In this document: positions 1 through 64,000 of the stretch, in pieces
Numbering within the stretch: position 1 is the first letter of the stretch
Layout: each line of letters starts with the position of its first letter
Source of the DNA: Gemmatimonadota bacterium
Lineage (GTDB): Bacteria; Gemmatimonadota; Gemmatimonadetes; Palauibacterales; KS3-K002
Direction of reading: 5' to 3'
DNA length: 64,000 nt
NCBI GenBank assembly: GCA_039586795.1
Contig: JBDHJS010000003.1
Span: 32,001 to 96,000 of the forward strand
Program-made: the position numbers and the translations under genes
Notes under the pieces: generated by a model
Databases searched by the model: none
What the model was told of the DNA's origin: nothing
Seen by the model: only the letters and a program-made list of their open reading frames with translations

Positions 1-1074
1 AACGAGCTCCAGCCGCGATTTTCCGGTGGGGAGCGCCTCGATCGCCGCCGAATCCGCGCTCTCGATGACGTCGCGAGATTCGGCGAGCGCTTCATCGTCC
101 AGCGCCAGCACCCAGAAGTTGATGGGCTCGTCGATATTGAACGAGTCCGCCGAACGCTGCGGTAGAAAAGCAGACAGCTGAAGGTCCTTCTGGCTTTCCC
201 CCTCCGGAAAACGAATCTGCGTCAGCCGCGCGTTGGTCAGGGGATCCGTGAACTCATAGCGAATGTCACGTGGCAGACCGACAGCCAGCAGGCGAAAGGC
301 ATTGGCGTCGCCGGTGAAGCGCTCCAGCCGCAAGTCGTATACGGCCTGGCCACCCAGGTCAGCCTCCTGCGAGAACTGAACCGACTGCACCGAGACGATG
401 TTGGCCGAAGCATCCTTCTCGAGGAAGATTTTTTTCTCCTCGATCTTGTCGGCGTAGTTGACCGAAACGACGACTTCCTCGACGTCCCGCAGCAACCGGA
501 AGCTGACGACCGCCGGTTCGCCCACGCGCATGACCGGTATGTGGTGTTCGTAGGGTCTGGAGATGATAGCTCCGTCTATGCCGGGATCCGCCTTGAGACT
601 GACATATACGTTGCTGATCTCGTCGGGCTTTAGGCTCTCGAGCAGCTCTTGCTCGATGAGCTCAGACAGCTGCGCCGATTCGACACCACCACCCGTAGTA
701 TTTCGAAGTGTGAGTCGTACGTAACTCTTACCATCCGCTGCGCGGCTCTTCACCGCCCGTTCGATCGTCACGTGTGGCGAAGCGAAGATCACAGCCAGCG
801 ATTGCTGCAGGTAGTTCACCCGCGCTCGTTCGAACGCCTGTCTCATCTCGGAGAGCTCTTGTTCCGAGATGAGACCGTTCTCGAACAACTGCACCGCACG
901 GTCGTGATCCCCGGCGGCTCTCTCGTACTCCGCCTGAGCGCGAACCAGACCGAGAATGCGATACTGATCATCGCGGGGGTTATAGGCGCTCTGAATGACT
1001 TGAGCATCGAGCGCACGCGGCGCGGCCAATACCAGGCCCGCCAACAGTCCGATTAACAGCGGCAGCCTTTTCAT
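1..1074 (-). CDS. Secreted/periplasmic ABC-transporter accessory protein (partial, runs off the window start)
   Basis: Not in the ORF track; translated by hand from ATG at 1074 (ATGA overlap with the permease stop): MKRLPLLIGLLAGLVLAAPRALDAQ... signal peptide, then an alpha-hairpin-like AEYERA..LFENGLISEQEL segment and beta-rich domains. The frame is open to position 1. Confidence 0.8.
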   Translation of the reverse strand, partial: MKRLPLLIGLLAGLVLAAPRALDAQVIQSAYNPRDDQYRILGLVRAQAEYERAAGDHDRAVQLFENGLISEQELSEMRQAFERARVNYLQQSLAVIFASPHVTIERAVKSRAADGKSYVRLTLRNTTGGGVESAQLSELIEQELLESLKPDEISNVYVSLKADPGIDGAIISRPYEHHIPVMRVGEPAVVSFRLLRDVEEVVVSVNYADKIEEKKIFLEKDASANIVSVQSVQFSQEADLGGQAVYDLRLERFTGDANAFRLLAVGLPRDIRYEFTDPLTNARLTQIRFPEGESQKDLQLSAFLPQRSADSFNIDEPINFWVLALDDEALAESRDVIESADSAAIEALPTGKSRLELV

Positions 1075-2525
1075 CGCACATCGTACCTGTTAAAGCCGAC
1101 AATACCAATTACCAGGAAGACGACCCCAAAGCCGAACAGCAGGCCGAGTCGCGGAAGGACGGCAACGACGCGTGGCCCCAATGGCTCCGGTTGGTAGACG
1201 AAATCCGGCGCACCGGAGAGATCCACGTGTGCGTTCGCCCAGTTCGCTGTTGGGTCAACGGTTCGAAGCGAATCGTACAACGCGTCGATCCATGGCCGGA
1301 GCACGTTCTGGCCGAACACTTCGCTCTGCTCTTCGAGCCGTTGGTCGGCACGCAAGCCGGTCTCGGTCAGCTGGAGAGCCGCATATACGAACGTGGGATA
1401 CGGCGACACCGATGAGACGGTTTCGGTGGTTCGCCGTTGCGCGTCCTGTCTGACCTGGAAGTCTGCTTGAAGCGCCTCGATGGCTTCACGCTGAATCCGG
1501 TTCCCGTCCTCGATCGCCTGTCTGCTGAGCTGGCTCAGGGTATCCAGAACAGCGTTCAACCTGGCGTCCGCTTCTCGGGCTGCCTGCCGTTCCTCACTGC
1601 CCAGAGCGAAGTAGCCCTGCAGTTCCGGATGGCGAGCCCGGACCGGAGCCTGATACTCGTTGGCCAGCTGACTCACGAGTTGATCGCGTTCCGTGTCGCC
1701 CATCACCCGAACTCGTCTCTGTAGCTCGGTCACGCTGGGCGTCGGTCTAACGGTCGCCGCGACATACGGGCTCACGTTAGGGACGATCAGTATGAGGGCC
1801 GCCCAAGCGCCAAGCGACACGACCAGCGATGTCCGAGCGGTGCGGGTCAAAGTGGAAATCATCACGCCGAGGCAGACGAAGGCGAGCACATAGAGCGCCG
1901 CCGCTAGTCCGAGGATGAACGCGGCGCCCCACTCGACAGCCGACCAGCCGAGGTTGGGTGAAGCGGCGATCAGGACGGCGCCGGCAAGCAATCCAGCGAC
2001 GAGGGGAACGATGAGCGCGACGAAGCGGCCTGCAACCTTGCCAAGGACCAGTCCGGCGCGTGGGAGGTCGTAGGCCATCAACAGTTTGAGCGTGCCGTCT
2101 TCTCTTTCCCCACTCAGCGCATCATGAGCGAACAGCAGGGCGAGCAAGCTGAAGAGCACACCCACTATGACGGTGAAGTCAGGTAACGGGTACGCCACCG
2201 CGAGGGGGTCGTTGTCGAACGATTCCAGATTCGCGTTCTGCTCCAGTCCCCTCACCACGGCCGTCATCGGGTTGGGGCGCTGTGGCAACGACCAGGCGCC
2301 GAAGCGATTCAGGTGCCCGTACTGTCTCAGCGACTGATCTCGCTCAGCAGTGGCTACGCCGTAGTCCTCGAGCTCTCGCGCGTAGCTACGAGCCAGGACA
2401 CCAATCGTCGCGGAGACGAGCCCAAAAACGATGATGGCAGCGACCAGGAAGCGACCGGTTACGAACAGTTCGCGGCACTCCTTCACCGCCACCAATCTCC
2501 AGGAAAACGCGTTCTGATTTCTCAT
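1071..2525 (-). CDS. ABC-2 type transporter permease
   Basis: N-terminal KE.RE motif plus TM; D.lsGERE.GTLKLL motif; multiple TMs; C-terminal F.RYDVR. Confidence 0.9.
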   Translation of the reverse strand: MRNQNAFSWRLVAVKECRELFVTGRFLVAAIIVFGLVSATIGVLARSYARELEDYGVATAERDQSLRQYGHLNRFGAWSLPQRPNPMTAVVRGLEQNANLESFDNDPLAVAYPLPDFTVIVGVLFSLLALLFAHDALSGEREDGTLKLLMAYDLPRAGLVLGKVAGRFVALIVPLVAGLLAGAVLIAASPNLGWSAVEWGAAFILGLAAALYVLAFVCLGVMISTLTRTARTSLVVSLGAWAALILIVPNVSPYVAATVRPTPSVTELQRRVRVMGDTERDQLVSQLANEYQAPVRARHPELQGYFALGSEERQAAREADARLNAVLDTLSQLSRQAIEDGNRIQREAIEALQADFQVRQDAQRRTTETVSSVSPYPTFVYAALQLTETGLRADQRLEEQSEVFGQNVLRPWIDALYDSLRTVDPTANWANAHVDLSGAPDFVYQPEPLGPRVVAVLPRLGLLFGFGVVFLVIGIVGFNRYDVR

Positions 2526-3784
2526 CGAATGTCATACCGGCTTATAGCCACAAAGAGGGTGGTAATCGCGATCGCGCCGGCGAGCACTATGGCTCCGATG
2601 TCGGCGCCGGCCGCCGCCAGAGTGTCGGCTAGGGACATGCGACGCGGGGTGAACGCCGGATACGTTGGCTCAATATCACGCATTCTATAGCTGAACAGAT
2701 CGGGGAGAATCGCGTTCTTGTATCGCCGCACCTCTAGTTTCAGTTGCGCTTCGTGTGCGACGGAGGTGCCTAATACGCCAGTCGAAACGACGTCGAAGGC
2801 GCCGGCCGGGGACAGCCGCACGAGAGCGGCCGAGGTCCGCGCCAATGCGCCCAGCTCGCCCGCCACGCGCTCGCTCACCATGTCGCCCTGCCGGTGCATC
2901 TCGCCCCAAGCCGCTTCGAACGGCGAGCTGCTAGGGTCCGCGTTGCTCGCCTCGAAAGCCTTCATCATCTCGCTGCCGAAGATTCGCCAGCGCTCCGCCG
3001 ATACCAGGCCGAGAGGTTGTACGTGCGCCAACTGTCGAGCGACGAGCACGCTCGAGCTTGGAATGACGAAAACGAGGAGCACCCAGGCGAAAAGCGTGGC
3101 GACCAGAGCCGTGGATGCGCGATGGAACAGAGCGGAAAGAGCAACGGCGATGGTGTAGCACACAGCGAGGTAGATGGAACCCAGCCCCAAGAAGACGGCC
3201 AGGCGAGCCCAGTCATCACCTGAGAGGGCAAGTCCGAACAATGGGCGCAACAGAATGAGCCATAGCGCGGCGGCGATCGCGACGGGGACGAAGAAGGCCA
3301 GCCAACCACCGAGCCACTTGCCGGCCGCGATTTCACCGCGTGATGCTCCGTTCGCGACCATCAACTTCAATGTACCGCGTTCTTTCTCCGAGCAGATGAG
3401 GTCGAACCCGAATAGGAAGGCGATTAGCGCGAACACTACGCGGAACAGATACAGCCAGTCGGGCGTCGGGAATAGCCCAAACAGTGGATTGGCGGAGGCC
3501 TGGCTGCCGCCGATTTCTACATTGATCACGCTGATCTCGAAGCTACGGCCCATGGCATCGTCCAGGCCGCGCGCGAAGACAGAGAGCGGGTTGGGCGGCG
3601 CCACGGCCACCGATTGGTCCTGACTTGGTCGTATCAAATCGTAGTTCTCGCGACGCGTGTCGTAGTCACGATCCATCACATAGAGACCGGTGCCCAGCAA
3701 CAGAACGGCGATGACGAAGAGCAACGCCGACCGCCCGGTTGTGAGCGACTCGAGAACTTCGCGTCGCGCGATTGCCCAGATCAT
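2522..3784 (-). CDS. ABC-2 type transporter permease (paralog)
   Basis: IARRE start, D.IcsEKERGTLKLM motif, C-terminal RYDIR; translationally coupled to its neighbours. Confidence 0.9.
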   Translation of the reverse strand: MIWAIARREVLESLTTGRSALLFVIAVLLLGTGLYVMDRDYDTRRENYDLIRPSQDQSVAVAPPNPLSVFARGLDDAMGRSFEISVINVEIGGSQASANPLFGLFPTPDWLYLFRVVFALIAFLFGFDLICSEKERGTLKLMVANGASRGEIAAGKWLGGWLAFFVPVAIAAALWLILLRPLFGLALSGDDWARLAVFLGLGSIYLAVCYTIAVALSALFHRASTALVATLFAWVLLVFVIPSSSVLVARQLAHVQPLGLVSAERWRIFGSEMMKAFEASNADPSSSPFEAAWGEMHRQGDMVSERVAGELGALARTSAALVRLSPAGAFDVVSTGVLGTSVAHEAQLKLEVRRYKNAILPDLFSYRMRDIEPTYPAFTPRRMSLADTLAAAGADIGAIVLAGAIAITTLFVAISRYDIR

Positions 3785-4500
3785 GCTACCGCCTCCACTT
3801 CCATGTAGTCGAGGTAGAGCCGCTCGAGATCCTCTTCGGCAAGCTCTTCCCGGGTGCGCAGCATGACCAACCGCCCCTCCTTCATGATGCCAACGCGATC
3901 TGCATGTTCTTTTGCGCGGAAGAGGTCATGCGTGCTCATGAAGATCGCCTTGCCGTCGTCCCTCAACTCACCCAGCAATGCCATGAGCTCTGCGGCGGCT
4001 TTGGGATCGAGTCCGGAAGTCGGCTCGTCCAGGAGCACAGCCGGCGAATCTTTCACGATCGCGATCGCTATCCCCAGTTTCTGCCGCATGCCTTTGGAGA
4101 ACTGTTTGACGCGCTGTTCGAACGCCTTCTCCTGAAGCCCGACGCGCCGCAAGACCATGTAATAGTCATCGCGCGAAAGGTCTTGCCGGCCGCTCAAACG
4201 AGCGAAGAAGTCGAGGTTCTGCCTTGCGGTGAAATTGCCGTACAGCATGACGTTTTCCGACACGTAGGCGACGTGCTTCTTCGCAGCCAGCGGATCGCAG
4301 GCCACCTCGAAACCATTGATGTGCGCCGCTCCGTCGGTCGGGGGAATGAAGTCCAGGAACAGATTGATCGTCGTCGTCTTTCCAGCTCCGTTCGCGCCGA
4401 GCAAACAGAACGTCTCACCGGCCTCGACCTTAAGGTTCAGGTGATCGAGAGCGAGGAGGCCGTCCTCGTAGCGCTTGGTCAGATCGATCGCTTCTAGCAT
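3781..4500 (-). CDS. ABC transporter ATP-binding protein
   Basis: Walker A GANGAGKTT, signature FSKGMRQK, Walker B LLDEP, H-loop STH. Confidence 0.97.
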   Translation of the reverse strand: MLEAIDLTKRYEDGLLALDHLNLKVEAGETFCLLGANGAGKTTTINLFLDFIPPTDGAAHINGFEVACDPLAAKKHVAYVSENVMLYGNFTARQNLDFFARLSGRQDLSRDDYYMVLRRVGLQEKAFEQRVKQFSKGMRQKLGIAIAIVKDSPAVLLDEPTSGLDPKAAAELMALLGELRDDGKAIFMSTHDLFRAKEHADRVGIMKEGRLVMLRTREELAEEDLERLYLDYMEVEAVA

Positions 4501-4558
4501 AGGGTCCCTCGGTTGCCGTCAGATTTGTCCGGGTTCAGCGTTCGTGCTGATTCAGTAA

Positions 4559-4573
4559 GCGAGGTGCGTGCCA
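4559..4573 (-). promoter_or_regulatory. Putative sigma54 -24/-12 promoter of the ABC operon
   Basis: Minus strand reads TGGCACGCACCTCGC (GG-N10-GC), about 60 bp upstream of the ATPase start. Confidence 0.7.
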
Positions 4574-4656
4574 AGATGGCGGCGGCCGGCCCTCGTCGTA
4601 ATGCTTTATTGTATATAGACTTACGGTGACCACCCGCGGCGCCGACATCGGCAACT

Positions 4657-4672
4657 GGGTAACAGGTTACCC
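4657..4672. promoter_or_regulatory. Inverted repeat, candidate enhancer (UAS)
   Basis: GGGTAAC-AG-GTTACCC perfect palindrome about 85 bp upstream of the sigma54 site; an AT-rich tract (4601-4624) lies in between. Confidence 0.55.
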
Positions 4673-4821
4673 GTCAGGGCGCCGTCGACGGGTCATCCGA
4701 TACTCAGAGGTCGGGGCGTAGTGAGCTCGACAGTTGGGTGGTAGGGGAGGGTTGAACAAACTAGATTCGGTGTGCCACTTCACTCGGAAGTAAGACGAAC
4801 AGACCTGTCTCTAGTGAGAGA

Positions 4822-6618
4822 ATGATGAAACTCAAGCCAGCCGTCGTGTTCTCTTTGCTGCTGTTTGCTGGGTACATCTTGTCCGGTTGCGACACCGACA
4901 TGCAGCACGAGGTCGAGGATTACATCTCACGATACAACGAGCGGATGCAGGGTTTGTACTACGAGTCATCCAAGGCGGAGTGGGCATCGAACACTCATAT
5001 CGTCGAGGGTGACACGACCAACGCCGCGCGAACGCGTGCCGCCAACGAAGCATTGGCAGAGTTCGTCGGCAGTCCAGAGAACATCGAACGCATCCGGCAC
5101 TTCCTCGACAATCGGGACCGGCTGACCGAGCTCGAGGTACGCCAGCTCGAGGTAATGCTGTTTGCGGCGGCAAACCAACCGGGTACCGAGCCGGAGCTGG
5201 TCGCGAATCGTATCGCGGCGGAGACCAGACAAGTTGAGACGCTGTTCGGTTTCGATTTCAAGCTGGACGGTCGATCCATAACGCCAAACGAAATCGACGG
5301 GCTTCTGCGAAGTAGCGATGACCTGCGCGAGCGCCTGGCCGTTTGGGAGTCTTCGAAGGAGGTTGGCCCGGTACTCAAACCGGGGATCATCGAGCTTCAA
5401 CGGTTGCGGAACGAGACGGTTCGAGCCCTGGGCTACTCCGATTTCTTCGCTTATCAGGTATCCGAATACGGAATGAGCAGCGAAGAGATGCTGGAGATGA
5501 CGGGCACGCTGATAGAGCAGCTTCAGCCCTTATATCGAGAGTTGCACACCTGGGCGCGCTACGAGCTGGCGGAACGCTACGGCGAGCCGGTACCGGACAT
5601 GATACCCGCCCATTGGCTGCCCAACCGGTGGGCTCAGGACTGGACGGCACTGGTGAGCGTGGAGGGCCTCGACCTGGACGCCTCGTTGAGTGAGAAGTCG
5701 CCCGAGTGGATCGTCGAGCAAGGCGAGCAATTCTATGTCAGCCTGGGCTTCGATGAGCTGCCGGGCAGTTTTTACGAGCTGTCATCTCTGTACCCGTTGG
5801 AACCGGGAGCTGACTATAAGAAGAACACCCACGCGTCGGCATGGCACATGGACCTAGACACCGACGTGCGCTCGCTGATGAGCGTGGAGACGAACTCGTA
5901 CTGGTGGGAAACCGTCCTGCACGAGCTTGGACACGTCTACTACTTCATGAGCTACACGAATCCCGATGTGCCGCTGGTCCTACGCGAAGGCGCCAATCGC
6001 GCCTACCACGAAGGGATCGGCAGCCTCATCGGGCTCGCCTCGATGCAACGCAGCTTCCTGGTAAATCGTGGGCTTGTGGAGGCTGACGTGGAGGTCGATC
6101 AGGTCGCCCAACTGCTGCAGGAGGCACTCAACTACGTAGTGTTCATCCCGTTCTCCGCCGGCGTGATGACGCGGTTCGAGCACGCGCTGTACGCCGAGGA
6201 GCTACCCGCCGATCAACTCAACGCCCGGTGGTGGGACCTGGTGGCGGAGTATCAGGGCGTCGTGCCGCCCAATCCACGTGGCGAAGATCATGCAGACGGG
6301 CTAACGAAGACACATATCAATGACGATGCGGGTCAGTACTATGACTACGCATTGGCGAACGCGCTGCTGTTCCAATTGCACGATCACATCGCGAGGGAAC
6401 TCCTCGAACAGGACCCTTACGACACGGACTATTGGGGCTCCAGAGAAGTCGGCGAGTTCCTCCACGAACTGATGGCGCCAGGCGCGAGCCGGCCATGGCG
6501 CGAGGTGCTACAGCAAACGACCGGTCGCGAACTCGATGCTCAGGCGATGGTGGAGTACTTCCAGCCGTTATACGAATGGCTGGTAGAACAGAATCGCGGG
6601 CGGCGGCACAGCATATAA
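4822..6618 (+). CDS. M2-family metallopeptidase (peptidyl-dipeptidase A / ACE-like), lipoprotein
   Basis: HELGH zinc motif, downstream GANRAYHEGIG, IPAHWL and THASAW motifs; lipobox LSGC. Confidence 0.93.
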   Translation: MMKLKPAVVFSLLLFAGYILSGCDTDMQHEVEDYISRYNERMQGLYYESSKAEWASNTHIVEGDTTNAARTRAANEALAEFVGSPENIERIRHFLDNRDRLTELEVRQLEVMLFAAANQPGTEPELVANRIAAETRQVETLFGFDFKLDGRSITPNEIDGLLRSSDDLRERLAVWESSKEVGPVLKPGIIELQRLRNETVRALGYSDFFAYQVSEYGMSSEEMLEMTGTLIEQLQPLYRELHTWARYELAERYGEPVPDMIPAHWLPNRWAQDWTALVSVEGLDLDASLSEKSPEWIVEQGEQFYVSLGFDELPGSFYELSSLYPLEPGADYKKNTHASAWHMDLDTDVRSLMSVETNSYWWETVLHELGHVYYFMSYTNPDVPLVLREGANRAYHEGIGSLIGLASMQRSFLVNRGLVEADVEVDQVAQLLQEALNYVVFIPFSAGVMTRFEHALYAEELPADQLNARWWDLVAEYQGVVPPNPRGEDHADGLTKTHINDDAGQYYDYALANALLFQLHDHIARELLEQDPYDTDYWGSREVGEFLHELMAPGASRPWREVLQQTTGRELDAQAMVEYFQPLYEWLVEQNRGRRHSI

Positions 6619-6712
6619 CTCTCTACATCAAACGATCGCGCAACGCCGCGCTTGCCAATCCTGCCGCCAGTCCTGACCTTAGTGTCAGTTCCCACCGGCA
6701 GGAGGTGGCACC

Positions 6713-8476
6713 ATGTTCCCACAGCGGATCCCACGGGTTCTGGCATTATCAGGAATAGTTCTTCTCGCATCGCTCGCCTGCAACGGCGATGACGGTACCG
6801 GACCACCGACAGTCGTCACCGTCGATTTGAGGCCCGACTCCGCCCAGGTGCAAGCCGGAGCGACCTTCCAGTTCACGGCAACGGCGCTTAACAGCGTGGG
6901 CGACCCGATACAGGGCGTCACCTTCACCTGGACGACGGGAGACCCGAGCTTAGCCACCGTGGACGACAACGGACTCGCTACCGGCGTAGTCATGGGCGTA
7001 ACCAGCGTGCGAGCAACGGCGAGCGGCGTGTTCGACGCGAGTGTGCTGTCGGTAGTTCCGAACGCGAACCGCGACCTTCCGGACGACAACTTCCTGGACA
7101 ACAACGGAGACGGCATCGACGGCGAGATAGCCCGAGCGATCTTCGTCGCGCCAGCCGGATCGGACGCCAACCCGGGCACGATGGAACAGCCGAAGCGATC
7201 GATCACGAGCGCGATTGCCGCGGTTGTCGCGGACGGCACCAAGAGCGAGGTCTACGTTGCCGCGGGGACGTACAGCGAGACCATCGAACTGGTGGAAGGC
7301 GTGTCGATCTATGGCGGCTACAGCGCGACAAGTTGGAGCCGGTCATTCACCAACGTGGCGACGATAGAAGGCGATACGATCGCCATGTCCGGGACATCGA
7401 TCACGCAGGCTATGGTCATCGACCTGTTGACCGTGGAGTCGGCAGACAACACTACAGGGGCCGGCAACTCGACGGGCATCTATCTGGCGGACTCGGAAGG
7501 AATATCGCTGCGCAACCTGACGATCGTGGCAGGGAATGGCGGCAACGGTTCGGCGGGAACGAACGGTTTGCAAGGCAGACTGGGGAATGACGGCGCACCT
7601 GGCGCGATAACCGCGGGAGGCGCCGGCGGCGACACCGTGATGGTCGGGGGGATCGCGAGCGGTAAGGGCGGCGACGGCGGGAACGGCGCGGCGACGATCA
7701 CGCTGGCCGGAGGCAACGGCGGCGACGGGCTGCCACAGCCGGGCGGCGGCATGGGCGGCAACGGCGGACCGGTACCCGACCCCAACCCGGATAACTGCGG
7801 GATCGACGGTTTCGGCGGAGATCTCGGCACGGCGGGCGCGGGCGGATTGGACGGGTCGCCAGGCGCCGGCGGCGACGGTCAGGGCACCGTTCTGGGCGGC
7901 TACTGGCTGGGAAGCCGGGGCGACGATGGTACAGTGGGGACGCCGGGCTTCGGCGGCGGCGCCGGTGGCGGTGGTTCGGCGGGTCGCGAACCCACCTGCC
8001 AGGCCATCCCGGGCGGTGGTGGCGGCGGTGGCGGTAGCGGCGGCCAGGTCGGCGACGAGGGCGGCGGCGGTGGCGGCGGCGGCGGTTCGTTCGGCGTGTT
8101 CGCCTTCAACTCCAGCGTGACCATCGAGAACAGCACGATCACCGCAGGCGACGGCGGCACGGGTGGCGCCGGCGGCACCGGCGGCCCGGGCGGCCCAGGT
8201 GGAGCGGGCGGTATCGGTTCGAACGGCGACGTGGGTCAGGCCGGGATGGTCGGCGGGCGCGGCGGCGATGGCGGCGCGGGCGGAGCCGGAGGCGATGGTG
8301 GCGTAGGCGGTGGTGGCGGTGGCGGTATCTCTTACGCGGTGTATTCGACGGGCACGAGCGGCGTGACCCTCGATGCGCAGACGACGCTCACCGCCGGCAC
8401 CGGCGGAGCAGGCGGAGCGGCGCCTGGCACGGGCAACGACGGAGCTCAGGGCGACAGCGGCGAGAAGAACTTCTAG
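6713..8476 (+). CDS. Surface lipoprotein with Ig-like domain, DUF1565-like domain and long Gly-rich (PGRS-like) region
   Basis: Lipobox SLAC; Ig-like VTFTWTTGDPSLATVDDNGLATGV; FVAPAGSDANPGT..P.RSI..AI; VYVAAGTY; GGxGGxG repeats. Confidence 0.85.
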   Translation: MFPQRIPRVLALSGIVLLASLACNGDDGTGPPTVVTVDLRPDSAQVQAGATFQFTATALNSVGDPIQGVTFTWTTGDPSLATVDDNGLATGVVMGVTSVRATASGVFDASVLSVVPNANRDLPDDNFLDNNGDGIDGEIARAIFVAPAGSDANPGTMEQPKRSITSAIAAVVADGTKSEVYVAAGTYSETIELVEGVSIYGGYSATSWSRSFTNVATIEGDTIAMSGTSITQAMVIDLLTVESADNTTGAGNSTGIYLADSEGISLRNLTIVAGNGGNGSAGTNGLQGRLGNDGAPGAITAGGAGGDTVMVGGIASGKGGDGGNGAATITLAGGNGGDGLPQPGGGMGGNGGPVPDPNPDNCGIDGFGGDLGTAGAGGLDGSPGAGGDGQGTVLGGYWLGSRGDDGTVGTPGFGGGAGGGGSAGREPTCQAIPGGGGGGGGSGGQVGDEGGGGGGGGGSFGVFAFNSSVTIENSTITAGDGGTGGAGGTGGPGGPGGAGGIGSNGDVGQAGMVGGRGGDGGAGGAGGDGGVGGGGGGGISYAVYSTGTSGVTLDAQTTLTAGTGGAGGAAPGTGNDGAQGDSGEKNF

Positions 8477-8515
8477 ATGAAAGCGAGCTCACGGTGAGCC
8501 GTAGGCGATCACACA

Positions 8516-11107
8516 TCAGTGGTTGACCTGAGTCGTATCGCGCCGCTGTTGGAGGAGGCGATTGAGGAGATCGCCCCCCTGACCCTGGAGGAGTCGACCC
8601 ACCTGAGCTTGAAGCGCCTGCTGATCGACGAGCAGCGCCGGACTGGACATGGTACCGCCGATGGCGACGCTGACATCCAGCGCCTCGTCCGTTCCGGCAA
8701 GCTGACCCAGGAGAGCGGCGAACGGGGTGCCCTGCCCGAGACCGGCCGCGTGCAATGTCGCGATCGGCACCTCGAGCTCGAGCGCTAAGTCGAGGGAGCC
8801 GCCCAGACCCGCCGCGCCGACGATGGTCCCGGTGTAGTCACCCGAGATGACCTCCCAGTCCTGCACCAGGAAGTTGCCGTCCCTGATCTCGAACCGGCCA
8901 CCGAAGTCGCGGAAGTCGGCGAGCTGGCTGGTGTCGATCCTCAGCTGACGCGCCAGGGCGTCGGTGAGGGCGAACTGTTCGAATCGGCCCTGTCGAAACG
9001 CGATGTCGCCAACGGCGCGAACCCCATCGGGTGACGGAAGCATGGTGCCGTCGATGATCACGCGCCCGTTCATCTCGAGGTCGAGGCGTCCGCTGATCGG
9101 TGCGCCGAGCCGCGTCCACCTGCGGAGAACGCCCGCCGCGTTGGCGTCCTGGAGACCGAGGTCGTAGGTGAGGGGGAAAGGCGGAGCCCCGTCGCTGAAA
9201 TCGAGACCCAGTCTACCGGAGAGCGTTCCGCCGTATGCTCGTCCCCGCAGGTCGGAAAGAGACAGCACGCCATTCTGGACTTGGAGCTGGAACGCCAGGT
9301 CGTTCACCCGGTTAGGTGGGTTGATGAACGCGGCGATGCGAACATCGCCCCGGGAGTTGATCGGCGGAATTGGCGGAAGCAGCATCGTCGTGCCCGCTAC
9401 CTCTACCGGGTCGCGCCCATCGATCTGGCCGCCGGAGAGTCGCGCCGAGACCAGATCGCCGTAGCCGACGGCTTCGCTTTCGACCGACAGCTCGCTCATG
9501 TCCAGCTTGCTTGATGTCAGCGTGAACTCCACGGTGGGTAGCGAGCCGATTTCGCCGCCGCTGAGCAAGTAGGGCAACGATCCGGGCGCATCGAATGCGA
9601 GAGTGAGGTCGCTGGTTCCGAACTGGACAGGTACTGCCTCGGTAACGATGCCGTTTCCGGTCAGCTGGATCGTCGCTGAGCTCACGACCGCAGGTACGGC
9701 GAGGGATTCGCTTCGATAGACGACATCACGCAGCTCGATCGGTCCCGTGACTCGAACGGCGCCCAACTGCTTCGTTGGACCCTGGAATGTGAGATCGACG
9801 GCCGCCTCACCAACCAGAGGTACCTCGAACTCGAGGAGCGCGGCGAGCTGGGCCAGGTCGAGCACCCCCGTTACCTGACCTTCGGCCTGCACATCATCGA
9901 AATCACGGAGCGCCAACCGCAGGCGAAATGGGCGGCCCATGGACTGCCCTTCGAAGTCGGAAAGGGTAAGGGCACCCGGATCGAATGTCAGTTCGCCGGA
10001 GCCGCCGGTGACAACCTGGCCGTACTCACCATACGTCACATCGATCTCGCGCAGCGACATCATGCCGTTGACCTGAGCGCCCGCTGAAGCGGCTACGCTC
10101 GACAACGAGAGCGACAGCTGAGCGATTCCTGACGCATCGATGTCCCCGAGCCGCGCCCGAAGCGAATCAGGCAGACTGGAGATCAGATTTGCGACATCGA
10201 CATCCTCGGCGAACAGGTCGAGCTCGAGTTCTCTCTCGTCGAATGGATGGTAGACCGCTCCCGCTCCTTTGAGCGGCAGATCGCCCACGGTCAGACGCAG
10301 ATCGCGAACGGTCACGCTGTCGCCCGGCAGATCAGCGAACACCTCGTAATCGACCTTTGTGTCCGCCAGCCTGACGCTGTCCTGACCGAGCTCCGGTGAA
10401 CGCAACGCGATCGAGCTGAGATCGATCGTGCCGCGGCTTTCCATCGTGTTGTCGCCGACCGTGGCACGGTCGATAGACGCGCGAGCCTGGAGAGCCATGC
10501 TCGCGCTTCGACCACTGCTATGATCGGAGTAGTGCAACGCCCCATCATCGATTCGCAGATCGGACACGAAGAACGCGGAAGTGAGCCCGGACTCCTGGAG
10601 AAGGAACAGGCCAGCCACGGCGAAGCTGGTCAGCGATGCGGGAATCGCCCTGGCTTCGAGCGGGTCCGCCGGTCCGAGCCCCTGGAAGTTGCTGCTGCCA
10701 TCTTCGAGTACGACGTAGCGGATGATCGGCCGCACCATTCGAACCTGTCCGAACTCGAATTCCCTGCGGAGGAGTGGCCAGAAACGGAGGTCGAGCTCGA
10801 GCGCGTCGAGCTCTATCATCGGCTCACTCTCGAACCCGGGCGGGTTGGCGATGGACAGCTGGTCGAGGCGAACCGCGATCCGCGGTAAGATCTGCAGCCT
10901 GACGGAAGCCAGCTCAACGTCGCGCCCCACACGCCTCTCGATCTGCGGCACGACCAGCGCCCGCAGCTTCTCGGGCGGAAACGCGAGCTTGAGGAATACG
11001 GCGCCGCCAACGATCAGGATTACCAACGCGCCGGCGGAAACAAGCAGCCAGCGCGGGAGGGCAAACCCGCGCACTCCGTGGAACGATCTGTATTCGTCTG
11101 AGCTCAT
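8516..11107 (-). CDS. AsmA-family protein (repeating beta-groove lipid-transfer-like)
   Basis: N-terminal TM anchor followed by the AsmA N motif (GRDVEL..V.L.ILP.IAV.L..L.IANPPGF); beta-rich repeats; C-terminal IGGTMSSP. Confidence 0.85.
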   Translation of the reverse strand: MSSDEYRSFHGVRGFALPRWLLVSAGALVILIVGGAVFLKLAFPPEKLRALVVPQIERRVGRDVELASVRLQILPRIAVRLDQLSIANPPGFESEPMIELDALELDLRFWPLLRREFEFGQVRMVRPIIRYVVLEDGSSNFQGLGPADPLEARAIPASLTSFAVAGLFLLQESGLTSAFFVSDLRIDDGALHYSDHSSGRSASMALQARASIDRATVGDNTMESRGTIDLSSIALRSPELGQDSVRLADTKVDYEVFADLPGDSVTVRDLRLTVGDLPLKGAGAVYHPFDERELELDLFAEDVDVANLISSLPDSLRARLGDIDASGIAQLSLSLSSVAASAGAQVNGMMSLREIDVTYGEYGQVVTGGSGELTFDPGALTLSDFEGQSMGRPFRLRLALRDFDDVQAEGQVTGVLDLAQLAALLEFEVPLVGEAAVDLTFQGPTKQLGAVRVTGPIELRDVVYRSESLAVPAVVSSATIQLTGNGIVTEAVPVQFGTSDLTLAFDAPGSLPYLLSGGEIGSLPTVEFTLTSSKLDMSELSVESEAVGYGDLVSARLSGGQIDGRDPVEVAGTTMLLPPIPPINSRGDVRIAAFINPPNRVNDLAFQLQVQNGVLSLSDLRGRAYGGTLSGRLGLDFSDGAPPFPLTYDLGLQDANAAGVLRRWTRLGAPISGRLDLEMNGRVIIDGTMLPSPDGVRAVGDIAFRQGRFEQFALTDALARQLRIDTSQLADFRDFGGRFEIRDGNFLVQDWEVISGDYTGTIVGAAGLGGSLDLALELEVPIATLHAAGLGQGTPFAALLGQLAGTDEALDVSVAIGGTMSSPALLVDQQALQAQVGRLLQGQGGDLLNRLLQQRRDTTQVNH

Positions 11108-11116
11108 GGTCGTTAC

Positions 11117-11848
11117 TTACCCGCGATTCGCTTCTTGGTTTCCGTAGCCCTCGGCGTCCAGCGCCCGTTTCTTGGCTTGCGCAAGAACGGCATCGAACAT
11201 CGCAGGAGTCAACTTGCCGGTGAACGTGTTCTGTTGGCTGGGATGAAACGCCGCGATCAACCTCAAGCCGCTCTCCAGTTCGATATCAACGCCGTGGCCA
11301 AACTTCGGAGCGGGCGACGGCGTCGCTACACCTCGGCCACGCAACACACGCAGCACCTGATCAAACGCGTACTTGCCAAGAGCGAGCAAGACACGCGCTT
11401 GGGGCAACATGATATCGAACTCGTTCTCCAGATACTCACGGCAGTTGTCTCTCTCTTCTGTCGTCGGTTTGTTCGCCGGCGGTGCGCAGCGCACAGCCGC
11501 CGTGATGTAGGCGCCCTCGAGTATCAGGCCGTCGTCGCGGCTGGTCGATTCTGGTTGACTGGCTAGACCGGCTCTATGGAGTGCGGCGTAAAGGAAGTCG
11601 CCGGAACGGTCGCCGGTGAACATGCGACCGGTGCGGTTAGCGCCGTGAGCGGCAGGAGCGAGTCCTATAATAAAGAGCCATGCCTCCGGGTCCCCAAAGC
11701 CCGGCACTGGTTTGCCCCAGTACTCCCAGTCACGGAAGGCAGCTCGCTTCTCTATAGCGATCTGTTGGCGCCATTCGACGAGTCGGGGGCATCGCTTGCA
11801 GCGGGTGACTCGTCTCTGGAGTTTCTCGAGCTTGTCGTTTCGGGCCAT
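11117..11848 (-). CDS. udgB: Uracil-DNA glycosylase family 5 (UdgB-like, 4Fe-4S)
   Basis: CxxCPRL, GLAPAAHGANRTGRMFTGD, RCAPPANKP, HPSQQNT. The start is placed at ATG 11848; upstream starts are possible. Confidence 0.92.
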   Translation of the reverse strand: MARNDKLEKLQRRVTRCKRCPRLVEWRQQIAIEKRAAFRDWEYWGKPVPGFGDPEAWLFIIGLAPAAHGANRTGRMFTGDRSGDFLYAALHRAGLASQPESTSRDDGLILEGAYITAAVRCAPPANKPTTEERDNCREYLENEFDIMLPQARVLLALGKYAFDQVLRVLRGRGVATPSPAPKFGHGVDIELESGLRLIAAFHPSQQNTFTGKLTPAMFDAVLAQAKKRALDAEGYGNQEANRG

Positions 11849-11966
11849 GGACGCTTCGTGAGAGAGTTGTCGGATCATCGGTTCGCCTGGTACTGACGTA
11901 CTGGCGGACGTTCTCCGTGTCAACGAGCCTTGCGCGATCGGCTCCATCGTGTGCTATTTCTGCGCC

Positions 11967-12449
11967 ATGATGCTCCTATCAAAGCCGCTAAAGATATCGC
12001 TGACGATATCAGCCGCCATGCTGGCAGTAATCGTGATCGTCGACCTGATCACGCCGGTACCACCGCGCGAACGGCTCCGCGCGATGCGGAACGAACTGGT
12101 GGAGCTGAGGGCGTCGGCCGACTCCTGCCGTACGGCGCTGGACAGGGAGGAAACCCTCCTGCAGGCGAGCGACGCGCGGTTCGATTCGCTACGCAACCTC
12201 ATAGCGCGTTACGAGGGGATCGACCCACGGGGCGTACCCGCCGACAGCTACGACCTCTATCTAGAGGCGTTCAACTCGTATAACGAAGGGATCCCGGCAC
12301 GCGAGGCAGCGGGCGAGACGCTGCAAGCCCACTGGGCCAACTGCACGGTGATCATCGAGCAGCACAACCTGCTGGCCGACTCTGCCCGTCAGCTGGCCGA
12401 GGAGAGCGGCCTGGTTACCGACTCGACCCGCCGGGTACCGGTGCCCTGA
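11967..12449 (+). CDS. Hypothetical membrane-anchored coiled-coil protein
   Basis: One N-terminal TM, a helical coiled-coil and two Cys residues. Confidence 0.7.
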   Translation: MMLLSKPLKISLTISAAMLAVIVIVDLITPVPPRERLRAMRNELVELRASADSCRTALDREETLLQASDARFDSLRNLIARYEGIDPRGVPADSYDLYLEAFNSYNEGIPAREAAGETLQAHWANCTVIIEQHNLLADSARQLAEESGLVTDSTRRVPVP

Positions 12450-12629
12450 CCTCCGCCCACAACCCGGCGACCCTAGCCGGGTGGCGACTCACTCCGCAGA
12501 TTGCAGTATGAGGCGCGTGCGTAGCGCCCTCACACATCAGCCGTAATCACCTAGCCTCAACCGGCCCAGCCCGCTCTGCAGTCGCTCGGCGGGCACGAAG
12601 TGCCTCTGACGAACACGAGTCAAGAAGAC

Positions 12630-15600
12630 ATGAGCGCGAAACTGTGGGATGTGATCATCGTTGGCGGCGGCCCAGCCGGAATCACCGCCGCGCTCAGGCT
12701 AGCCCGAGAGGACCTGGATATCCTGGTCGTCGAAGCCGCGGTCTACCCCGGAGCCGAGAACTGGTCTGGAGCGGTGTATTTCGCCGAAAACCTGGCCGAC
12801 CCTAAGGTCCTCGGAGTGGATGGGCTGGAAGCGGCCCCGTACGAAGGGCGCGTGGTCAAGCGCGGGTTTTTCTCGTGCAACGGTCTGTCGATGGCCGGGC
12901 TGGAGTATGAAAACCCGGAGACATTCAAGCACTGCTATACCGTGCTGCGGCCGGTCTACGATCGCTACCTGGCCGAGGTGGCACGTCGGGAAGGCGTCAC
13001 GTTTTTGACCGAGACGACCGTCGACGGCCTGATCCGACGGAACGACCGCGTTGTTGGCGTGCATACGGATCGCGGTCCGGTCTACGGCCAGATCGTCTTT
13101 TTGGCTGAGGGAGATGCGTCACACCTGGTGAGCAAGGAAGGCTTCGAGGGTGACGCGGTCCGCGCGAAGAAGAACGGCCAACCGGCGTTCTTGCAGGGTG
13201 TGAAGGAAGTCATCCAGCTAGAGCCGGAAGTCATCGAGGATCGGTTCGGAGTAGGGCCCGGCGAAGCGTGCTGCTACGAGATCTTGCTGAGGAACGGTGT
13301 CGTCGACGGAAAGCCAGTCCGCCTGAACATGGCGGGTCTCCTGTACACGAATCGAAACAGCGTGTCGATCGGGCTCGTGATGCCTCTGGACAACCTCGCC
13401 GAGTATCGCGGGGACTACAACGCATTGATGGAGTGGTATAAGAGCCTTCCACCGATCGCGCGCCTCATCGAAGGCGGCGAGGCCACCTCGTTCGGGGCGA
13501 AGATCATCCGCAGTGGCGGCCTGGCCGAGATGCCGCGGCTGGTCGCCGATGGCGTCGTGGTGGGCGGAGCGGCAACGGGGATCGGCGTTGACTTTCCGTA
13601 TCCGAACTTCACGGGCCCGGCCACGGCGATGGGCCGGATCTTCGCCGATGCCGTATTGAAGCTCCAGTCAGAGGGTGCGGAGCCACGGAGCGGGCAGTTG
13701 GAAGAACTGTACGTCCAGCCCTTGAAGGAAACGAGCTACTACAAGGATGTCGACTACCTCCGCGATTGGCCCGGCTTCATCGAGCACACCGATGCGCTAT
13801 TCAGCCGCCAGATCGACCTGCTGAACGGTTCGTCCTACGCAATGACTCGACCGACCCTCCGCTTTCCACACAGCTGGTGGGAGACGGTGCGGGTGGTGAG
13901 CGAGACGATGAAGGGCCGCTGGTCGAAGACACTGAAGGACCTTGCGGGTGGGTCGAAGGCGCTGCGCATGGGCCGATTGATCGCCAAGCACATGCCGGCG
14001 GCCCTGCTGCTGTCGGTCCCCAACACGCTCCTGGCGTTGATGCCGTTCGCTTATGGCAAGGGGCCAGGCAAGATCAGCCTGAGTTTCTGGGTGGACGGCG
14101 AGGAGTCGAGAACCCTCCCCTGGTACAAGCGCTGGTCGTACGCCCGGTATCGGTCGGCCCTGATGAAGGCAACAGCGATCGTCTACGCGAACGACGGTGT
14201 CCCGATCCGGACGAAGCTGGATCGCGCGATTGGCACTCTGCTGCGGCGCTTCTCGCTATGGGAAATCGTGCTCGGCGTACTCGGGGTCGCCGTATTCTGG
14301 CTAACGCGCGGCCTACAGAAGCTTAGCGACGCGATACGCTATTCCCGTAAGAAGCCGACGATCGAAGAACTCACGGCGACCTTCTACGGCAGCTGGCTGA
14401 CGCGCTGGCGCGCGATGACCGACCTGGCGCGGGCGGCGTCGACGGGCCAGACGCATGATGCGAAGCTCGGCGAGATCAGCTATGGCGGCGATGTGGGCTC
14501 GCACATCAAGGTGTTCTTCCCACCGGACAAGCCCGGTACGCTCGAAGATCCAAGCCGGTCGGCGCTCTGGAGCGTGTGCCCGGCGTCCGTCTACCAGATC
14601 AACGTCGATCGCACAATGCACGCGTCGGTTGCCGTGAACTTCGAGAACTGCGTGAAGTGCGAGACGTGCTGGCGAATCGAACCACAGCACGTGGACTGGT
14701 CACGGTTCGGAAAGCATCGTCTGACCTATGAAGTGTACACGGACGCCGACGCCTCGCTGCGGCAGCTTTTATCCGAACGTGAATTGCGTGACACGCCTGA
14801 GATAGAGCCGAGCTTTTGGAGCGCCACGCTCACGGAAGCGTGGCCCGTCGGTCACGTCGAGGCGTCCGACGCGCTACGGAGCGACATCACGAACGCGCGA
14901 CGCGCCATCGACCGGGCTGCCGCGAAGTGCAGCGAACTGAGCGATAACATCTGGCTCGGCCCGAGGGTACTGGAGCCTGGCCAGGTCAGCTGGTACATCT
15001 CGGCTCTCGAGTACTTCGCGGTACTCGCCGATGAGGCTGCCAGCGTCGCCCTATCCGAACCGATCGAAGACTGGCTGATCGAGCACGAGTTGGCAGGCGC
15101 TCATCTGGAGCTTCTGCAAGCGAAGCGGGACCTGGATCTCGTCACGCGAGGGATCCGGGAGCATGCGGGCTCCCAGAAGTTCTTCGCCGGCGAGGCCGAC
15201 GCACGACAGGCCGCCGGTCATCATCTAGCGGGCATGCGAGAGATCATCGATCGCATCGCGCTGGCCTGCCGCATCCCCGACGACTACGTCGATCCCGTGG
15301 CGGAGCTACGGAATCAGGAGCAGGAATCACCGGCGCGCGCCGCGGCCCGTGAGGAACTGCGGGAGCATCTCGCGGCCATCTTCGATCGCGGCGCGATCCG
15401 GCGGTTGGAAGATGGTGGGTCACCGGAAGGAGCAGAGATCGAGGCTCTGCGCGAGTCGACGCGGGCGGCTTTGGGGGATGAAACGCAGGGCGCATTCGAC
15501 AGCTGGGCACCGCTCACGAGGAGCGACATCCTCGGCGAGCTATCCCGCATCGACCCATCGCTCGCCATCCTCGTGGCCGGTCACCTTGAGGGACTCGCGG

Positions 15601-18600
15601 CTCTCGAGGGTGCAGGAGCTACGGCGAAGGTTATCGGACCGCTCAAGAAGGTCGAGGTGTTCGTCACCCTGGCCACGGAAGTGGCCGGGCAACCCGGCGA
15701 CGGCAAATGGAACGGAGCCTTGCCGTTCGCGCTGACGGCGTTGGCGGATCGGTTCGTTTCCCGAGGCGAAGGGCAGGTCGCCGTATTCGGGCTGAAAAGC
15801 AAAGGTGTAAAGGCCAGCATCACGCCGGCGATTGGGCTCACCGGCGCGGCGGCATCGGAGATCTTGCTCAAAGACGCCAAGCCGATGTGGTCGGGCGACT
15901 GGACGGAGGCTGACGAGACTGAACTGTTCGCAGCGCGCGTTCGCGATGCTGCGGCCATAGCTCTCGGCTCGGCGACGATACTCACCGAACGGGCAATCGA
16001 TCACGCGCGCAGTCGCATTCAATTCCCGGACATGTTCCAGGATCTGGATGGCCGCGACGGCGTTGGCAAGTTCGGCGCCGTGCGTGCGCACCTGAGCCAC
16101 ATCGAGGCTTCACGGCTGGCCATCGAAACGATACTCAACGACTGCGATTGGACCGCGGACTCGGATCTCGAGGCGATGGTTGGAAAGGTCGCGGTCACGG
16201 ATCTCTTCGGCCCCGACATGCCGAGCATCACCTATCGGGCGGGTCAGGTGATCGGCGGCTCCGCGTTCTCGGAGGAGGACATCTTCTCGAAGGCCTACCG
16301 CGACAGCTCGGTGTTCACTCACTACATCCGAGAGAACGCGGAGCTGAACGTGGAGATCGGTTCGAGGATATCCGCGGGCGACGGTTCGCTGCTGGCGACG
16401 ATCGCGCCTGACCTATCGGCGGCGCTGGACGTCGTGGCACGACGACCGATCTTCGACTTCGAGGTGAATCGCCTACGCGAGGCGGAGATGCAGTTGGCGG
16501 AGAACATGCGCGGCGTGCTCTCTCAAGGACAGGAACCAGCCGTCGCCGAGGTCGTGCACGACATCGCCGGCGAGCTGGTGACGCGACTGTATGTGTGGGC
16601 GCGCCTCATGGTGCGGGCCTACCGACGCCTGGAGGGCGCGCTCCCCGCCCAGCGTTACCTAGAGGCCGTCCAGCTATGGGCGGACATCATAGAAGAGCGT
16701 CTGCTGGGCCTCGAGGATGAGCTCGCGCAATCCGCCGCTCGAATCGAACTGGGCACCGACGCGCTTCAGTTGGACGCCTACCCCGACGAGCCGATCGCGA
16801 CCAGCGGACTCGACTTCGACCTGGACAAAGACGTCATCAAAGGTGAGGTGAACTACCGCTCCGGCGATTTCCTCTTGAAGCCGTTCCGCATCGATGAGAC
16901 CCGATACACGCCCGAGCTACAGTGGGTAGACGATGTCACCAGAAACCACTACGACGAGTATCTGAAGGAGATCCGGGAGCGCTTCCAGACCGGCAGGTAC
17001 AAGCCTTCCTTCGAACGGGAAACGGAGCGGCTTCACTGTATTCCTCGTGAGGATATCGACTGGACAGTGGACCGTGGCTACTTCCGCGTGGTGATCCCGG
17101 AGGAGTACGGCGGACAGGGTCGATCCAAAGCCGACTACTACAACCTGTGTCAGATCGCGAAGCGGCACGGCGACGTAAGTCTTACGCTCACAATCCAAGC
17201 CAACACTAGTATCGGGACCACACCAATGCTGCTGGGTCTGGATGAAGTGATAGCTGCCGAACGCGATCTCGCGGGCGCGGTCGCGAGGGCAGCCGATGTC
17301 GAGGCCGCGAAGTCAGAGATCGAAAAGCTGATCGAGATGATGTCGATGCCAGATGTCGATGCGCTGGCGAAGAAGTACATGGAGATTGACAAGAGCGTCC
17401 GCAGCTCGATCGGCAAGAGCAGGATTCTGAAAAAGGTGGTATTCGGAAAGTTCCAGTCGGCCTGGGGCAAAGCTGGGGCGGCCGGAATGAAGAAGGATCT
17501 TGTCGGTTTTCGGAAGGGCCTCGAGAAGGCGGTGGTCGCGCTGGGTGGTTGGCAGGAGCGAGTCGCAGCCGAACTCGATGAGATGCCGCGGCGTCGTATG
17601 GCCCACGAATTCTTCCTGCGGCTGATCTCGTCCCGGATCACGTCGGCCTTCTCCCTCACCGAGCCGAGCGCCGGATCAGATACGGCTCGGGTCCGTACGG
17701 AGGCGCGCCTCGACTCGCGGAGCGTGCTGACGGATGACGACGGCGTGAAACACTTCTATCTGGACGAGGATGATCCGGAAAGCCGTCGCAACCTGGCGGA
17801 CATGCGACGATTCGAGTTTGACGGGCGCCGGATACTGTATCGGTACAGCGACGACGCCGATCCTGCTGAAGTCCACTCTCAGGAATACACGTACTCGGAG
17901 GACGAGGAGAAGTATCGCTACTTCATGATCGGCGACCGACGGGTCGACATCCACGACATGGCGATCGTGCGTGAGCGTGATGGTGAAGAGGTCTACGAGT
18001 TCTTCGTGCTGAACGGCGCCAAGATGTGGATCACCAACGGCCACATCGCCGGCGTCAACGCCATCTACGCCCGGACTCCAATGGGGCTCACCGGGTTCAT
18101 GGTCGATGCGCTGACGGATGGGTTCCTAGTCGGCAAGGACGAGGAGAAGACGGGACAGCGTGGTTCACCGACGAACGAGATCGGACTCACCAACGTACGC
18201 ATCCCGCGCGAGTGCATGATCGGCATCGAGGGCCGGGGTCAGGAAAACGCGCTGGAGACGCTCAACGTCGGTCGGACGGGGCTGTGTATCTCATCGACGG
18301 CCGGCATCGACCAGGCGATCGGCGACGCGACGGCCTACCTGGAAGAGACCGGGCGGAATTCGTCAGCCGGAGTGCGCTACCGGTTGGGTCTGACGATGGA
18401 GGAGATGTATGCCGTCGAATCGATCGCCTACAACCTGGTCGGGATCTACGACGACAAGACCAGCGACATGCCGCGCGTGGAGTCATCGATTGCCAAGCTC
18501 TTCGGGACGGAAGGACTCCACCGAATGCTCCACTTCCTGGAGCCGGTGTATGGCATCGATGGTCAGACACAGCGTTACCGCATCGAGAAGGACCGACGCG

Positions 18601-21083
18601 ACGCTAGGGTGATGACGATCTACGAGGGCACGAACGAGATCCAACAGTTCCTGTTGCTGAAGGATGTGATCGACATGGTCGGGCCGAGGCTGGACAAACT
18701 CGAGGAACTGGACGTCTCGGCTGAAGACTCGGTGTTCAAAGCCGAGGTCGATGCCCTGCGCGAGATGCACGCTGCGGTCAGGGAACGGGTGAAAGAAACA
18801 CGTGCGACCTATAAGAGCGCCGCCTGGCAGCGCGCGTTGCTGCAGCCTGTGTTCTTCCGTCTGGCGCGAATGGTCGCGCTGCTGAAGACAGTGGACAGCG
18901 TTCTGCACCGCGCCGACTGGGTGGCGCGCAACCTCACGGCGGACGCGGACGCGTTCCGTCGGAGTTGGAGCGACAAGGCAGCGCGCGGCTTTGTCGCGAG
19001 AGCGCGCCGCGAGTTCATGCGGTTGGCGACGGGCTTTGATCGCGATTTCGAGACCTTGAAGGCGGGCGGCCGCACCGCCGAGTTGAAGCTGGCGGAGACG
19101 CTACTCGACGAAACGGAGATCGCCGCCGCGCACGGAAAGGCGGGCACCGGCGGGATCGAGAGGTCGCCGATCGATCGAGGTTTGGAGATCGTTGTAGCGC
19201 TGGAACGAGCGCCGCATTTGGCGCCGCGACCGCGCGTCATTGACGGCGAGCTGGCCGAGCACGTGTACGGATTCACGGCGGGAGACCGTCGTGCTCTGTC
19301 GATGGCTCTGGCTTTGAAATCGGCGTCGCCGGAGCGGGTCCGTGTGACGCTAGTATGTGCCGCGCCCGTGGAAGTGGAGGACGCGCTGCGCGCCGGGCTG
19401 GCCGCAGGCGCGGACCGGGCAATTCTGATCGACACGCGCGGGGAGTTGTACGAGGAGCATTCGGTTGCCGACGCGATCACCGGTGTTCTGCGACAACGCA
19501 ACATCGATCCCGACCTGCTTCTTTCTGGCGCGTCGGAGGACGGCCCCAGCGGGGGCCGGCTCGGCCTCAGACTCGCGAGCGAATTGGACATCGAATGGGC
19601 CCCGAACGTGACCGAGCTGTGGGTGGACGGGAGCACGGCGGTAGTGACCAGCGAACGGTTTCCCGACAGCCTCATAAAGGCGGACCTGCCTGTTGCCGCA
19701 TCGGTCGCGGGATCGGAAGGCGAGCCCGCTCCGGAGTTCACGGCCGCCGGTTTTGCGGAGGCGCTACGCAAAGACGTGGATGCCGTCCCGTTCCCAGACG
19801 ACGCGGAACGCGCCGACGAGGAGCTAGCAACGACATCAGCACAGGCGACAACTGAGTCGCATGACGATGCCGGTCGCATCGATCCAGAGCGCGCCGCCGA
19901 GCTACTGGTTGAAGTCGGCGACCTGGGAGACGGCTCCGCCGTGCCGACGGGCGAACCACATGCGGGAGCCATCGAGTCGGTCAGCGTCGACTCGTTGGAT
20001 TGGCGCGGGGTGGTCTTCATCGCCGAGATCGAAGACGACAACCTGGTTAGAGACGCCAGAGCGCCGCTCGAGGCAGCGAGCGGCCTGGCAGAACGATCCT
20101 CTCTTCCACTATCGGGTTTGGTATTGAGCGAGCGTCTGTCCGATGACCGCCGTCGAGCGATCGCCGGACGCCTCGCCGCGCACGCGCCGTTCGGGCAGAT
20201 CGTTTTCGCAGAGCACGATGCTCTGGGCGACGGCGCCTACCGCGCCTACGTCGAAGCATTGGAGAAGCTGGTGGGGCCGGAATCCAGAACGCGCCCGACC
20301 TATCTAGTATCATCGCCGTGGCTGGCCGACGCGATGCCACCGCTGGCGGAGGTGCTTCGTCGATCCGACGTCGACGCGGACGAACTGGCCGGTGTTTCGC
20401 GGGTGGAGTTCCGCGACGGCGATGGTGTCGCGTTCGTCCAACCCGCGTACGAGCGTAAGTTGAGAGCACGACGTCACCTTCCTTACGCCGCTGACGCGAT
20501 GCGGATCCTATGGTTCGAACCCGAAGTTACGTCGGAGCCAGGGGAAGCGACCTCATCGGATCCGACGGTAGTAGTGGTCGGCCTCGATCTGGACTACGAT
20601 CCGCAAACAGATGCCCTGACCGAAGCGCTGCTCGAGGCAAAGAAGGCCCTTGGTGTGGTGACGTTGGAGAACGCCGAGTTCGTCATCGACGTGGGTGCCG
20701 GCCTGGGCTCCGTCGACAATCTGGACACGGTTGTGGAGCCATTGCGCCAAGCGCTGCTCGAGCTCGGGGCGCCGCACGTACTCATCGGCGCAACCCGCAA
20801 GGTGACGATAGATATGAGCTGGCTGCCGGAAGAGCTTCAGGTCGGGCAGACCGGCGTTCGAGTGAATCCGCGTATCATGATCGCGCTGGGCGTTTCAGGC
20901 GCGCCTCAGCACATCGACTGGGTGGGCGATCGCGCGGTGATCTTCGCGTTCAACATGGATGCGCAGGCGCCGCTGATGACGCTCAACCAGAGACGTGAAC
21001 AGCCGAAGGTCTACCCGATCGTCGGCAACCTGCTCGAGACCGTCCCCCGCTTCATCAAGGCTCTGAAGCACGGACGCGATTGA
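12630..21083 (+). CDS. Giant multidomain flavoprotein: FixC/ETF-QO FAD domain + 4Fe-4S domain + two acyl-CoA dehydrogenase modules + ETF-beta + ETF-alpha
   Basis: DVIIVGGGPAG and GAENWSG; CPASVY..NCVKCETC; RSRIQF..GVGKFGAV..QVIGG..YRDS; AFSLTEPSAGSD, LNGAKMWITNG, IYEGTNEIQ; RAGLAAGADRAIL; IGATR..QVGQTG..GVSGAPQH..NMDAQAP. Continuous 8.4-kb ORF. Confidence 0.93.
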   Translation: MSAKLWDVIIVGGGPAGITAALRLAREDLDILVVEAAVYPGAENWSGAVYFAENLADPKVLGVDGLEAAPYEGRVVKRGFFSCNGLSMAGLEYENPETFKHCYTVLRPVYDRYLAEVARREGVTFLTETTVDGLIRRNDRVVGVHTDRGPVYGQIVFLAEGDASHLVSKEGFEGDAVRAKKNGQPAFLQGVKEVIQLEPEVIEDRFGVGPGEACCYEILLRNGVVDGKPVRLNMAGLLYTNRNSVSIGLVMPLDNLAEYRGDYNALMEWYKSLPPIARLIEGGEATSFGAKIIRSGGLAEMPRLVADGVVVGGAATGIGVDFPYPNFTGPATAMGRIFADAVLKLQSEGAEPRSGQLEELYVQPLKETSYYKDVDYLRDWPGFIEHTDALFSRQIDLLNGSSYAMTRPTLRFPHSWWETVRVVSETMKGRWSKTLKDLAGGSKALRMGRLIAKHMPAALLLSVPNTLLALMPFAYGKGPGKISLSFWVDGEESRTLPWYKRWSYARYRSALMKATAIVYANDGVPIRTKLDRAIGTLLRRFSLWEIVLGVLGVAVFWLTRGLQKLSDAIRYSRKKPTIEELTATFYGSWLTRWRAMTDLARAASTGQTHDAKLGEISYGGDVGSHIKVFFPPDKPGTLEDPSRSALWSVCPASVYQINVDRTMHASVAVNFENCVKCETCWRIEPQHVDWSRFGKHRLTYEVYTDADASLRQLLSERELRDTPEIEPSFWSATLTEAWPVGHVEASDALRSDITNARRAIDRAAAKCSELSDNIWLGPRVLEPGQVSWYISALEYFAVLADEAASVALSEPIEDWLIEHELAGAHLELLQAKRDLDLVTRGIREHAGSQKFFAGEADARQAAGHHLAGMREIIDRIALACRIPDDYVDPVAELRNQEQESPARAAAREELREHLAAIFDRGAIRRLEDGGSPEGAEIEALRESTRAALGDETQGAFDSWAPLTRSDILGELSRIDPSLAILVAGHLEGLAALEGAGATAKVIGPLKKVEVFVTLATEVAGQPGDGKWNGALPFALTALADRFVSRGEGQVAVFGLKSKGVKASITPAIGLTGAAASEILLKDAKPMWSGDWTEADETELFAARVRDAAAIALGSATILTERAIDHARSRIQFPDMFQDLDGRDGVGKFGAVRAHLSHIEASRLAIETILNDCDWTADSDLEAMVGKVAVTDLFGPDMPSITYRAGQVIGGSAFSEEDIFSKAYRDSSVFTHYIRENAELNVEIGSRISAGDGSLLATIAPDLSAALDVVARRPIFDFEVNRLREAEMQLAENMRGVLSQGQEPAVAEVVHDIAGELVTRLYVWARLMVRAYRRLEGALPAQRYLEAVQLWADIIEERLLGLEDELAQSAARIELGTDALQLDAYPDEPIATSGLDFDLDKDVIKGEVNYRSGDFLLKPFRIDETRYTPELQWVDDVTRNHYDEYLKEIRERFQTGRYKPSFERETERLHCIPREDIDWTVDRGYFRVVIPEEYGGQGRSKADYYNLCQIAKRHGDVSLTLTIQANTSIGTTPMLLGLDEVIAAERDLAGAVARAADVEAAKSEIEKLIEMMSMPDVDALAKKYMEIDKSVRSSIGKSRILKKVVFGKFQSAWGKAGAAGMKKDLVGFRKGLEKAVVALGGWQERVAAELDEMPRRRMAHEFFLRLISSRITSAFSLTEPSAGSDTARVRTEARLDSRSVLTDDDGVKHFYLDEDDPESRRNLADMRRFEFDGRRILYRYSDDADPAEVHSQEYTYSEDEEKYRYFMIGDRRVDIHDMAIVRERDGEEVYEFFVLNGAKMWITNGHIAGVNAIYARTPMGLTGFMVDALTDGFLVGKDEEKTGQRGSPTNEIGLTNVRIPRECMIGIEGRGQENALETLNVGRTGLCISSTAGIDQAIGDATAYLEETGRNSSAGVRYRLGLTMEEMYAVESIAYNLVGIYDDKTSDMPRVESSIAKLFGTEGLHRMLHFLEPVYGIDGQTQRYRIEKDRRDARVMTIYEGTNEIQQFLLLKDVIDMVGPRLDKLEELDVSAEDSVFKAEVDALREMHAAVRERVKETRATYKSAAWQRALLQPVFFRLARMVALLKTVDSVLHRADWVARNLTADADAFRRSWSDKAARGFVARARREFMRLATGFDRDFETLKAGGRTAELKLAETLLDETEIAAAHGKAGTGGIERSPIDRGLEIVVALERAPHLAPRPRVIDGELAEHVYGFTAGDRRALSMALALKSASPERVRVTLVCAAPVEVEDALRAGLAAGADRAILIDTRGELYEEHSVADAITGVLRQRNIDPDLLLSGASEDGPSGGRLGLRLASELDIEWAPNVTELWVDGSTAVVTSERFPDSLIKADLPVAASVAGSEGEPAPEFTAAGFAEALRKDVDAVPFPDDAERADEELATTSAQATTESHDDAGRIDPERAAELLVEVGDLGDGSAVPTGEPHAGAIESVSVDSLDWRGVVFIAEIEDDNLVRDARAPLEAASGLAERSSLPLSGLVLSERLSDDRRRAIAGRLAAHAPFGQIVFAEHDALGDGAYRAYVEALEKLVGPESRTRPTYLVSSPWLADAMPPLAEVLRRSDVDADELAGVSRVEFRDGDGVAFVQPAYERKLRARRHLPYAADAMRILWFEPEVTSEPGEATSSDPTVVVVGLDLDYDPQTDALTEALLEAKKALGVVTLENAEFVIDVGAGLGSVDNLDTVVEPLRQALLELGAPHVLIGATRKVTIDMSWLPEELQVGQTGVRVNPRIMIALGVSGAPQHIDWVGDRAVIFAFNMDAQAPLMTLNQRREQPKVYPIVGNLLETVPRFIKALKHGRD

Positions 21084-22605
21084 GCGGGAGGACGCCAAAG
21101 CGCCGGGCGAGAAGCCAGAGCAGCGATCCAGCTCCGATGACGACGAACAGGCAACGGAGCATCGTCCACGTTATGTCCGCACCCAGCCCAACCTCCGACT
21201 CCGGAACGAACCGCAGAACAAGGGCGACGGCGAGGAACACGATTGCGTAGGGCGCTAGGATAGATGCGATGAACGAGGCCGCCCTCACACCCGGCATCTC
21301 CAGTGCCCTGATCGCGGCGACCATGGTCAACGCGGAGTACGCCAGATAACCTGCTGCGGCGCCCCACGCTACACCGACGAGCCCGTACCCACCGAGAATC
21401 ATGCCGGTCACGGCTCCGCCGGCTATTACGATCGCCGCGACCGTGAGGGCGACCAACTGTTTCTGCCTGTTGAGCGATACGAGAACAACTTGCGGCATGC
21501 GCGTCAGCACCATGAAGAAGATCGCCGCAATGAGGACCTTCCCGGGAGTAATCGTCGGCGTGTACCTGGGCAGCAGCCAAACGATCGGCAGGTGAAAGGA
21601 CAGGAAGAGGAGACCCAGCACCGGGCTGGCGAAATAGCTGAGAACCAGGCTGGGTCTCGTCAGGAAATCTTGAAGCTCACCGACCTCTTTCACTCTGGCG
21701 CTCTTCTCCATGAGGCGAGGATACAGCACGACCGAAACTGCCTCGGGCACCAGCATAACGGAAACGACGAGATACGAACCCAGAGCATAGATTCCCATGC
21801 TCTCACGTGACATGAATATCCAGACGGCGATCTTGTCTACGTTCCATAATGTGATCAGCAGAGCGCCTGCAATCATGATCGGGAAGCCGATTCGCAGCAG
21901 TTCCCTCAGGGCGTCAAGATTCCACCGTGGACGAACGAACGGCGTGCTTCCTCCGCCCGCCCATAACAAAGCAGCGGCATATGAAAAGATCACGGCGACC
22001 AGAAAACCAGGCAGTCCGTAGCGCAGCGCTGCGAGTACCCCACCGACGCTAGACAGAAGCGCGAAGCCGACCATGATTCGCCCAGCCTGACCGAACCGCT
22101 TCCTGGCTCGCAACTTGACGTGCGCGAACCAATACAGTTGAGCCAGCGCGTGTAAAACGGCGAGCATCAGCCATGCAACGCGCAACTCCGTCGACCAACC
22201 CCGCAAGAAGGTTAGCACGAATGCGGCGATCACAATCGCAAAGACCGCCGCACTGAGCATCGAGAACCCGAACACCGTGCTCTCGATCCCGCTCGCCCGC
22301 TCCTCGTTTCCAGCGCCCGCCGCATGAGCCACTTCACGAAGCAGCGCTTCGTTAACGCCTAGTTGTCCGTATTGGAGGAACTGGAGCGCGATCTTTATCT
22401 GTGACCAGACACCGAACAGCGCCGGCCCCAGGACCCGCGCGAGCAGCAACCCGCGCAGCAGGAAGAGGAACTCAGAGAGGTAACGCGCGATGGAATAGTC
22501 CGAGAAGTGCGCCCAGACAGACCGTTCGCTATCCGCGAGGTCCAATACCGCGGGCGCGGTGCGGCCGCCCGTTTCATCGTTAGCAGCAGGGGGCAATTCG
22601 GACAT
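21055..22605 (-). CDS. Polysaccharide flippase (Wzx/MOP superfamily)
   Basis: About 13-14 TMs; LARVLGPALFG; LLRIGFP..NVDK..MGIYA motif. Confidence 0.85.
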   Translation of the reverse strand: MSELPPAANDETGGRTAPAVLDLADSERSVWAHFSDYSIARYLSEFLFLLRGLLLARVLGPALFGVWSQIKIALQFLQYGQLGVNEALLREVAHAAGAGNEERASGIESTVFGFSMLSAAVFAIVIAAFVLTFLRGWSTELRVAWLMLAVLHALAQLYWFAHVKLRARKRFGQAGRIMVGFALLSSVGGVLAALRYGLPGFLVAVIFSYAAALLWAGGGSTPFVRPRWNLDALRELLRIGFPIMIAGALLITLWNVDKIAVWIFMSRESMGIYALGSYLVVSVMLVPEAVSVVLYPRLMEKSARVKEVGELQDFLTRPSLVLSYFASPVLGLLFLSFHLPIVWLLPRYTPTITPGKVLIAAIFFMVLTRMPQVVLVSLNRQKQLVALTVAAIVIAGGAVTGMILGGYGLVGVAWGAAAGYLAYSALTMVAAIRALEMPGVRAASFIASILAPYAIVFLAVALVLRFVPESEVGLGADITWTMLRCLFVVIGAGSLLWLLARRFGVLPLNRVRASEP

Positions 22606-22731
22606 CGCATGGTTTGTTGGTGACCGAAGCGCTCGCTCACTGTTAGGGTCAACGGTACACTGGCCGACAGGCGTCGGGATGGCAAGCGCGAGGCCAGCGA
22701 CAGCTCAGTGTCGCTGGCGCAGTCCCTGGTC

Positions 22732-23961
22732 TCAGGAGGGATCGTGAATGACGCCGATGAAGAGGATGGTGCCGGAGAAGCGTTCACGGATCGCGAAGAG
22801 AAACGGCCTATCGACACGCACAGCCATCGGCGCGCTGGTAACACCCACCTCGACAGAGGTGACAGCGGCCGCCTCGGTGCCCTCTTCGTTGACATCGACA
22901 AAGGTCTTGTGTTTGACTTTGCTGATGAAGAGCTGAGCCTGGTCGTTGATCCTGGAGAAATCGGCGTTCAGTTCGTCGAAGGCGATCTCCATGCCGAGGG
23001 CCTTCAGCGCTTCGTTCAACTCGATCTCGTACTCGAGGGTGAACTTGGGGAGGTACACCTCCATTTCAGCGGCCAGCAGCCCGTCGATCCAACCCTGCCA
23101 TGTGGCCGCGTCAATCGAAGCGACCAGCGAATCGATGTCACGACCACGGTCCGGCAGAACGATCGTCATGCTATACGCCTTACCGCCATACGGAAGGTCG
23201 GCTACAAGAACGCCTTCATCGTAGTAGGATCGCAATTCCGCTTCGCCGCCGTGGGTCATCATCGGCACCTGGACCGTACCGCCGTCGGCCAGGGTGAAGA
23301 CGCCAGGCGCGGTCCGATCCGGATCGAATTGGGTGGTCCAGTTCCCCTTGAAGTAGATGGCATTGATGAGGAACATGATGATCTCGGGCGCGATCGCATC
23401 GACAATCTCACTGATCCGACCGTTGGTTTTATCGTCTACCCAGCTGTTGATGATCCCCGGTGCGCCAGGGTCGTCGAAGTCGAGCGTCGCCACCTCGGCG
23501 TCGAAGTGCTCGATGTTTACATCGATGAAATCCTGTTCGACGGGAAAGTTCTCACGAATCCAGATCGAGTTGGCCAGAGTGAACTGCACGGAAGAGTCGA
23601 GGTTAGCAAGAAGATCGATCAGGCTGCGATAGGAGTCGTTTACGTCATCGATCGATAGCCCCTGTAGCTCGAGCGTCTCTTGCATAGCCTCGAGCGTTGT
23701 GCCATCGGCGCCGTTGTATACCATGCCGAGCGCCATGGCGACGCTGAGCGGTGATAGAAAGATGTTGGCACCAACTTCCTCGCCCTGATGAACTTCGCGG
23801 AAGAGCTTGAGGCCGAAGCTGTTGTCCGACTCGATGAGCTGCTCTTCACCCGCTTCGAGGTCGCGAGGAAGCCCTTCGATCTGCGGATTCTGGATATCTT
23901 CGTCGCATCCCAGCGCGACCAGCACCCAAAGACCCGCTACGATAGCTGTGAGTCGTCTCAT
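22732..23961 (-). CDS. Serpin (I4 protease inhibitor), lipoprotein
   Basis: NIFLSPLS, NAIYFKGNW, hinge EEGTEAAA, DRPFLFAIRE..GTILFIG; lipobox ALGC. Confidence 0.96.
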   Translation of the reverse strand: MRRLTAIVAGLWVLVALGCDEDIQNPQIEGLPRDLEAGEEQLIESDNSFGLKLFREVHQGEEVGANIFLSPLSVAMALGMVYNGADGTTLEAMQETLELQGLSIDDVNDSYRSLIDLLANLDSSVQFTLANSIWIRENFPVEQDFIDVNIEHFDAEVATLDFDDPGAPGIINSWVDDKTNGRISEIVDAIAPEIIMFLINAIYFKGNWTTQFDPDRTAPGVFTLADGGTVQVPMMTHGGEAELRSYYDEGVLVADLPYGGKAYSMTIVLPDRGRDIDSLVASIDAATWQGWIDGLLAAEMEVYLPKFTLEYEIELNEALKALGMEIAFDELNADFSRINDQAQLFISKVKHKTFVDVNEEGTEAAAVTSVEVGVTSAPMAVRVDRPFLFAIRERFSGTILFIGVIHDPS

Positions 23962-24203
23962 CGCTCAGCTCCCAACTTGACTGGCTCTCTAACCGGCAAA
24001 CGGCACACGGCAGCCGGTACGACGTCTAACCCCATTTAGAACGTCAACCGTATGCCGCATACCGCTTACCGAAATATTCCACCTGCCTCGTTTCCTCTGT
24101 CCGGGCCTAATTTAGATGTCGCCAACCCGCCGAAAGTTAAATGGGCCGCCGTGGCGGAACCCTGGAAGGCCGCCAGCGGTTCTAGCCAGCGAGGAGGCCG
24201 TAA

Positions 24204-24734
24204 ATGCAGCGAAAGACCACAAGGATCCTGATCATCGCGGCGCTGGTCATGCTGGCCGCCTGGCGGCTACCACGCAGCCCCGAGCCGCCGCCGGCACCGG
24301 AGACCCGCCCGGAGTTCCCGAGCTTCAGTCTCGAGACGTTCGACGGCGCGCTGGTGACACAGGAGGAGCTGGCGGGCAAGGTTACGCTCGTGACGTTCTG
24401 GGCGAGCTGGTGCCCCGCCTGCCGGGCCGAACTGCCGCTGCTCGACAGCCTGAACAACGCCGTCGACCATCCGGACTTTGTGGTTATCGGTATCAACGAG
24501 GATCGGCATGAAGCCCCGGCACGCTTCCTTGCGGAGCAGTTAGGGCTGGAGATGAAGCAGCTACTTGGCCGCGGATACCAACAGGCGCGCTACGGCTACT
24601 GGGGACTGCCGTATACGGTTCTGCTGGATCGTGAGCGTCGGATTGTGGGCACCTGGTACGGTTACCCGGGACGGCGCGGCTTTGACGAGAAGATCGCCGG
24701 TCTGGTCCAAACAGTATTGGATGAAGAAGGTTAG
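24204..24734 (+). CDS. TlpA/ResA-family thiol-disulfide oxidoreductase
   Basis: FWASWCPAC..ELP, GLPYT.LLD; N-terminal anchor. Confidence 0.9.
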   Translation: MQRKTTRILIIAALVMLAAWRLPRSPEPPPAPETRPEFPSFSLETFDGALVTQEELAGKVTLVTFWASWCPACRAELPLLDSLNNAVDHPDFVVIGINEDRHEAPARFLAEQLGLEMKQLLGRGYQQARYGYWGLPYTVLLDRERRIVGTWYGYPGRRGFDEKIAGLVQTVLDEEG

Positions 24735-24970
24735 GCGTTGACTTCGCCGTCCGGCGCACCCAGGCTCTTGTCTCCCAAGCGGGGACGCAGAGCCGGGTAG
24801 CCCTTCCCACCGCAGTGTACGCACGCTTCCACCAAGGACCAAAGCAGACCGTCACAAAGAGCGCACTGCGACTTTTCCCCTGCATCGGCGCGGTCATCGG
24901 TAGGCGCTCCACAGGCCTTGCAGGATGCAGCCTCAGCGCCCAGCGGCGCGCCGCAGATCGAGCAATCCAT
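24731..24970 (-). CDS. Small double zinc-ribbon protein (79 aa)
   Basis: AGGAG RBS before ATG 24970; four CxxC pairs (CSIC, CKAC, CALC, CVHC). Confidence 0.75.
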   Translation of the reverse strand: MDCSICGAPLGAEAASCKACGAPTDDRADAGEKSQCALCDGLLWSLVEACVHCGGKGYPALRPRLGDKSLGAPDGEVNA

Positions 24971-25153
24971 CGTGAATCTCCTGTTCCCGCAATTACTTAC
25001 GGACACTGAGGTGTCCAAACAACGCGACAATCGCCCTTGCCCCGCCACCTGAGTCTCGTTTACCTTCCGGCCTCAATAATCCTCGGAGTGGAGGGTCCCA
25101 AGCGACCCAGCGACAATATAACGACTGCTCCGGGCTTCGCTCGTAGGGGATAA

Positions 25154-25861
25154 GTGAACGATTCAGCCACCGTGGCCGCAAAGCCGTTCCCGGAGAAGGA
25201 GTACGACCGGCTACCCTGGCACGTGTACGTGTTGGGCGGCGTGATCATCCTGATCGGGATCGCGACGTTCATACTCATGTCGATAGAGGGCGAACGGAAG
25301 GACGGATATCTCTACCTGTTCTTCTACTCCATCCCGGCAAACACGGCGATCTCTGTATTCCCTCACGAACCGATTCTGATCTACTACGGCAAGTTCGCCA
25401 ACTTGTGGATCACTTCGCTAGCCGCAACAGGAGGCACGATCGTAGCCGGCTGGCTCGACCACCGGGTATTCGTACCGGTCCTCAACTACAGCAAGATCAC
25501 GGGATACAAGCAGAGCAGGTTCTACAAGAAGATGACGGACATGTTCATGAAGTATCCCTTCGCGACGCTTCTAGTGACCGGGGCTACGCCAATACCTTTC
25601 TGGCCCTTCAAGCTGTTGGTGTTCTCTATACACTACCCGTTGTGGAAGTACCTGACGGCGCTGGTCATAGCACGATTCCCAAGGTACCTGTTCCTCGCGT
25701 GGGCCGGCTCGATCTTCAATATTCCCAACTGGGTGTTGATCGGGATCGTCATACTTATCTTCTCGACCTACGCTGTGCGGGGCATCCCTGAGTTGTGGCG
25801 CCGAATCAAGGAGTCGCGGCGACGCAAAGAGGAAGGCGCTGAGAACACGTATCGAGTCTAG
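25154..25861 (+). CDS. DedA/VTT-family membrane protein
   Basis: FPHEP re-entrant motif, ATGGTIVAG, TPIPF, ARFPRY. Confidence 0.75.
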   Translation: MNDSATVAAKPFPEKEYDRLPWHVYVLGGVIILIGIATFILMSIEGERKDGYLYLFFYSIPANTAISVFPHEPILIYYGKFANLWITSLAATGGTIVAGWLDHRVFVPVLNYSKITGYKQSRFYKKMTDMFMKYPFATLLVTGATPIPFWPFKLLVFSIHYPLWKYLTALVIARFPRYLFLAWAGSIFNIPNWVLIGIVILIFSTYAVRGIPELWRRIKESRRRKEEGAENTYRV

Positions 25862-25927
25862 AGGTTGGATGACGCGATTTCAAAGTCGCGGCGTACGTAA
25901 CAATGGGGACTGAAAGGTTACTACTGG

Positions 25928-27016
25928 ATGAACGTATCCGGGAAGATGGCTCTGAAGATGCTCGCCCGGGGCATCCGGAACAAATACGCCCAGAAACCGA
26001 TCTCGATATCGTTCGAGATCACCCATTACTGCACGGCCAACTGCTGGCACTGCAATTGGGGAGGGCCGGTAAAGGACGAGAATCGCCTCCAGGCAGAGGA
26101 TTACGCCGCGATCTGCCGCGAATTGAATCCTGTGGTCTCACACATCTCGGGCGGCGAGCCGCTGGCTCGAAGCGACGTGGTCGAGATCACGCGAGCGATG
26201 GCCAATCCCGGCGACCTGCCCTTCATGGTTTTGGTTTCCAATGCCGCGGCCCTCACCGTCGATAAGTACCACAAGCTGCGGGACGCGGGTATCCACCAGT
26301 TCTCTATCTCCCTCGACTTCCCGGATGAGCGGCACAGCGACTTCCGCCGCATCCCCGGTCTGTTCGAAAAAATGAACGAGCGGATTCCGGAGATCACGGC
26401 GCTGGGAAACAACGACCTGTCGCTCAACGTCTGTATCACGGCGTGGAACTACAAAGACCTGGCCGACATGGTGAAGCTGGCCAGGAAGTGGAACACCAAG
26501 ATCAACTTCTCGGTCTACACCCCGTTGCGCATTAATGACGAGCAGGGATTACCGGCTGAGGAGAAGCTGCATGAAGTACGGCAGTCGTTCCAAACGCTAA
26601 TCGATATGAAGAAGGCCGGTTGGCCGGTCTATTCGTCGGAACGGGTGTTGTGGAAGTACTTCCAGTTCTTTACTGACCGGGGGATACCCGGATGCCAGGC
26701 GGGTCGCCGCTTCCTAGTCATCAATCCTGACGGGATGCTCACTCCATGCGCGATGGTCTGGGCGAAGTACAAGACACAACGCGAGATGTTGGGAAACTTC
26801 ACGTCCATCAACACGTGCCAGGAATGCTATATCTCGACCCGCGCCAACACGGAGAAGAAGCTGAGTGACTTCATCTCCGACAACTGGGGCATGATGATGA
26901 AGCAGCTCTTCTCCCGTAAGCCGGCTCTTCCTTCCCCAGGCGACGACGCGGTGGAATTGCCCTCCCCGGAGGACGCTGAAGCCAGGCCCGAGCGTCACCG
27001 GGCAGCCGCACAGTAG
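25928..27016 (+). CDS. Radical SAM protein with C-terminal Cys-rich (Twitch/SPASM-like) domain
   Basis: CTANCWHC, SGGEPL, ISLD; CQAGRR..INPDG.LTPC..CQEC. Confidence 0.9.
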   Translation: MNVSGKMALKMLARGIRNKYAQKPISISFEITHYCTANCWHCNWGGPVKDENRLQAEDYAAICRELNPVVSHISGGEPLARSDVVEITRAMANPGDLPFMVLVSNAAALTVDKYHKLRDAGIHQFSISLDFPDERHSDFRRIPGLFEKMNERIPEITALGNNDLSLNVCITAWNYKDLADMVKLARKWNTKINFSVYTPLRINDEQGLPAEEKLHEVRQSFQTLIDMKKAGWPVYSSERVLWKYFQFFTDRGIPGCQAGRRFLVINPDGMLTPCAMVWAKYKTQREMLGNFTSINTCQECYISTRANTEKKLSDFISDNWGMMMKQLFSRKPALPSPGDDAVELPSPEDAEARPERHRAAAQ

Positions 27017-27343
27017 ACCATAGGCCGGCGGAACCCGGCCAGCCGACGAATCGGCTCAATTTGGCCGCGCCTCGAGGCACAGAAACCGCGGCCAGATCCA
27101 TTTCGGCGCCCCACACTGGCCGCGGCCGCTCGTTGCGCCGGCGCGACAGGGCCGCGACACCGCACGCTACTCCCACCCCGACTGTAGCCAATATCCCGCA
27201 AGAACAGGGCACCGCAGCCGGGATTGCGCATGAATTAGGGGTTTTTGGGGCCCCGTGTTGTGCACGCCTCTTGCTACCACCCGTAGAAGTGAAGCCCGCA
27301 AAAGACTGACGCTGTAAGGCAGAAGCCAAAACAGGACGTGGAT

Positions 27344-28357
27344 ATGGTGGGATTAGAGCCGAATCGTCCGCCACTGGTGCTGGTAGCGAATGATGAGGAA
27401 TGGTGGGCCCGATCGCTGGAGAGCCTGCTGTCGCCTGGAGGATATGCCATCCTCCGCGCCTATACGGGCAGACAGACTCTGGAGCGGGCACACGAGGTGG
27501 GGCCCGACCTGATTATCCTTGACGCGAGCCTACCCGACATACCCGGCATCGAGCTGTGCCGACGGCTGCGCAGCGACCGTCGAGTCAGTAGCGCGACGCC
27601 GATCCTGATCACGACAGCCGGCCGCTGCACCAGGGAAGAGCGACTGGAGGCGCTGAGCGCGGGCGCATGGGACTTCATCGGTCTGCCGTTGGACGCCGAT
27701 GACCTGATCTTGAGGCTCAACGCTTACATGCGGGCCAAGCTGGAAGCCGAGCGTACGAAAGAGGAAGGTCTCATCGACCCCCTCACCGGCCTGTACAACC
27801 TACAGGGCCTGAGGCGTCGAGCCCGCGAACTGGGCACAGATGCTTATCGGCACGGCCGGGCGTTGGCCTGCGTTGCCCTGGCCTTGAGGATAGAAGATCC
27901 CTCCAACTCTGACAGCTCCGATGTCTTCTGGGACGCGATAGACAGGGCTGGCACCGTGCTACGCGACTCGGGTCGCATCTCCGACGCCATAGGTCGGATC
28001 CGTGATGGCGAGTTCGTGATCATCGCACCGGAGACGGACGACACCGGCGCGCACCAGCTGGCGCAGCGGTTGTCGACCGAGGTCGAAGAGATCATGGCCG
28101 TCGGTGAGAGTATGCCTCCCGTTCAGGTGCTCGCGGGATACAGTGCCGTACCCAACCTTCAATCCGCCGGCGTTCGGCCGAGCGCCATATTGGCAAACGC
28201 GAAGATGGCGCTGAGCCGCTTGCAGGCACAGCCCGGCGGATCGGGAGTCCTCCGGTACGAAGGAGACTACGACGACAGTGATCTGGATGATGGCGGAGAT
28301 CTGGGGCAGAGCCTGGCTGACATAACTGTGGAGCCACAGCGTCACGCTACGCACTGA
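27344..28357 (+). CDS. Atypical response regulator, REC + degenerate GGDEF (copy 1)
   Basis: LVANDEEW, LIILDASLPD, AGAWDF; DPLTGLYN; RISD-x5-RDGEF. Confidence 0.88.
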   Translation: MVGLEPNRPPLVLVANDEEWWARSLESLLSPGGYAILRAYTGRQTLERAHEVGPDLIILDASLPDIPGIELCRRLRSDRRVSSATPILITTAGRCTREERLEALSAGAWDFIGLPLDADDLILRLNAYMRAKLEAERTKEEGLIDPLTGLYNLQGLRRRARELGTDAYRHGRALACVALALRIEDPSNSDSSDVFWDAIDRAGTVLRDSGRISDAIGRIRDGEFVIIAPETDDTGAHQLAQRLSTEVEEIMAVGESMPPVQVLAGYSAVPNLQSAGVRPSAILANAKMALSRLQAQPGGSGVLRYEGDYDDSDLDDGGDLGQSLADITVEPQRHATH

Positions 28358-28384
28358 CAGAAGGCTGGACTTGCTGTTAGGGAA

Positions 28385-31321
28385 TCACTTCCAGAGACGG
28401 ACGTGATTTCTACGCTGGTGCTCGCGGAAGGATTCGATGCGAGCGTCGACTCCCGCGAGATCTTCGTCAATCGCCCTTCCTAAGCGGCCTTCGCCGTTGC
28501 CGTTGCCATTCCCACTCCCGTTCCCGTTCCCGTGGCTGTTCCCCTCTTCGTTGCTATCAACCTGCCAATCGAGGATTTCGAAGTCGGTGATTTCGAGATC
28601 GGCAACTTCCACAGGTTCCACTTCCTGGATGACCGACTCGATTTCCAGATCCAGTAGTTCATCGAGCCGCGAATACCGAGACGCATTGAAGTCGACCTGA
28701 ATCTCCGCAGCGATCGGCAACTCACTTCCGTTTCCGTTCCGCTTTCTGTTGCCGCTGTGAGTGCCGTTACCGTTGTTCCTTCCGTTTCCGTTGCCATCGG
28801 GGAGCGTGACCCGTTCCACGCGGTCGACCTCGGTCCGCGGATCGACCTTCGGGGGTTCAGTCTGCGAGTCGTCGACGGACGCGCCTTCACGGAGGTCGAT
28901 GCTCCGCTGTATCCGTTTTCCGGGCAGCGCGCGCTTGGCCTCGTCAGGCAGATACAAGCTAGCGTAAGCCTTACGATGGTAACGATAGACGCCAACGTGT
29001 GGAACGTCGTTGAGGATCGCGCCGAGTAGCCGGACCGGCAATCGAGCCAGCGAATCGAGCCGCCATTCCGTCGCGGACCGATTGGTCGTACCCGTTCGGA
29101 CGACCAACACCATGTTGCGGGTGAGCGTGCCGAGAGCCAGCGGGTCGGCACAAGCTGCGAGGGGCGGCGTGTCCACCAGGATCACGTCGTACTCCTTACG
29201 CATCTGAGCCAAGAGATAAGTCATGGCCCGAGATTGCAGCAATTCGGGCCCATCCTGACGGCGGGTCCCGCTGGCTATTCGAGAGAGTGCCCTGTGACTG
29301 GTCGAACGCACGACCTTCTCTAGCGGCGCGTTGCCGGCGAGATAGTCGGTAAGTCCTGGCTTGCGGCCGCCGCCCAACAGGCGATGCTGGGAACCGCGTC
29401 GAACATCGGCGTCGATGATCAGCGTGCGGTACCCCATGCCGGAAAACGCCATTCCCAAGTTGGCCAGCACGAACGACTTACCATCCTCGGGCTCGGGGCT
29501 GGTTACCGACAGGACCACGGGCCCAGCCGTCCCGTGGGCGTGAGCGACGTTGAGGCGAATGACCCTGAAGGCCTCGACGACCTGTGCTGCCTTGAGGGCG
29601 CTCAGCCCGCGGGAGCCGTTGTTCACGTGTGGCACGGAGCCGATGACCGGCACGCCAAGACCGTCGCTAACTTGCTGAGGGTAACTCAGTCGCGTGTCCA
29701 AGAAGTCCAGAAGAATGCCGACGCCCACCGCGATACACAGGCTGGCCATGAGAGCCATGAGGATGAACTGCTCTTCCTGGCTCTCATTGATCGGCTGCTG
29801 CGGCGGGAAGGCGGCGTCCATGACGCGGACATCTGGAATACTGCTCTCCGCGGCGAGGTGTGCTTCATCGCGGCGCGCCTGGAGCGTATTGAAGAGATTG
29901 GCGGCGATCGCTACCCTGCGCTCCAGCCGCGCCTCACCGATTGCCCGCATCGGAGTCCTGCGCAACTCATCGGCCGCGGCCACGATCATGCTCTCGAGAA
30001 TCACTTCCCGATCGGCGAGCGTCCGAGAAAGATCGGCGGCCAGGCGGGGCACCGTCGATGTCTCGAGTGATTGGATCTCGCTTCTAAGGTCCCGGACGGC
30101 CTGGTGCTCTTCCGTGTAGCGATTGAGCTGCGAGCGCAACTCGGATCGCTTTGACGTGAGCTCGCCCATCGCCAGAACCAGATCAGAGGATGCTCTCACA
30201 GACGGGATGATCTCGAGCCCCTCGATCGAGGGTCCAGATTCCGACGCGTTCCTCAGCACACGATCGATTGACCAACGATCGCGTCTCAGCTGTTCACGCT
30301 CGATCAGCAAGCTCGAGTAGTTCGAGAAGGCGGACTCGCGTGTCGACTCGACTCCAGGCGCGACCGGCGTGGCGCGCTGCGCCGGGAGTGTGATGGTCCT
30401 GACCCGAAACGACTCGAGCTCACCCTCAGCCTCAAGCAGTTGCTGATGGGCCTGCGACAGTTGCTCGTTCAGAATGCGGGTGGATTCGAGGAGCCTTTCA
30501 CGCTTGAGGTCATGCACGACCTGCACGTAGCGCTGGCTCACCGCGTTGAGCACTTCCGAGATCTGAACCGGATCCTCGCCCGTCAGGCTGAGGTTGAGGA
30601 ATGTATGCTCTGAATCGATTTCGGTATTGATGCGCTCGCCGAGACTCCTGGCGACGTCTCGCAAGCTCTCGACACTGAACTCTATGTCGCCCCCGAGGGC
30701 CGACACACGCTCCAGAGTTTCCTGGCCTGTTAGCGGACCGCTCAAGTCGTCGATCGCGCCCTCATGCACCAGCTTGTCGCCAGCGGCAATCAGCTGGAAA
30801 CGGCGGCCGTCAGGATCGACGGCGAGTCGGTAATGGCCGGCCGCCAGACCATCATCCAGCTGGAACTGGGCGAGCAGGTTAGCTTCCTGCGGCGAAGCGG
30901 CTCTGAGATACAGGCGCAGGTCGCCGACGACTTCGTCGAGCACCCGGTACGATCGGAGGAGCTCTACCCATGCGGCACCGGCCTGAAGCAGCTGGCCCGT
31001 CTGCACAGGTGCCTGCTCGTTGGCGCGGCTATCGCTAGGCTCGATCCAGATGGTCGTTTGCGCTTTGTACTGGGGCTTTATCTGGTGAGCCAATGCGAAT
31101 CCGCTCGCCGAACCCAACACGGCAACCAGCAAGACAACCCAGCGGTAGCGCCACACCGCGACTATGAATCGACGCCAGTCCAGCGAAGAAGCGAGCGGGA
31201 GCTCGTGTGCGGCGCTGCCGTTTGACGGGCGTGCACCATTACCACGACCTGCACCGTTCCCCTGCGGGGTCGTGTGATGCGGCAGTTTCCTGCCGTTATG
31301 GCTGGTGAACGCGCTGGGCAT
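28385..31321 (-). CDS. wzc: Wzc/GumC-type polysaccharide co-polymerase with BY-kinase (copy 1)
   Basis: Wzz-like N-terminal TM, coiled-coil, second TM; EAFR.IR, Walker A PEDGKS, IDADVRRG, Walker B VILVDTPP. Start set at 31321 because of the sigma54 promoter at 31375-31390. Confidence 0.9.
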   Translation of the reverse strand: MPSAFTSHNGRKLPHHTTPQGNGAGRGNGARPSNGSAAHELPLASSLDWRRFIVAVWRYRWVVLLVAVLGSASGFALAHQIKPQYKAQTTIWIEPSDSRANEQAPVQTGQLLQAGAAWVELLRSYRVLDEVVGDLRLYLRAASPQEANLLAQFQLDDGLAAGHYRLAVDPDGRRFQLIAAGDKLVHEGAIDDLSGPLTGQETLERVSALGGDIEFSVESLRDVARSLGERINTEIDSEHTFLNLSLTGEDPVQISEVLNAVSQRYVQVVHDLKRERLLESTRILNEQLSQAHQQLLEAEGELESFRVRTITLPAQRATPVAPGVESTRESAFSNYSSLLIEREQLRRDRWSIDRVLRNASESGPSIEGLEIIPSVRASSDLVLAMGELTSKRSELRSQLNRYTEEHQAVRDLRSEIQSLETSTVPRLAADLSRTLADREVILESMIVAAADELRRTPMRAIGEARLERRVAIAANLFNTLQARRDEAHLAAESSIPDVRVMDAAFPPQQPINESQEEQFILMALMASLCIAVGVGILLDFLDTRLSYPQQVSDGLGVPVIGSVPHVNNGSRGLSALKAAQVVEAFRVIRLNVAHAHGTAGPVVLSVTSPEPEDGKSFVLANLGMAFSGMGYRTLIIDADVRRGSQHRLLGGGRKPGLTDYLAGNAPLEKVVRSTSHRALSRIASGTRRQDGPELLQSRAMTYLLAQMRKEYDVILVDTPPLAACADPLALGTLTRNMVLVVRTGTTNRSATEWRLDSLARLPVRLLGAILNDVPHVGVYRYHRKAYASLYLPDEAKRALPGKRIQRSIDLREGASVDDSQTEPPKVDPRTEVDRVERVTLPDGNGNGRNNGNGTHSGNRKRNGNGSELPIAAEIQVDFNASRYSRLDELLDLEIESVIQEVEPVEVADLEITDFEILDWQVDSNEEGNSHGNGNGSGNGNGNGEGRLGRAIDEDLAGVDARIESFREHQRRNHVRLWK

Positions 31322-31374
31322 CGTTTCGGTGCCGGATGCCTGGCTGAGGGTTCTGGCGGGTAACCATTCCATCC

Positions 31375-31390
31375 AGCAACAGGGATGCCG
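31375..31390 (-). promoter_or_regulatory. sigma54 -24/-12 promoter of wzc copy 1
   Basis: Minus strand CGGCATCCCTGTTGCT (GG-N10-GC). Confidence 0.75.
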
Positions 31391-31484
31391 CTGGGCCGAG
31401 TTTTCCACAAAACGCTGAAAGGCGTTGGAAGATAAGGTGTTTGCGGCACTGGCAGGGGTCGGTGCTGGAAGTGGGAATGTGGTG

Positions 31485-31502
31485 TGTAGACGCAGCGCTA
31501 CA
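31485..31502. promoter_or_regulatory. Candidate enhancer palindrome
   Basis: TGTAGA-CGCAGC-GCTACA, 95 bp upstream of the -24 element. Confidence 0.65.
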
Positions 31503-31580
31503 GATCGGCCCCGTAGGCGGGATAGGGTGTGGCTTTGGTCCGACCCTCTAGGGAGGACCGCGGTCACGTCGGCTTTACTA

Positions 31581-31609
31581 TTGACATTTCTCTCTTTCAT
31601 CCGTACTGT
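31581..31609 (+). promoter_or_regulatory. sigma70-type promoter for the NtrC-like activator copy 1
   Basis: TTGACA-17 bp-TACTGT. Confidence 0.6.
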
Positions 31610-31804
31610 TGCATTCCCGCTGCTTCTGCGACGTCGGCTCCACAGTTCGCGTCGCTCCACGTCGGCCCCATCGCCGCAGCAGGTAAGCGGGCCTACGTAG
31701 ACTTTGGGCCGCCGGTCCCGCCACGGCTGAAGTTCTCAACGGATCTCACAGGACGTTCTATCGCCACTTCGCGGTGCGCGATCCTGAAACGTGGGAGGCT
31801 CCCG

Positions 31805-33340
31805 ATGCCCCGTGCCCTGTCCGGCATACGCTCCGACAGCGTAAGCCCCTTTGTGCCCGCCGACACCGAGTTTGAAGAGAGAGCAGATTTCGCTGACGCC
31901 CCGAGAACGTCGCTGCGTCTCGTCGTGATCGACGATGAACGGACGTTGAGGGAGAGTTGCGCCAGCATACTGGAAATCGATGGCCACGACGTCACCAAGG
32001 TGAGTCGAGGCGACCAGGCCCTGGACCTTCTGCGTCGCCGCAGGTTCGACGTGGCCCTGATCGATCTCAACATGTCAGAGACCCACGGTCTCGATCTGTT
32101 GCGGGCCGGCCTGAAAGCGAACCCTGACATGATCCCGATCATGATCACGGGTAGGCCAAGCGTGGACTCGAACCTCGAGGCGCTGCAAGCGGGCGCGTGG
32201 GATTACCTTCCCAAGCCATTCTCAGCCAGCCAGTTGCAGCTTTTGATCGGGCGCGCCGCTCACGCGGTGGTATCGTCACGAGAGATCGGCGAGAAGCAGA
32301 AACAGCTGGAAGGCGCGCACGACCATGGCGAGCAGGTAACGTTGCTGGGCGTGTCGTCGGCGTTTACTCGCGTGATAGAAACTGCCCGACAAGTGGCCCG
32401 CACCGACGCCTCGGTGTTCATCACGGGTGAGAGTGGAACGGGCAAAGAGCTGATCGCCCAATTCATCCACCACCACAGTCGGCGCAGCCGGCGAATGCTC
32501 GTTCCCCTGAACTGCGCGGCGCTGCCGGAGACGCTTCTGGAGTCGGAGATGTTCGGGCATTGCAGAGGCTCGTTCACGGGAGCGGACCGCGACAAGCCGG
32601 GGTTGTTGGAAGTCGCGGACGGCGGAACGATGTTCTTGGACGAAGTGACGGAGATGTCGCACGCGACCCAAGCCAAGTTACTTCGTGTTCTTCAGGACGG
32701 CGTGCTGCGGCGAGTTGGAAGTACCAAGACCGACGCGGTAGTGAACGTACGGTTCATCGCTGCCACGAATCGCGAGCCGGCGCAGGCGGTGGAGGATGGA
32801 GATATGCGACAGGATCTCTTCTTCCGCCTCAAGGTCGTACCGATCAGGATACCGCCACTCCGTGAGCGGCCGGACGACATACCGGTTCTGGCGAACCACT
32901 TCTTGATGCATTACTGGAAAAGGCATCGCGACGTAGGCGCGGAGTTGCCCCGTTTCTCAACCGGCGCGATGTTGGCCCTGCAGACTCGTGCCTGGCCGGG
33001 CAACGTGCGGGAGCTACAGAACGCGATCGAGCACGCAGTCGTGTTCCTCGAGCCCGGGATGGAGATTACGGCGGCTGACATCCCGTCGATCCAAGGCGCT
33101 GAGGAAGCGATGGTTTCTGCCCCGATGGGGTTCCGCGGATTCGACGAGCCTTACCACGCCGCGCGCGAACGGCTGACGGCTGAATTCGAGAAACGCTATT
33201 TGACCGCAATGGTAAACCGTGCTGGCGGCAATATGTCCGAGGCTGCTCGACTCGCCGGCATCGACCGTACGACGATCTATCGTTTGATGGAAAAGCACGG
33301 ACTGGATCGCGAAGAGATCGTTCTGGACTCCGGAATGTAA
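31805..33340 (+). CDS. NtrC-family sigma54 activator, REC-AAA+-Fis HTH (copy 1)
   Basis: [69 protein letters not shown] before ATG 31805. Confidence 0.95.
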   Translation: MPRALSGIRSDSVSPFVPADTEFEERADFADAPRTSLRLVVIDDERTLRESCASILEIDGHDVTKVSRGDQALDLLRRRRFDVALIDLNMSETHGLDLLRAGLKANPDMIPIMITGRPSVDSNLEALQAGAWDYLPKPFSASQLQLLIGRAAHAVVSSREIGEKQKQLEGAHDHGEQVTLLGVSSAFTRVIETARQVARTDASVFITGESGTGKELIAQFIHHHSRRSRRMLVPLNCAALPETLLESEMFGHCRGSFTGADRDKPGLLEVADGGTMFLDEVTEMSHATQAKLLRVLQDGVLRRVGSTKTDAVVNVRFIAATNREPAQAVEDGDMRQDLFFRLKVVPIRIPPLRERPDDIPVLANHFLMHYWKRHRDVGAELPRFSTGAMLALQTRAWPGNVRELQNAIEHAVVFLEPGMEITAADIPSIQGAEEAMVSAPMGFRGFDEPYHAARERLTAEFEKRYLTAMVNRAGGNMSEAARLAGIDRTTIYRLMEKHGLDREEIVLDSGM

Positions 33341-33352
33341 GCGGAAGATCTG

Positions 33353-34486
33353 ATGGAAGTCGTTCACCCGCCACGGCCAACCGAACACGACGCCGGCCTG
33401 GACGTCCAGCCGCGGAATCTGTCTGCGGCTGCGCTCCAGTTCGCCAAAGTGCCGAACCGTGCTCTGCTCGCGGCGGCCCAGGGCGTGATGACCCGTTGGC
33501 AGGACGCCCTCGGCACGGTGACGCCGTGGCCAGCGGCGGCGGACGAACTCGCCCGGCTTACGATAGCGGTGCACGAAATCGCGTCCAGCGGTGAAGCGGC
33601 GCTAGAGCTACCGATCGGTACTCCGTTGCGGCGGCAGTTGCTGGCGCTGCTGGAGACCGAGGTCGAAGAGTGCCGCGGCAGGATTTGCTCCGACGCCGAG
33701 GTAGACGAGCTCAAGGACGCTTTCACCGTCGTGCATGGCGCGTTGGAATGCGAGGACATGCAGGAGGTGGAGGCTCGGCTGGCCAGCCCGGACGGGCCCG
33801 AGCTGCTCGCTGAGGTCGCCCACGATCTGCGCTCCCCGCTGACATCCATTCTGACACTCGCCGATGCGCTCCGTAGCGGCCGTAGCGGCGACGTGAACGG
33901 AGTTCAGCAGCGTCAACTCGGACTGATTTACAGCGCGGCGCTGGCGTTGAGTTCGACGGCGAGCAACCTGATAGAGCTGGCCCATGGAGGCGATCGCCTT
34001 GCGCAAAAGGAGCCTTCGCCGTTCTCGATCCTCGAGATCATGGAGTCGGTTCGCGACGTGCTGCTGCCGATGGCCGAAGAGAAAGAGATCGAGCTACGCT
34101 TCGCGCCTGGCGACAATCAGCGTCGGCTTGGCTATCCGCTGGCGCTTTCCCGCGTTCTGCTGAACCTGGCGACGAACTCTCTGAAGTTCACCGAAGAAGG
34201 GTACGTGGAAGTCACGGCGCGCCCGCTCGACCCGACGCACGTGGAATTCGCAGTGCGCGACACCGGCAAGGGGATCAGCGCTACCGCCGTGGACACGCTT
34301 TACCAACCGTTCCGGCGCTCGCCCGCCAGAGACGGCTACTTCTTCTCGGGGACCGGACTGGGACTCATGATCTGCCGCAGGCTGGTGGAGGCGATGGGTT
34401 CGAGGTTGGAGTTCGAGACGCGACCGGATTGGGGCACCCGATTCTACTTCGAGCTCGAGCTGCGGCAGGTAGACGAATTCGTCTGA
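33353..34486 (+). CDS. Cytoplasmic histidine kinase (HisKA + HATPase)
   Basis: AHDLRSPL H-box, NLATNSLKFT N-box, DTGKGI G1, GTGLGL G2; no TM segment. Confidence 0.92.
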   Translation: MEVVHPPRPTEHDAGLDVQPRNLSAAALQFAKVPNRALLAAAQGVMTRWQDALGTVTPWPAAADELARLTIAVHEIASSGEAALELPIGTPLRRQLLALLETEVEECRGRICSDAEVDELKDAFTVVHGALECEDMQEVEARLASPDGPELLAEVAHDLRSPLTSILTLADALRSGRSGDVNGVQQRQLGLIYSAALALSSTASNLIELAHGGDRLAQKEPSPFSILEIMESVRDVLLPMAEEKEIELRFAPGDNQRRLGYPLALSRVLLNLATNSLKFTEEGYVEVTARPLDPTHVEFAVRDTGKGISATAVDTLYQPFRRSPARDGYFFSGTGLGLMICRRLVEAMGSRLEFETRPDWGTRFYFELELRQVDEFV

Positions 34487-34507
34487 AGCAGAGGGCTCTC
34501 CCGCTCG

Positions 34508-35620
34508 CTAACTTCGCGAGACAATCCCCCTTACGATCACATCGGCGATCCGCTCCGCAGCTTTCCCATCCCAGAGTTCCGGCGCCTTCTTCAAAGGCCG
34601 GCTACCGTTCCTCTTTTCGGTGGCCTGCAGGGCAGCTCCGACAATCGCATCCGCCTCGAGGCTGACCAAACGATTGGTGCCCTGCTCCACCGTAACCGGA
34701 CGCTCGGTGTTGAGACGAAGCGTGACACACGGGACTCCGAGGACGGTGGTCTCCTCCTGGATACCCCCCGAATCGGTGAGCATGACCGCCGCCTCCGACA
34801 TAAGAGCCAGAAACTCCTGATATCCGAGCGGATCGATCAAGCGCACGCGCCCCAGCTTTGAGCGCAGCCCGAACGAATCGAGTTTGCTCTGCGTTCTCGG
34901 GTGCACGGGAAAGACCACGGGCAGTGTCTCCGCGACATCCGCCAGGGCGTTGACTATCGGTTCGAGCGATTCGGGGCTGTCCACATTGGACGGCCGGTGT
35001 AACGTGACCAGCGCGTAGCTTCGCTCCGACAGGTCGTAGCTGGCCAGCGTCTTCAGCGTCGGAACGTGCTCGAGCTGTTTCAGCAGCGTGTCGATCATCA
35101 CGTTTCCGACAAAGTGAATCCGGTCTTCGGACACGCCCTCTTTCTTCAGGTTCTCGTTGGCAGCACGCTCAGTCGTGAAAAGGAAATCGGACAGACGATC
35201 GGTGACCACGCGATTAATCTCTTCCGGCATGCCCCAGTCGAACGAGCGGAGTCCGGCTTCGACGTGCGCCACCGAGATTCCCAGCTTGGCTGCGACCAGC
35301 GAGCATGCGACTGTCGAGTTCACATCGCCCACAACGACCACGAGGTCAGGCTGGCGCTCCAGGCAGATGGGCTCGAACGCCTGCATGACGCGAGCCGTCT
35401 GTTCCGCATGAGTGCCCGATCCGACACCGAGATCCACATCCGGTCGTTGAATTCCGAGCTGGTCGAAGAAGATCTTTGAAAGGGCCTCGTCGTAGTGCTG
35501 GCCGGTATGAACGAGTATCTGCTCGACCTCGGGATAGGCGCGAAGCGCCTCCATAACGGGCGCTATCTTCATGAAGTTGGGCCGCGCGCCCGCTACGTGT
35601 AGAACTCGCCGACTCGTCAT
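34508..35620 (-). CDS. wecB: UDP-N-acetylglucosamine 2-epimerase (non-hydrolysing)
   Basis: GARPNFMK, HTGQHYD, HVEAGLRS, TLHRPSNVD, DSGGIQEE, TERP. Confidence 0.96.
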   Translation of the reverse strand: MTSRRVLHVAGARPNFMKIAPVMEALRAYPEVEQILVHTGQHYDEALSKIFFDQLGIQRPDVDLGVGSGTHAEQTARVMQAFEPICLERQPDLVVVVGDVNSTVACSLVAAKLGISVAHVEAGLRSFDWGMPEEINRVVTDRLSDFLFTTERAANENLKKEGVSEDRIHFVGNVMIDTLLKQLEHVPTLKTLASYDLSERSYALVTLHRPSNVDSPESLEPIVNALADVAETLPVVFPVHPRTQSKLDSFGLRSKLGRVRLIDPLGYQEFLALMSEAAVMLTDSGGIQEETTVLGVPCVTLRLNTERPVTVEQGTNRLVSLEADAIVGAALQATEKRNGSRPLKKAPELWDGKAAERIADVIVRGIVSRS

Positions 35621-35638
35621 AGTTGTGCGATTACGCGA

Positions 35639-36424
35639 TTAGCGACGGAGAACCCGGTCGACCAGAATGATGATGCTGGTAACCGCGGCTGTGTAACTTA
35701 TGATTTGGCCGAACGTGAAGACCGGCCGCCTGGGGACTTCGATCGAATCGCCCTCGCGCAACTGAAGCGCATCGAGCGTTTCCCCAAGGGCGAGGGCGAG
35801 CTCGAGCTCCTTCCCCTCCAGCACCGTGCCGTCCGCACGCCTGACCTTCAGCTTGTGGAGGTTGGCCGCCGTCGTCGGCCCACCCACTGACATGATCGCG
35901 TCCGGCAGCGGAGTCTCGATAGGTAACATGTGGTAACCCGGCTGCAGAATCTCTCCGGCGAACGTAAGCCGCACGTAGGTCCGGGCTCTCACGTCGGGCT
36001 GAGCGACGAATCGACTCAGCTGCTGTGTGAGATACGGCTGAAGCTCCGTCCGTAGAACGCCCCTGAGGGAAATCGCCCCCACCACGGGCAACTCGATGGC
36101 CGGACCTGCCGTGACGACGAAGGTATCGGTGAGCTGCAGCTCACCCTCCACCACCATCACCACTCGATCGCCTACGCGGAAATCCCCCTGCTGCAAACGC
36201 CGGCGGACGATCGCCGCCTCGCCCCTCGCTTTCTCGCGCAGCACCGGGCTATAAGCCTGCGACCGGGCTCCGTTCTCGAAAAACGTTGCCAGCTGCTCCA
36301 GCGTGTCGCGCGTCGCGCCGACGCCGGGAATCTGCCACGGATCCTGCTGGGCACTGAGTTCAGCCGGGTGAACCGCACCAGCGATGAGTACAGCTGTAAG
36401 AGCTACGATCGACAGTCGAGACAC
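35639..36424 (-). CDS. Polysaccharide export protein (Wza-like Poly_export + SLBB)
   Basis: GGAGG RBS before GTG 36424; signal peptide; F.VGD.V, LPVVG.I.L.G, GEI.QPG, GGPT..A, L.EGD.I.VP; C-terminal amphipathic helix. Confidence 0.85.
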   Translation of the reverse strand: MSRLSIVALTAVLIAGAVHPAELSAQQDPWQIPGVGATRDTLEQLATFFENGARSQAYSPVLREKARGEAAIVRRRLQQGDFRVGDRVVMVVEGELQLTDTFVVTAGPAIELPVVGAISLRGVLRTELQPYLTQQLSRFVAQPDVRARTYVRLTFAGEILQPGYHMLPIETPLPDAIMSVGGPTTAANLHKLKVRRADGTVLEGKELELALALGETLDALQLREGDSIEVPRRPVFTFGQIISYTAAVTSIIILVDRVLRR

Positions 36425-36777
36425 GGTACCTCCAAGAGTCGAATTCCCTTGCACAGCCACACGCCCGCACGGATTCAAGATTGAGGCCGAACGTGGCGAC
36501 ACACCGGTTCTGGTCGTAAACCGCTGAACGATAGAGGATTACGCTGCCAGAAGCCACACCGCTGTTTCGGCTCTACAACGCCGATTTGGTGCACCCGTGC
36601 CACGCGAGGCTTGCGCAAGTCGGCTGCAAAGGCCACAATACGACCGCTGAAACGGATGATTCCCTCCGGCAACCGCATTCCCCCGAACGCCCAAGCACGG
36701 GACTTTCCGCTTGGCGATGCACCAGTTCTGTAGGATCGCTGACAGCGACCGTTCCCGTGGTAAAGGCAGGGAAGGAA

Positions 36778-37704
36778 ATGGCTGATCAGGCTCCGGTCCG
36801 CCCGACGTTGGCTCTGATCGCGAATGATCAGGAGTGGTCAAGCCGATCGCTCGAGAGCACGCTGGCCCCGTTGGGGTACGCCTTCATACGAGCATACAAC
36901 GGCCAACAGGCGATCGAGCTTGCGGGTGACAGCTCGCCTGATGTGATCATCATCGATGCCACGCTGCCGGACATGCCTGGGATCGAGGCCTGTCGTCGAA
37001 TCCGCAGGGATCCACGCGTTACCATCGTCACACCCATCATCGTCACGACCGCGGGCCGTCTGACGCGGCACGATCGTTTGGAGGCCCTGAAAGCTGGGGC
37101 GTGGGATTTCTGCGGCTGGCCGATAGACGTGGAAGAGTTCACGCTGAGGCTGGGGTTGTATCTGAAAGCGAAGTTGGAGGCTGACCAGACCCGAGAAGAC
37201 AGTCTGATCGACCATGACACGGGTTTGTACAATCTGCGAGGACTGATGCGCCGCGCCCGGGAGTTGGGGTCCGACGCGTACCGCCACTCGCGGGCGCTGG
37301 CCTGCGTAGCCCTGGCACTGCAGCCTCCCAACGGGATGATGATCGGCAACGGGGATGACTCCGAGTTATGGGAGATTCTGGAGATTCTCGGCGACGCGCT
37401 CAAGACGAACGCGCGCATCTCGGACGCAGTGGGACGCGTACGGCTGGGAGAGTTCCTGGTCGTCGCCCCGGCTACCGACGATGTGGGAGCGTTGACTTTG
37501 GCGGAGCGACTTACGACCGCCATCCAAGGTGTCGTTGAAGAAAGCGAAAAAGCGCCGCTGACGGTCCTTGCTGGCTACCACGCGGTGGATGACCTGCGCG
37601 AATCGGGCGTACAGCCGTCGGAGCTCATGGCAGGAGCGACGACGGCTCTTCGTCGTTTGCAGATCGATCCAGGAGAAGCGAGGATCAGCCGCCACGTTGG
37701 GTGA
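36778..37704 (+). CDS. Atypical response regulator, REC + degenerate GGDEF (copy 2)
   Basis: LIANDQEW, IIIDATLPD; DHDTGLYN; RISD-x5-RLGEF. Clear paralog of 27344-28357. Confidence 0.88.
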   Translation: MADQAPVRPTLALIANDQEWSSRSLESTLAPLGYAFIRAYNGQQAIELAGDSSPDVIIIDATLPDMPGIEACRRIRRDPRVTIVTPIIVTTAGRLTRHDRLEALKAGAWDFCGWPIDVEEFTLRLGLYLKAKLEADQTREDSLIDHDTGLYNLRGLMRRARELGSDAYRHSRALACVALALQPPNGMMIGNGDDSELWEILEILGDALKTNARISDAVGRVRLGEFLVVAPATDDVGALTLAERLTTAIQGVVEESEKAPLTVLAGYHAVDDLRESGVQPSELMAGATTALRRLQIDPGEARISRHVG

Positions 37705-37745
37705 CTGATCCTCGAGATGTTAAGCCTGCCTTCAGTCTACTTGCA

Positions 37746-40475
37746 TCACCGCCGGGCACTCTTACGATGCTTGCGCCTACGTTGGGCGCCGGGCTTGTGA
37801 GTCTTCTCGGCATTCTCGTCCCGGCCATCACCGCCGTCCGCTGAGAGATCCTCGGGTTGGTCTCCGTCGGAGCCGTTGACCTGAACTTCTGGCACATCCA
37901 ACCCTTCTTCAGACGAGACGTCTTCGGTCTGGGCACCGAATTCGAACTCAGGCTCGACGACCGAGATCTCTTCTATTTCGGGACTCTCATCGGCTGATGT
38001 GTCAGCGGTCGTGAAGCTAATCTCCCCGACGGCGTCTTCCTCGGTAACCGCCTCTCCGCCCGGCGTCCAGACCTGCACGCGCTCTTCTGATTCCTCCTCA
38101 TCCCACGCTTCGTAGCCGGGTGAGTAGTAACTGTAGTACTGGCGGTAGAGTCCGCCCGGCGGAACATCATTCAAGACGGCGCCGAGCAGGCGAATGGGTA
38201 ACCGCTCCAGGACATCGAGCTTCGCTTCGGTCGTCTCGCGGTCCGTAGCACCGGTTCGCACGACGAGCAGCATGCTGCCTGTGAGCGTTCCCATGGCCAG
38301 TGGATCGACTCCGGCCGTGAGCGGCGGTGTGTCGAGAAGCACGACGTCGTAGCTACTTCTGAGCTGCAAGAGGAGCGTCGACATCTCCTGTGACTGAATC
38401 AACTCCGGGCCGTCTTGCCGACGCGTACCGCAGCCGATTCGATCGACCATCTCGTACATCGTGGACTGAATGATCTGTTCGCGTGAAGCCTGGCCGGCCA
38501 GGTAGTCAGTGAGTCCCGGCTTTCTTGCCCCGCCGAACAAGCGGTGCAGCACGCCTCTGCGAACATCACCGTCGATAACCAACGTCCTTCGGCCGAGGTC
38601 CGCGAACGCCAACGCGAGGTTGGACGTCACGAACGACTTCCCGTCCTCAGGCGACGTGCTGCTTATCGTCACCACGACAGGGCCGGCGGAGCCGTAAGCG
38701 TGCAGCAGGTTGAGGCGAATGACCCTGAACGCCTCGACGAGCTGTTCGGTGGCTTTGATGGCCTGACCGCGGCGGCCGGCGACGTGGGGGATCGTCCCGA
38801 TGATGGGGAGGCCGAGCTCCTCGCTGAGCTGTTCGGGGTACTTGAAGCGAGGGTCGATGCGATCGAGAACCAACGCTGCGCCCACGGCGCCCATGAAGCT
38901 GACCATGAACGCCAGAATGAACAGTCGCGGCTTCTGGCTCTCGTTGATCGGTCGCTGGGGCGCCACAGCGGCATCGAGGATTCTCACGTCCGGAATACTG
39001 CTCACGGCGGCGAGTCGCGCTTCTTCGTATCGCGCCTGCAGCATGGTGAACAGGTTGGCGGCTATTGCCACTCGTCGCTCGAGTCGCGCCTCGTCGATCA
39101 ACCGGGGCGGAATCTCGCTCAACTCATCTGAAGCGGATGCGATGAGATCGTCCAGTTCACGCTCGCGCTCGACGACCTCCGCGACCAACGAACGCACCAA
39201 AGTAGGTATGGTCCTCCGCTCCAGCGACTCAAGCTCGTCCTTGAGCTGCTGGATGGGTGGGTATTCGTCGGTGTAGCGGTAGTACAGAGTCCGCAGCTCA
39301 GCTCGTTTCACCGTGAGCTCATCGAGCACGCCCAGAAGTTCCGAAGCCTCGCGCACGGCCGGTATGACCTCAAGGGCCGCTACCGAGAACTCGACGGTGG
39401 GATCTCTGGCCAGCACTTCTTCGAGCGCCTCTCTATCACGTCGCAGCTGCTCGGACTGAACCTTCAGGTCGAAGTAGCCGCCGAAAGCAGGCGCCGTCGT
39501 CTGCTGCAGACCCGGGGTCACCGGAGTAGCGGGACTCGAAGGCAGAGTGATGGTCTCGACACGGAAGTTCTCCAGCGCCGCTTCCGCCTCGGCCAGCTGC
39601 TGCGCCGCGAGATCCAGCTGCTCGTCGAGGATCTCGGTGACCTCCTCAAGCTTGTCGCTCTTGAGATCCGCGGCGACCTCTACGTAGCGCTCACCGATCG
39701 CGTTCAGCGTTCTGGCGATGCGGCCCGGGCTCGACCCCCGGAGCGATAGCCGGAGGAAGCTGCCGTTGCCGTCCAGGTCGATACCCAGGGTCCTGCCGAG
39801 CCGGGTCGCTCTGTCGCGGGGATTCCCAACGCCGAACTCGATGACGCGCCCGGCCGTCAGCTCCTCGGCCGGCGGGATCCACACGAAGCCGAACTGCTGG
39901 CCCACGGAGTCGCCAACCGCACCCCGCTGGACGACCAATTCGTCCGCCGTCCGCAACTCGAACCCTTCACCGTCTGGCGTCACGGTGAGCTTATAGTCGC
40001 CGTAGGCCGCTCGCTCGTAACTGTCGGCGAGCCTGAAATCCTCAAACACTGAGGCATTTGCCGGGTCTCCCCGACTCAGGTAGAGCCGCATGTCGAGAAC
40101 AGCGTGCTCGAGGACCATGTAGGACGTGAGGAGATTCACCCAGGCGGCGGACTCGAGGAGCTCGGTCTGGCGAATCGGGCCCTGGGCGGCCTCGCCGCGG
40201 TTGGTCCTCTCGATCCAGAGCGTCGCCTGAGCCTCGTACTGCGGCGTCACGAACCTGCCTGCCGCCACACCCGCGGCACTGCCGAGAATGGTCACCAGGA
40301 TGATCAGCCACTTGTAGCGCCACAGAGCTACGGCGTAGCGGCGCCAGTCGAAACCAGGCTGCGCGAACGTCGGGGTAACCGGCACGCCCTCCCATCCGGT
40401 ATCGACAGCGCCGGCCGGCTGGATCTCTCCAGCGCCGGTCACATCCTCGGGCTTGGCGGGCAGATTGTCCGACAT
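37746..40475 (-). CDS. wzc: Wzc/GumC-type co-polymerase with BY-kinase (copy 2)
   Basis: Same architecture as copy 1; PEDGKS, IDGDVRRG, VLLDTPP, Tyr cluster YRQYYSYYSPGY. Confidence 0.92.
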   Translation of the reverse strand: MSDNLPAKPEDVTGAGEIQPAGAVDTGWEGVPVTPTFAQPGFDWRRYAVALWRYKWLIILVTILGSAAGVAAGRFVTPQYEAQATLWIERTNRGEAAQGPIRQTELLESAAWVNLLTSYMVLEHAVLDMRLYLSRGDPANASVFEDFRLADSYERAAYGDYKLTVTPDGEGFELRTADELVVQRGAVGDSVGQQFGFVWIPPAEELTAGRVIEFGVGNPRDRATRLGRTLGIDLDGNGSFLRLSLRGSSPGRIARTLNAIGERYVEVAADLKSDKLEEVTEILDEQLDLAAQQLAEAEAALENFRVETITLPSSPATPVTPGLQQTTAPAFGGYFDLKVQSEQLRRDREALEEVLARDPTVEFSVAALEVIPAVREASELLGVLDELTVKRAELRTLYYRYTDEYPPIQQLKDELESLERRTIPTLVRSLVAEVVERERELDDLIASASDELSEIPPRLIDEARLERRVAIAANLFTMLQARYEEARLAAVSSIPDVRILDAAVAPQRPINESQKPRLFILAFMVSFMGAVGAALVLDRIDPRFKYPEQLSEELGLPIIGTIPHVAGRRGQAIKATEQLVEAFRVIRLNLLHAYGSAGPVVVTISSTSPEDGKSFVTSNLALAFADLGRRTLVIDGDVRRGVLHRLFGGARKPGLTDYLAGQASREQIIQSTMYEMVDRIGCGTRRQDGPELIQSQEMSTLLLQLRSSYDVVLLDTPPLTAGVDPLAMGTLTGSMLLVVRTGATDRETTEAKLDVLERLPIRLLGAVLNDVPPGGLYRQYYSYYSPGYEAWDEEESEERVQVWTPGGEAVTEEDAVGEISFTTADTSADESPEIEEISVVEPEFEFGAQTEDVSSEEGLDVPEVQVNGSDGDQPEDLSADGGDGRDENAEKTHKPGAQRRRKHRKSARR

Positions 40476-40578
40476 ACACAGACTCACGGCAAAGGTGGTA
40501 TTCACTCGCGGACTCCAGGCGCCCGCGACGCTCAAGATAACCCTAACAATCCGGGATGCAGCAAGCCCGATACTCCGT

Positions 40579-40594
40579 AGCAAGCACGATGCCG
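40579..40594 (-). promoter_or_regulatory. sigma54 -24/-12 promoter of wzc copy 2
   Basis: Minus strand CGGCATCGTGCTTGCT. Confidence 0.75.
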
Positions 40595-40692
40595 GGCGCG
40601 CGGCGAAGCGAGAGATCTCTTTCCAACAACAAGGTTCTACCGGCAGCCGACGCGGTGGGCCGGGCAGCGTTGTATATTTCGCAGACCTGCTA

Positions 40693-40710
40693 TGTAGCGA
40701 GGCTGCTACA
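40693..40710. promoter_or_regulatory. Perfect enhancer-type palindrome
   Basis: TGTAGC-GAGGCT-GCTACA, 99 bp upstream of the -24 element. Confidence 0.7.
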
Positions 40711-40973
40711 GCACTTCAGGCGACTTGAAGGCGATTGTGGTATTGGGCCAACAGGGCTGGGCCAGGTGGTCCGCCTCGCTGGCCCGTCAGAAGGCCGGAA
40801 CGCAAGTGATGGGTTGAGAACCCCAAGCCTTCCGGCCCCTAACCGCCCGGGCGGTGGGGTTCAAATGTTCCGGCCTGATCCCTGCAAGATCCAATTGAGT
40901 CACGATAATACCCGCCGCGGCCACTGCCTCCGGAGACGAGGCAGCCAGTGGAAAACACCGTGGAGGCTTGTTG

Positions 40974-42521
40974 ATGTCCAGTTCCCTGTCCGGCACAAAC
41001 AGCGGCGATGGAGACGTGCTAACGCCAGCCCCCGCTGGCCTTTCATCTGAGGAAGGTACGCGCGGTACCGAATCGGTGATCCCGCTGAGGATCCTGATTG
41101 CGGATGACGACCGTACGTTGCTCGAGAGCTGCGCGAGTATCTTGGAAATTCAGGGTCACGAGGTGACCTTGTCGGCGCGAGGCCAGGAAGCGCTGGATAT
41201 TCTGCGACGTCGCCGTTTCGACCTGGCGCTGATCGATCTGTACATGCTGGACGTGTCGGGGATGGAGCTATTGCGGGCCAGCCTCAAAGCGAACCCCGAC
41301 CTGATTCCGATCATCATCACGGGCAAGCCAAGCGTGGATTCGAACATGGAGGCGATCCGCGCCGGCGCCTGGGACTATCTTCCGAAGCCATTCTCCGCGA
41401 CACAATTGCAGGTGATGATCGGCCGGGCGGCGCACGCCGTGCTGGGAGCGCGCAAGACGCAGGCTCTCCAGCAGGATATCGAGACGCAGCACGGCCACAG
41501 CGAAAAGGTGAAGGTGCTGGGGATCTCACCCGCGTTCCAGCGGATCGTCGAGGTCTGCCGCCGGGTGGCGCCCACCGATGCCTCAGCTTTTGTCACCGGA
41601 GAAAGCGGGACGGGCAAGGAACTGATCGCCCAGTTCATTCATCACCACAGTCGACGGGCGCGGAAGCCGCTCGTCCCGATCAATTGCGCCGCCTTGCCGG
41701 AGACGCTTCTGGAATCCGAGATGTTCGGACATTGCAAAGGCTCGTTCACGGGTGCGGTGCGGGACAAGCCTGGCCTCCTGGAGATCGCCGACGGCGGCAC
41801 GATGTTCCTGGATGAGATCACCGAGATGTCACAGGCCATTCAGGCGAAGTTGCTGCGGGTAATCCAGGACGGCGTGGTTCGACGAGTCGGCAGCACGAAG
41901 ACGGACGCCGTGGTCAACGTCCGCTTCATCGCCGCGACGAACCGCGACCCGGAGGAAGCCGTCGAATCCGGCACACTCCGCCAGGACCTGTACTTCCGGC
42001 TACGTGTGGTGCCGATACGCGTACCACCGCTGCGGGAGCGGCCCGAGGACGTCCCGATTCTGGCCGAGCACTTCCTGCTGACCTACTGGAAGCGGCACCG
42101 TGAGCGGGGCGCCGAGCCGCCGAAGTTCACCGCCGCCGCCACGCGAGCGCTGCAGGACCGGCAGTGGCCAGGCAACGTCCGCGAGCTGCAGAACGCTATC
42201 GAGCACGCGGTCGTGTTCCTCGAGCCGGGAGCCGATATCAAGGCCGAGGACGTCCCATCCGTTCAGGACAAGGTGCCTGCTCAGGAGGGCTCCCTATTCG
42301 AACTCAATTGGCTCGACGAGCCCTATCACATCGCCCGCGATCGGATGACCGCGGAGTTCGAGCGGCGTTACCTGGTTTGGGTCGTGAACCGAGCGGCCGG
42401 CAACATGTCCAAGGCCGCCCGCATAGCGGGAATCGACAGGACGACGATCTATCGGCTGATGGAGAAGCACGGCCTGCGGCGTGATGCCATGGTCGCGCAG
42501 AACTCTCAAGACACTCCGTGA
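40974..42521 (+). CDS. NtrC-family sigma54 activator (copy 2)
   Basis: [49 protein letters not shown]. Confidence 0.95.
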
Positions 42522-42836
42522 CGCCGACAGGATCGGTTTGATCGTAGCACCACGTTTCTTTTTCGTTGGTGCTGTCGAGTTTTCTTCTTCTTCAAGCAAG
42601 CGCTTTCCTGTAGCACCGTCTCCACAACTAGCAGATGCATTGCTACGTAGCGTGAGTACATCAGTTTCCGGACGGCCCACCTAAGTACTTGTAAATAAAC
42701 AACTTGGATATTGGCACGGAACGGCCCAAACGCGCACAGCCGTTGCACCTGCATGTGAGCGCTTAACCGAAGTACGCCTTGGCTTGCCAACCCGCCGGCG
42801 AGTCAGACCTGAATCACCACACAACGCGGAGTTGGG

Positions 42837-43601
42837 ATGGAGGCATCGACAGTACCCACGCGAGAGCACTATCGCGCTCAGACTAAGCCACTTGCGCTGG
42901 AGAACGGCAACGGATCCGCGGGCGGGTTGAGTGAAGGGTCCACTGCTTCGCATGAGTTGGCTAGCGAGCGTGCTCGACGCATTCTGAATTTGGCGGCCGC
43001 ATTTGTGTTGCTTGTTCTCAGCACTCCGGTCATGATCGTCATCGCGCTGGCGATCAGGCTGACCTCTTCCGGTCCGATCTTCTTCGTTCAGCAGCGCGTT
43101 GGCATCGACCGCCGCAACGGTGGACGGCCAACCGGCAACTGTCGGCGGCAGACGGATGCGGGTGGGCGGCCCTTCAAGATCTACAAGTTTCGCACGATGC
43201 ATTGGAACGGCGGCAACGGTGATCGTCAGGTGTGGGCAAGTCCTGAAGACCCACGCGTCACTCGGTTGGGCCGCGTTCTGCGCACGTACAGGCTGGACGA
43301 GCTACCTCAGCTCATCAACATCCTGCGCGGAGACATGAACCTGGTCGGGCCACGGCCAGAACAGCCCAAGATATTTGACGATCTGCGTTCCAAAGTGACC
43401 GGCTACGAACGGCGCCAAGCTGTGCGACCGGGGATCACGGGGTGGGCGCAGGTCAATCAGCATTACGACCGGTCGGTCGAGGATGTGAAGAAGAAGCTGG
43501 CGCTGGACCTCGAGTACATCGGCAAGCAGTCGGTACGAGAGGACTTGAAGATCATGCTCCGTACGGTGCCGGTAATCCTGTTCAAGGAAGGCGCCTGGTA
43601 A
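42837..43601 (+). CDS. Priming phosphoglycosyltransferase (bacterial sugar transferase)
   Basis: KIYKFRTM, DPRVT.LG..LR.YRLDELPQL.N.L.GDM.LVGPRP, PGITGWAQV. Confidence 0.95.
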   Translation: MEASTVPTREHYRAQTKPLALENGNGSAGGLSEGSTASHELASERARRILNLAAAFVLLVLSTPVMIVIALAIRLTSSGPIFFVQQRVGIDRRNGGRPTGNCRRQTDAGGRPFKIYKFRTMHWNGGNGDRQVWASPEDPRVTRLGRVLRTYRLDELPQLINILRGDMNLVGPRPEQPKIFDDLRSKVTGYERRQAVRPGITGWAQVNQHYDRSVEDVKKKLALDLEYIGKQSVREDLKIMLRTVPVILFKEGAW

Positions 43602-43621
43602 GCGGAGACCCGCCAGGTAGC

Positions 43622-43666
43622 GAACGCCGGTCCCCTCTCACTGCAGAGGGACCGGCGTTCTTCTTT
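43622..43666 (+). terminator. Intrinsic terminator between convergent genes
   Basis: GAACGCCGGTCCC...GGGACCGGCGTTC 13-bp stem followed by TTCTTT. Confidence 0.75.
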
Positions 43667-43721
43667 AGGTAGCTGCTAGACTGGGCAACCGTTAGGTACA
43701 CCCCAACAATCTCGGGTTCCG

Positions 43722-45032
43722 CTAAGGCAACAACGAGGGAAGTTGCCCTGCAGGCGCCACGATGACCGTATACATGCTCACCGGCGGTCCCATATCCTGT
43801 GCAACGTTGCTTCCCAGGGTAACACGCCCTGCTGGGAAGATCGCCAGCAGCACGCTGAAGCCGCCCGTGTCGTCCTTCTCGTTGTAGATGTCCAGTCCGG
43901 TATCCACGAAGCCATCCAGCCAGTCGGGCCGTGGGCTGACGCGGTCGTCATGGGCGACGAAGACCGCGACCTCCTCACCGACGTCGAACGACAGGAAGTT
44001 GCTGGCAGATGGGCTCATATTCTTGTCATCGTTCGCCGTGCGGATATAGGTCACGCCAACGAAACTGGGCGGAATCGTCCGGAATTCACGATTCCGATCG
44101 GTATACTGGTGGACGTTGGACTGTTGCGGGAACAGATCGGTGGCCGCGAGTCCGCCCTGGTCGGCCTGGTAGGATCGGCCGCTCGATGCCGACACGCTCG
44201 ACACCTGGGCCGGGCTGGCCGGCGCCGGCGTCGACAGCCCCACGGAGAAGGCGACGGTATAGTCGCTGTTATTGGTGGTGCCGCCCGAATCGGCACACCG
44301 CACATAGAGCTGATAGGACTGCCCAGTCTGTAGACCGACGATGGGCGTAGCATGTCCCGTCGTGTTGGTCTGCTCGAAGGGGGTCATCTGGCCATAGGAG
44401 GTACCGCTCTGATTGCTCCAGGCGCAGACGGCATTCTCGTCGGTGGCCACGTGGAGCACCGTCTCACTCGTGCCGCTAGCGAGGTCTCCCCGTGGCTGAG
44501 AGTGCACGATGCGTGGTGAGCCCGCCGGGCTCGCCGATGGCAGGAATCCGACCGTGAAACCGACCTCGTAGTCGGTGTCGTTCACGTTTCCGGCGCCATC
44601 GTCACACCTGACATACGCCGAGTAGGCGCCGCCATCTTGAAGTCCACCGTACCGCGCGACGTGTTCCCGGCCTCCGGTACTGGAGAACGGAGTCATCGAC
44701 CCGAAAGCGGTCCCCGCGACATCACTCCAGCCGCACGTCGCGGCCCTGTCAGTCGCAACCGCGATGATAGCCGAGCTAACACCACCAGCCAGCTCCCCGC
44801 TGGGGTAGCCGGCCGATATGACCGGCGCCACGCCCGGGTTGGGTGGCGGCGGTGGCGGCGGTGGTGGTGGAGGCGGCGGCTCGTTCTCACCCTCGTTCTC
44901 CGTAGGGTCTTCCTCGGGCGGATCGTTCCCATCGTCTGGGGGAGCCACTAGATCACCACAGGAGGCGAGGACAAGGGCCATGCTGAAGAGAATACTCCAG
45001 CGAGCCAGTCCTCTGGACTGCTTTCGAGACAT
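43722..45032 (-). CDS. Lipoprotein with poly-Pro linker, two tandem ~95-aa Ig/FN3-like repeats and a C-terminal beta domain
   Basis: Lipobox LASC; a long Pro run; the repeats share VATD..A.C.WS..GT..G.MTPF..T..H....GLQ.G..Y..YVRC.D..G..N..DY.V.F.VG. Confidence 0.82.
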   Translation of the reverse strand: MSRKQSRGLARWSILFSMALVLASCGDLVAPPDDGNDPPEEDPTENEGENEPPPPPPPPPPPPPNPGVAPVISAGYPSGELAGGVSSAIIAVATDRAATCGWSDVAGTAFGSMTPFSSTGGREHVARYGGLQDGGAYSAYVRCDDGAGNVNDTDYEVGFTVGFLPSASPAGSPRIVHSQPRGDLASGTSETVLHVATDENAVCAWSNQSGTSYGQMTPFEQTNTTGHATPIVGLQTGQSYQLYVRCADSGGTTNNSDYTVAFSVGLSTPAPASPAQVSSVSASSGRSYQADQGGLAATDLFPQQSNVHQYTDRNREFRTIPPSFVGVTYIRTANDDKNMSPSASNFLSFDVGEEVAVFVAHDDRVSPRPDWLDGFVDTGLDIYNEKDDTGGFSVLLAIFPAGRVTLGSNVAQDMGPPVSMYTVIVAPAGQLPSLLP

Positions 45033-45194
45033 CCTACTTCACCTCTTCGGGGACTCACGACATGTGGGGTCCGCCGCGCTTGCAGCTTAGACTAACAAAG
45101 CGCGCTACTAGCCGGCGGGTACGCGCCTTGGTCTAAGATGCGTCAAAGCTGCCTTCTTCTCAACCCCGCCGCCTTAGTGGACTCCATCGAGACG

Positions 45195-45210
45195 TGCAAG
45201 CGAGGTGCCG
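45195..45210 (-). promoter_or_regulatory. sigma54 -24/-12 promoter candidate for the lipoprotein gene
   Basis: Minus strand CGGCACCTCGCTTGCA. Confidence 0.6.
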
Positions 45211-45459
45211 CCGCCGCCGAGGGAGGGCCCTGCCAGCTAAATCATTCTAGAACAACAGCTTACGGTCTCCGTGATACGCCGATTGCCCGGTTTTGGCCAG
45301 CGATATGCGGTAGTTCCTGCAGATCCTAGGCAGACTCTGCACACCGGTACGGGACGTGCGACCGAGACATCGTCATGCTGTTCACCGAACCAGTCGTTAT
45401 CTTGGGGCTGGCCACGCCGAGCAGCGGAGGACAGCGAGGCGGGTAACACCGGCGGAGAA

Positions 45460-47121
45460 TTGAACATCTATTTGCGACTCTTGATGGCTCGGCTTTCCCG
45501 CGGCGTTGTGACCCTGGAGCAACGTGGTCGGAAACGTCTGCTACTGGGATCGTCCCTCGTGATCGCCATCGCGGGGCTCGCGTTCTCCTGGTATCCGCTG
45601 CTCGCCGCAGGACTGTTGGTGGCGGCGCCGCTATCGATCAGCTACGCCAGGGACCGCGCATTCAGAACGGTGCGCCTACGAGCGGCGATTCGTCGACACC
45701 GCGATCTCTCCAATCTCGAGCCGGCGAGCCAGGTCCTTTCGAAGATGGGGATAGACGAGCAGCGGATCGACGATCTGCTTCGCCGAGCGAAACTCGAGAC
45801 CGAACTTCCAATCGCCGAGCTGGATCAGAACAATCGTGTAGTGAGCGACGTCGGGCCGATCCCGCTGTTCGAGAATGCGCTGATAGAACGGGACGCGTTT
45901 CAGAAACGGTCGAGGAACAAGGTAGAGATCGTCATCATTTCGAACGTGGTGGCGCTGAAGAAGAGCTATCGGGATTTCACCTCTTTCCGTAATGAGGTGA
46001 TCGCGCTCGATGCACTCAAGCGTCTCGAGCGAGTGCCAAAGATCGTCGCGCTCGATGAACAGCGTCAGTCGTTGTGTCAGAGCTTCGTTCCGGGACCCAA
46101 CCTCGGTACGCTGATGGTGACAAAGGGGGCCAGCGTCAGCAACCAGTATCAGGCGGGGAGGAAGTACCCTGGCATCGACGGCTGGTCGAGGACGCCGCCT
46201 ACCGAAAGCGAGCGTTCATCGGTGCTGCGAGCACAGAGCGAGGTTGTCGACGAAGCCTTCATCGCCGCTCTCCAAAAGTTGTTCGTCGCGGTCCATGCCG
46301 AAGGAGTCGGGATGACCGACGTCAAACACGGCAACGTCATCAGCTACGGTGGACAGCCCTACTTCTGCGATTTCGACTTCGCGCGCGTTCAGCGTAGCAA
46401 TGACATTTCGTTCCTGCTGACGCGGAACAGGGAGCGGGACAAGTTCAATTACCTGTTCAACGGCGACCTGCCCACGAGCTCATCCCTGCAAGCCGCGCTT
46501 GCGCACCTGACAACCCGTAGCACAGGAAGCGAGCTTCCATCCGTCTATTTCGGAGGAGGATACAGTTTCGGCGACCTCGGCGGCGCCAACGATGCGACGG
46601 CGTTGTGGCTGAAGCTCCGGACGGCGTTACTGGGCTCGGTAGGCGCCACCGTCATCGACTTCGGGAGTAGGGGAGGAGTGATCGCCCTTGAACTGCTGCG
46701 CTCCGGCGTAGAGCGTGTCTGCGCGTATGAACCCGATCCTCAACTTCTGACTTTTGCCCGCCTGACTCATCAGTTCTTCGAGTTAGTGGACAATCGCGCC
46801 TACGACTTTCGGTGCGAACCGTTCGACCGCTCCCAGGCACTCGCGCGCGATGCAGGCGGCTACGACACGGCGCTGGCCCTCGACGGACTGAGCGGTAAGC
46901 GTGAGGAGCTCGAGCAGTTGATCGCCTGGCTGAACGAGAACGTGCAGTCGCTGATCATTGGCTGCCCCAATCGAGTCTCGTCGGGCGCCGAGGTGCTGGC
47001 GACTGCTACAGCGGAAGAAGTGCGCGAGCTGCTCGTGGGCTCCAAGTTTTTGCGATCAAAGCAGTTAGCGGTGCCGCGCGGCTCTCTGATCGCGGCTGCC
47101 ACAACCAAATTCAATACCTGA
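45460..47121 (+). CDS. Membrane-anchored kinase-like + SAM methyltransferase-like fusion
   Basis: Two N-terminal TMs; VALKK..E, DVKHGN, FCDFD (protein-kinase-like fold); VIDFGSRGG..AYEPD (class I methyltransferase motif I). Start uncertain (TTG 45460 or ATG 45484). Confidence 0.72.
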   Translation: MNIYLRLLMARLSRGVVTLEQRGRKRLLLGSSLVIAIAGLAFSWYPLLAAGLLVAAPLSISYARDRAFRTVRLRAAIRRHRDLSNLEPASQVLSKMGIDEQRIDDLLRRAKLETELPIAELDQNNRVVSDVGPIPLFENALIERDAFQKRSRNKVEIVIISNVVALKKSYRDFTSFRNEVIALDALKRLERVPKIVALDEQRQSLCQSFVPGPNLGTLMVTKGASVSNQYQAGRKYPGIDGWSRTPPTESERSSVLRAQSEVVDEAFIAALQKLFVAVHAEGVGMTDVKHGNVISYGGQPYFCDFDFARVQRSNDISFLLTRNRERDKFNYLFNGDLPTSSSLQAALAHLTTRSTGSELPSVYFGGGYSFGDLGGANDATALWLKLRTALLGSVGATVIDFGSRGGVIALELLRSGVERVCAYEPDPQLLTFARLTHQFFELVDNRAYDFRCEPFDRSQALARDAGGYDTALALDGLSGKREELEQLIAWLNENVQSLIIGCPNRVSSGAEVLATATAEEVRELLVGSKFLRSKQLAVPRGSLIAAATTKFNT

Positions 47122-47150
47122 TCCAAGCGATCGGAGACGGCCCAGCACCC

Positions 47151-48647
47151 CTATTCGGTGCCCCCGGGCGGTACGTCCTTGAGGAAGGTCTTCCGCAATT
47201 CTTGGCGTTTCGGTTTCCCTGAGGCGGTGCGCGGGATCTCTTCGACTTCGGCTATCTGTCGCGGCCATTTGTAGTCGGGCAGGACATCGCGCAGATGTCT
47301 TCGTACGTCCGCGATTAGTGGAGAGGAGCCCTGACGGAAGCAAGCGATTATCGTTTCGCCCCAGATCTCGTCCGGCACTCCGATGACCACACATTCGTGG
47401 ACCCCGTCCATCGAGATGATGGCTTCCTCGATCTCTTTAGGGTGAACGCGGTAGGCTCCCGTCTTTATCAGGTCGCTTCGCCGACCCGTGATGAAGATGA
47501 ATCCTTCGTCATCGACAGTAGCCAGGTCACCCGTCCACAAGCCTCCATCCCTCAACACCTGCCGACTAGTCTCAGCATCGTCCCAGTAGCCCGACATCAG
47601 GTTCTCGCCGCTGGCGACGATCTCTCCTTCCTGTCCCGGCGTGACCGGCTCTCCACGCTCATCCAGGACCTGAAGCGCTACACCCGGCATGCCTTTGCCA
47701 ATACTGTTGGGTCGGCTCGGGAGCTCGGATGTCGGCAGATAGCTCAATCGAGCCGATGCCTCCGTCTGGCCGTACATCAAAAACACCTCGACGTCAGGCA
47801 GGGCTCGCTGCAAGCGACGCAGATTGGCGGCGGGAAGGGCACCGCCCGCACAGGTGAGATAGCGGAGCGACGGTGCTGGATGCTCATCGAGCTTCCCACG
47901 CTGAAGCAGCATGGCAAAAGTAGACGGAACGCCACTCAACCCCGTACACTCGCGATCGCGCAGTAGCTTAACGACCCGGGCCGGAAACGCCATCGCACCC
48001 AGCAGCGCCATACTACCGCCCACGCGACAGTGCGTTTGCAGAAGCGAGTTGCCGTAGCTGTAGACAAAGTCGAGGACGACGCCCACTCGATCCTCGGACG
48101 TCAAGCTGAGATACTCAACGATCCCGGTGGTGTTCGAACGTAACGCCCGATGGCTGAGCATTACGCCCTTCGGTGTACCTGTAGTTCCGCTCGTGTAGAT
48201 GATCTGGGCGAGCTCCGTCCCACCACCCAGGGGTAGCTCATCGAACGGCGGTTCATTTTCCAGCTCTTCAACGGTCCATGTATGCTCGACACCGATCTCG
48301 GCAAGCGCGGGATAGTCACGCGCTGGATCGGTGATACAGATATTCGGCTGACAATTCTCAACGACGTGAGCCAGAGCGCGCGGCGCAGTGGCCATCGCCA
48401 ATCCAACCGCGGTGCCACCAACCAGCAAGGTGCCGTAGTAGGCGCTGAGGTAGTCGATACCGTTGGGGAGGAGAAAGAGCACGCGATCGGCTGGCTGCAC
48501 ACCCTGTCGCCGAAGTCCGGCGGCAAGGCGCTGCGCTCGCCCCAATACTTCCTGGTAGGTGAAGACCGTCCCTGATTCGTCGATCAAGAAAGGTGCGTCA
48601 GGCGTCCGCTCGGCCCATCCCTTGAGGTCGTCCGCGATGTGCATCAC
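47151..48647 (-). CDS. Class I adenylate-forming (AMP-dependent acyl-ACP/CoA) ligase
   Basis: YTSGTTGTPKG, MYGQTEA, TGDL, GR.SDLIK.G..V.P.EIE, P.TASGK. Confidence 0.95.
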   Translation of the reverse strand: MMHIADDLKGWAERTPDAPFLIDESGTVFTYQEVLGRAQRLAAGLRRQGVQPADRVLFLLPNGIDYLSAYYGTLLVGGTAVGLAMATAPRALAHVVENCQPNICITDPARDYPALAEIGVEHTWTVEELENEPPFDELPLGGGTELAQIIYTSGTTGTPKGVMLSHRALRSNTTGIVEYLSLTSEDRVGVVLDFVYSYGNSLLQTHCRVGGSMALLGAMAFPARVVKLLRDRECTGLSGVPSTFAMLLQRGKLDEHPAPSLRYLTCAGGALPAANLRRLQRALPDVEVFLMYGQTEASARLSYLPTSELPSRPNSIGKGMPGVALQVLDERGEPVTPGQEGEIVASGENLMSGYWDDAETSRQVLRDGGLWTGDLATVDDEGFIFITGRRSDLIKTGAYRVHPKEIEEAIISMDGVHECVVIGVPDEIWGETIIACFRQGSSPLIADVRRHLRDVLPDYKWPRQIAEVEEIPRTASGKPKRQELRKTFLKDVPPGGTE

Positions 48648-49867
48648 GAGTCTTCCGGTGGCCCGAGTTGGCAGGAGGCTGCCGGGAATACGCCTGCCCT
48701 CACATCGACGCCGAACCGCTCCAGAAGTGTACTGACCAGTTCATCCCATCTGCTGAAGTGGGGGTATCCCTCCCAGTGCGTCACCTGGCAATCCGACTCA
48801 CTGATGCCGGGGGCATAGACGTAGAGCGGCGTTTCTCCGAGAAAGGGCTTTGGCGCATTCGCTTCCCGGTGCAACGGCATCCCCCGATCGAACAGACCGT
48901 GATGGCCTCTCCCTCTGTGGCAAGCCGCCATGAGGATTACGGCACCACCCTCGGCCAGGTGCTTCAGACCACCCGTTCGAAGCGGACTGTAAGCGTTCTC
49001 GACCTGGAGGAACTCGCCGTCTTTGGGATAGGCGTTGCAGAACAGGACATCGAAGGTTCCCGTCATCGGAGTGGCGTACGCCTGCCGGGCGCTATCGCAG
49101 GCCAGGCGATGGGCTTCGGTGGGCTCTCCGAAATGGACTTCTCTGATGTACCGCGTCGAATCCACAAGACAAGACACGCCGAAGTGAAGCGGAAGCTCTT
49201 CGGCCACTCTTTCCATCTCGCGCCGAATGCGGTTCCCCTCGGTGGCCCCGATCCCTCCCGCGAACCCCATCATGGCTAGCTTGTGCAGCCACACCAGAGT
49301 GTCGAGCGAAGCGAGGCCGGGGACGACGATCTTGCCGCCGCCCGAGAATCCGGCGAACGGATTCGGAATCACACTGCCAACACCGATCCGAAAGTCGGCT
49401 TCCAGAAATGGGCCGTCGATTCGCAACGGAATCTTGCCGATGCGGATCCCACTGTCTGACAACTCGCCTGCCGCATCGTGAAAACGCACTTCAAATCGCT
49501 CGGCGATCCAATCGCCTATCTTCGCGCGAACCTCATCGGCCCCCGGCCGGCGATGCGCACCCGTGGCCATCACGAGATCGATTTGGGACTTCGGCACACC
49601 CGCGTCGAGTAACCCGGTTACGATGGCCTGCAGCGCCAACCCGAGTGGTGACGGCCGCGTGAGATCGTCGATCGCGATCGAAACTCGCGCTCTCGCGCTC
49701 ACCTGTTCCTGCACCGCCGCTATCAGCTTGGAGTAGTCAGGCGATGACGGCTGCTCCCAGCCGGCCATCTCCAATCGCTCGACTTCCCATTCGGACGGAA
49801 ATGGAAATTCCCGCTGTTCGGGATCTTCGCTCCAGGCGCGCCAGGGCAACGTGAGCGTCTTCGTCAC
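48644..49867 (-). CDS. LarA-superfamily (lactate racemase-like, DUF2088) protein
   Basis: DDLTRP, ATGAHR, FAGFSGGGK.VVPG, NAYPKD, GG.VIL.A.C..G.G.H. Confidence 0.85.
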   Translation of the reverse strand: MTKTLTLPWRAWSEDPEQREFPFPSEWEVERLEMAGWEQPSSPDYSKLIAAVQEQVSARARVSIAIDDLTRPSPLGLALQAIVTGLLDAGVPKSQIDLVMATGAHRRPGADEVRAKIGDWIAERFEVRFHDAAGELSDSGIRIGKIPLRIDGPFLEADFRIGVGSVIPNPFAGFSGGGKIVVPGLASLDTLVWLHKLAMMGFAGGIGATEGNRIRREMERVAEELPLHFGVSCLVDSTRYIREVHFGEPTEAHRLACDSARQAYATPMTGTFDVLFCNAYPKDGEFLQVENAYSPLRTGGLKHLAEGGAVILMAACHRGRGHHGLFDRGMPLHREANAPKPFLGETPLYVYAPGISESDCQVTHWEGYPHFSRWDELVSTLLERFGVDVRAGVFPAASCQLGPPEDS

Positions 49868-49868
49868 G

Positions 49869-50120
49869 TCAGCTGCTTTCTCCGCCCAACTTGCTCTCGA
49901 CGAGTGCGGTGATCGCTACCACCGTCTCGAAGTTGTCAGGCATCATGTCATCGATGGCCACTTCGATTCCGAAGGTAGCCTCCAAAAAGCTGATCAGTTC
50001 CTCCATCCCGAGGCTATCCACGATCCCGCTTTGCAGGAGCATGGTGTCGGGCTGAATGCTCGACTGATCGGGTAAGCCCTTCAACTCAACCAGGTAGGCT
50101 ATGACTTTTTCAGCGATCAC
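49869..50120 (-). CDS. Acyl carrier protein
   Basis: GIVDSLG phosphopantetheinylation motif; LE..FGI.V...D..P.NF.TV (DltC-like). Confidence 0.92.
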   Translation of the reverse strand: MIAEKVIAYLVELKGLPDQSSIQPDTMLLQSGIVDSLGMEELISFLEATFGIEVAIDDMMPDNFETVVAITALVESKLGGESS

Positions 50121-50171
50121 CTTTGTTCTCCACGGCTTTCCTGTTGTCGGTGCACGAATACGCGGGCGGGC

Positions 50172-51212
50172 TTAGACGTCTCGGTCCCCCAACGTCATGT
50201 ACCAGTTCTCCGCGTTCTCTACGGCTGCCTTGCCCCAGAAACCGGCGCCCGCATGGCAGACCGTTGGATGATTTTCGACTCGCTCCCAGAACCCCAGTCG
50301 CCTGAGATCTTCGCTTCGCGGGAAGTGGTTCTGCACCATAACGTCAAGCGCCTGAGATCCAAACTTGTCCGCGAGACGGGCCGCCGCGAGTAACAGCTCC
50401 GGCCCCGCGTTCTCTTCGGGTAAATACGCGAGGTCATGGACTTTCGTTGCCGGGTTCATCAGCCTGAGTACCAGGTAGCCCAACAGAGTCCCGGACGTGT
50501 TACGCGCTTCGAGGATCTTCGCGTTGAAGTCGGGCCGCTCGAAGCATCTCCAGTTCAGATACGCTTCCGTCCTACGGACGATCACCCGATAGCTCTGACC
50601 CAATCTGCGGTCAAGCTCGTCATACTCCGACCCGATGCTATCGACCTCGGCCACTTCTACTCGCCTGCTTCTCACCTGCCGCGCGATGTGACGCGCCCGG
50701 AGCGCGAGATTCGCGACAGGACCGACGACCCGGGCCGCCGCCTTTCCGAACTTTCGCGCTAACAGACCTTGGGCACGCAGTGGGTAGACCCAACGCCTTA
50801 TATCCGACAGCTGCCGGTGGCCCGTCCGCTTGTGAACCGCCAGCATCGCCGGCACCGGATGCGCGTACAGAAACGCATACTCGCCGGCATCCACCGCCTC
50901 CTTCGCCGGCAGCCGCAGCTTCACGGCCGGTCCCAGGGTTCGATGGCCGACTTCGACGCTGAAGTCGCCGCAGTTCAGAGCGCGGCATTCCTTGCCGTCC
51001 ACCCACACTTCGCGCGGATAGCCCGAGGTGAAGCCGACAGAGTCTCCGGACGGCGCCGTCAGAATCCATATCCGGGCCGCGCCTGCCGGGTTCTTGGCAT
51101 ACAGCCACTCGAATCTCTCGCGCTCCGTATCGCCACCGCGAATTCTGCGGTAGAGCTGCATCGCGAGATCGAGGTCCCGGGTTTCCGTCACTTCGTAGGT
51201 CGACGCTTTCAT
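50172..51212 (-). CDS. GNAT-family acyltransferase
   Basis: F.WLY..NP.G, GDFSV...HR..G, R...YLNWR; C-terminal W..T.GD.D. Start at ATG 51212. Confidence 0.8.
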   Translation of the reverse strand: MKASTYEVTETRDLDLAMQLYRRIRGGDTERERFEWLYAKNPAGAARIWILTAPSGDSVGFTSGYPREVWVDGKECRALNCGDFSVEVGHRTLGPAVKLRLPAKEAVDAGEYAFLYAHPVPAMLAVHKRTGHRQLSDIRRWVYPLRAQGLLARKFGKAAARVVGPVANLALRARHIARQVRSRRVEVAEVDSIGSEYDELDRRLGQSYRVIVRRTEAYLNWRCFERPDFNAKILEARNTSGTLLGYLVLRLMNPATKVHDLAYLPEENAGPELLLAAARLADKFGSQALDVMVQNHFPRSEDLRRLGFWERVENHPTVCHAGAGFWGKAAVENAENWYMTLGDRDV

Positions 51213-51360
51213 CTGCAAGCGGCCTGCTATTGCAAGAGCCAGGCTCGGGTCGTGGCGTTTCAGTCTGGTCGGACACACCCTGTTGCGGCGCGGGATTCAC
51301 CAGCTAGCCCGGGCCTACCCAGCCTCGGAACCGGCCAGATCAACGGAAAGTGGGCCGAAC

Positions 51361-51378
51361 TGTTGCGTCTCTGCAACG
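51361..51378. promoter_or_regulatory. Candidate enhancer palindrome in the divergent GNAT/fkbH spacer
   Basis: TGTTGC-GTCTCT-GCAACG. Confidence 0.6.
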
Positions 51379-51557
51379 GTCATGACAAGCTGACGCTCGG
51401 TCTGATCCGCATTCCACCCTGAGAACGGCTAGAAAAGAGGCTGCCGGGCCGAGGCGGGGCGACGGCTTCACGTACAAACTTTGCAGATCGGATACCCGCG
51501 TACGGAACCGTGGGGTGCCGGACGGACCACGCGTCCGGTGGCAGAGATCGAGAGAAG

Positions 51558-53810
51558 GTGACCAAGGTGGAAGCCAATACGGCTGATAGACCGGGCGGCG
51601 ACCTGCCCGAGCTGCTTAGAGAGGCGCTGAACGGGAGCGCTGAGACCGCGGATATAGTGGCGGCGCTGACCGTGCTGGCCCCGTCGTCCGCGGCTGCGTG
51701 GCTGACAGAGAATGAAGAGCACGTACGATCCCAATGGGCGGAGGAGGATCTGAAGCGCGTCATCACCCGGGTGGTGACCGAGTGCACGGAGCGGGGCGGG
51801 AACGCGGAGGCCACTTGCGCCGTCGAGTTGGTCGAGCGCTACGGTGACACAATAGACCCGGATACTGCAGCGGCCGTCGTCTCCACGTTGGATACCGAGG
51901 AGCAAGCCGGAGTCGTTTCGAAGATGACCACGGATGCTCTCAATCGCTGGCCGACTCATCAGGGGCTGCTGCGCCTTGCCGTAGATCAAGCCGTGGAGGC
52001 GAATGATGCGGAGCATGCACACGGCTTGCTGACGCGACTCGCCCACGTGGATGACGGCCAAGCCAACCTGAGCTACGTGTGGCGAAAGCGGAAGGTTTTG
52101 CCGAAGGAAGGATCGCCACCGATCCGAATCGCGCTTCTCAGCTCATTCACGATCGATCCCCTGGCGCACTACCTGGACGCTGAGTGCCGGGCGCTCGGTC
52201 TCGAGCCAGAAGTATACGTCGGTCCGTTCAACTCCTGGACACAAGAAGTCCTGAATCCCGAATCCGGGTTGCGCCGCTTCGAGGCGGAGATCGTTTTTCT
52301 ATCCGTCTCGATCGACGACCTGATCCCCGAGCTTGCGGGCTCGCCGTCGATCGAGCAGCTGGACGAACTGGGACGGACGGCAGTGGAACGCGTGATCTCT
52401 GTATCGCGGCAGTTCACCGCCTGGTCGGATGCGATGCTGGTCGTGCATAGCTTCCATTCCGTCTACGCCGATCCCTACGGTATCGCGAAGGGTCGGAGGG
52501 GGCGCGCGGCGTGGTTGGCGGAGCTCAATGCAGCGATGGCCGAAGAGCTGGCTGGACTCCCGCGCGCGTACATGCTCGACGAAGGTGAGCTGCTACTTCG
52601 ACGAACCGACGGCCCGGCTGACAATCCCAAGATGCGGCACATAGCGGCCCTGCGCTTAACCGGCCCCCTGCTCCGGCAGACCGCCCACGCGTACGCTCAT
52701 TACATCGCTCCGTTCAAGGGACTTTCCCGCAAGTGTGTCGTCCTGGACCTGGACAACACGCTCTGGGGCGGGATAATCGGTGAAGACGGTCTGCACGGCA
52801 TCAAGCTAGGCAACACGGCGCCCGGCTCAGAGTATCAGGAGTTTCAGCGTTATCTTCTCTCGTTGACAGAGCGAGGCTTCCTGCTGGCGGTCAACTCGAA
52901 GAACAACCTTGATGACGCGATAGAGGTATTTCGGTCCCACGAGGGTATGGTATTGCGGGAAGATTCGTTCAGCGCGATGCGCATCAACTGGCGGCCAAAA
53001 CCCGAGAACATCCTGGCGATCGCCGAGGAGCTCAACATAGGGGTCGATTCCCTACTCTTCGTCGACGACAACCCGAACGAACGCGAGCTGATGCGGCAGA
53101 TGGCGCCGGACGTCCTGACTGTTGACCTCCCGGACGATCCATCGCTCTACCGATCGACGTTGGAGGCACTACCTCAGCTTCAGAAGCTGGTCGTCACCGA
53201 TGAAGACAAGACGCGCACAGAGCTATACCAGGCGCGGCGCAAACGCGAAGAGGCGAAAGTCGATGCCGGCTCGCTGGAGGATTATCTGAGATCACTCGAC
53301 ATCGTCGTCGAAATCGGACAGGCGAACGAGTCAACGCTGCCGCGCGTGCATCAGATCTTTGAACGGACGAATCAGTTCAACCTAACGACGCGTCGCTACC
53401 AGGCCGGCGAATTGGCGGCATTTGCATCCGACGCGGTTCACCGATTGTACACGCTTCGAGCGAAGGACCGTTTTGGTGATCACGGGATCGTTGCCACGGC
53501 GTTGGTACGTGCGGACGGGGGTTGCTGGGTGATCGACAGCTTCTTGATGAGCTGTCGCGTGATCGGCTACGGTGTGGAGACGGCCCTCCTGTCCAAGGTG
53601 AGCGAAGACGCGGTGGCTTGCGGCGCGCAGGAGCTGGTCGGCGAGTACATCGAGACGGCGAAGAATGCGCCGGCGCGTGACTTCTACGCGAGACATGAGT
53701 TTAGCGAGCTAGGCACGAAAGACGACGTGCAAAGTTGGAAGGCTACACTAGCAGACAAAGCGATGCCGTGCCCGGACTGGGTGCAGGTGGAGGTTGCAGA
53801 TGACGCCTGA
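51558..53810 (+). CDS. fkbH: FkbH-like HAD-IIIC glyceryl-ACP loading phosphatase with N-terminal extension
   Basis: KCVVLDLDNTLWGG..GEDG, SKN, INW.PK, FVDDNP.ER, RTNQFNLTT, DRFGD.G, FLMSCRV.G. Confidence 0.92.
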   Translation: MTKVEANTADRPGGDLPELLREALNGSAETADIVAALTVLAPSSAAAWLTENEEHVRSQWAEEDLKRVITRVVTECTERGGNAEATCAVELVERYGDTIDPDTAAAVVSTLDTEEQAGVVSKMTTDALNRWPTHQGLLRLAVDQAVEANDAEHAHGLLTRLAHVDDGQANLSYVWRKRKVLPKEGSPPIRIALLSSFTIDPLAHYLDAECRALGLEPEVYVGPFNSWTQEVLNPESGLRRFEAEIVFLSVSIDDLIPELAGSPSIEQLDELGRTAVERVISVSRQFTAWSDAMLVVHSFHSVYADPYGIAKGRRGRAAWLAELNAAMAEELAGLPRAYMLDEGELLLRRTDGPADNPKMRHIAALRLTGPLLRQTAHAYAHYIAPFKGLSRKCVVLDLDNTLWGGIIGEDGLHGIKLGNTAPGSEYQEFQRYLLSLTERGFLLAVNSKNNLDDAIEVFRSHEGMVLREDSFSAMRINWRPKPENILAIAEELNIGVDSLLFVDDNPNERELMRQMAPDVLTVDLPDDPSLYRSTLEALPQLQKLVVTDEDKTRTELYQARRKREEAKVDAGSLEDYLRSLDIVVEIGQANESTLPRVHQIFERTNQFNLTTRRYQAGELAAFASDAVHRLYTLRAKDRFGDHGIVATALVRADGGCWVIDSFLMSCRVIGYGVETALLSKVSEDAVACGAQELVGEYIETAKNAPARDFYARHEFSELGTKDDVQSWKATLADKAMPCPDWVQVEVADDA

Positions 53811-54027
53811 GGATGTGGTGAGCCGGGTATTCGGTGTATCCCGCAACAAGGTAGACGACGACACTTCCAACACCACGTTGCCCGAGTGGGATTCGATGGG
53901 CCACGTGAACCTCATCATCGAGCTCGAGTCCTCATACGGAGTGTCCTTTTCGCCGGACGATGCCCTGCAGATGACCGACGTGGCAGCCATCAAGCGTGCG
54001 CTGCAAAGCCGAGGAGTGTCTTGGTAG
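53800..54027 (+). CDS. Acyl carrier protein
   Basis: WDSMGH..LI.ELE..YG; overlaps the fkbH stop codon. Confidence 0.92.
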   Translation: MTPEDVVSRVFGVSRNKVDDDTSNTTLPEWDSMGHVNLIIELESSYGVSFSPDDALQMTDVAAIKRALQSRGVSW

Positions 54028-55208
54028 CCAACGACACGCGAGCGGCCGATCAGGCGAATAGCGGCGCGTCGACTCAAGTCGTAAAGGTCCAGGATGAACA
54101 CATCGACGTCCTGACCGGGTTTATACGAGAGATTTGGGATTCGAACGCGGACGCTGAGGCCGTACGCAGAGCGCGCAAGGCTGCGGCGGCGCAGAACCCG
54201 GCGGCGGCCGGAGAGCCTCCGCCGACTTTCTTGCTGATATCGTCCGATCGGGCGATCGGACATGTCAGCACCATACCGATCAGGATTTGGGACGGAGAAG
54301 CGCAGCGACCCATTCACTGGGTGAAGGGTCTCATGGTCACTCCGGACCACCGGAACGGACCGGTCGGGTTTCTCCTTCTCAAGGAGGCGGTGCGCGAACT
54401 CGGCGACGGCATGGCCATGGTCGTCGAGCCACCGGCGCGTCGGTTGTTCGAAGCGCTTGGGTATCAGGACGCCGGTGTCTTACCGAATCACATGCGAGTG
54501 CTGAAGCCTGGGCGGTTCCTGAGCCGCATCGATGTTGAAGCGATCGGGCTCGCCGGGCTGCCGTCGTGGACGAACGGCGCCGTTCGTCTTGCGCAGCGAT
54601 CCGGACTCGCACGGTTGCTCGGTATGGCGATCAGTGGAGCCACCGGCGCCTGGACGGCGGTCGCTGGACGGCGGAGCAGCGGACTCCAAAACAAGCCGGT
54701 TCGGCGGATCTCTGAAATCGATTCGTCGGCGATCGATGATCTCTGGGCTCGAGTTCGAAGCCAGCTGCGTGCCGCGGCGGTGCGCGACAGCGCCTACCTC
54801 AACTGGAGATACGACGACAACGCATACCGCCCGGTAGCCGTGTACGCGGAATCCGAGCTGGCCGGGGTCGGGATAGTACGGGCACCGAGTGATGACGGCG
54901 ATCCAAGACTGCGGGGAGTACGCGTGGCCGTGCTGTCCGATCTGCTCTATCCGCCCGACCGACCCGACATTGGGCTCGCCCTGCTGGCCGCCGCGGAGAA
55001 CGCGGGTCGCGAACTGGGGGCCGACGCCTTGCTGATCAGCGTTAGCCATCCGGGCACCCAGAGACTCTTCAAGCGACGTGCATTCCTAAGGATCCCGGGC
55101 AACGTCCACTTCCTCTTCAAAGGCACCCCCGACACTCCGAGCCTGCCTTCGGGCATCGATGAATGGTGGTTGAGTAGGGGGGACAGCAGCGCCGACGAAG
55201 TGTTCTAG
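54021..55208 (+). CDS. GNAT-family acyltransferase
   Basis: GGAG RBS before TTG 54021; LMV.P.HR.G..G, RD..YLNWRY, C-terminal WW...GDS..D. Confidence 0.8.
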   Translation: MVANDTRAADQANSGASTQVVKVQDEHIDVLTGFIREIWDSNADAEAVRRARKAAAAQNPAAAGEPPPTFLLISSDRAIGHVSTIPIRIWDGEAQRPIHWVKGLMVTPDHRNGPVGFLLLKEAVRELGDGMAMVVEPPARRLFEALGYQDAGVLPNHMRVLKPGRFLSRIDVEAIGLAGLPSWTNGAVRLAQRSGLARLLGMAISGATGAWTAVAGRRSSGLQNKPVRRISEIDSSAIDDLWARVRSQLRAAAVRDSAYLNWRYDDNAYRPVAVYAESELAGVGIVRAPSDDGDPRLRGVRVAVLSDLLYPPDRPDIGLALLAAAENAGRELGADALLISVSHPGTQRLFKRRAFLRIPGNVHFLFKGTPDTPSLPSGIDEWWLSRGDSSADEVF

Positions 55209-55237
55209 CGAGATTCGCTACCAAGCTAACCCGCATC

Positions 55238-56398
55238 CTATCGGCGCGTCGGCTCCCAGACAGCCTGCCCTTTACCGGTCACGAGCCGGCTCCAGGCGTG
55301 CAGCACCGCGAAGTTCCCACCTGCGAGATAAGCGGGAAGCGCGAACAACAGGGGGACCGACCTGTCCTTCGGCCACGCCATTCCGAGGACCGCAAGCACG
55401 GCACCAACCACGGCTGCCGTGGCTGCGGCCACCGCCCACCAGTAGCTCATCCCGAGCACGACGAGCGCCGAGAGCCCAATGAGAAGCGCCCAAGGCACGA
55501 GCCAACGGCAGAGCTTGTGCGTGAACAGCATCCAGGCGAACCGCCCGTAACGGAATGGGTTGAGCAGACGCCGCTTGAAGAACAGCGTTCGGAGTCCGCG
55601 AGTGATCGTACGAACCTTACGCGAGTATTCGTGGCGTAGCGATAGCGCCCGCGGCACCAAGCACACCGCATCGGTCACCGACACGGAACGGTAGTCGTGC
55701 TCCCGAGCCCTGAGAGCGGCGGTGAAGTCGCGACTGATGCCGCGGGGCAGCTCGTGTCGGTGCAGGTCGGCACGAATCGCGTAGAAGCACCCGGACGCGC
55801 CAACGATCCCGTACACATCGGTCTCGAGATCACGCAACCACATCTCGAACCCAACGTATCCCGATTCGCCCACGTTGGTGGCGCCGTCGACGCGAGCGAC
55901 ACTCACATCGCGGCCCGAGGCGACACCGATCGTAGGATCGGCAAACGTCGCGATCAGTTTCTTCAGAGCATCGGGCTGGATGCGAATGGTCGCATCCGTG
56001 TTCACGATGATGTCACCCGTCAGGTGCTCGAGCGCAGCCGTCTCAGCGGCGTCTTTCCCACCGCGCTCTTCCATACGCAGGAGCTCGACACCGCGATCGG
56101 CGTACTCCTTCACGATCTCGTCGGTCCCATCGGACGATGCGTCCGAGATAACGAGGATTTGACGAAGTTCGGCCGGGTAGTCCAGCGCCAGCAGACTATC
56201 GAGGGTAGCGCGTATCCTGTCAGCTTCGTTGTAGGCCGCCAGCGTGATGCTGATCGATGGCCACTCGCTCGGGGCATCCGCTTCCGATCGCGCGCTTCGA
56301 AAGCTCGCGAATAGCTTTAACAGAAGCGGGTAGCCGATGTAGGTGTAGGTGACGAAGAGAAACGCCACAGCCAGCGTGACCAAGGCGACCTCGCTCAT
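55238..56398 (-). CDS. Glycosyltransferase family 2
   Basis: AAYNE, SDASSDGT, GK..A, TDA, R.VR..RG; flanking TMs. Confidence 0.93.
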   Translation of the reverse strand: MSEVALVTLAVAFLFVTYTYIGYPLLLKLFASFRSARSEADAPSEWPSISITLAAYNEADRIRATLDSLLALDYPAELRQILVISDASSDGTDEIVKEYADRGVELLRMEERGGKDAAETAALEHLTGDIIVNTDATIRIQPDALKKLIATFADPTIGVASGRDVSVARVDGATNVGESGYVGFEMWLRDLETDVYGIVGASGCFYAIRADLHRHELPRGISRDFTAALRAREHDYRSVSVTDAVCLVPRALSLRHEYSRKVRTITRGLRTLFFKRRLLNPFRYGRFAWMLFTHKLCRWLVPWALLIGLSALVVLGMSYWWAVAAATAAVVGAVLAVLGMAWPKDRSVPLLFALPAYLAGGNFAVLHAWSRLVTGKGQAVWEPTRR

Positions 56399-57516
56399 CC
56401 CTCAGCACCCCGCCTGGATACCTGTCCGATCCGCAAATAGAGCTCCTCATGTTTCGCGAGCCATGGCTCGACCGCGAACTCCGCCTCTAGACGCGCCCGC
56501 GCGGCAGAGCACCTCCGCTTCGCCTCCTCCGGTTGATCGTGCACCGCGCGGATCGCTTCAGCAAGCGCGTTTGGATCCTCCGGAGGCACCAGGAGCGCCT
56601 CGCTCACCGACACGACATCCGGAACGCCGCCCACGCTCGTGGCGACGATCGGTGCACCGGCAGCCATCGCTTCAAAGACGACCATGGGAGTGCCTTCAGT
56701 GCGCGAGCTGTTGACGAAGCAGTCGAAGCTAGTGAAGAACCGCGACGCCTCGGGCACGGCTCCATGCCAACGAACAGAACCGTCCAGGTTATTCTTGCTC
56801 GAATACTCCCGCAAACGGTCTCGCTCCCGGCCATCACCGACCACCGAAAGCAACGGATTGAGATCCGCTATCCGCGTCAGCGCGTCCAGCATGACGTCCA
56901 GACCTTTTTCCCTCTCCAATCGTCCTACCCAACCCAAGTGAAACATGCCTTCCGGCACATCGAGAAGTCGTCGCGACTCCTGGCGGTCCAGACCCGCCTC
57001 GGCGCCGGTCCATGCGTTGCGGACCACGTGGATGCGGTCACGGCTGACACGTGACCGTACGAGCCCTTCCACCTGAGTTGTCGCTACCGCGACCACGGCA
57101 TCAAACTGGCGAAAGGCTCTTCGCTGCAGCCATTCATAGAAGTGATTCTTCAAGCCGCCGCCCGTGAAACCATGCACGGTAGTAACGGTGGGTATGCCCA
57201 AAGCGCGGGCGGCGCCGGAACTCACAACGTCACAACGGTATCCGTGGGTGTGAACGATATCCGGCTCAATCTGGCGCAACACTCGCGCGACCTCGGAGCG
57301 CTCTTGCAGATAGCGTCGCGACGGCACGATGACGGAATGAACTTCCACGTCCAAATCGCGCAGTGGAGTCAGAAACGGATGGTCCGGTCGCTCCTCATCC
57401 ATCACCGCCACCACCGCCACCCGATGGCCCTGTTCCCGGTGCCCACCGGCCAGCGTCTGGACGACCCGCTCCGCACCCCCGACATCTCCGGGAGCGATAA
57501 TGTGAAGAATCACCAT
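56395..57516 (-). CDS. Glycosyltransferase family 4
   Basis: GGAER, PDIVHTH, GRL..EKG, SR.EG.P....EAMAAG.P.VAT.VGG. Start at ATG 57516. Confidence 0.94.
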   Translation of the reverse strand: MVILHIIAPGDVGGAERVVQTLAGGHREQGHRVAVVAVMDEERPDHPFLTPLRDLDVEVHSVIVPSRRYLQERSEVARVLRQIEPDIVHTHGYRCDVVSSGAARALGIPTVTTVHGFTGGGLKNHFYEWLQRRAFRQFDAVVAVATTQVEGLVRSRVSRDRIHVVRNAWTGAEAGLDRQESRRLLDVPEGMFHLGWVGRLEREKGLDVMLDALTRIADLNPLLSVVGDGRERDRLREYSSKNNLDGSVRWHGAVPEASRFFTSFDCFVNSSRTEGTPMVVFEAMAAGAPIVATSVGGVPDVVSVSEALLVPPEDPNALAEAIRAVHDQPEEAKRRCSAARARLEAEFAVEPWLAKHEELYLRIGQVSRRGAEG

Positions 57517-57648
57517 AATTCTTATTGCCCCTGGCCTTCCACCTCGAACCGCCGGTAAGCGTAACAATATACATGCCGGGACTGTCGCGACTTTGGGCTC
57601 GATTCTCGACCGGCTCGCCCCAAATTCGAGGGACTCCTCGTGCTAGCG

Positions 57649-57666
57649 TGTTGCATATTCGCAACG
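57649..57666. promoter_or_regulatory. Candidate enhancer palindrome
   Basis: TGTTGC-ATATTC-GCAACG; a variant sigma54 site CGGCATGTATATTGTT (57563-57578, minus strand) lies about 70 bp away. Confidence 0.6.
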
Positions 57667-57875
57667 ACCGATCTACCCTCCGCCTGTCTTAAGAGCGACG
57701 CCTACGAGCTAGCGATGGGGCAGCGCTGTGGGAGCCGCGGATCGAGCGTAGCCATTTGTGGAAGGGACCGCGACGGTCCCGGTCTTGCACCCCCGCGTAG
57801 CCGTTGGACAGGCGCATGCTATTGCCGAAGGGCATTGCCGCCAGAGCTGACCCACGGCCAACCTGATAAAGCTCG

Positions 57876-58781
57876 GTGCAACGAAAGAAGCAGCTCGACA
57901 GGCCCATCATCATCATCGGGTGCAATCGCTCCGGAACGACGCTGATGTTTCGGAACCTGGCCGAGCATCCAGTAACCTGGAGTCTCTACGAAGAGAGCCA
58001 GGAAATTTTCTATCGGCACTACCCGATCGACCCTGAGGTGGGAGACCGCATCGTAGAAGACCCGACGCCGGAGGTTGCGGCGCAGGTGATCGAGGATTTC
58101 TACCGCCAGGCACACAACAAGGAAGCGTTCACCGAGCATCCGTTGCTGCGGCTGGTGCCACGCAAGGCTTTGCAACGGCCGATGAACGTGCTGTACAAGC
58201 GGCCGCCATTGAGGCTGGTCGAGAAGACGCCAGCTAACAGTCTTCGTATCCCGTTTCTGGCGCGTTTGTTTCCAGACGCTCGCTTCATATTCCTGTTGCG
58301 CAGAGCAGAGGACGTCATCAGCTCACTGATGCAGGGGTGGAAACGCTGGTCTCATACGGGTGCGGGCGAGTGGACTTACAATGGCTGGCATTACATCGTG
58401 CCGCCCGGCTGGCGGGATTGGCGGGACCGATCGCTTCAGGAGATTTGCGCTTTTCAATGGATGGAGTCGATTCGGATCGCGTGGGACGATCTAAACGAGC
58501 ATTGTCAGGACAGGTTCCTGCTGGCCCGTCACGAAGAAGCGATATTGGACCCGATCGATACCTACAACAGAATCCTCGAATTCTGCGAGCTGCCGCCATC
58601 TTCCCACTTTGACGCACAACTCGTGAAGGCGGACAAGCGTGTCTTCACTCACGGCGGGACAAAGCCACGCCACGATAAATGGCGAGATCTCCACGAACGC
58701 GAAGTCGAGTCGGTGAGACATCTCTTCCAGCCCCTCATGGATGAGTTCTACCCTCGCGAAGAAACCGAGCGGGACGCGTGA
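57876..58781 (+). CDS. PAPS-dependent sulfotransferase
   Basis: 5'-PSB GCNRSGTT, EKTP, 3'-PB R...DVISS. Confidence 0.9.
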   Translation: MQRKKQLDRPIIIIGCNRSGTTLMFRNLAEHPVTWSLYEESQEIFYRHYPIDPEVGDRIVEDPTPEVAAQVIEDFYRQAHNKEAFTEHPLLRLVPRKALQRPMNVLYKRPPLRLVEKTPANSLRIPFLARLFPDARFIFLLRRAEDVISSLMQGWKRWSHTGAGEWTYNGWHYIVPPGWRDWRDRSLQEICAFQWMESIRIAWDDLNEHCQDRFLLARHEEAILDPIDTYNRILEFCELPPSSHFDAQLVKADKRVFTHGGTKPRHDKWRDLHEREVESVRHLFQPLMDEFYPREETERDA

Positions 58782-59641
58782 TGGCCGAGCTACACAAGGT
58801 CGATCCGTCGATGTTCGATGCGATCTATCGAGAGTTGTTGTGTGGCCTCGACCCGGCGCGACCCGAGGCGGAGTGGCGTCGCATAGTCGCCTACGAATGG
58901 GATTGCCCCGAGGACTACAGGGGCTTTGTTCTCCTCGACGATGGGCGGCCGGTCGGCTTTCTAGGCCTCATCTTCAGCACGATACCCGTGGGGGAAAGCC
59001 AGGAACGATTCTGTAACGTCACCAGCTGGATCGTCCAGGACTCTCATCGCGGGGAAGCGGCACTCCTCGCCTTCGCGCTCAGAGGTCTGAAGGAGTATAC
59101 GATAACGAACCTGAGTCCAAATGAGGCCGCCCACAAAGTATTCTCTTCCCTGAGATTCAAAGTACTCGAGACCCATACGCGCATTTTGCTCCCGCTGCAC
59201 GTGTTCTCCCGAAGGAGTTGGCGTCCGCGTTGTGCCATTACTGATGACACCGACTCGATAGCTGCGATGCTTGATGACCCGGAGAAGCGCCTTCTCGAGG
59301 ACCATTTGCCGTACGCCCGACATCTCGCGGTTTCTGACGATTCCGGATACTGCTACGTCATCTACACACTTAGGCCGAGACGTGGGATGCCGTCCGCCCG
59401 GTTCCATTTCATGAGCGACCCGGACCTCCTATTCGCGAATCTTTCCAGCGTACAGGCTTTCTTGATGAAGCGAGATCGATCGATGTTCGTCGAGATGGAT
59501 GAGCGTTTTCTCGAAGGGCGAGATGTTCGGGGAGGGTACAAACGGAAGCTCATCTTCCCACGCCTCTTCCGTTCGCCCCGGCTGGACGGCAGCCAGGTGA
59601 CGGATCTCTACTCGGAGCGGATCTTACTCAATCTCGGCTAG
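58778..59641 (+). CDS. GNAT-like protein
   Basis: GFVL.D.G..VGFLG, CNVTSW.V...HRG; coupled to the sulfotransferase gene. Confidence 0.65.
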   Translation: MMAELHKVDPSMFDAIYRELLCGLDPARPEAEWRRIVAYEWDCPEDYRGFVLLDDGRPVGFLGLIFSTIPVGESQERFCNVTSWIVQDSHRGEAALLAFALRGLKEYTITNLSPNEAAHKVFSSLRFKVLETHTRILLPLHVFSRRSWRPRCAITDDTDSIAAMLDDPEKRLLEDHLPYARHLAVSDDSGYCYVIYTLRPRRGMPSARFHFMSDPDLLFANLSSVQAFLMKRDRSMFVEMDERFLEGRDVRGGYKRKLIFPRLFRSPRLDGSQVTDLYSERILLNLG

Positions 59642-59650
59642 CGTCGACGA

Positions 59651-60727
59651 TCAAAGGTATTCAGACGCCAGATCGACGAAGGCGATCCCATCCCGCTCGT
59701 CTTCCATCCGGTAAGCCATACAGACGATGCGTTCGCCATCCGGCGACCACTTCCCGTGCACGGCGCGAAATCCGAAGGGCGTTATCGCCACAGCCGGCGG
59801 TGAAGGGCTGGTCGTTGAACCGAGCTTCCGAACGAAAACCGCAGGGCTTCGCACCCGTAGCTGTCTTGGGTGGAGCGTGTGGGAGGGAGCGGGCCGGTCA
59901 CGTACAGATACGAAGGCGATCCGCTTTCCGTCCGGCGACCAGGACGGGTTACGTCCCTGAACCTGGTCCAGCTCGTAAGGGCTCTGTCCCGGGAATTTGA
60001 CCCAGATCCTGTTCTGTCCCGAGTCATATCTTTCACCCGGCCGCTGACCCGCGAACGCGATCGGGTTACCCGCATCCGTGTCGGGCGAAACGCTGCACAT
60101 CCCGACCCATATTTCATCCGGATCGGTGAGGGGCTCGACTTCCCGGCTCTCGAGATAGAATCGAAGCGCGCGCCGCGTCGCGTAGTCGGTGACCGCGATC
60201 GACCGTCCGTCCGGGTACCACGACGGATAGTAGACCTCCCTCAACGGAGGATCGCCGACCGGGATGTGCGTCAGTTCGCTTCCGTCTTCGTTCACCAGCC
60301 ACAGCCCCGCTTCTTCGCCTCGAATTCCCGTGAAGGCGATGCGACCGCTGGCCCGAGACCAGTCTGGCCGTGTGGTGCGGAGGTCCGGCTGCTCTAAGAG
60401 CAGCTTTGGCGCGCCACCGCTGACCGGCATAGTCCACAGGCTCCAACTGCGCAGGTTGGAACTGGGACTCGCCGAGCCACCTCCGACCGGCGCCACCATG
60501 AAGAGCACTCTGTCGCCGGACGGAGAAAAGCACGGTCGTGAATACGAAAAACCCTGATCGGCGGCGATAAACCGGAAAGCGGCGGGTGTGTGTCGCTCCG
60601 CCGCGCGAAGCAAGCCGGGCACCAGAGGGACAGACGCCGCTGCCCCAAGCCCCTTCGCGGCGGTGATTAGAAAGCCGCGACGATCGAGCTTGCGAGATTC
60701 ACCAAAGCTGTGTCGTGTGTCTGGCAT
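59651..60727 (-). CDS. Tat-exported TolB-like beta-propeller (PD40 repeats)
   Basis: DRRGFL Tat motif; repeats P.FSPSG, PDWS, PSWYPDG, PSWSPDG, WSPDG. Confidence 0.85.
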   Translation of the reverse strand: MPDTRHSFGESRKLDRRGFLITAAKGLGAAASVPLVPGLLRAAERHTPAAFRFIAADQGFSYSRPCFSPSGDRVLFMVAPVGGGSASPSSNLRSWSLWTMPVSGGAPKLLLEQPDLRTTRPDWSRASGRIAFTGIRGEEAGLWLVNEDGSELTHIPVGDPPLREVYYPSWYPDGRSIAVTDYATRRALRFYLESREVEPLTDPDEIWVGMCSVSPDTDAGNPIAFAGQRPGERYDSGQNRIWVKFPGQSPYELDQVQGRNPSWSPDGKRIAFVSVRDRPAPSHTLHPRQLRVRSPAVFVRKLGSTTSPSPPAVAITPFGFRAVHGKWSPDGERIVCMAYRMEDERDGIAFVDLASEYL

Positions 60728-60856
60728 CCGATCACCAAGCGAAACGACGAACGCGCAGCGAGATAGACTTGCGAGGACCGCATAACGGCTGCCTTATATA
60801 GCGTCACAAAAGAGATTCGCGCAAACGAGTAAGGAGCTATCAGCTCCGCATAGAAC

Positions 60857-61999
60857 ATGACCATAACTGTTGCCTTCGTCGCGCTCTCGGCGCTCGTCAC
60901 CCTGGGGTGGGTCTGGGACATCTCGTGGCAGACGACCATCGGCCAGACCGGTTTCTGGACTCCACCGCATATCACCGTGCTGCTGGCGGGTGTCGGTTTC
61001 GGTGTGCTGTGCGTTCGAGCCGTGAAGAGTTGGAGCGACCGACAACCCGGCGCTCGGCTGTCCCCGGCTTTCGTCGGATCGATTCTGGGAATCTGCGGTG
61101 TTCTGGTGATGCTTGGCGCCGCATTCTACGACTACTGGTGGCACGCCACACAGCTGCCTCAAACCATGGTGCTGATACCGCCGCACAAGATCGGCGCCGG
61201 TGCGATCGTCGCCATCCAGACGAGCGCTGTCCTGATTACCCTCGCTAACCTGAGCGAGGTTCCGGGTCAACAGTCACGATGGGCCACGATCGTCTACGTG
61301 GTGTCCGCCGGGTTGCTGCTGTTTCTGATCGCAACGCTGGCAACGGAGTACGTGGGAAGACCAAATCTCTGGCAAAGCTCCGGGTTCTACAAAGCAAGCG
61401 GGTTGGTTTTTCCCGTGCTTCTGGTTGCTCTCGGGTTGTCACCGCGACTCAAGTGGGGAGCAACGGCTGTTGCCGGGATCTACATGGCGGTCGCGCTACT
61501 GATGATCTGGGTACTGCAACTCATTCCAGCGCAACCGCGTCTCACGCCGGTTCACAACCCGGTGACGCACATGGTGCCGCCACCGTTTCCGTTGCTTCTT
61601 CTGCTCCCAGCTGTCGCCATCGATCTCCTGAAGCAGATCGCTCTGCGATCCCGCTTCCACATCAGCGATTGGGTGCTCGCGGGACTGATCGGCGTGACGT
61701 TCGTTGGGATCATGTGGGTGGCCCACTGGTACTTCGCTGACCTGCTGCTCTCTTCGCTCGGACGCACCTACTTTTTCGCAGCCGACCAGTGGCCCTTCTA
61801 CACCCGCCTCGGACCCTGGCGTTATCAGCAGTGGGTTCTCGACTCAGGTGCCTCCACCTTACTGAAGCGGATCGCCCTCGCCGTGCTGTTTGCCGCCGCA
61901 TCGGCCCGGGTCGGCCTCTGGGTCCGGCGGGCAGCGCTGGCCGCGACCGCCGCCCGGGAAAGCGGCGTCGTCTCAGAGTCGCCCACTGCTGTGTCATAG
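60857..61999 (+). CDS. Multi-pass membrane protein with two D-x-x-W-(H/Q)...PPH motifs
   Basis: About 9-10 TMs; WDISWQ..TPPH and YDYWWH..IPPH. Confidence 0.8.
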   Translation: MTITVAFVALSALVTLGWVWDISWQTTIGQTGFWTPPHITVLLAGVGFGVLCVRAVKSWSDRQPGARLSPAFVGSILGICGVLVMLGAAFYDYWWHATQLPQTMVLIPPHKIGAGAIVAIQTSAVLITLANLSEVPGQQSRWATIVYVVSAGLLLFLIATLATEYVGRPNLWQSSGFYKASGLVFPVLLVALGLSPRLKWGATAVAGIYMAVALLMIWVLQLIPAQPRLTPVHNPVTHMVPPPFPLLLLLPAVAIDLLKQIALRSRFHISDWVLAGLIGVTFVGIMWVAHWYFADLLLSSLGRTYFFAADQWPFYTRLGPWRYQQWVLDSGASTLLKRIALAVLFAAASARVGLWVRRAALAATAARESGVVSESPTAVS

Positions 62000-62076
62000 A
62001 TGCAACAGTATAGACCTACATCCAAGCGCTGGCGCCACTTTCAGGCTGGCCCGGCGGCCCAGGAAACGCCCACAGC

Positions 62077-62092
62077 TGGTCCCGTTATTGCA
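62077..62092 (+). promoter_or_regulatory. sigma54 -24/-12 promoter candidate for the ACP/SDR/ligase operon
   Basis: TGGTCCCGTTATTGCA; palindrome TGTGTC-ATAGAT-GCAACA at 61990-62007, 70 bp upstream. Confidence 0.6.
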
Positions 62093-62229
62093 CAATTCGT
62101 TGATGGCTAAGGCGTCGTAGGCACGCCTGGCTGGGGGGCGCGATCAGCGCGCCCCCCAAGGGAAACCGTGATGTTATCTACATTTCCGAGAAGCCCGCAC
62201 GCACCATACGCGCATTGCGAGGGAGCCTA

Positions 62230-62526
62230 GTGAGCACTGATATCCTGCAGATCATCGTGAGCTGCACGCGCGAGGTTGGCGAAGAGCAAGAGATCAACCT
62301 ACCCGGCGATCTTGGAAGCGAGACACGTCTCTTCGGCCGCGAGGGGCTGTTCGATTCCGTCGGCCTGGTCAGTTTGGTAGTAGCGGTGGAGGAAGCGATC
62401 GAGGACCAGTTCGGTCAGGCCGTCAGTCTGGCGGATGAGCGAGCGATGTCTCAGTCGAAGAGTCCTTTTCGCTCCATCGGCACACTTGCAGAGTATGCCA
62501 ACGTTCTGATCGCGGAGAGCCAGTGA
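62230..62526 (+). CDS. Acyl carrier protein
   Basis: LFDSVGLVSL...EE.IED.FG..V.LADE.AMSQ..SPF; GGGAG RBS before GTG. Confidence 0.88.
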   Translation: MSTDILQIIVSCTREVGEEQEINLPGDLGSETRLFGREGLFDSVGLVSLVVAVEEAIEDQFGQAVSLADERAMSQSKSPFRSIGTLAEYANVLIAESQ

Positions 62527-63233
62527 GCGAAGATCAAGATTCGCGAGTGACGATCGTCACCGGTACGAGCCGTGGGATCGGCGAGTACCTGGCCAAGCAC
62601 TATCTCGAGCTTGGCCATAACGTCGTGGGTTGCAGCCGCAAGCCGGCGGAGTGGAGACACGAACGCTACACGCATTTCGAAGCGGACGTCGCGGACGAAT
62701 CGCAGGTCAAACGTTTGTTCAGCGAGACGCGGAAGCGTTTCGGCCGGGTGGATCACCTGATCAACAACGCCGGCGTCGCGTCGATGAACCATGCCATGAT
62801 CACTCCTCTGGCAACGGTCCAGGGGATCTTCAACACGAATCTGGTGGGCGCTTTTCTCTTCTCGCGGGAAGCCGCGAAGCAGATGAAGAAGGGTTCGTTC
62901 GGACGGATAGTGAACTTCACCACGGTCGCCGTGCCGTTGAAGCTCGCTGGGGAGGCCGCGTATGCGGCGTCTAAAGCGGCGGTAGAGACGCTCACGCAAG
63001 TACTGGCCAAGGAGTTTGCCGAGTTTGGAATCACGGTCAACGCCGTCGGGCCTACGCCGGTCGAGACGGACTTGATTCGCGCGGTGCCCAAAGAGAAGAT
63101 CGACCACCTGGTATCGCTACAGGCGATTCAGCGACTGGGCACATTCGAGGATGTGGCCAACGTCGTCGACTTCTTTCTCAAGCCCGAGAGTGGAATGATC
63201 ACCGGTCAGACGGTCTATCTCGGTGGTGTGTGA
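62523..63233 (+). CDS. FabG-like short-chain dehydrogenase/reductase
   Basis: TGTSRGIG, NNAG, YAASK, ITGQ..Y.GG. Confidence 0.92.
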   Translation: MSEDQDSRVTIVTGTSRGIGEYLAKHYLELGHNVVGCSRKPAEWRHERYTHFEADVADESQVKRLFSETRKRFGRVDHLINNAGVASMNHAMITPLATVQGIFNTNLVGAFLFSREAAKQMKKGSFGRIVNFTTVAVPLKLAGEAAYAASKAAVETLTQVLAKEFAEFGITVNAVGPTPVETDLIRAVPKEKIDHLVSLQAIQRLGTFEDVANVVDFFLKPESGMITGQTVYLGGV

Positions 63234-64000
63234 TGCATATCGATTTCTTGCTGGATGTCTTCAACGAGAACCGCGACAACGACGCCATCATCTGGCGTGA
63301 TGAGACTTACACCTACGGCCAGCTAGTGGAAGCGATCGCCGACTGGGTTGATCGTCTGAAGAAAGAAGGAGTTGAGCCTGGCACCACGGTGAGCCTGGAG
63401 GCGGATTTCTCTCCCAACGCCGTTGCGCTCCTGCTGGCGCTGATCGAGCGGTCGTGTGTCGTGGTTCCGCTCACTTCCTCGGTTGAGGCAAAGAAGCCCG
63501 AGTTTCGATCAATCGCCGAAATCGAGACGATCATCGACGTCGATGCCAACGACAACGCAACGTTCTCGCAGACCGGCGTCGAAGCCACGCATGAGTATCT
63601 GGTCGCCCTGAAGGACAGCTCACGGCCGGGTCTGATCCTCTTCTCGTCCGGCTCGACCGGGGCGTCAAAGGCATCTGTCCACGACTTCGTTCCGCTGCTG
63701 GAGAAGTTCAAGACGAGGCGCCACTCGAAGCGTTCGATCACGTTCTTGCTGTTCGATCACATCGGTGGAGTCAACACGCTGCTCTACAATCTGTCGAACG
63801 CGGGCTGCGTGATTGCTCTTCAGGACCGCGCCCCCGATGCGGTCTTAGCAGCGATCGAGAGACATCGCGGGCAACTGCTCCCGACTTCGCCGACCTTCAT
63901 CAACCTCGTGCTACTCAGCGAGGCCTACAAACGGCACAACATATCGAGCTTGGAGCTGGTGACCTACGGTACGGAGGTCATGCCGGAGAGCACGCTGCAG
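63233..64000 (+). CDS. AMP-binding (adenylate-forming) ligase, partial
   Basis: Not in the ORF track; TGATG coupling; MHIDFLLDVF...LILFSSGSTGASK...FDHIGG..LPTSPTF..YGTEVM; frame open to the window end. Confidence 0.9.
   Translation, partial: MHIDFLLDVFNENRDNDAIIWRDETYTYGQLVEAIADWVDRLKKEGVEPGTTVSLEADFSPNAVALLLALIERSCVVVPLTSSVEAKKPEFRSIAEIETIIDVDANDNATFSQTGVEATHEYLVALKDSSRPGLILFSSGSTGASKASVHDFVPLLEKFKTRRHSKRSITFLLFDHIGGVNTLLYNLSNAGCVIALQDRAPDAVLAAIERHRGQLLPTSPTFINLVLLSEAYKRHNISSLELVTYGTEVMPESTLQ

Follow-up and report, generated by a model that had tools for sequence, protein, structure and literature searches.

How many proteins are needed to pass electrons from acyl-CoA to a membrane quinone? 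An acyl-CoA dehydrogenase (ACAD), its ETF, and the membrane quinone reductase normally amount to five or six separate proteins. The relay from ACAD through ETF to ETF-QO is textbook biochemistry, and in humans its defects lead to multiple acyl-CoA dehydrogenase deficiency. The individual steps rely on transient encounters and a swinging ETF domain, which makes them difficult to trap. Here, we ask whether a single gene of a Gemmatimonadota bacterium encodes the entire relay. It lies in the window, i.e., the whole stretch of 64,000 nucleotides that was analysed (contig JBDHJS010000003.1). From its sequence, the gene is probably a single-chain, non-bifurcating acyl-CoA:quinone oxidoreductase which serves fatty-acid β-oxidation and presumably uses menaquinone, and we hold this reading with fair but not high confidence.

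An earlier note on this DNA had described one uninterrupted ORF at 12630-21083. This agrees with the ORF listing, which gives a single frame at 12600..21083 (+) with 2,827 aa if GTG 12600 is used as the start, and with the translation, which contains no internal stops. The database copy of the protein (P0002) has 2817 aa, and M11 of the 2827-aa frame is invariant in a 36-sequence alignment; hence, ATG 12630 is the likely start. Residue numbers refer to the 2827-aa frame counted from GTG 12600. All domains that the note had named were found again in the same order by Pfam, NCBIfam, PDB profile, and fold matches (Table 1). Repeats within the gene are short, chance-level matches only.

Table 1 Features of the fusion gene in the window
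Feature	Nucleotides	Residues	Strand	Basis
Whole gene	12630..21083	2,817 aa from ATG 12630	+	stop codon 21081-21083
FixC/EtfC-like FAD domain, presumed quinone-reducing flavin	12630..13919	11-440	+	NCBIfam, PDB, Foldseek, model
Helical insertion between FixC-like and FixX-like parts	13920..14519	441-640	+	hydropathy; modelled as long helices
FixX/ETF-QO-like ferredoxin domain, one predicted [4Fe-4S] motif	14520..14729		+	C660, C684, C687, C690; Fer4_ETF_QO
Helical bundle	14868..15269	~757-890	+	AlphaFold model helices 58-190
ACAD module 1, VLCAD-like fold without catalytic Glu	15282..16769	~895-1390	+	profile, AlphaFold model, Foldseek
ACAD module 2, predicted catalytic acyl-CoA dehydrogenase	16962..18689	1455-2030	+	Pfam N/M/C domains, profiles
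C-terminal extension of module 2	18690..19181	2031-2194	+	analogy with module 1 extension
EtfB-like domain	19182..19799	2195-2400	+	PF01012; profile vs 4kpu_B
Acidic linker between EtfB-like and EtfA-like parts	19800..20009	2401-2470	+	sequence; no alignment to ETF chains
EtfA-like part	20010..21080	domain I ~2471-2685; FAD-binding domain II 2686-2827	+	profile, Pfam

The two acyl-CoA dehydrogenase modules

Module 2 has the three domains, the FAD loop, the WITNG motif, and the catalytic Glu of an acyl-CoA dehydrogenase. Its Pfam matches are all over cut-off (Acyl-CoA_dh_N 1464-1544, _M 1791-1866, and _1 1878-2016), and its profile relatives are ACAD9 (E 4e-34) and CarC (E 7e-34). LTEPxAGSD (T1687-D1694) and KMWITN (K1808-N1813) are invariant, the Gly given as G1813 is near-invariant (≥ 90%), and the catalytic Glu E2009 within IYEGTNE is present in 43/43 rows. 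Gaps between the matched stretches suggest two family-specific insertions at ~1545-1670 and ~1700-1795. The C-terminal extension gave no significant Pfam match; by analogy, it may be helical and VLCAD-like.

Module 1 is a real but divergent ACAD fold. Where the earlier note had placed its first ACAD module (~917-1257), the whole-protein Pfam scan gave no match. The family profile matches VLCAD with E 4e-11, the AlphaFold model (pLDDT 86.7) has the ACAD fold with a Foldseek match to VLCAD 3b96 (E 3e-11 across 575 columns), and the extension at its C-terminus lines up with the C-terminal domain of VLCAD. BLASTP between the two modules gave E 0.21 only, as their kinship is visible just with profiles and folds. 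Among 1.84 billion representatives, there was no convincing stand-alone module 1 protein; the short matches abut protein termini and resemble gene fragments. From residue 3 to G380 of the module 1 segment, no column is invariant and only four leucines are near-invariant.

The sequence motifs are split between the modules. In the family alignment, module 1 lacks its own flavin-ring motifs as well as the catalytic Glu, and the catalytic-base column is occupied by Leu (35), Tyr (4), Met (2), and Ile (1) in the 42 rows. It retains RxQFP (R1139, Q1141, F1142) and GQxxGGxxxSExD (G1215, Q1216, G1220, S1224, E1225, D1227) in 42/42 rows, and motifs of these types bind the FAD of the partner in ACAD dimers. 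Module 2 is without these motifs, and its RxQF-equivalent stretch is variable and gapped in 11-13/43 rows. Thus, the two ACAD modules proposed in the earlier note both stand as folds, but only module 2 can be catalytic.

Because of this split, modules 1 and 2 look like an intramolecular pseudo-heterodimer that shares a single active site, a one-site arrangement known from mycobacterial α2β2 ACADs (ChsE4-ChsE5 / FadE26-FadE27). In ChsE4-ChsE5, the α subunit provides the Glu and binds both isoalloxazine and substrate, with only the ADP-ribose left to the β subunit, as described in an excerpt of PMC11153573, and the roles would correspond to those of module 2 and module 1, respectively. The likeness is drawn through the motif split and ACAD family membership. 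The mycobacterial enzymes are encoded by two genes, whereas the window protein is a tandem fusion of VLCAD/ACAD9-like modules with C-terminal extensions; such a fusion would be a second, independent route to a one-site ACAD pair.

We predicted the complex of module 1 (895-1239), module 2 (1455-2030), and FAD, which scored 0.83 against 0.00 for the best control. The mark for this score is reached by 116/157 solved complexes and 2/215 mismatched pairs. The runs share at least 96% of contacts, with a partner pLDDT of at least 85. The predicted contacts lie between 1140-1143 and 1215-1226 of module 1 and 1691-1694, W1810, and 2006-2013 of module 2. As ACAD dimers have already been solved, the pass may reflect mere likeness or memory. 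Taken with the motif counts, the prediction is consistent with pairing around one FAD.

The presumed quinone reductase and the ETF parts

The FAD domain matches NCBIfam PRK10015 (E 2e-45) and FixC PRK10157 (E 6e-44) over aa 11-403, although these matches fall under the curated cut-offs (466/610 bits). A profile search of the PDB gave 7koe_C with E 3e-29. The model (pLDDT 88) has 7koe_C as its best Foldseek match (E 3e-29, TM 0.87 on target), followed by ETF-QO 2gmh (E 5e-20). Pfam FAD-family matches begin at residue 17, and G22, G24, and G27 of GxGxxG are invariant. The domain has the FAD Rossmann fold and the overall FixC fold, and by NCBIfam and Foldseek, the N-terminal part is nearer to FixC than to ETF-QO.

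The helical insertion has hydropathy peaks at aa 467-485 (nt 13998-14054) and aa 551-569 (nt 14250-14306). The second segment is kept (KD ≥ 1.5) in 37/42 family rows, the first in 4/42, being specific to the Gemmatimonadota clade. A family-wide transmembrane hairpin is, therefore, unsupported. Since a single hydrophobic helix is conserved, the membrane docking proposed in the earlier note is probably monotopic. Quinone is presumed to be bound and reduced at the membrane, as predicted from this helix and from homology.

In the ferredoxin domain, C660, C684, C687, and C690 are invariant, and the region has no further Cys. Fer4_ETF_QO (PF05187, aa 659-700) scored 21.7 bits in the whole protein, under the cut-off of 24, and 25.2 bits once the segment was scanned alone. 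The stretch CWRIEP lacks the additional Cys found in EtfX (CRIVCP) and is nearer to CDIKDP of ETF-QO; the Cys of VCP in 7koe_D is replaced by Glu. The domain has the single-cluster ETF-QO motif CPAxVY...CxxCxxC and half of the eight Cys ligands of two-cluster FixX/EtfX. Hence, one four-Cys cluster is predicted, as in ETF-QO. The helical bundle that follows gave no family matches when this segment was scanned.

The EtfB-like domain matches Pfam ETF (PF01012) at 2223-2392 with 60.7 bits, over cut-off, and 4kpu_B in a profile search (E 2e-27). The ETF-beta of the earlier note is thus present as a fold, but its nucleotide loop is not conserved: aa 2310-2320, of the type G(R/K)QxxDxDxxQxG, are variable and gapped in 8-23/42 rows. 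As the loop of the AMP-binding ETF 1o94_C deviates as well, the EtfB part may still bind AMP.

The EtfA-like part matches CarE 6fah_A (E 4e-34) and also 5ol2_A, 7koe_B, and human 1efv_A over the full EtfA length. ETF_alpha (PF00766) covers 2689-2772 with 62 bits, where the cut-off is 27. In domain II, GATRK, QIGQTG, and SGAPQH align to human and bacterial EtfA, and R2733, Q2750, G2752, S2766, G2767, and H2771 are invariant. The electron-transfer (ET) FAD site is intact.

The Fix/EtfABCX complexes (Thermotoga maritima, PDB 7KOE; Azotobacter FixABCX) share the FixC/EtfC-like flavoprotein, the FixX-like ferredoxin domain, and EtfB-/EtfA-like parts with the window protein. They consist of four separate subunits with two [4Fe-4S] clusters, the bifurcating-FAD motifs, NADH as the donor, and no ACAD, whereas the window protein is one chain with one predicted cluster, without these motifs, and with an ACAD, and its donor is presumably acyl-CoA. 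The insertion of ~200 residues with the hydrophobic helix is an extra of the window protein. Menaquinone in T. maritima EtfABCX receives its electrons from the ET-FAD through the FeS clusters and then the EtfC FAD (PMC10734219, excerpt), and the same wire is proposed for the window protein.

The mitochondrial/proteobacterial system of ACAD, EtfAB, and ETF:ubiquinone oxidoreductase (2GMH) follows the same logic in passing electrons on, with a non-bifurcating ETF role, a related FAD domain, and a single [4Fe-4S] with the Cys pattern of the window protein. Its soluble and membrane proteins are separate and meet by diffusion, in contrast to the fusion.

Proposed electron path and alternative readings

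Domain identities, motif conservation, and fold matches were computed; from these, we infer which cofactor passes electrons to which, what accepts them, in which direction the enzyme runs, and how it docks at the membrane. Acyl-CoA would be oxidized at the single functional ACAD site, with module 2 holding the isoalloxazine and the catalytic base E2009 and the catalytically dead module 1 packing on it and holding the ADP part of that FAD. Electrons would then move singly onto the FAD of EtfA domain II, which is mobile, and from there through the single [4Fe-4S] of the FixX-like domain to the FixC-like FAD. Quinone would take them up last, at the membrane, where the conserved helix of the insertion is probably the anchor. 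Three FAD and one [4Fe-4S] would be expected per chain. The earlier note had likewise proposed a self-contained chain from acyl-CoA to quinone, and the invariant E2009, the ET-FAD site, the four-Cys cluster, and the FixC/EtfC-like fold are in line with it.

The acceptor is likely menaquinone. The host genome has two MqnA/MqnD-family genes (futalosine pathway), and its match to MenA is sub-threshold. A COQ7 search of the genome gave no match, but as its control recognized only Caulobacter, it is uninformative.

With menaquinone as the likely acceptor, either physiological direction is possible. The enzyme could work backwards in the cell as a menaquinol:enoyl-CoA reductase, with anoxic sediment bacteria using it either as a terminal reductase fed by quinol or for a step of reverse β-oxidation. 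We consider this unlikely. Aerobic menaquinone-only bacteria run β-oxidation via ETF to menaquinone, which counts against the reverse direction. In Gemmataceae-type loci, acyl-CoA synthetase, thiolase, and FadB lie upstream and resemble a catabolic fad operon, and no fermentative or reductive context was seen at the window or related loci. On the other side, no sequence feature sets the direction, the genome has the futalosine-pathway genes, and the sequencing runs with the gene carry the label of sediment metagenomes. The potentials also favour reduction: with −74 mV for menaquinone (PMC10734219, abstract) and −10 mV for crotonyl-CoA/butyryl-CoA (PMC5861303, excerpt), acyl-CoA oxidation is uphill under standard conditions. 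How menaquinone-based bacteria manage this step is a question that the fusion raises.

The substrate could also be another thioester (amino-acid-derived, aromatic, steroid-like, or a carrier-protein-bound acyl group), with the module 2 insertions shaping a special pocket. Besides these insertions, which are deduced from match gaps, α2β2 ACADs that have a single site in each pair act on bulky steroid-CoA substrates (PMC11153573, excerpt), and 38/43 loci have no β-oxidation neighbour. In the remaining 5/43 loci, the next gene upstream, in the same orientation, is FadB-like; 4 of those also have a thiolase and 2 an acyl-CoA synthetase. However, such fadD/fadA/fadB-like genes are the sole conserved metabolic neighbours found, and the best sequence relatives are of the ACAD9/VLCAD and butyryl-CoA dehydrogenase types and CarC, a caffeyl-CoA reductase. 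There is, thus, only a small chance that the substrate is of this kind. The neighbourhood in the window, with UDG upstream and a polysaccharide gene downstream, is not metabolic and counts against the β-oxidation reading. Synteny was found within lineages only; neither an operon nor any single neighbour is kept across phyla. The host genome also encodes a separate EtfA, a classical ETF-QO-like gene, and seven other PF00441 (ACAD C-terminal domain) matches, which weigh against the need for a fusion enzyme.

It is very improbable that the protein is a bifurcating or confurcating enzyme of the Fix/EtfABCX type to which an ACAD has been added and which has NADH and ferredoxin or flavodoxin for extra partners. 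The folds of EtfA domain I and EtfB are retained, and the nearest solved relatives of three parts are bifurcating complexes (7koe_C, CarC/CarE 6fah, and Bcd-Etf 5ol2). The EtfA part finds its best sequence matches in Bcd-EtfAB (5OL2) and CarCDE (6FAH), which rank among the best for module 2 as well and tie an ACAD-family enzyme permanently to EtfAB, as the window protein does. Both complexes are soluble, bifurcating, and NADH-driven and reduce enoyl-CoA, whereas the window protein has a quinone reductase attached. Group-2 (bifurcating) ETFs carry RxGV and GxxSPTxV in the small subunit and RPxFGG in the large subunit (PMC10734219, excerpt). In the fusion family, RP.FGG occurs in 0/42 rows, with its Arg position kept as Arg in 3/42, and SPT in 1/42; the Arg of RxGV is found in 5/42, and none of the seven residues most common at its Gly column is Gly. 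With all three motifs missing, the ETF part is predicted to be non-bifurcating, and the variable EtfB loop and the single FeS cluster argue for the same. The order of EtfB and then EtfA in one polypeptide is shared with SaETF of Sulfolobus acidocaldarius, a stand-alone bifurcating ETF with two FADs according to an excerpt of PMC12042025; the window EtfBA is the C-terminal fifth of a larger protein.

The non-bifurcating acyl-CoA:quinone oxidoreductase would fix the stoichiometry and the partners of the relay in a single chain. The entire path could then be studied well by cryo-EM and kinetics, and redox reactions driven by acyl-CoA or by quinol could be engineered with the protein as a compact module. 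The split-motif ACAD pair, the ETF without bifurcating motifs, and the single-cluster FeS domain are additions of the present analysis. A bolder version would make it the first natural one-chain combination of a dehydrogenase, an ETF shuttle, and a membrane quinone reductase, with an ACAD pseudo-dimer around a single FAD, a cofactor-less EtfB scaffold, and reversible or reverse action as a menaquinol:enoyl-CoA reductase in menaquinone-only hosts. The odds are clearly against this full combination; if true, sediment bacteria would have a hitherto unrecognized quinol-linked terminal reductase.

Spread and integrity of the fusion

The search for fusion homologues gave 455 at E ≤ 1e-3 (1554-4948 aa), of which the best 120 span 1758-3036 aa. 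More than 100 are full-length (2,470-3,036 aa), all from MAGs. Carriers belong to at least five phyla (Gemmatimonadota, Verrucomicrobiota, Planctomycetota, Acidobacteriota, and Nitrospirota), and all are uncultured, which may be the reason why the family is unstudied so far. Searched with a profile of the family-specific region, 1.84 billion representatives gave 123 clusters at E ≤ 1e-30. The gene is confined to few lineages: among 300 other sampled Gemmatimonadota genomes, none had a match to a profile (A2) at E ≤ 1e-30 or to the protein query (P0001) at E ≤ 1e-100, the latter being a strict threshold and hence a floor. The related-locus search gave nine loci (L001-L009) from eight Gemmatimonadota MAGs. 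In our literature search, no description of the full fusion was found, in agreement with the earlier note, which knew of no characterized protein with this architecture; the 2017 J Bacteriol classification of the ETF family lies outside that coverage.

An uninterrupted ORF of at least 2400 aa is present in 42/68 related loci from other assemblies. The misassembly or always-split homologues that the earlier note had named as refuting its fusion were not borne out. Frame changes were seen in the six broken loci examined (L002, L006, L034, L050, L058, and L064) and in L068, with N runs also in L002, L006, and L034. An assembly chimera or a decaying, functionless fusion has next to no probability and is refuted by the 42 intact independent assemblies and the invariant catalytic and cofactor residues, with 53-74% identity to the nearest relatives across all parts, even though frame changes or N runs interrupt six loci and no single run contig spans the gene. 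Naturally split genes are rejected as well; the breaks include N gaps or scattered frameshifts.

Contigs from sequencing runs over the gene are short and of low depth, and none is listed across the ACAD2/EtfB junction. As none spans the whole gene, they say nothing either way on continuity. Pieces identical to the window were found in three sediment runs. The depth peak at 17746-18042 includes the KMWITNG stretch (aa 1808-1814, nt 18021-18041). A large number of contigs at this peak match at 90-95% and run into dissimilar sequence at their ends; the peak is, therefore, best read as ACADs of other organisms. One RNA-library run contains three near-identical pieces, a hint of transcription at most.

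Reading frame, domains and proposed electron path

The fusion protein is encoded by a single open frame (12600..21083, plus strand) of 2,827 codons counted from a GTG, and translation of this frame gave no internal stop codon. The start is likely the ATG at 12630, as the earlier note had proposed, because the database copy of the protein (P0002) has 2,817 aa and Met11 is invariant in an alignment of 36 homologues. Pfam and NCBIfam scans likewise bore out the domains and their order which that note had described.

Features of the fusion protein (residue numbers in the 2,827-aa frame; modules 1 and 2 are the upstream and downstream acyl-CoA dehydrogenase (ACAD) parts)
Feature	Residues	Basis or conservation
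FixC-type FAD domain	11-403	Pfam/NCBIfam scans
Hydropathy peaks	467-485 and 551-569	
ETF-QO-type FeS motif	659-700	Pfam/NCBIfam scans
Helical bundle ahead of module 1	about 757-890	
RxQF(P/G) motif, module 1	R1139, Q1141, F1142	42/42
GQxxGGxxxSExD motif, module 1		41-42 of 42 at each conserved position
Flavin-ring loops, module 1		not conserved
ACAD N, middle and C-terminal domains	1464-2016	Pfam/NCBIfam scans
Flavin-ring loops, module 2		LTEPxAGSD and KMWITN invariant; G1813 near-invariant
RxQF(P/G)-equivalent stretch, module 2		variable; gapped in 11-13 of 43 rows
GQxxGGxxxSExD equivalent, module 2		reads EPVYGIDG
Catalytic Glu, module 2	E2009 in IYEGTNE	43/43
ETF (β-type) domain	2223-2392	Pfam/NCBIfam scans
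ETF-α FAD domain	2689-2772	Pfam/NCBIfam scans

The domain identities and motifs shown here support and refine the earlier reading as an acyl-CoA-to-quinone chain. Electrons would pass from acyl-CoA to the ACAD FAD of module 2, completed by module 1, then to the electron-transfer FAD (ET-FAD) on the mobile EtfA domain II, to the [4Fe-4S] cluster, to the FixC-like FAD and finally to quinone. Three FAD and one cluster are expected per chain. This order is our inference, as are the docking of EtfA domain II at two sites within the same polypeptide and the contact of the protein with the membrane. For EtfABCX, the high-potential route from ET-FAD to menaquinone is stated to run through the FeS clusters and the EtfC FAD (PMC10734219).

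A full-text search, with the 2017 ETF classification outside its reach, returned no report of the full fusion and only partial precedents, namely the EtfB-EtfA fusion of Sulfolobus (PMC12042025), CarE with an attached ferredoxin domain (PMC5861303) and α2β2 ACADs (PMC11153573). In its architecture, the protein is a new version of an electron-transfer chain that is already known.

The two acyl-CoA dehydrogenase modules

Region 700-1460 gave only a sub-threshold match in Pfam. Its family profile matched VLCAD (E 4e-11), and its AlphaFold model (pLDDT 86.7, pTM 0.85) matched VLCAD, ACAD9, FadE5 and chains like them across ~575 columns. Together, the profile and model matches argue that module 1 is a complete VLCAD-like fold at about aa 895-1390. 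Both ACAD modules of the earlier note are thus real folds, but the catalytic Glu is found in module 2 only (43/43); in the family alignment of 42 rows, module 1 has none at the aligned column.

Judged by their motifs, the two modules appear complementary. In mycobacterial α2β2 ACADs, the α subunit holds the isoalloxazine, the Glu and the substrate site, and the ADP-ribose of FAD is bound by the β subunit (PMC11153573). By this precedent, module 2 would be α-like and module 1 β-like. When module 1 (895-1239) and module 2 (1455-2030) were predicted as a complex with FAD, alongside three controls, the score was 0.83 vs 0.00 for the best control; among solved complexes 116 of 157 reach this level, among mismatched pairs 2 of 215. 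Agreement between runs was at least 96% of contacts, with a partner pLDDT of at least 85. The predicted contacts fall exactly on the motifs of module 1 (1140-1143, 1212-1226), which meet the AGSD loop, W1810 and residues 2006-2013 of module 2. As ACAD dimers have been solved, this result indicates likeness and is no proof that the modules bind each other.

Of module 1, shorter full-length classes (~2,285-2,340 aa; ~2,480-2,560 aa in Verrucomicrobiia) retain only part, mainly the C-terminal α-domain with RxQF and GQxxGG (P0234, P0236, P0252; L010, L016, L018-L022, L024). The Verrucomicrobiia class has 258 aa in a region that spans 391 aa in the window. These classes fit the view that the C-terminal α-domain is the part of module 1 that matters.

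FixC-like, FeS and ETF parts

The AlphaFold model of residues 11-720 (pLDDT 88, pTM 0.89) best matched EtfC of T. maritima EtfABCX (7koe_C; E 3e-29, TM 0.87 on target, rmsd 2.9), followed by porcine ETF-QO (2gmh; E 5e-20). A ~200-residue helical insertion separates the FixC-like part from the FeS domain. Its second hydrophobic segment is conserved (KD at least 1.5 in 37 of 42 family members); the first is hydrophobic in 4/42, in the Gemmatimonadota clade only. As a single membrane-spanning helix would part the FixC-like from the FixX-like side, we infer that the anchor is monotopic or re-entrant.

Alignment of the FeS domain with EtfX (7koe_D) and with ETF-QO is weak. Where the fusion protein reads CWRIEP, EtfX has an extra Cys in CRIVCP, whereas ETF-QO reads CDIKDP. 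C660, C684, C687 and C690 are the sole cysteines close to the FeS motif, and the four FeS-domain cysteines are invariant in the family. With these four, a single cluster would be expected, like that of ETF-QO.

A profile of residues 2195-2827 covers whole EtfA chains (CarE, E 4e-34; 5ol2_A; 7koe_B; human 1efv_A) and also aligns EtfB chains (4kpu_B, E 2e-25). The EtfA domain II FAD site is conserved (GATRK, QIGQTG, SGAPQH), and R2733, Q2750, G2752, S2766, G2767 and H2771 are invariant. In the EtfB-like part, one column is invariant and four are near-invariant. Its loop, G(R/K)QAIDGDTxQVG in 4kpu_B, 6fah_B and 5ol2_B, is variable in this family and gapped in 8-23 of 42 rows. The motifs described round the bifurcating FAD of group 2 ETFs are RxGV, GxxSPTxV and RPxFGG, the Arg of the last being essential (PMC10734219). 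The family lacks all three: among the 42 rows, RP.FGG occurs in none (Arg at its column in 3) and SPT in one; for RxGV, Arg occurs in 5, and the seven commonest residues at the Gly column do not include Gly. From these motifs we conclude that the ETF unit probably has one working FAD and acts as a plain one-electron shuttle. AMP binding by the EtfB-like part is possible.

Family, gene neighbourhood and physiology

A search restricted to proteins of 1554-4948 aa gave 455 homologues (E<=1e-3). The best 120 of these span 1758 to 3036 aa and are mostly full-length; where source names are given among them, they are only "FAD-binding protein", "acyl-CoA dehydrogenase family protein" and "electron transfer flavoprotein-quinone oxidoreductase". 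A scan of one genome per species gave 68 related loci, all in records with MAG or uncultured in the title; they belong to Gemmatimonadota, Verrucomicrobiia, Planctomycetia/Gemmataceae, Acidobacteriota, Nitrospirota and a few otherwise-labelled bins. The other full-length fusions which the earlier note had proposed to search for therefore exist in several phyla, and the 42 of 68 loci with an uninterrupted ORF of at least 2400 aa reject an assembly artefact as the origin of the fusion. Frame changes were present in all six broken loci examined and in L068, with N runs too in three. A profile search with the family-specific region 700-1460 found 123 clusters (E<=1e-30) among 1.84 billion representatives, the region lying at about 690-1470 in full-length matches. 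The family is uncharacterised and widespread in uncultured bacteria.

A quick ML tree built from 43 full-length proteins groups Nitrospirota, Verrucomicrobiota, Acidobacteriota and Gemmatimonadota into one clade each (SH-aLRT 100), with Planctomycetota scattered over about four places. Hence, the fusion is old and mostly inherited within lineages. It is rare within Gemmatimonadota, as 0 of 300 other sampled genomes had the gene with either of two queries, the first of which ran with a stricter filter and gives a floor. Relatives of ~1,640-1,710 aa (P0174, P0179, P0181, P0204, P0205) contain the FixC-like N-terminus together with portions of the helical regions; two (P0179, P0204) have an EtfB-type ETF domain near the C-terminus, and none of the five has an ACAD or ETF_alpha Pfam match. 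These relatives may have another architecture or be products of a naturally split gene.

In the window, the gene is flanked by a UDG-family gene and a convergent polysaccharide-synthesis gene and has no metabolic neighbours. Five of 43 loci (Gemmataceae and relatives) have, immediately upstream and in the same orientation, a gene for a FadB-like enoyl-CoA hydratase/3-hydroxyacyl-CoA dehydrogenase; this is preceded by a thiolase gene in four of them and an acyl-CoA synthetase gene in two. At L029:2223-7874, and likewise in L030, L031, L065 and L068, the fusion gene is last in an apparent operon with acyl-CoA synthetase, thiolase and the FadB-like bifunctional enzyme. Such loci look like β-oxidation operons with the fusion in the place of FadE. 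Besides the fusion, the window's genome (4.68 Mb, 97.8% complete) encodes a separate EtfA (354-aa frame, C53:15148-15396), a classical ETF-QO-like gene (580-aa frame, C91:88378-88632), seven other ACAD-type matches and FadB-like genes. Hence, the fusion is an extra, dedicated system.

Two MqnA/MqnD-family genes in this genome point to menaquinone as the quinone. With the crotonyl-/butyryl-CoA couple at -10 mV (PMC5861303) and menaquinone at -70 to -74 mV (PMC5861303; PMC10734219), acyl-CoA oxidation would be uphill under standard conditions. This favours the main rival reading, that the protein may run in reverse; in the oxidative direction, it may depend on respiratory pull.

Low-depth contigs identical to the window, from three sediment-metagenome runs of three studies, lend weak support to the presence of the gene, and three near-identical pieces in one RNA-library run are at most a hint of expression. 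At 17746-18042, a bin which covers the KMWITNG codons (aa 1808-1814), metagenome contigs pile up to 75-270 summed depth vs ~0-5 elsewhere. Many are 90-95% alike with ends running into unlike sequence, and we read them as ACADs of other organisms and no feature of this gene. The gene and the convergent polysaccharide-biosynthesis ORF (21055-22605, minus strand) share 29 nt (21055-21083) at their 3' ends. Nearby are an angiotensin-converting-enzyme-type peptidase M2 (4822-6618, plus strand; E 7e-97) and a serpin (22732-23961, minus strand; E 4e-112), families better known from animals.

Follow-up and report, generated by a model that had tools for sequence, protein, structure and literature searches.

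The exopolysaccharide locus in the window (the whole stretch of 64,000 nucleotides analyzed here, from an uncultured Gemmatimonadota bacterium) contains an operon of four co-oriented minus-strand open reading frames at 47151..51212, where an earlier note on this DNA had placed them. They encode an acyltransferase (GNAT-A), an acyl carrier protein (ACP1), a LarA-like protein and an adenylate-forming ligase (Table 1). We tentatively read the operon as part of an ACP-dependent system that decorates the exopolysaccharide with 2-hydroxyacyl groups, with an enzyme carrying the nickel-pincer (NPN) cofactor setting the C2 stereochemistry. The earlier note had proposed such a scheme. Its gene identities, locus context and synteny stand, whereas two-base racemisation of the LarA type is not expected, as residue Asn169 of the LarA-like protein speaks against it.

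Table 1. Features of the two divergent operons and the region between them (positions in the window).
Feature	Position	Strand	Evidence
Adenylate-forming ligase, 498 aa, predicted ACP1 loader	47151..48647	-	AMP-binding 1.7e-75, AMP-binding_C 1.8e-18
LarA-family (DUF2088) protein, 407 aa, single-histidine (Asn169) type	48644..49867	-	Lar_N 6.6e-32
Acyl carrier protein ACP1, 83 aa, distinct 'MP(E/D)NF' type	49869..50120	-	PP-binding 7.9e-06
Tandem-GNAT acyltransferase GNAT-A, 346 aa from ATG 51212	50172..51212	-	Fold and homologues
Intergenic region between the two divergent operons	51213..51509	.	297 bases, GNAT-A start to FkbH start
FkbH-like protein, 766 aa, predicted glyceryl-ACP synthase/phosphatase	51510..53810	+	TIGR01686 2.9e-98
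Second carrier protein ACP2, 77 aa	53794..54027	+	PP-binding 1.4e-3
Second GNAT-family acyltransferase GNAT-B, about 395 aa from TTG 54021	54021..55208	+	Acetyltransf_1 3.2e-07

The four minus-strand genes are translationally coupled. The stop codon of the LarA-like gene overlaps the ligase start (GTGA), a single base separates the ACP1 stop from the LarA-like start, and 51 bases lie between GNAT-A and ACP1. The longest GNAT-A reading frame extends back from the ATG to a GTG at 51278. All four identities given in the earlier note were borne out, by Pfam domains and, for the GNAT, by other means. ACP1 scores 26.5 bits against the Pfam PP-binding cut-off of 20.8, and its D35, S36, P61, N63 and F64 do not vary among 20 orthologues encoded beside LarA-like genes; it also matches the NCBIfam model of DltC weakly (NF003464, 2.7e-08, below cut-off). 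The sequence of GNAT-A itself has no Pfam or NCBIfam match, even at E-values up to 10. Its label therefore derives from its homologues (Acetyltransf_1 matched in 13 of 30 aligned), its AlphaFold model (pLDDT 93.5) and the best Foldseek matches of that model, which are tandem-GNAT proteins (3n7z, 2hv2, 2i00 and N-myristoyltransferases; E 2.5e-15). R91, G94 and A96 are invariant in the GNAT-A alignment. Among solved structures, the ligase comes closest to the LgrA adenylation domains (8.9e-68), followed in the list of best relatives by feruloyl-CoA synthetase and malonyl-CoA synthetase. In its A4 motif, LDFVYSYGNS, the position that binds an alpha-amino group is not occupied by Asp, and the A4 Asp of amino-acid-activating domains is absent from all 21 aligned orthologues. 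The ligase thus appears compatible with a non-amino acid substrate, which fits the hydroxy acid that had been proposed.

The polysaccharide context reported earlier is equally clear, with genes for Bac_transf, Wzc-like kinases, Poly_export, a UDP-GlcNAc 2-epimerase, GT2, GT4 and a sulfotransferase in the surroundings. The locus runs past the end of the window, where it encodes an ABC exporter, a CE4 deacetylase and an O-antigen-ligase-like protein. Its regulators, chain-length determinant and glycosyltransferases have their best or near-best matches in XrtA-system families, all below cut-offs. With XrtA/PEP-CTERM exopolysaccharide loci it also has the best NCBIfam model of the ligase in common (TIGR03098, exosortase-A-associated ligase), here at 316.5 bits and below the cut-off of 592. 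In the XrtA set, this ligase is accompanied by an ACP and by a PLP decarboxylase; LarA is not part of the set as described.

The gene arrangement recurs outside the window. A tree of 77 full-length LarA-like proteins (76 metagenome genes and the window gene) sets a clade of 33 members apart from the rest (support 99/98), and we compared the 43 loci that group with the window gene (window excluded) with this sister clade. An ACP1 homologue is found near the LarA-like gene in 29 of the 43 loci, a ligase in 18 and Bac_transf in 17, while ACP, ligase, GNAT-A and Bac_transf are each found in 0/33 loci of the sister clade. The neighbors there are metabolic (aminotransferase, Fe-ADH, dihydroxy-acid dehydratase, enolase-superfamily). 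When only loci of at least 10 kb are counted, 16 of 18 have the ACP and 14 of 18 the ligase. In 22 of the 29 loci with an ACP1 homologue, its gene immediately precedes the LarA-like gene on the same strand; in 10 of the 43, a GNAT-A homologue is found upstream of the ACP, in two cases directly preceded by a CE4 deacetylase (L040, L061). Wzy_C, GT4, UDP-GlcNAc 2-epimerase, PglF-like dehydratase, PglD-like acetyltransferases and PIG-L are further neighbors in the ACP-linked group. Chance does not account for an arrangement shared by many unrelated metagenome contigs, and the neighborhood survey proposed in the earlier note thus found the synteny conserved. In a related genome, a ligase-ACP-GNAT cassette carries an NAD-synthase-like enzyme in place of LarA; different enzymes can therefore take the middle position, and the cassette does not dictate what the enzyme there does.

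It is very unlikely, in our view, that the LarA-like enzyme serves the polysaccharide pathway apart from the ACP module, for instance by epimerising a sugar acid or some other 2-hydroxy acid from which the repeat unit is built, with ligase, ACP and GNAT adding an unrelated acyl group. Such a division is suggested by a subclade in which the LarA-like gene lies between a GT4 gene and a priming sugar-phosphate transferase, and by the frequency of Bac_transf nearby. In L053 and L055, two long loci of the polysaccharide-linked group, tblastn found neither an ACP nor a ligase within about 9 kb, and gluconate 2-epimerases are among the LarA homologues in the accessible part of PMC11770544. Against this stand the high ACP frequency in the loci of at least 10 kb, usually in direct adjacency, the translational coupling in the window and four loci of the Bac_transf subclade (L058, L065, L074, L094) that still have both ACP and ligase.

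The LarA-like protein reaches 110.8 bits with Lar_N (Pfam cut-off 23.3). Its family profile finds Mar2 at 3.5e-63 and LarA at 2.7e-52, and its AlphaFold model (pLDDT 94.1) aligns with full-length LarA structures at TM 0.77-0.80. It thus has the Lar_N domain and the full two-domain fold in common with L. plantarum LarA, Mar2 and Isosphaera pallida LarA. It differs from them in that Lar_C was not detected by Pfam, in that the NCBIfam equivalog cut-offs for malate racemase (168 bits against 500) and LarA (159 against 460) are missed widely, and in that its gene lies in a polysaccharide/ACP cassette, not among genes of acid metabolism. D68, R71, H105, K179, H195 and Q288 are invariant in the alignment. 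Mapped onto LarA, D68 and R71 are the ribose/phosphate binders, H105 is the catalytic His108, K179 the tethering Lys184 and H195 the Ni-ligand His200; the equivalents of Gln295, Arg75 and His108 are all kept. Judged from these residues, the protein retains the putative binding site of the nickel-pincer cofactor and one catalytic histidine. The second catalytic histidine of LarA, His174, is replaced by Asn169 in every one of 10 aligned close homologues and likewise in all six loci of the closest clade (the window and its five nearest relatives), so that a symmetric two-base racemisation by the known LarA mechanism is not expected. We infer that C2 may be inverted by a single-histidine enzyme. 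Seven further substitutions, including D151, R242 and D327, are specific to this Asn clade. The position of Lys298, the carboxylate binder in LarA, is also Asn, and Tyr294 is changed too.

The same missing-histidine problem has been treated for another LarA subfamily (Gatreddi et al., 2025; PMC12393405). According to the accessible part of that paper, LarASp and LarABw (PDB 9q2u, 9q3j, 9q3k) also have Asn at the His174 position, keep the cofactor binders and lie in carbohydrate-related gene neighborhoods. They are nevertheless distant from our protein (family profile E 8e-23 and 1.4e-21, compared with that of Mar2 above; TM 0.65-0.69), and the same part describes them as octamers of about 500 aa with Lys in place of Arg75 and with genes of glycolysis and sugar transport, rather than ACP or ligase genes, as neighbors. 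Because the window gene has a sister clade of His type, its Asn arose independently of LarASp and LarABw.

We consider it quite unlikely that the Asn-type enzyme is no epimerase and that NPN and the single histidine instead perform another hidden-redox reaction, with the acid or glycerate/glyceryl as substrate, that creates the acyl unit loaded by the ligase; isomerisation and the shuttling of hydride from one substrate to another would be examples. The constancy of Asn169 and its accompanying substitutions would suit a changed reaction, as would systematic differences in ligase motifs between the Asn and His clades, which suggest a different acid. Published Asn-type LarAHs, in the accessible part of PMC12393405, have no lactate racemase activity. 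However, the cassette is the same for the sister enzymes of His type, and it is most parsimonious to assume that both types catalyse one kind of reaction; the equivalents of Gln295, Arg75 and His108 are retained, and sequence alone lends the alternative chemistry no positive support.

The genome search recommended in the earlier note recovered larB, larC and larE in the source genome, all above cut-offs, as in LarA systems. The LarA-like gene is the sole Lar_N gene there and likewise in the L011 genome. Within a sample of 401 genomes of the phylum, larC occurs in 229 (one of these genomes, G156, is unpublished) and LarA-like genes in only 15. The larBCE set is therefore not specific to the LarA-like enzyme and counts as permissive evidence only.

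The earlier note overlooked a divergent FkbH-ACP2-GNAT-B operon that adjoins the first at 51510-55208. In the intergenic region, searches for promoters, sigma-54 sites, terminators and Rfam matches gave nothing above chance. The FkbH-like protein scores 329 bits with the TIGR01686 FkbH domain (cut-off 146.65), matches HAD-IIIC (1.1e-19) and carries the HAD motif DLDNT at residue 413; its N-terminal 400 residues are similar to FkbH_N clusters (score 0.91, a lead only). ACP2 lies just under the PP-binding cut-off (19.2 bits against 20.8) and is weakly similar to ACP1 (E 3e-05). The longest GNAT-B reading frame starts at 53886, and a Shine-Dalgarno-like GAGGAG precedes the TTG, which overlaps the ACP2 stop. 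GNAT-B and GNAT-A have a linker and an AYLNWR stretch in common (E 9e-05). In L011, the FkbH orthologue (61% identical) directly follows the ligase, with an ORF 75% identical to ACP2 at the same position and a GNAT-B orthologue at 51% identity; in L027, an FkbH N-terminus lies at the contig end. In L122 and L123, an ACP2-like ORF separates FkbH from a tandem GNAT; tandem GNATs of the GNAT-A family also follow FkbH-ACP pairs in two phylum genomes besides the source genome. Proteins of the FkbH type use 1,3-bisphosphoglycerate and a catalytic Cys. As in FkbH/OzmB-type glyceryl-ACP systems, the FkbH domain with its HAD motif is followed here by an ACP and an acyltransferase (same order in L011, L122 and L123), but we saw no methoxymalonyl-ACP genes (FkbG/I/K types), and FkbH is paired with a ligase-ACP-LarA module. 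The operon would supply a predicted 2-hydroxyacyl (glyceryl) carrier-protein thioester without any ligase.

FkbH was found in all three Asn-clade loci that extend more than 4 kb past the cassette (window, L011, L027) and was absent by tblastn from the 38 His-type loci outside the 33-member clade; the His-to-Asn change thus occurs only in the clade where FkbH was found. This restriction is one ground for an unlikely but coherent alternative, in which the LarA-like enzyme inverts C2 of a 2-hydroxyacyl-S-ACP and not of the free acid, the substrate being either the ligase-loaded acid on ACP1 or D-glyceryl put on an ACP by FkbH. In the Asn clade, FkbH would deliver one enantiomer only, so that a single general base would be enough for a one-way reaction, with the GNAT removing the product. 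The usual position of the ACP directly upstream, the tight spacing of ACP1, LarA-like and ligase genes in the window and the replacement of Lys298 agree with this. Lys298 is also lost in most of the metabolic clade, however, and its loss is therefore no marker of a thioester substrate. No ACP-LarA or LarA-ligase fusion was found among the 120 near-length matches listed or in a search of longer proteins. Thioesters can be epimerised by plain acid/base chemistry, which would make the NPN cofactor superfluous. In addition, the characterised LarAHs all act on free acids, according to the accessible parts of PMC7583248 and PMC11770544.

Inversion of the free acid is our preferred, tentative reading. 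There, the ligase would adenylate a small carboxylic acid other than an amino acid, most likely of the 2-hydroxy type, and load it onto its dedicated ACP1, from which GNAT-A may move the acyl group to a sugar amino group. In the carboxylate of a free 2-hydroxy acid, the alpha-hydrogen is not acidic enough to be removed by simple base catalysis; LarA enzymes for this reason use hydride transfer, and it is the free acid for which an NPN enzyme would be needed most. The LarA-family enzyme, with NPN from LarB, LarC and LarE, would fix the C2 configuration, most likely before loading, much as alanine racemase serves DltA/DltC. FkbH-ACP2-GNAT-B would form a second, parallel module that puts a glycolysis-derived glyceryl group on the polymer.

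The DltA/DltC system likewise combines a stand-alone adenylating enzyme and a dedicated small carrier protein for the decoration of a cell-surface polymer, with a stereo-inverting enzyme supplying the right enantiomer. It differs in that transfer is predicted here to proceed via a cytoplasmic tandem GNAT (no MBOAT (DltB) or DltD family member was found among the window ORFs scanned), in that our ligase has no amino-binding Asp and in that the stereo-enzyme is of NPN and not of PLP type. L. plantarum LarA reportedly provides D-lactate for cell-wall synthesis (Goffin 2005, as listed in PMC11770544). The tetronate gene set of V. cholerae O1 includes an ACP-like protein. There, a dedicated gene set (VC0248-VC0252, wbeK-O) N-acylates perosamine with a 2-hydroxy acid; WbeL has an ATP-binding domain and no LarA homologue is reported in the accessible part of the source (PMC3441752), our comparison being by description only. 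In agreement with the earlier note, no publication that places a LarA homologue in an ACP pathway came up in our literature search. The system proposed here would newly link the LarA-type nickel-dependent family to the ACP-dependent acylation of sugar polymers.

The four minus-strand ORFs that an earlier note had read as a GNAT, a carrier protein, a LarA homologue and an adenylating ligase are present at the coordinates it named (see the table below). The LarA stop codon overlaps the ligase start in the sequence GTGA, a single base lies between the ACP1 stop and the LarA start, and the fourth gene lies 51 bases from ACP1; the cassette genes are translationally coupled. The polysaccharide context that the note had claimed is borne out as well by the exopolysaccharide genes around the cassette. 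Within the window these encode a priming sugar-phosphate transferase, two Wzc-like kinases, an outer-membrane export protein, a UDP-GlcNAc 2-epimerase, GT2 and GT4 glycosyltransferases and a sulfotransferase, and past the window end the locus continues with an ABC exporter, a second sulfotransferase, a CE4 deacetylase and an O-antigen-ligase-like protein. The GC content is even over the region. Because the locus holds two Sulfotransfer_3 genes, the polysaccharide is probably sulfated. No DltB (MBOAT) or DltD partner was found among the window ORFs scanned with Pfam.

Features of the locus and of related loci (window coordinates unless a locus is named; L108, the same locus beyond the window end; L121, a locus in another genome of the phylum, G307; L027, a locus with a LarA-like gene)
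Feature	Coordinates	Strand	Evidence or remarks
Adenylate-forming ligase, 498 aa	47151-48647	-	AMP-binding 1.7e-75, 254.7 bits; AMP-binding_C 1.8e-18, 67.7 bits
LarA-family protein, 407 aa	48644-49867	-	Lar_N (PF09861) 6.6e-32, 110.8 bits (cut-off 23.3)
Carrier protein ACP1, 83 aa	49869-50120	-	PP-binding 7.9e-06, 26.5 bits (cut-off 20.8)
Fourth ORF, GNAT-A	50172-51212	-	GNAT by homologues and fold
FkbH-like protein, 766 aa	51510-53810	+	TIGR01686 329 bits (cut-off 146.65)
Carrier protein ACP2, 77 aa	53794-54027	+	PP-binding 19.2 bits, slightly below the cut-off of 20.8; DSMG motif
GNAT-B	TTG 54021 (most likely start) to 55208	+	Acetyltransf_1 3.2e-07
616-aa protein	45271-47121	+	Faint kinase-like and methyltransferase-like matches, E 0.001-0.01
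Sulfotransferases (two)	57876-58781; L108:7216-8214		Sulfotransfer_3
Second acyl-handling set	62523-64000 and beyond (L108:523-3754)		FabG-like SDR, AMP-binding ligase, GT4
Bacterial serpin, full-length	22732-23961	-	4.3e-112
Angiotensin-converting-enzyme-like protein	4822-6618	+	Peptidase_M2 6.8e-97
Cassette with tandem GNAT	L121:3711-9539		No LarA
ATP-grasp enzyme and PGA_cap (CapA-like) protein	L027:11673-14313		No counterpart in the window

Several further genes of the region deserve mention. At 12 kb downstream, the locus contains another acyl-handling set, in which the gene for a FabG-like SDR (236 aa) is coupled to genes for a short AMP-binding ligase (446 aa, extending beyond the window end) and a GT4 glycosyltransferase; this set may supply a further substituent of the 3-hydroxyacyl type. 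Convergent to the ligase is a gene for a 616-aa protein, which may belong to the system, as a homologue with 45% identity occupies the same place in L028, another locus with a LarA-like gene. A serpin and a Peptidase_M2 protein are encoded upstream of the polysaccharide locus. No regulatory or RNA signal stood out: the sigma-54 consensus has 26 matches in the window (22.9 expected), the two near the divergent region being poor, the scans for sigma-70 promoters and terminators remained at chance level, and a search of 40000-60000 against Rfam was empty at E up to 0.1. In three RNA libraries from two studies, contigs align with zero to two differences to parts of the ligase, GNAT-A, FkbH and GNAT-B genes, and some of the aligned parts cross the LarA/ligase and FkbH/ACP2 junctions. 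Since DNA carry-over is possible and the contigs do not delimit transcripts (their boundaries are not visible and uncovered parts are uninformative), they give only a weak hint at transcription of the locus in nature.

The fourth gene product has no Pfam or NCBIfam match of its own, even at E up to 10, and its designation as a GNAT is nevertheless right. Acetyltransf_1 is matched by 13 of 30 aligned GNAT-A homologues, and the AlphaFold model (pLDDT 93.5) finds its best Foldseek matches among tandem-GNAT proteins (3n7z, 2hv2, 2i00, N-myristoyltransferases; E 2.5e-15, TM 0.64-0.66). By model and Foldseek, the fold is a duplicated GNAT as in Eis, FemX and NMT-type enzymes. In ACP1, the pair D35-S36 with the phosphopantetheine serine is invariant across 20 orthologues.

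The earlier note overlooked a second operon, FkbH-ACP2-GNAT-B, which diverges from GNAT-A and is separated from it by 297 bases. The FkbH-like protein carries the HAD motif DLDNT at residue 413, and its N-terminus resembles FkbH_N clusters (score 0.91, taken as a lead only). The ACP2 gene overlaps the FkbH stop, and GNAT-B most likely starts at a TTG preceded by the sequence GAGGAG. The two operons share weakly similar parts, namely the carrier proteins (E 3e-05) and a central stretch of the GNATs containing AYLNWR (E 9e-05). FkbH enzymes load a glyceryl group from a glycolytic intermediate onto a carrier protein, as known from the FK520 and oxazolomycin literature, and glyceryl is a 2-hydroxyacyl group.

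The synteny, which the earlier note had made decisive for its reading, is conserved. A profile scan of metagenome contigs yielded 80 loci, which were analyzed by tblastn with the window proteins and by a tree of 77 full-length LarA-like proteins. The tree is split with a support of 99/98 into a clade of 33 rows and the other 44, the window among the latter. In the 43 loci falling with the window (itself excluded), we found an ACP1 homologue in 29, the ligase in 18, GNAT-A in ten and Bac_transf in 17, many of the counted contigs spanning merely 2-5 kb; for the 18 loci that span 10 kb or more, the corresponding numbers are 16, 14, five and seven. None of the four genes was found in the 33-row clade. 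In 22 of the 29 ACP-bearing loci, the ACP gene is the immediate upstream neighbour of the LarA-like gene, in the same orientation. At ten loci of the window's group, the neighbours identified by Pfam include Wzy_C, GT4, UDP-GlcNAc 2-epimerase, a PglF-like dehydratase, PglD-like acetyltransferases and PIG-L, while five loci of the 33-row clade have an aminotransferase with Fe-ADH, a dihydroxy-acid dehydratase with an enolase-superfamily protein, corrinoid proteins or unrelated genes. By tblastn, neither ACP nor ligase was found within about 9 kb in L053 and L055, two long loci belonging to the polysaccharide group.

The closest match in the genome collection, and the sole locus recovered by the single-protein scan of genome contigs, is L011, in which LarA-like protein, ligase, FkbH, ACP2 and GNAT-B are encoded co-oriented in one row, with identities of 66%, 68%, 61%, 75% and 51%, respectively. 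No LarA-like orthologue was found in the 400 other sampled genomes of the phylum. The orthologues carry generic database names (‘lactate racemase domain-containing protein’, ‘DUF2088’), and the sequences come from Gemmatimonadota and candidate division KSB1 MAGs. No ACP-LarA fusion was recognized by length among the 120 near-length matches listed, and none was found among 8000 scored longer candidates at E 1e-20, which is weak evidence. In L027, genes for an ATP-grasp enzyme and a PGA_cap protein are located between the ligase and the FkbH start.

Among solved structures, the ligase best matches the linear gramicidin synthetase (LgrA) adenylation domains (8.9e-68), followed by feruloyl-CoA and malonyl-CoA synthetases, and 21 orthologues share the conserved motifs YTSGTTGTPKG, YGQTEAS and SGKPKR. 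In amino-acid-activating domains, the Asp of the A4 motif FDxS binds the alpha-amino group. The window's ligase has YSYGNS at this place, the Asp aligning to Gly or Ser against both LgrA adenylation domains, and it is missing in all 21 orthologues beside LarA-like genes. This absence fits a small non-amino acid as the predicted substrate, in line with the hydroxy acid that the earlier note had assumed. Several core motifs differ systematically between the ligases of the Asn and His clades (named for the LarA residue described below), which possibly use different acids. Loading of the ACP rather than CoA is predicted solely from the adjacency of the ACP gene.

The LarA-like protein misses the NCBIfam equivalog cut-offs for LarA (159.1 bits vs 460) and malate racemase (168 vs 500). 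Its family profile matches the solved structures of Mar2 (3.5e-63) and of LarA from Isosphaera (1.6e-58) and L. plantarum (2.7e-52). Although Pfam finds just Lar_N, both domains are LarA-like in the predicted structure (pLDDT 94.1), as this superposes on full-length LarA structures with a TM of 0.77-0.80 over about 440 columns. Residues were mapped by HMMER alignments to 5huq, 9eia and 2yjg, using the roles given in PMC12393405, bioRxiv 10.1101/2024.11.28.625916 and PMC11770544. Asp72 and Arg75 of LarA (cofactor ribose and phosphate) correspond to D68 and R71, the catalytic His108 to H105, the thioamide-tethering Lys184 to K179, the nickel ligand His200 to H195, and Gln295 to Q288. These six residues are invariant in 36 aligned sequences and, wherever the position is present, in the 82-sequence set; His323 is also invariant in the LarA-like proteins.

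The second catalytic histidine of L. plantarum LarA, His174, is replaced by Asn169 in the window. The same Asn is found in the five closest loci (L011 and L027-L030) and in all 10 database homologues that are at least 50% identical, while the other 76 loci have His. With this substitution, the window's enzyme is not expected to be a symmetric two-base racemase of the kind known from LarA. Seven further positions (48, 151, 226, 236, 242, 286 and 327, among them D151, R242 and D327) are fixed in the 10 Asn-clade sequences differently from at least 80% of 26 His-type relatives. The carboxylate/2-OH binders Lys298 and Tyr294 are changed to Asn and Leu, respectively, both changes also being common in the metabolic 33-row clade. 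We considered the loss of Lys298 as a marker of a thioester substrate and rejected it, since most of that metabolic-context clade has the substitution too. His317 (in ‘AACH’) was likewise rejected as a relocated second histidine, being Thr in L029 and L030 and Tyr in sequence P0014. A published His-to-Asn subfamily, LarASp and LarABw, comprises proteins of about 500 aa found in carbohydrate contexts and without lactate racemase activity, their reaction being given as unknown (PMC12393405). The window's family profile reaches only 8e-23 and 1.4e-21 against their structures. Judged by these alignments, the window's Asn clade is separate from that subfamily, and the Asn arose independently, because the clade has His-type sisters.

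The larBCE genes for synthesis of the nickel-pincer nucleotide (NPN), which the earlier note proposed to search for, are all in the genome (97.8% complete), on three other contigs (LarC, 399 bits; LarE, 303 bits, cut-off 150; LarB, 283 bits, cut-off 175). The window's LarA-like gene is the sole Lar_N gene of this genome, and the L011 genome has the same LarC and Lar_N pattern. Since LarC (PF01969) occurs in 229 of 401 sampled phylum genomes (a count including G000 and one unpublished genome, G156), the presence of larBCE is permissive and not specific evidence for the window's enzyme. LarA-like genes (E up to 1e-20) are found in only 15 of the 401 genomes, and in the 14 other than the window's they are merely 29-33% identical to it. 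Going by these gene counts, other NPN users must exist in the phylum, most predicted producers having no LarA homologue at all; a new NPN-dependent family was described in 2026 (PMC13524815).

We tentatively favour, at somewhat less than an even chance, a scheme in which ligase, ACP1 and GNAT-A form an acylation route. The ligase would load a 2-hydroxy acid onto ACP1, the LarA-like enzyme would set the C2 configuration of this acid, most likely while it is still free, and GNAT-A would move the acyl group from ACP1 to a sugar amine. One possible source of the amine is deacetylation by the CE4 enzyme encoded in the same locus; in L040 and L061, two further loci with LarA-like genes, a CE4 deacetylase gene lies beside the cassette, immediately before the tandem GNAT. 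A parallel glyceryl modification would come from the FkbH-ACP2-GNAT-B operon. We favour action on the free acid because the LarAHs characterized so far all have free acids as substrates, glycerate and 2,4-dihydroxybutyrate among them (PMC11770544), and because carboxylates require hydride chemistry whereas thioesters do not.

The same two points weigh against the alternative that the LarA-like enzyme acts on glyceryl-ACP or another acyl-ACP, which we consider unlikely. FkbH is found in all three Asn-clade loci with enough flanking sequence (window, L011 and L027) and in no His-type locus, and this confinement suggests that loss of the second base is tied to an enantiopure, FkbH-derived substrate. 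In its specific form, which is more doubtful still, a single-histidine LarA variant would invert C2 of D-glyceryl-S-ACP, for which one general base would suffice because FkbH delivers the substrate enantiopure, and the GNAT would draw the reaction forward by moving the L-product onto the sugar. If true, this would be the first nickel-pincer enzyme on a carrier-protein-bound substrate, would make sense of the Asn-type LarA enzymes, which have so far lacked an explanation, and would extend glycan tailoring by a hydride-transfer type of stereo-editing on the carrier. A different hidden-redox reaction is left as a candidate by the Asn169 substitution, and we rate it lower again. Least likely, and improbable in our view, is action on a sugar-acid precursor independently of the ACP.

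The favoured acylation scheme, running from a loader via a dedicated ACP to a tandem GNAT that would hand the acyl group to the glycan, is consistent with loci elsewhere in the phylum, where a GNAT-A profile finds relatives in 35 of 401 genomes. Two of these loci (L122 and L123) have the order FkbH, ACP, tandem GNAT. The locus in genome G307 encodes an asparagine-synthase-like protein, a ligase (34% identical to the window's), an ACP1-like ORF, an NAD-synthase-like PP-loop enzyme and a tandem GNAT. As this NAD-synthase-like enzyme stands where LarA is lacking, the enzyme between ACP and GNAT is predicted to be an exchangeable tailoring or supply enzyme, and the comparison suggests a family of ligase-ACP-X-GNAT cassettes.

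To our knowledge, LarA homologues are known only as soluble racemases or epimerases that act on free 2-hydroxy acids of central or fermentative metabolism, and many have no known physiological role. Each element of the system is known by itself: LarA homologues, ANL ligases with stand-alone carrier proteins (Dlt), glyceryl loading by FkbH and GNAT transfer. Amino sugars of the V. cholerae O1 glycan are N-acylated with 2-hydroxy acids (PMC3441752), and the flagellar glycosylation locus of Campylobacter jejuni contains an FkbH-domain gene (PMC7099621). In the literature we found no LarA-family enzyme described together with an ACP, a ligase and polysaccharide genes, which agrees with the earlier note's statement that no characterized LarA homologue works in an ACP-dependent pathway; the main texts of two superfamily surveys do not contain the terms acyl carrier, polysaccharide, ligase or glycosyl, while their supplements could list such contexts.

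The analysis ties a whole LarA branch to surface-polysaccharide synthesis, usually with a dedicated ACP and ligase, and so gives this branch a concrete candidate role. It includes a second, independent origin of the single-histidine (Asn) LarA type, for which the partner proteins ligase, ACP and FkbH narrow the substrate search far beyond the published Asn-type contexts. It also suggests, at the level of genes, how stereo-defined hydroxy-acyl substituents of bacterial glycans could arise, and it points to a modular logic of glycan acylation cassettes, in which a loader (either FkbH or a ligase paired with an exchangeable tailoring enzyme) would be combined with an ACP and a tandem GNAT.
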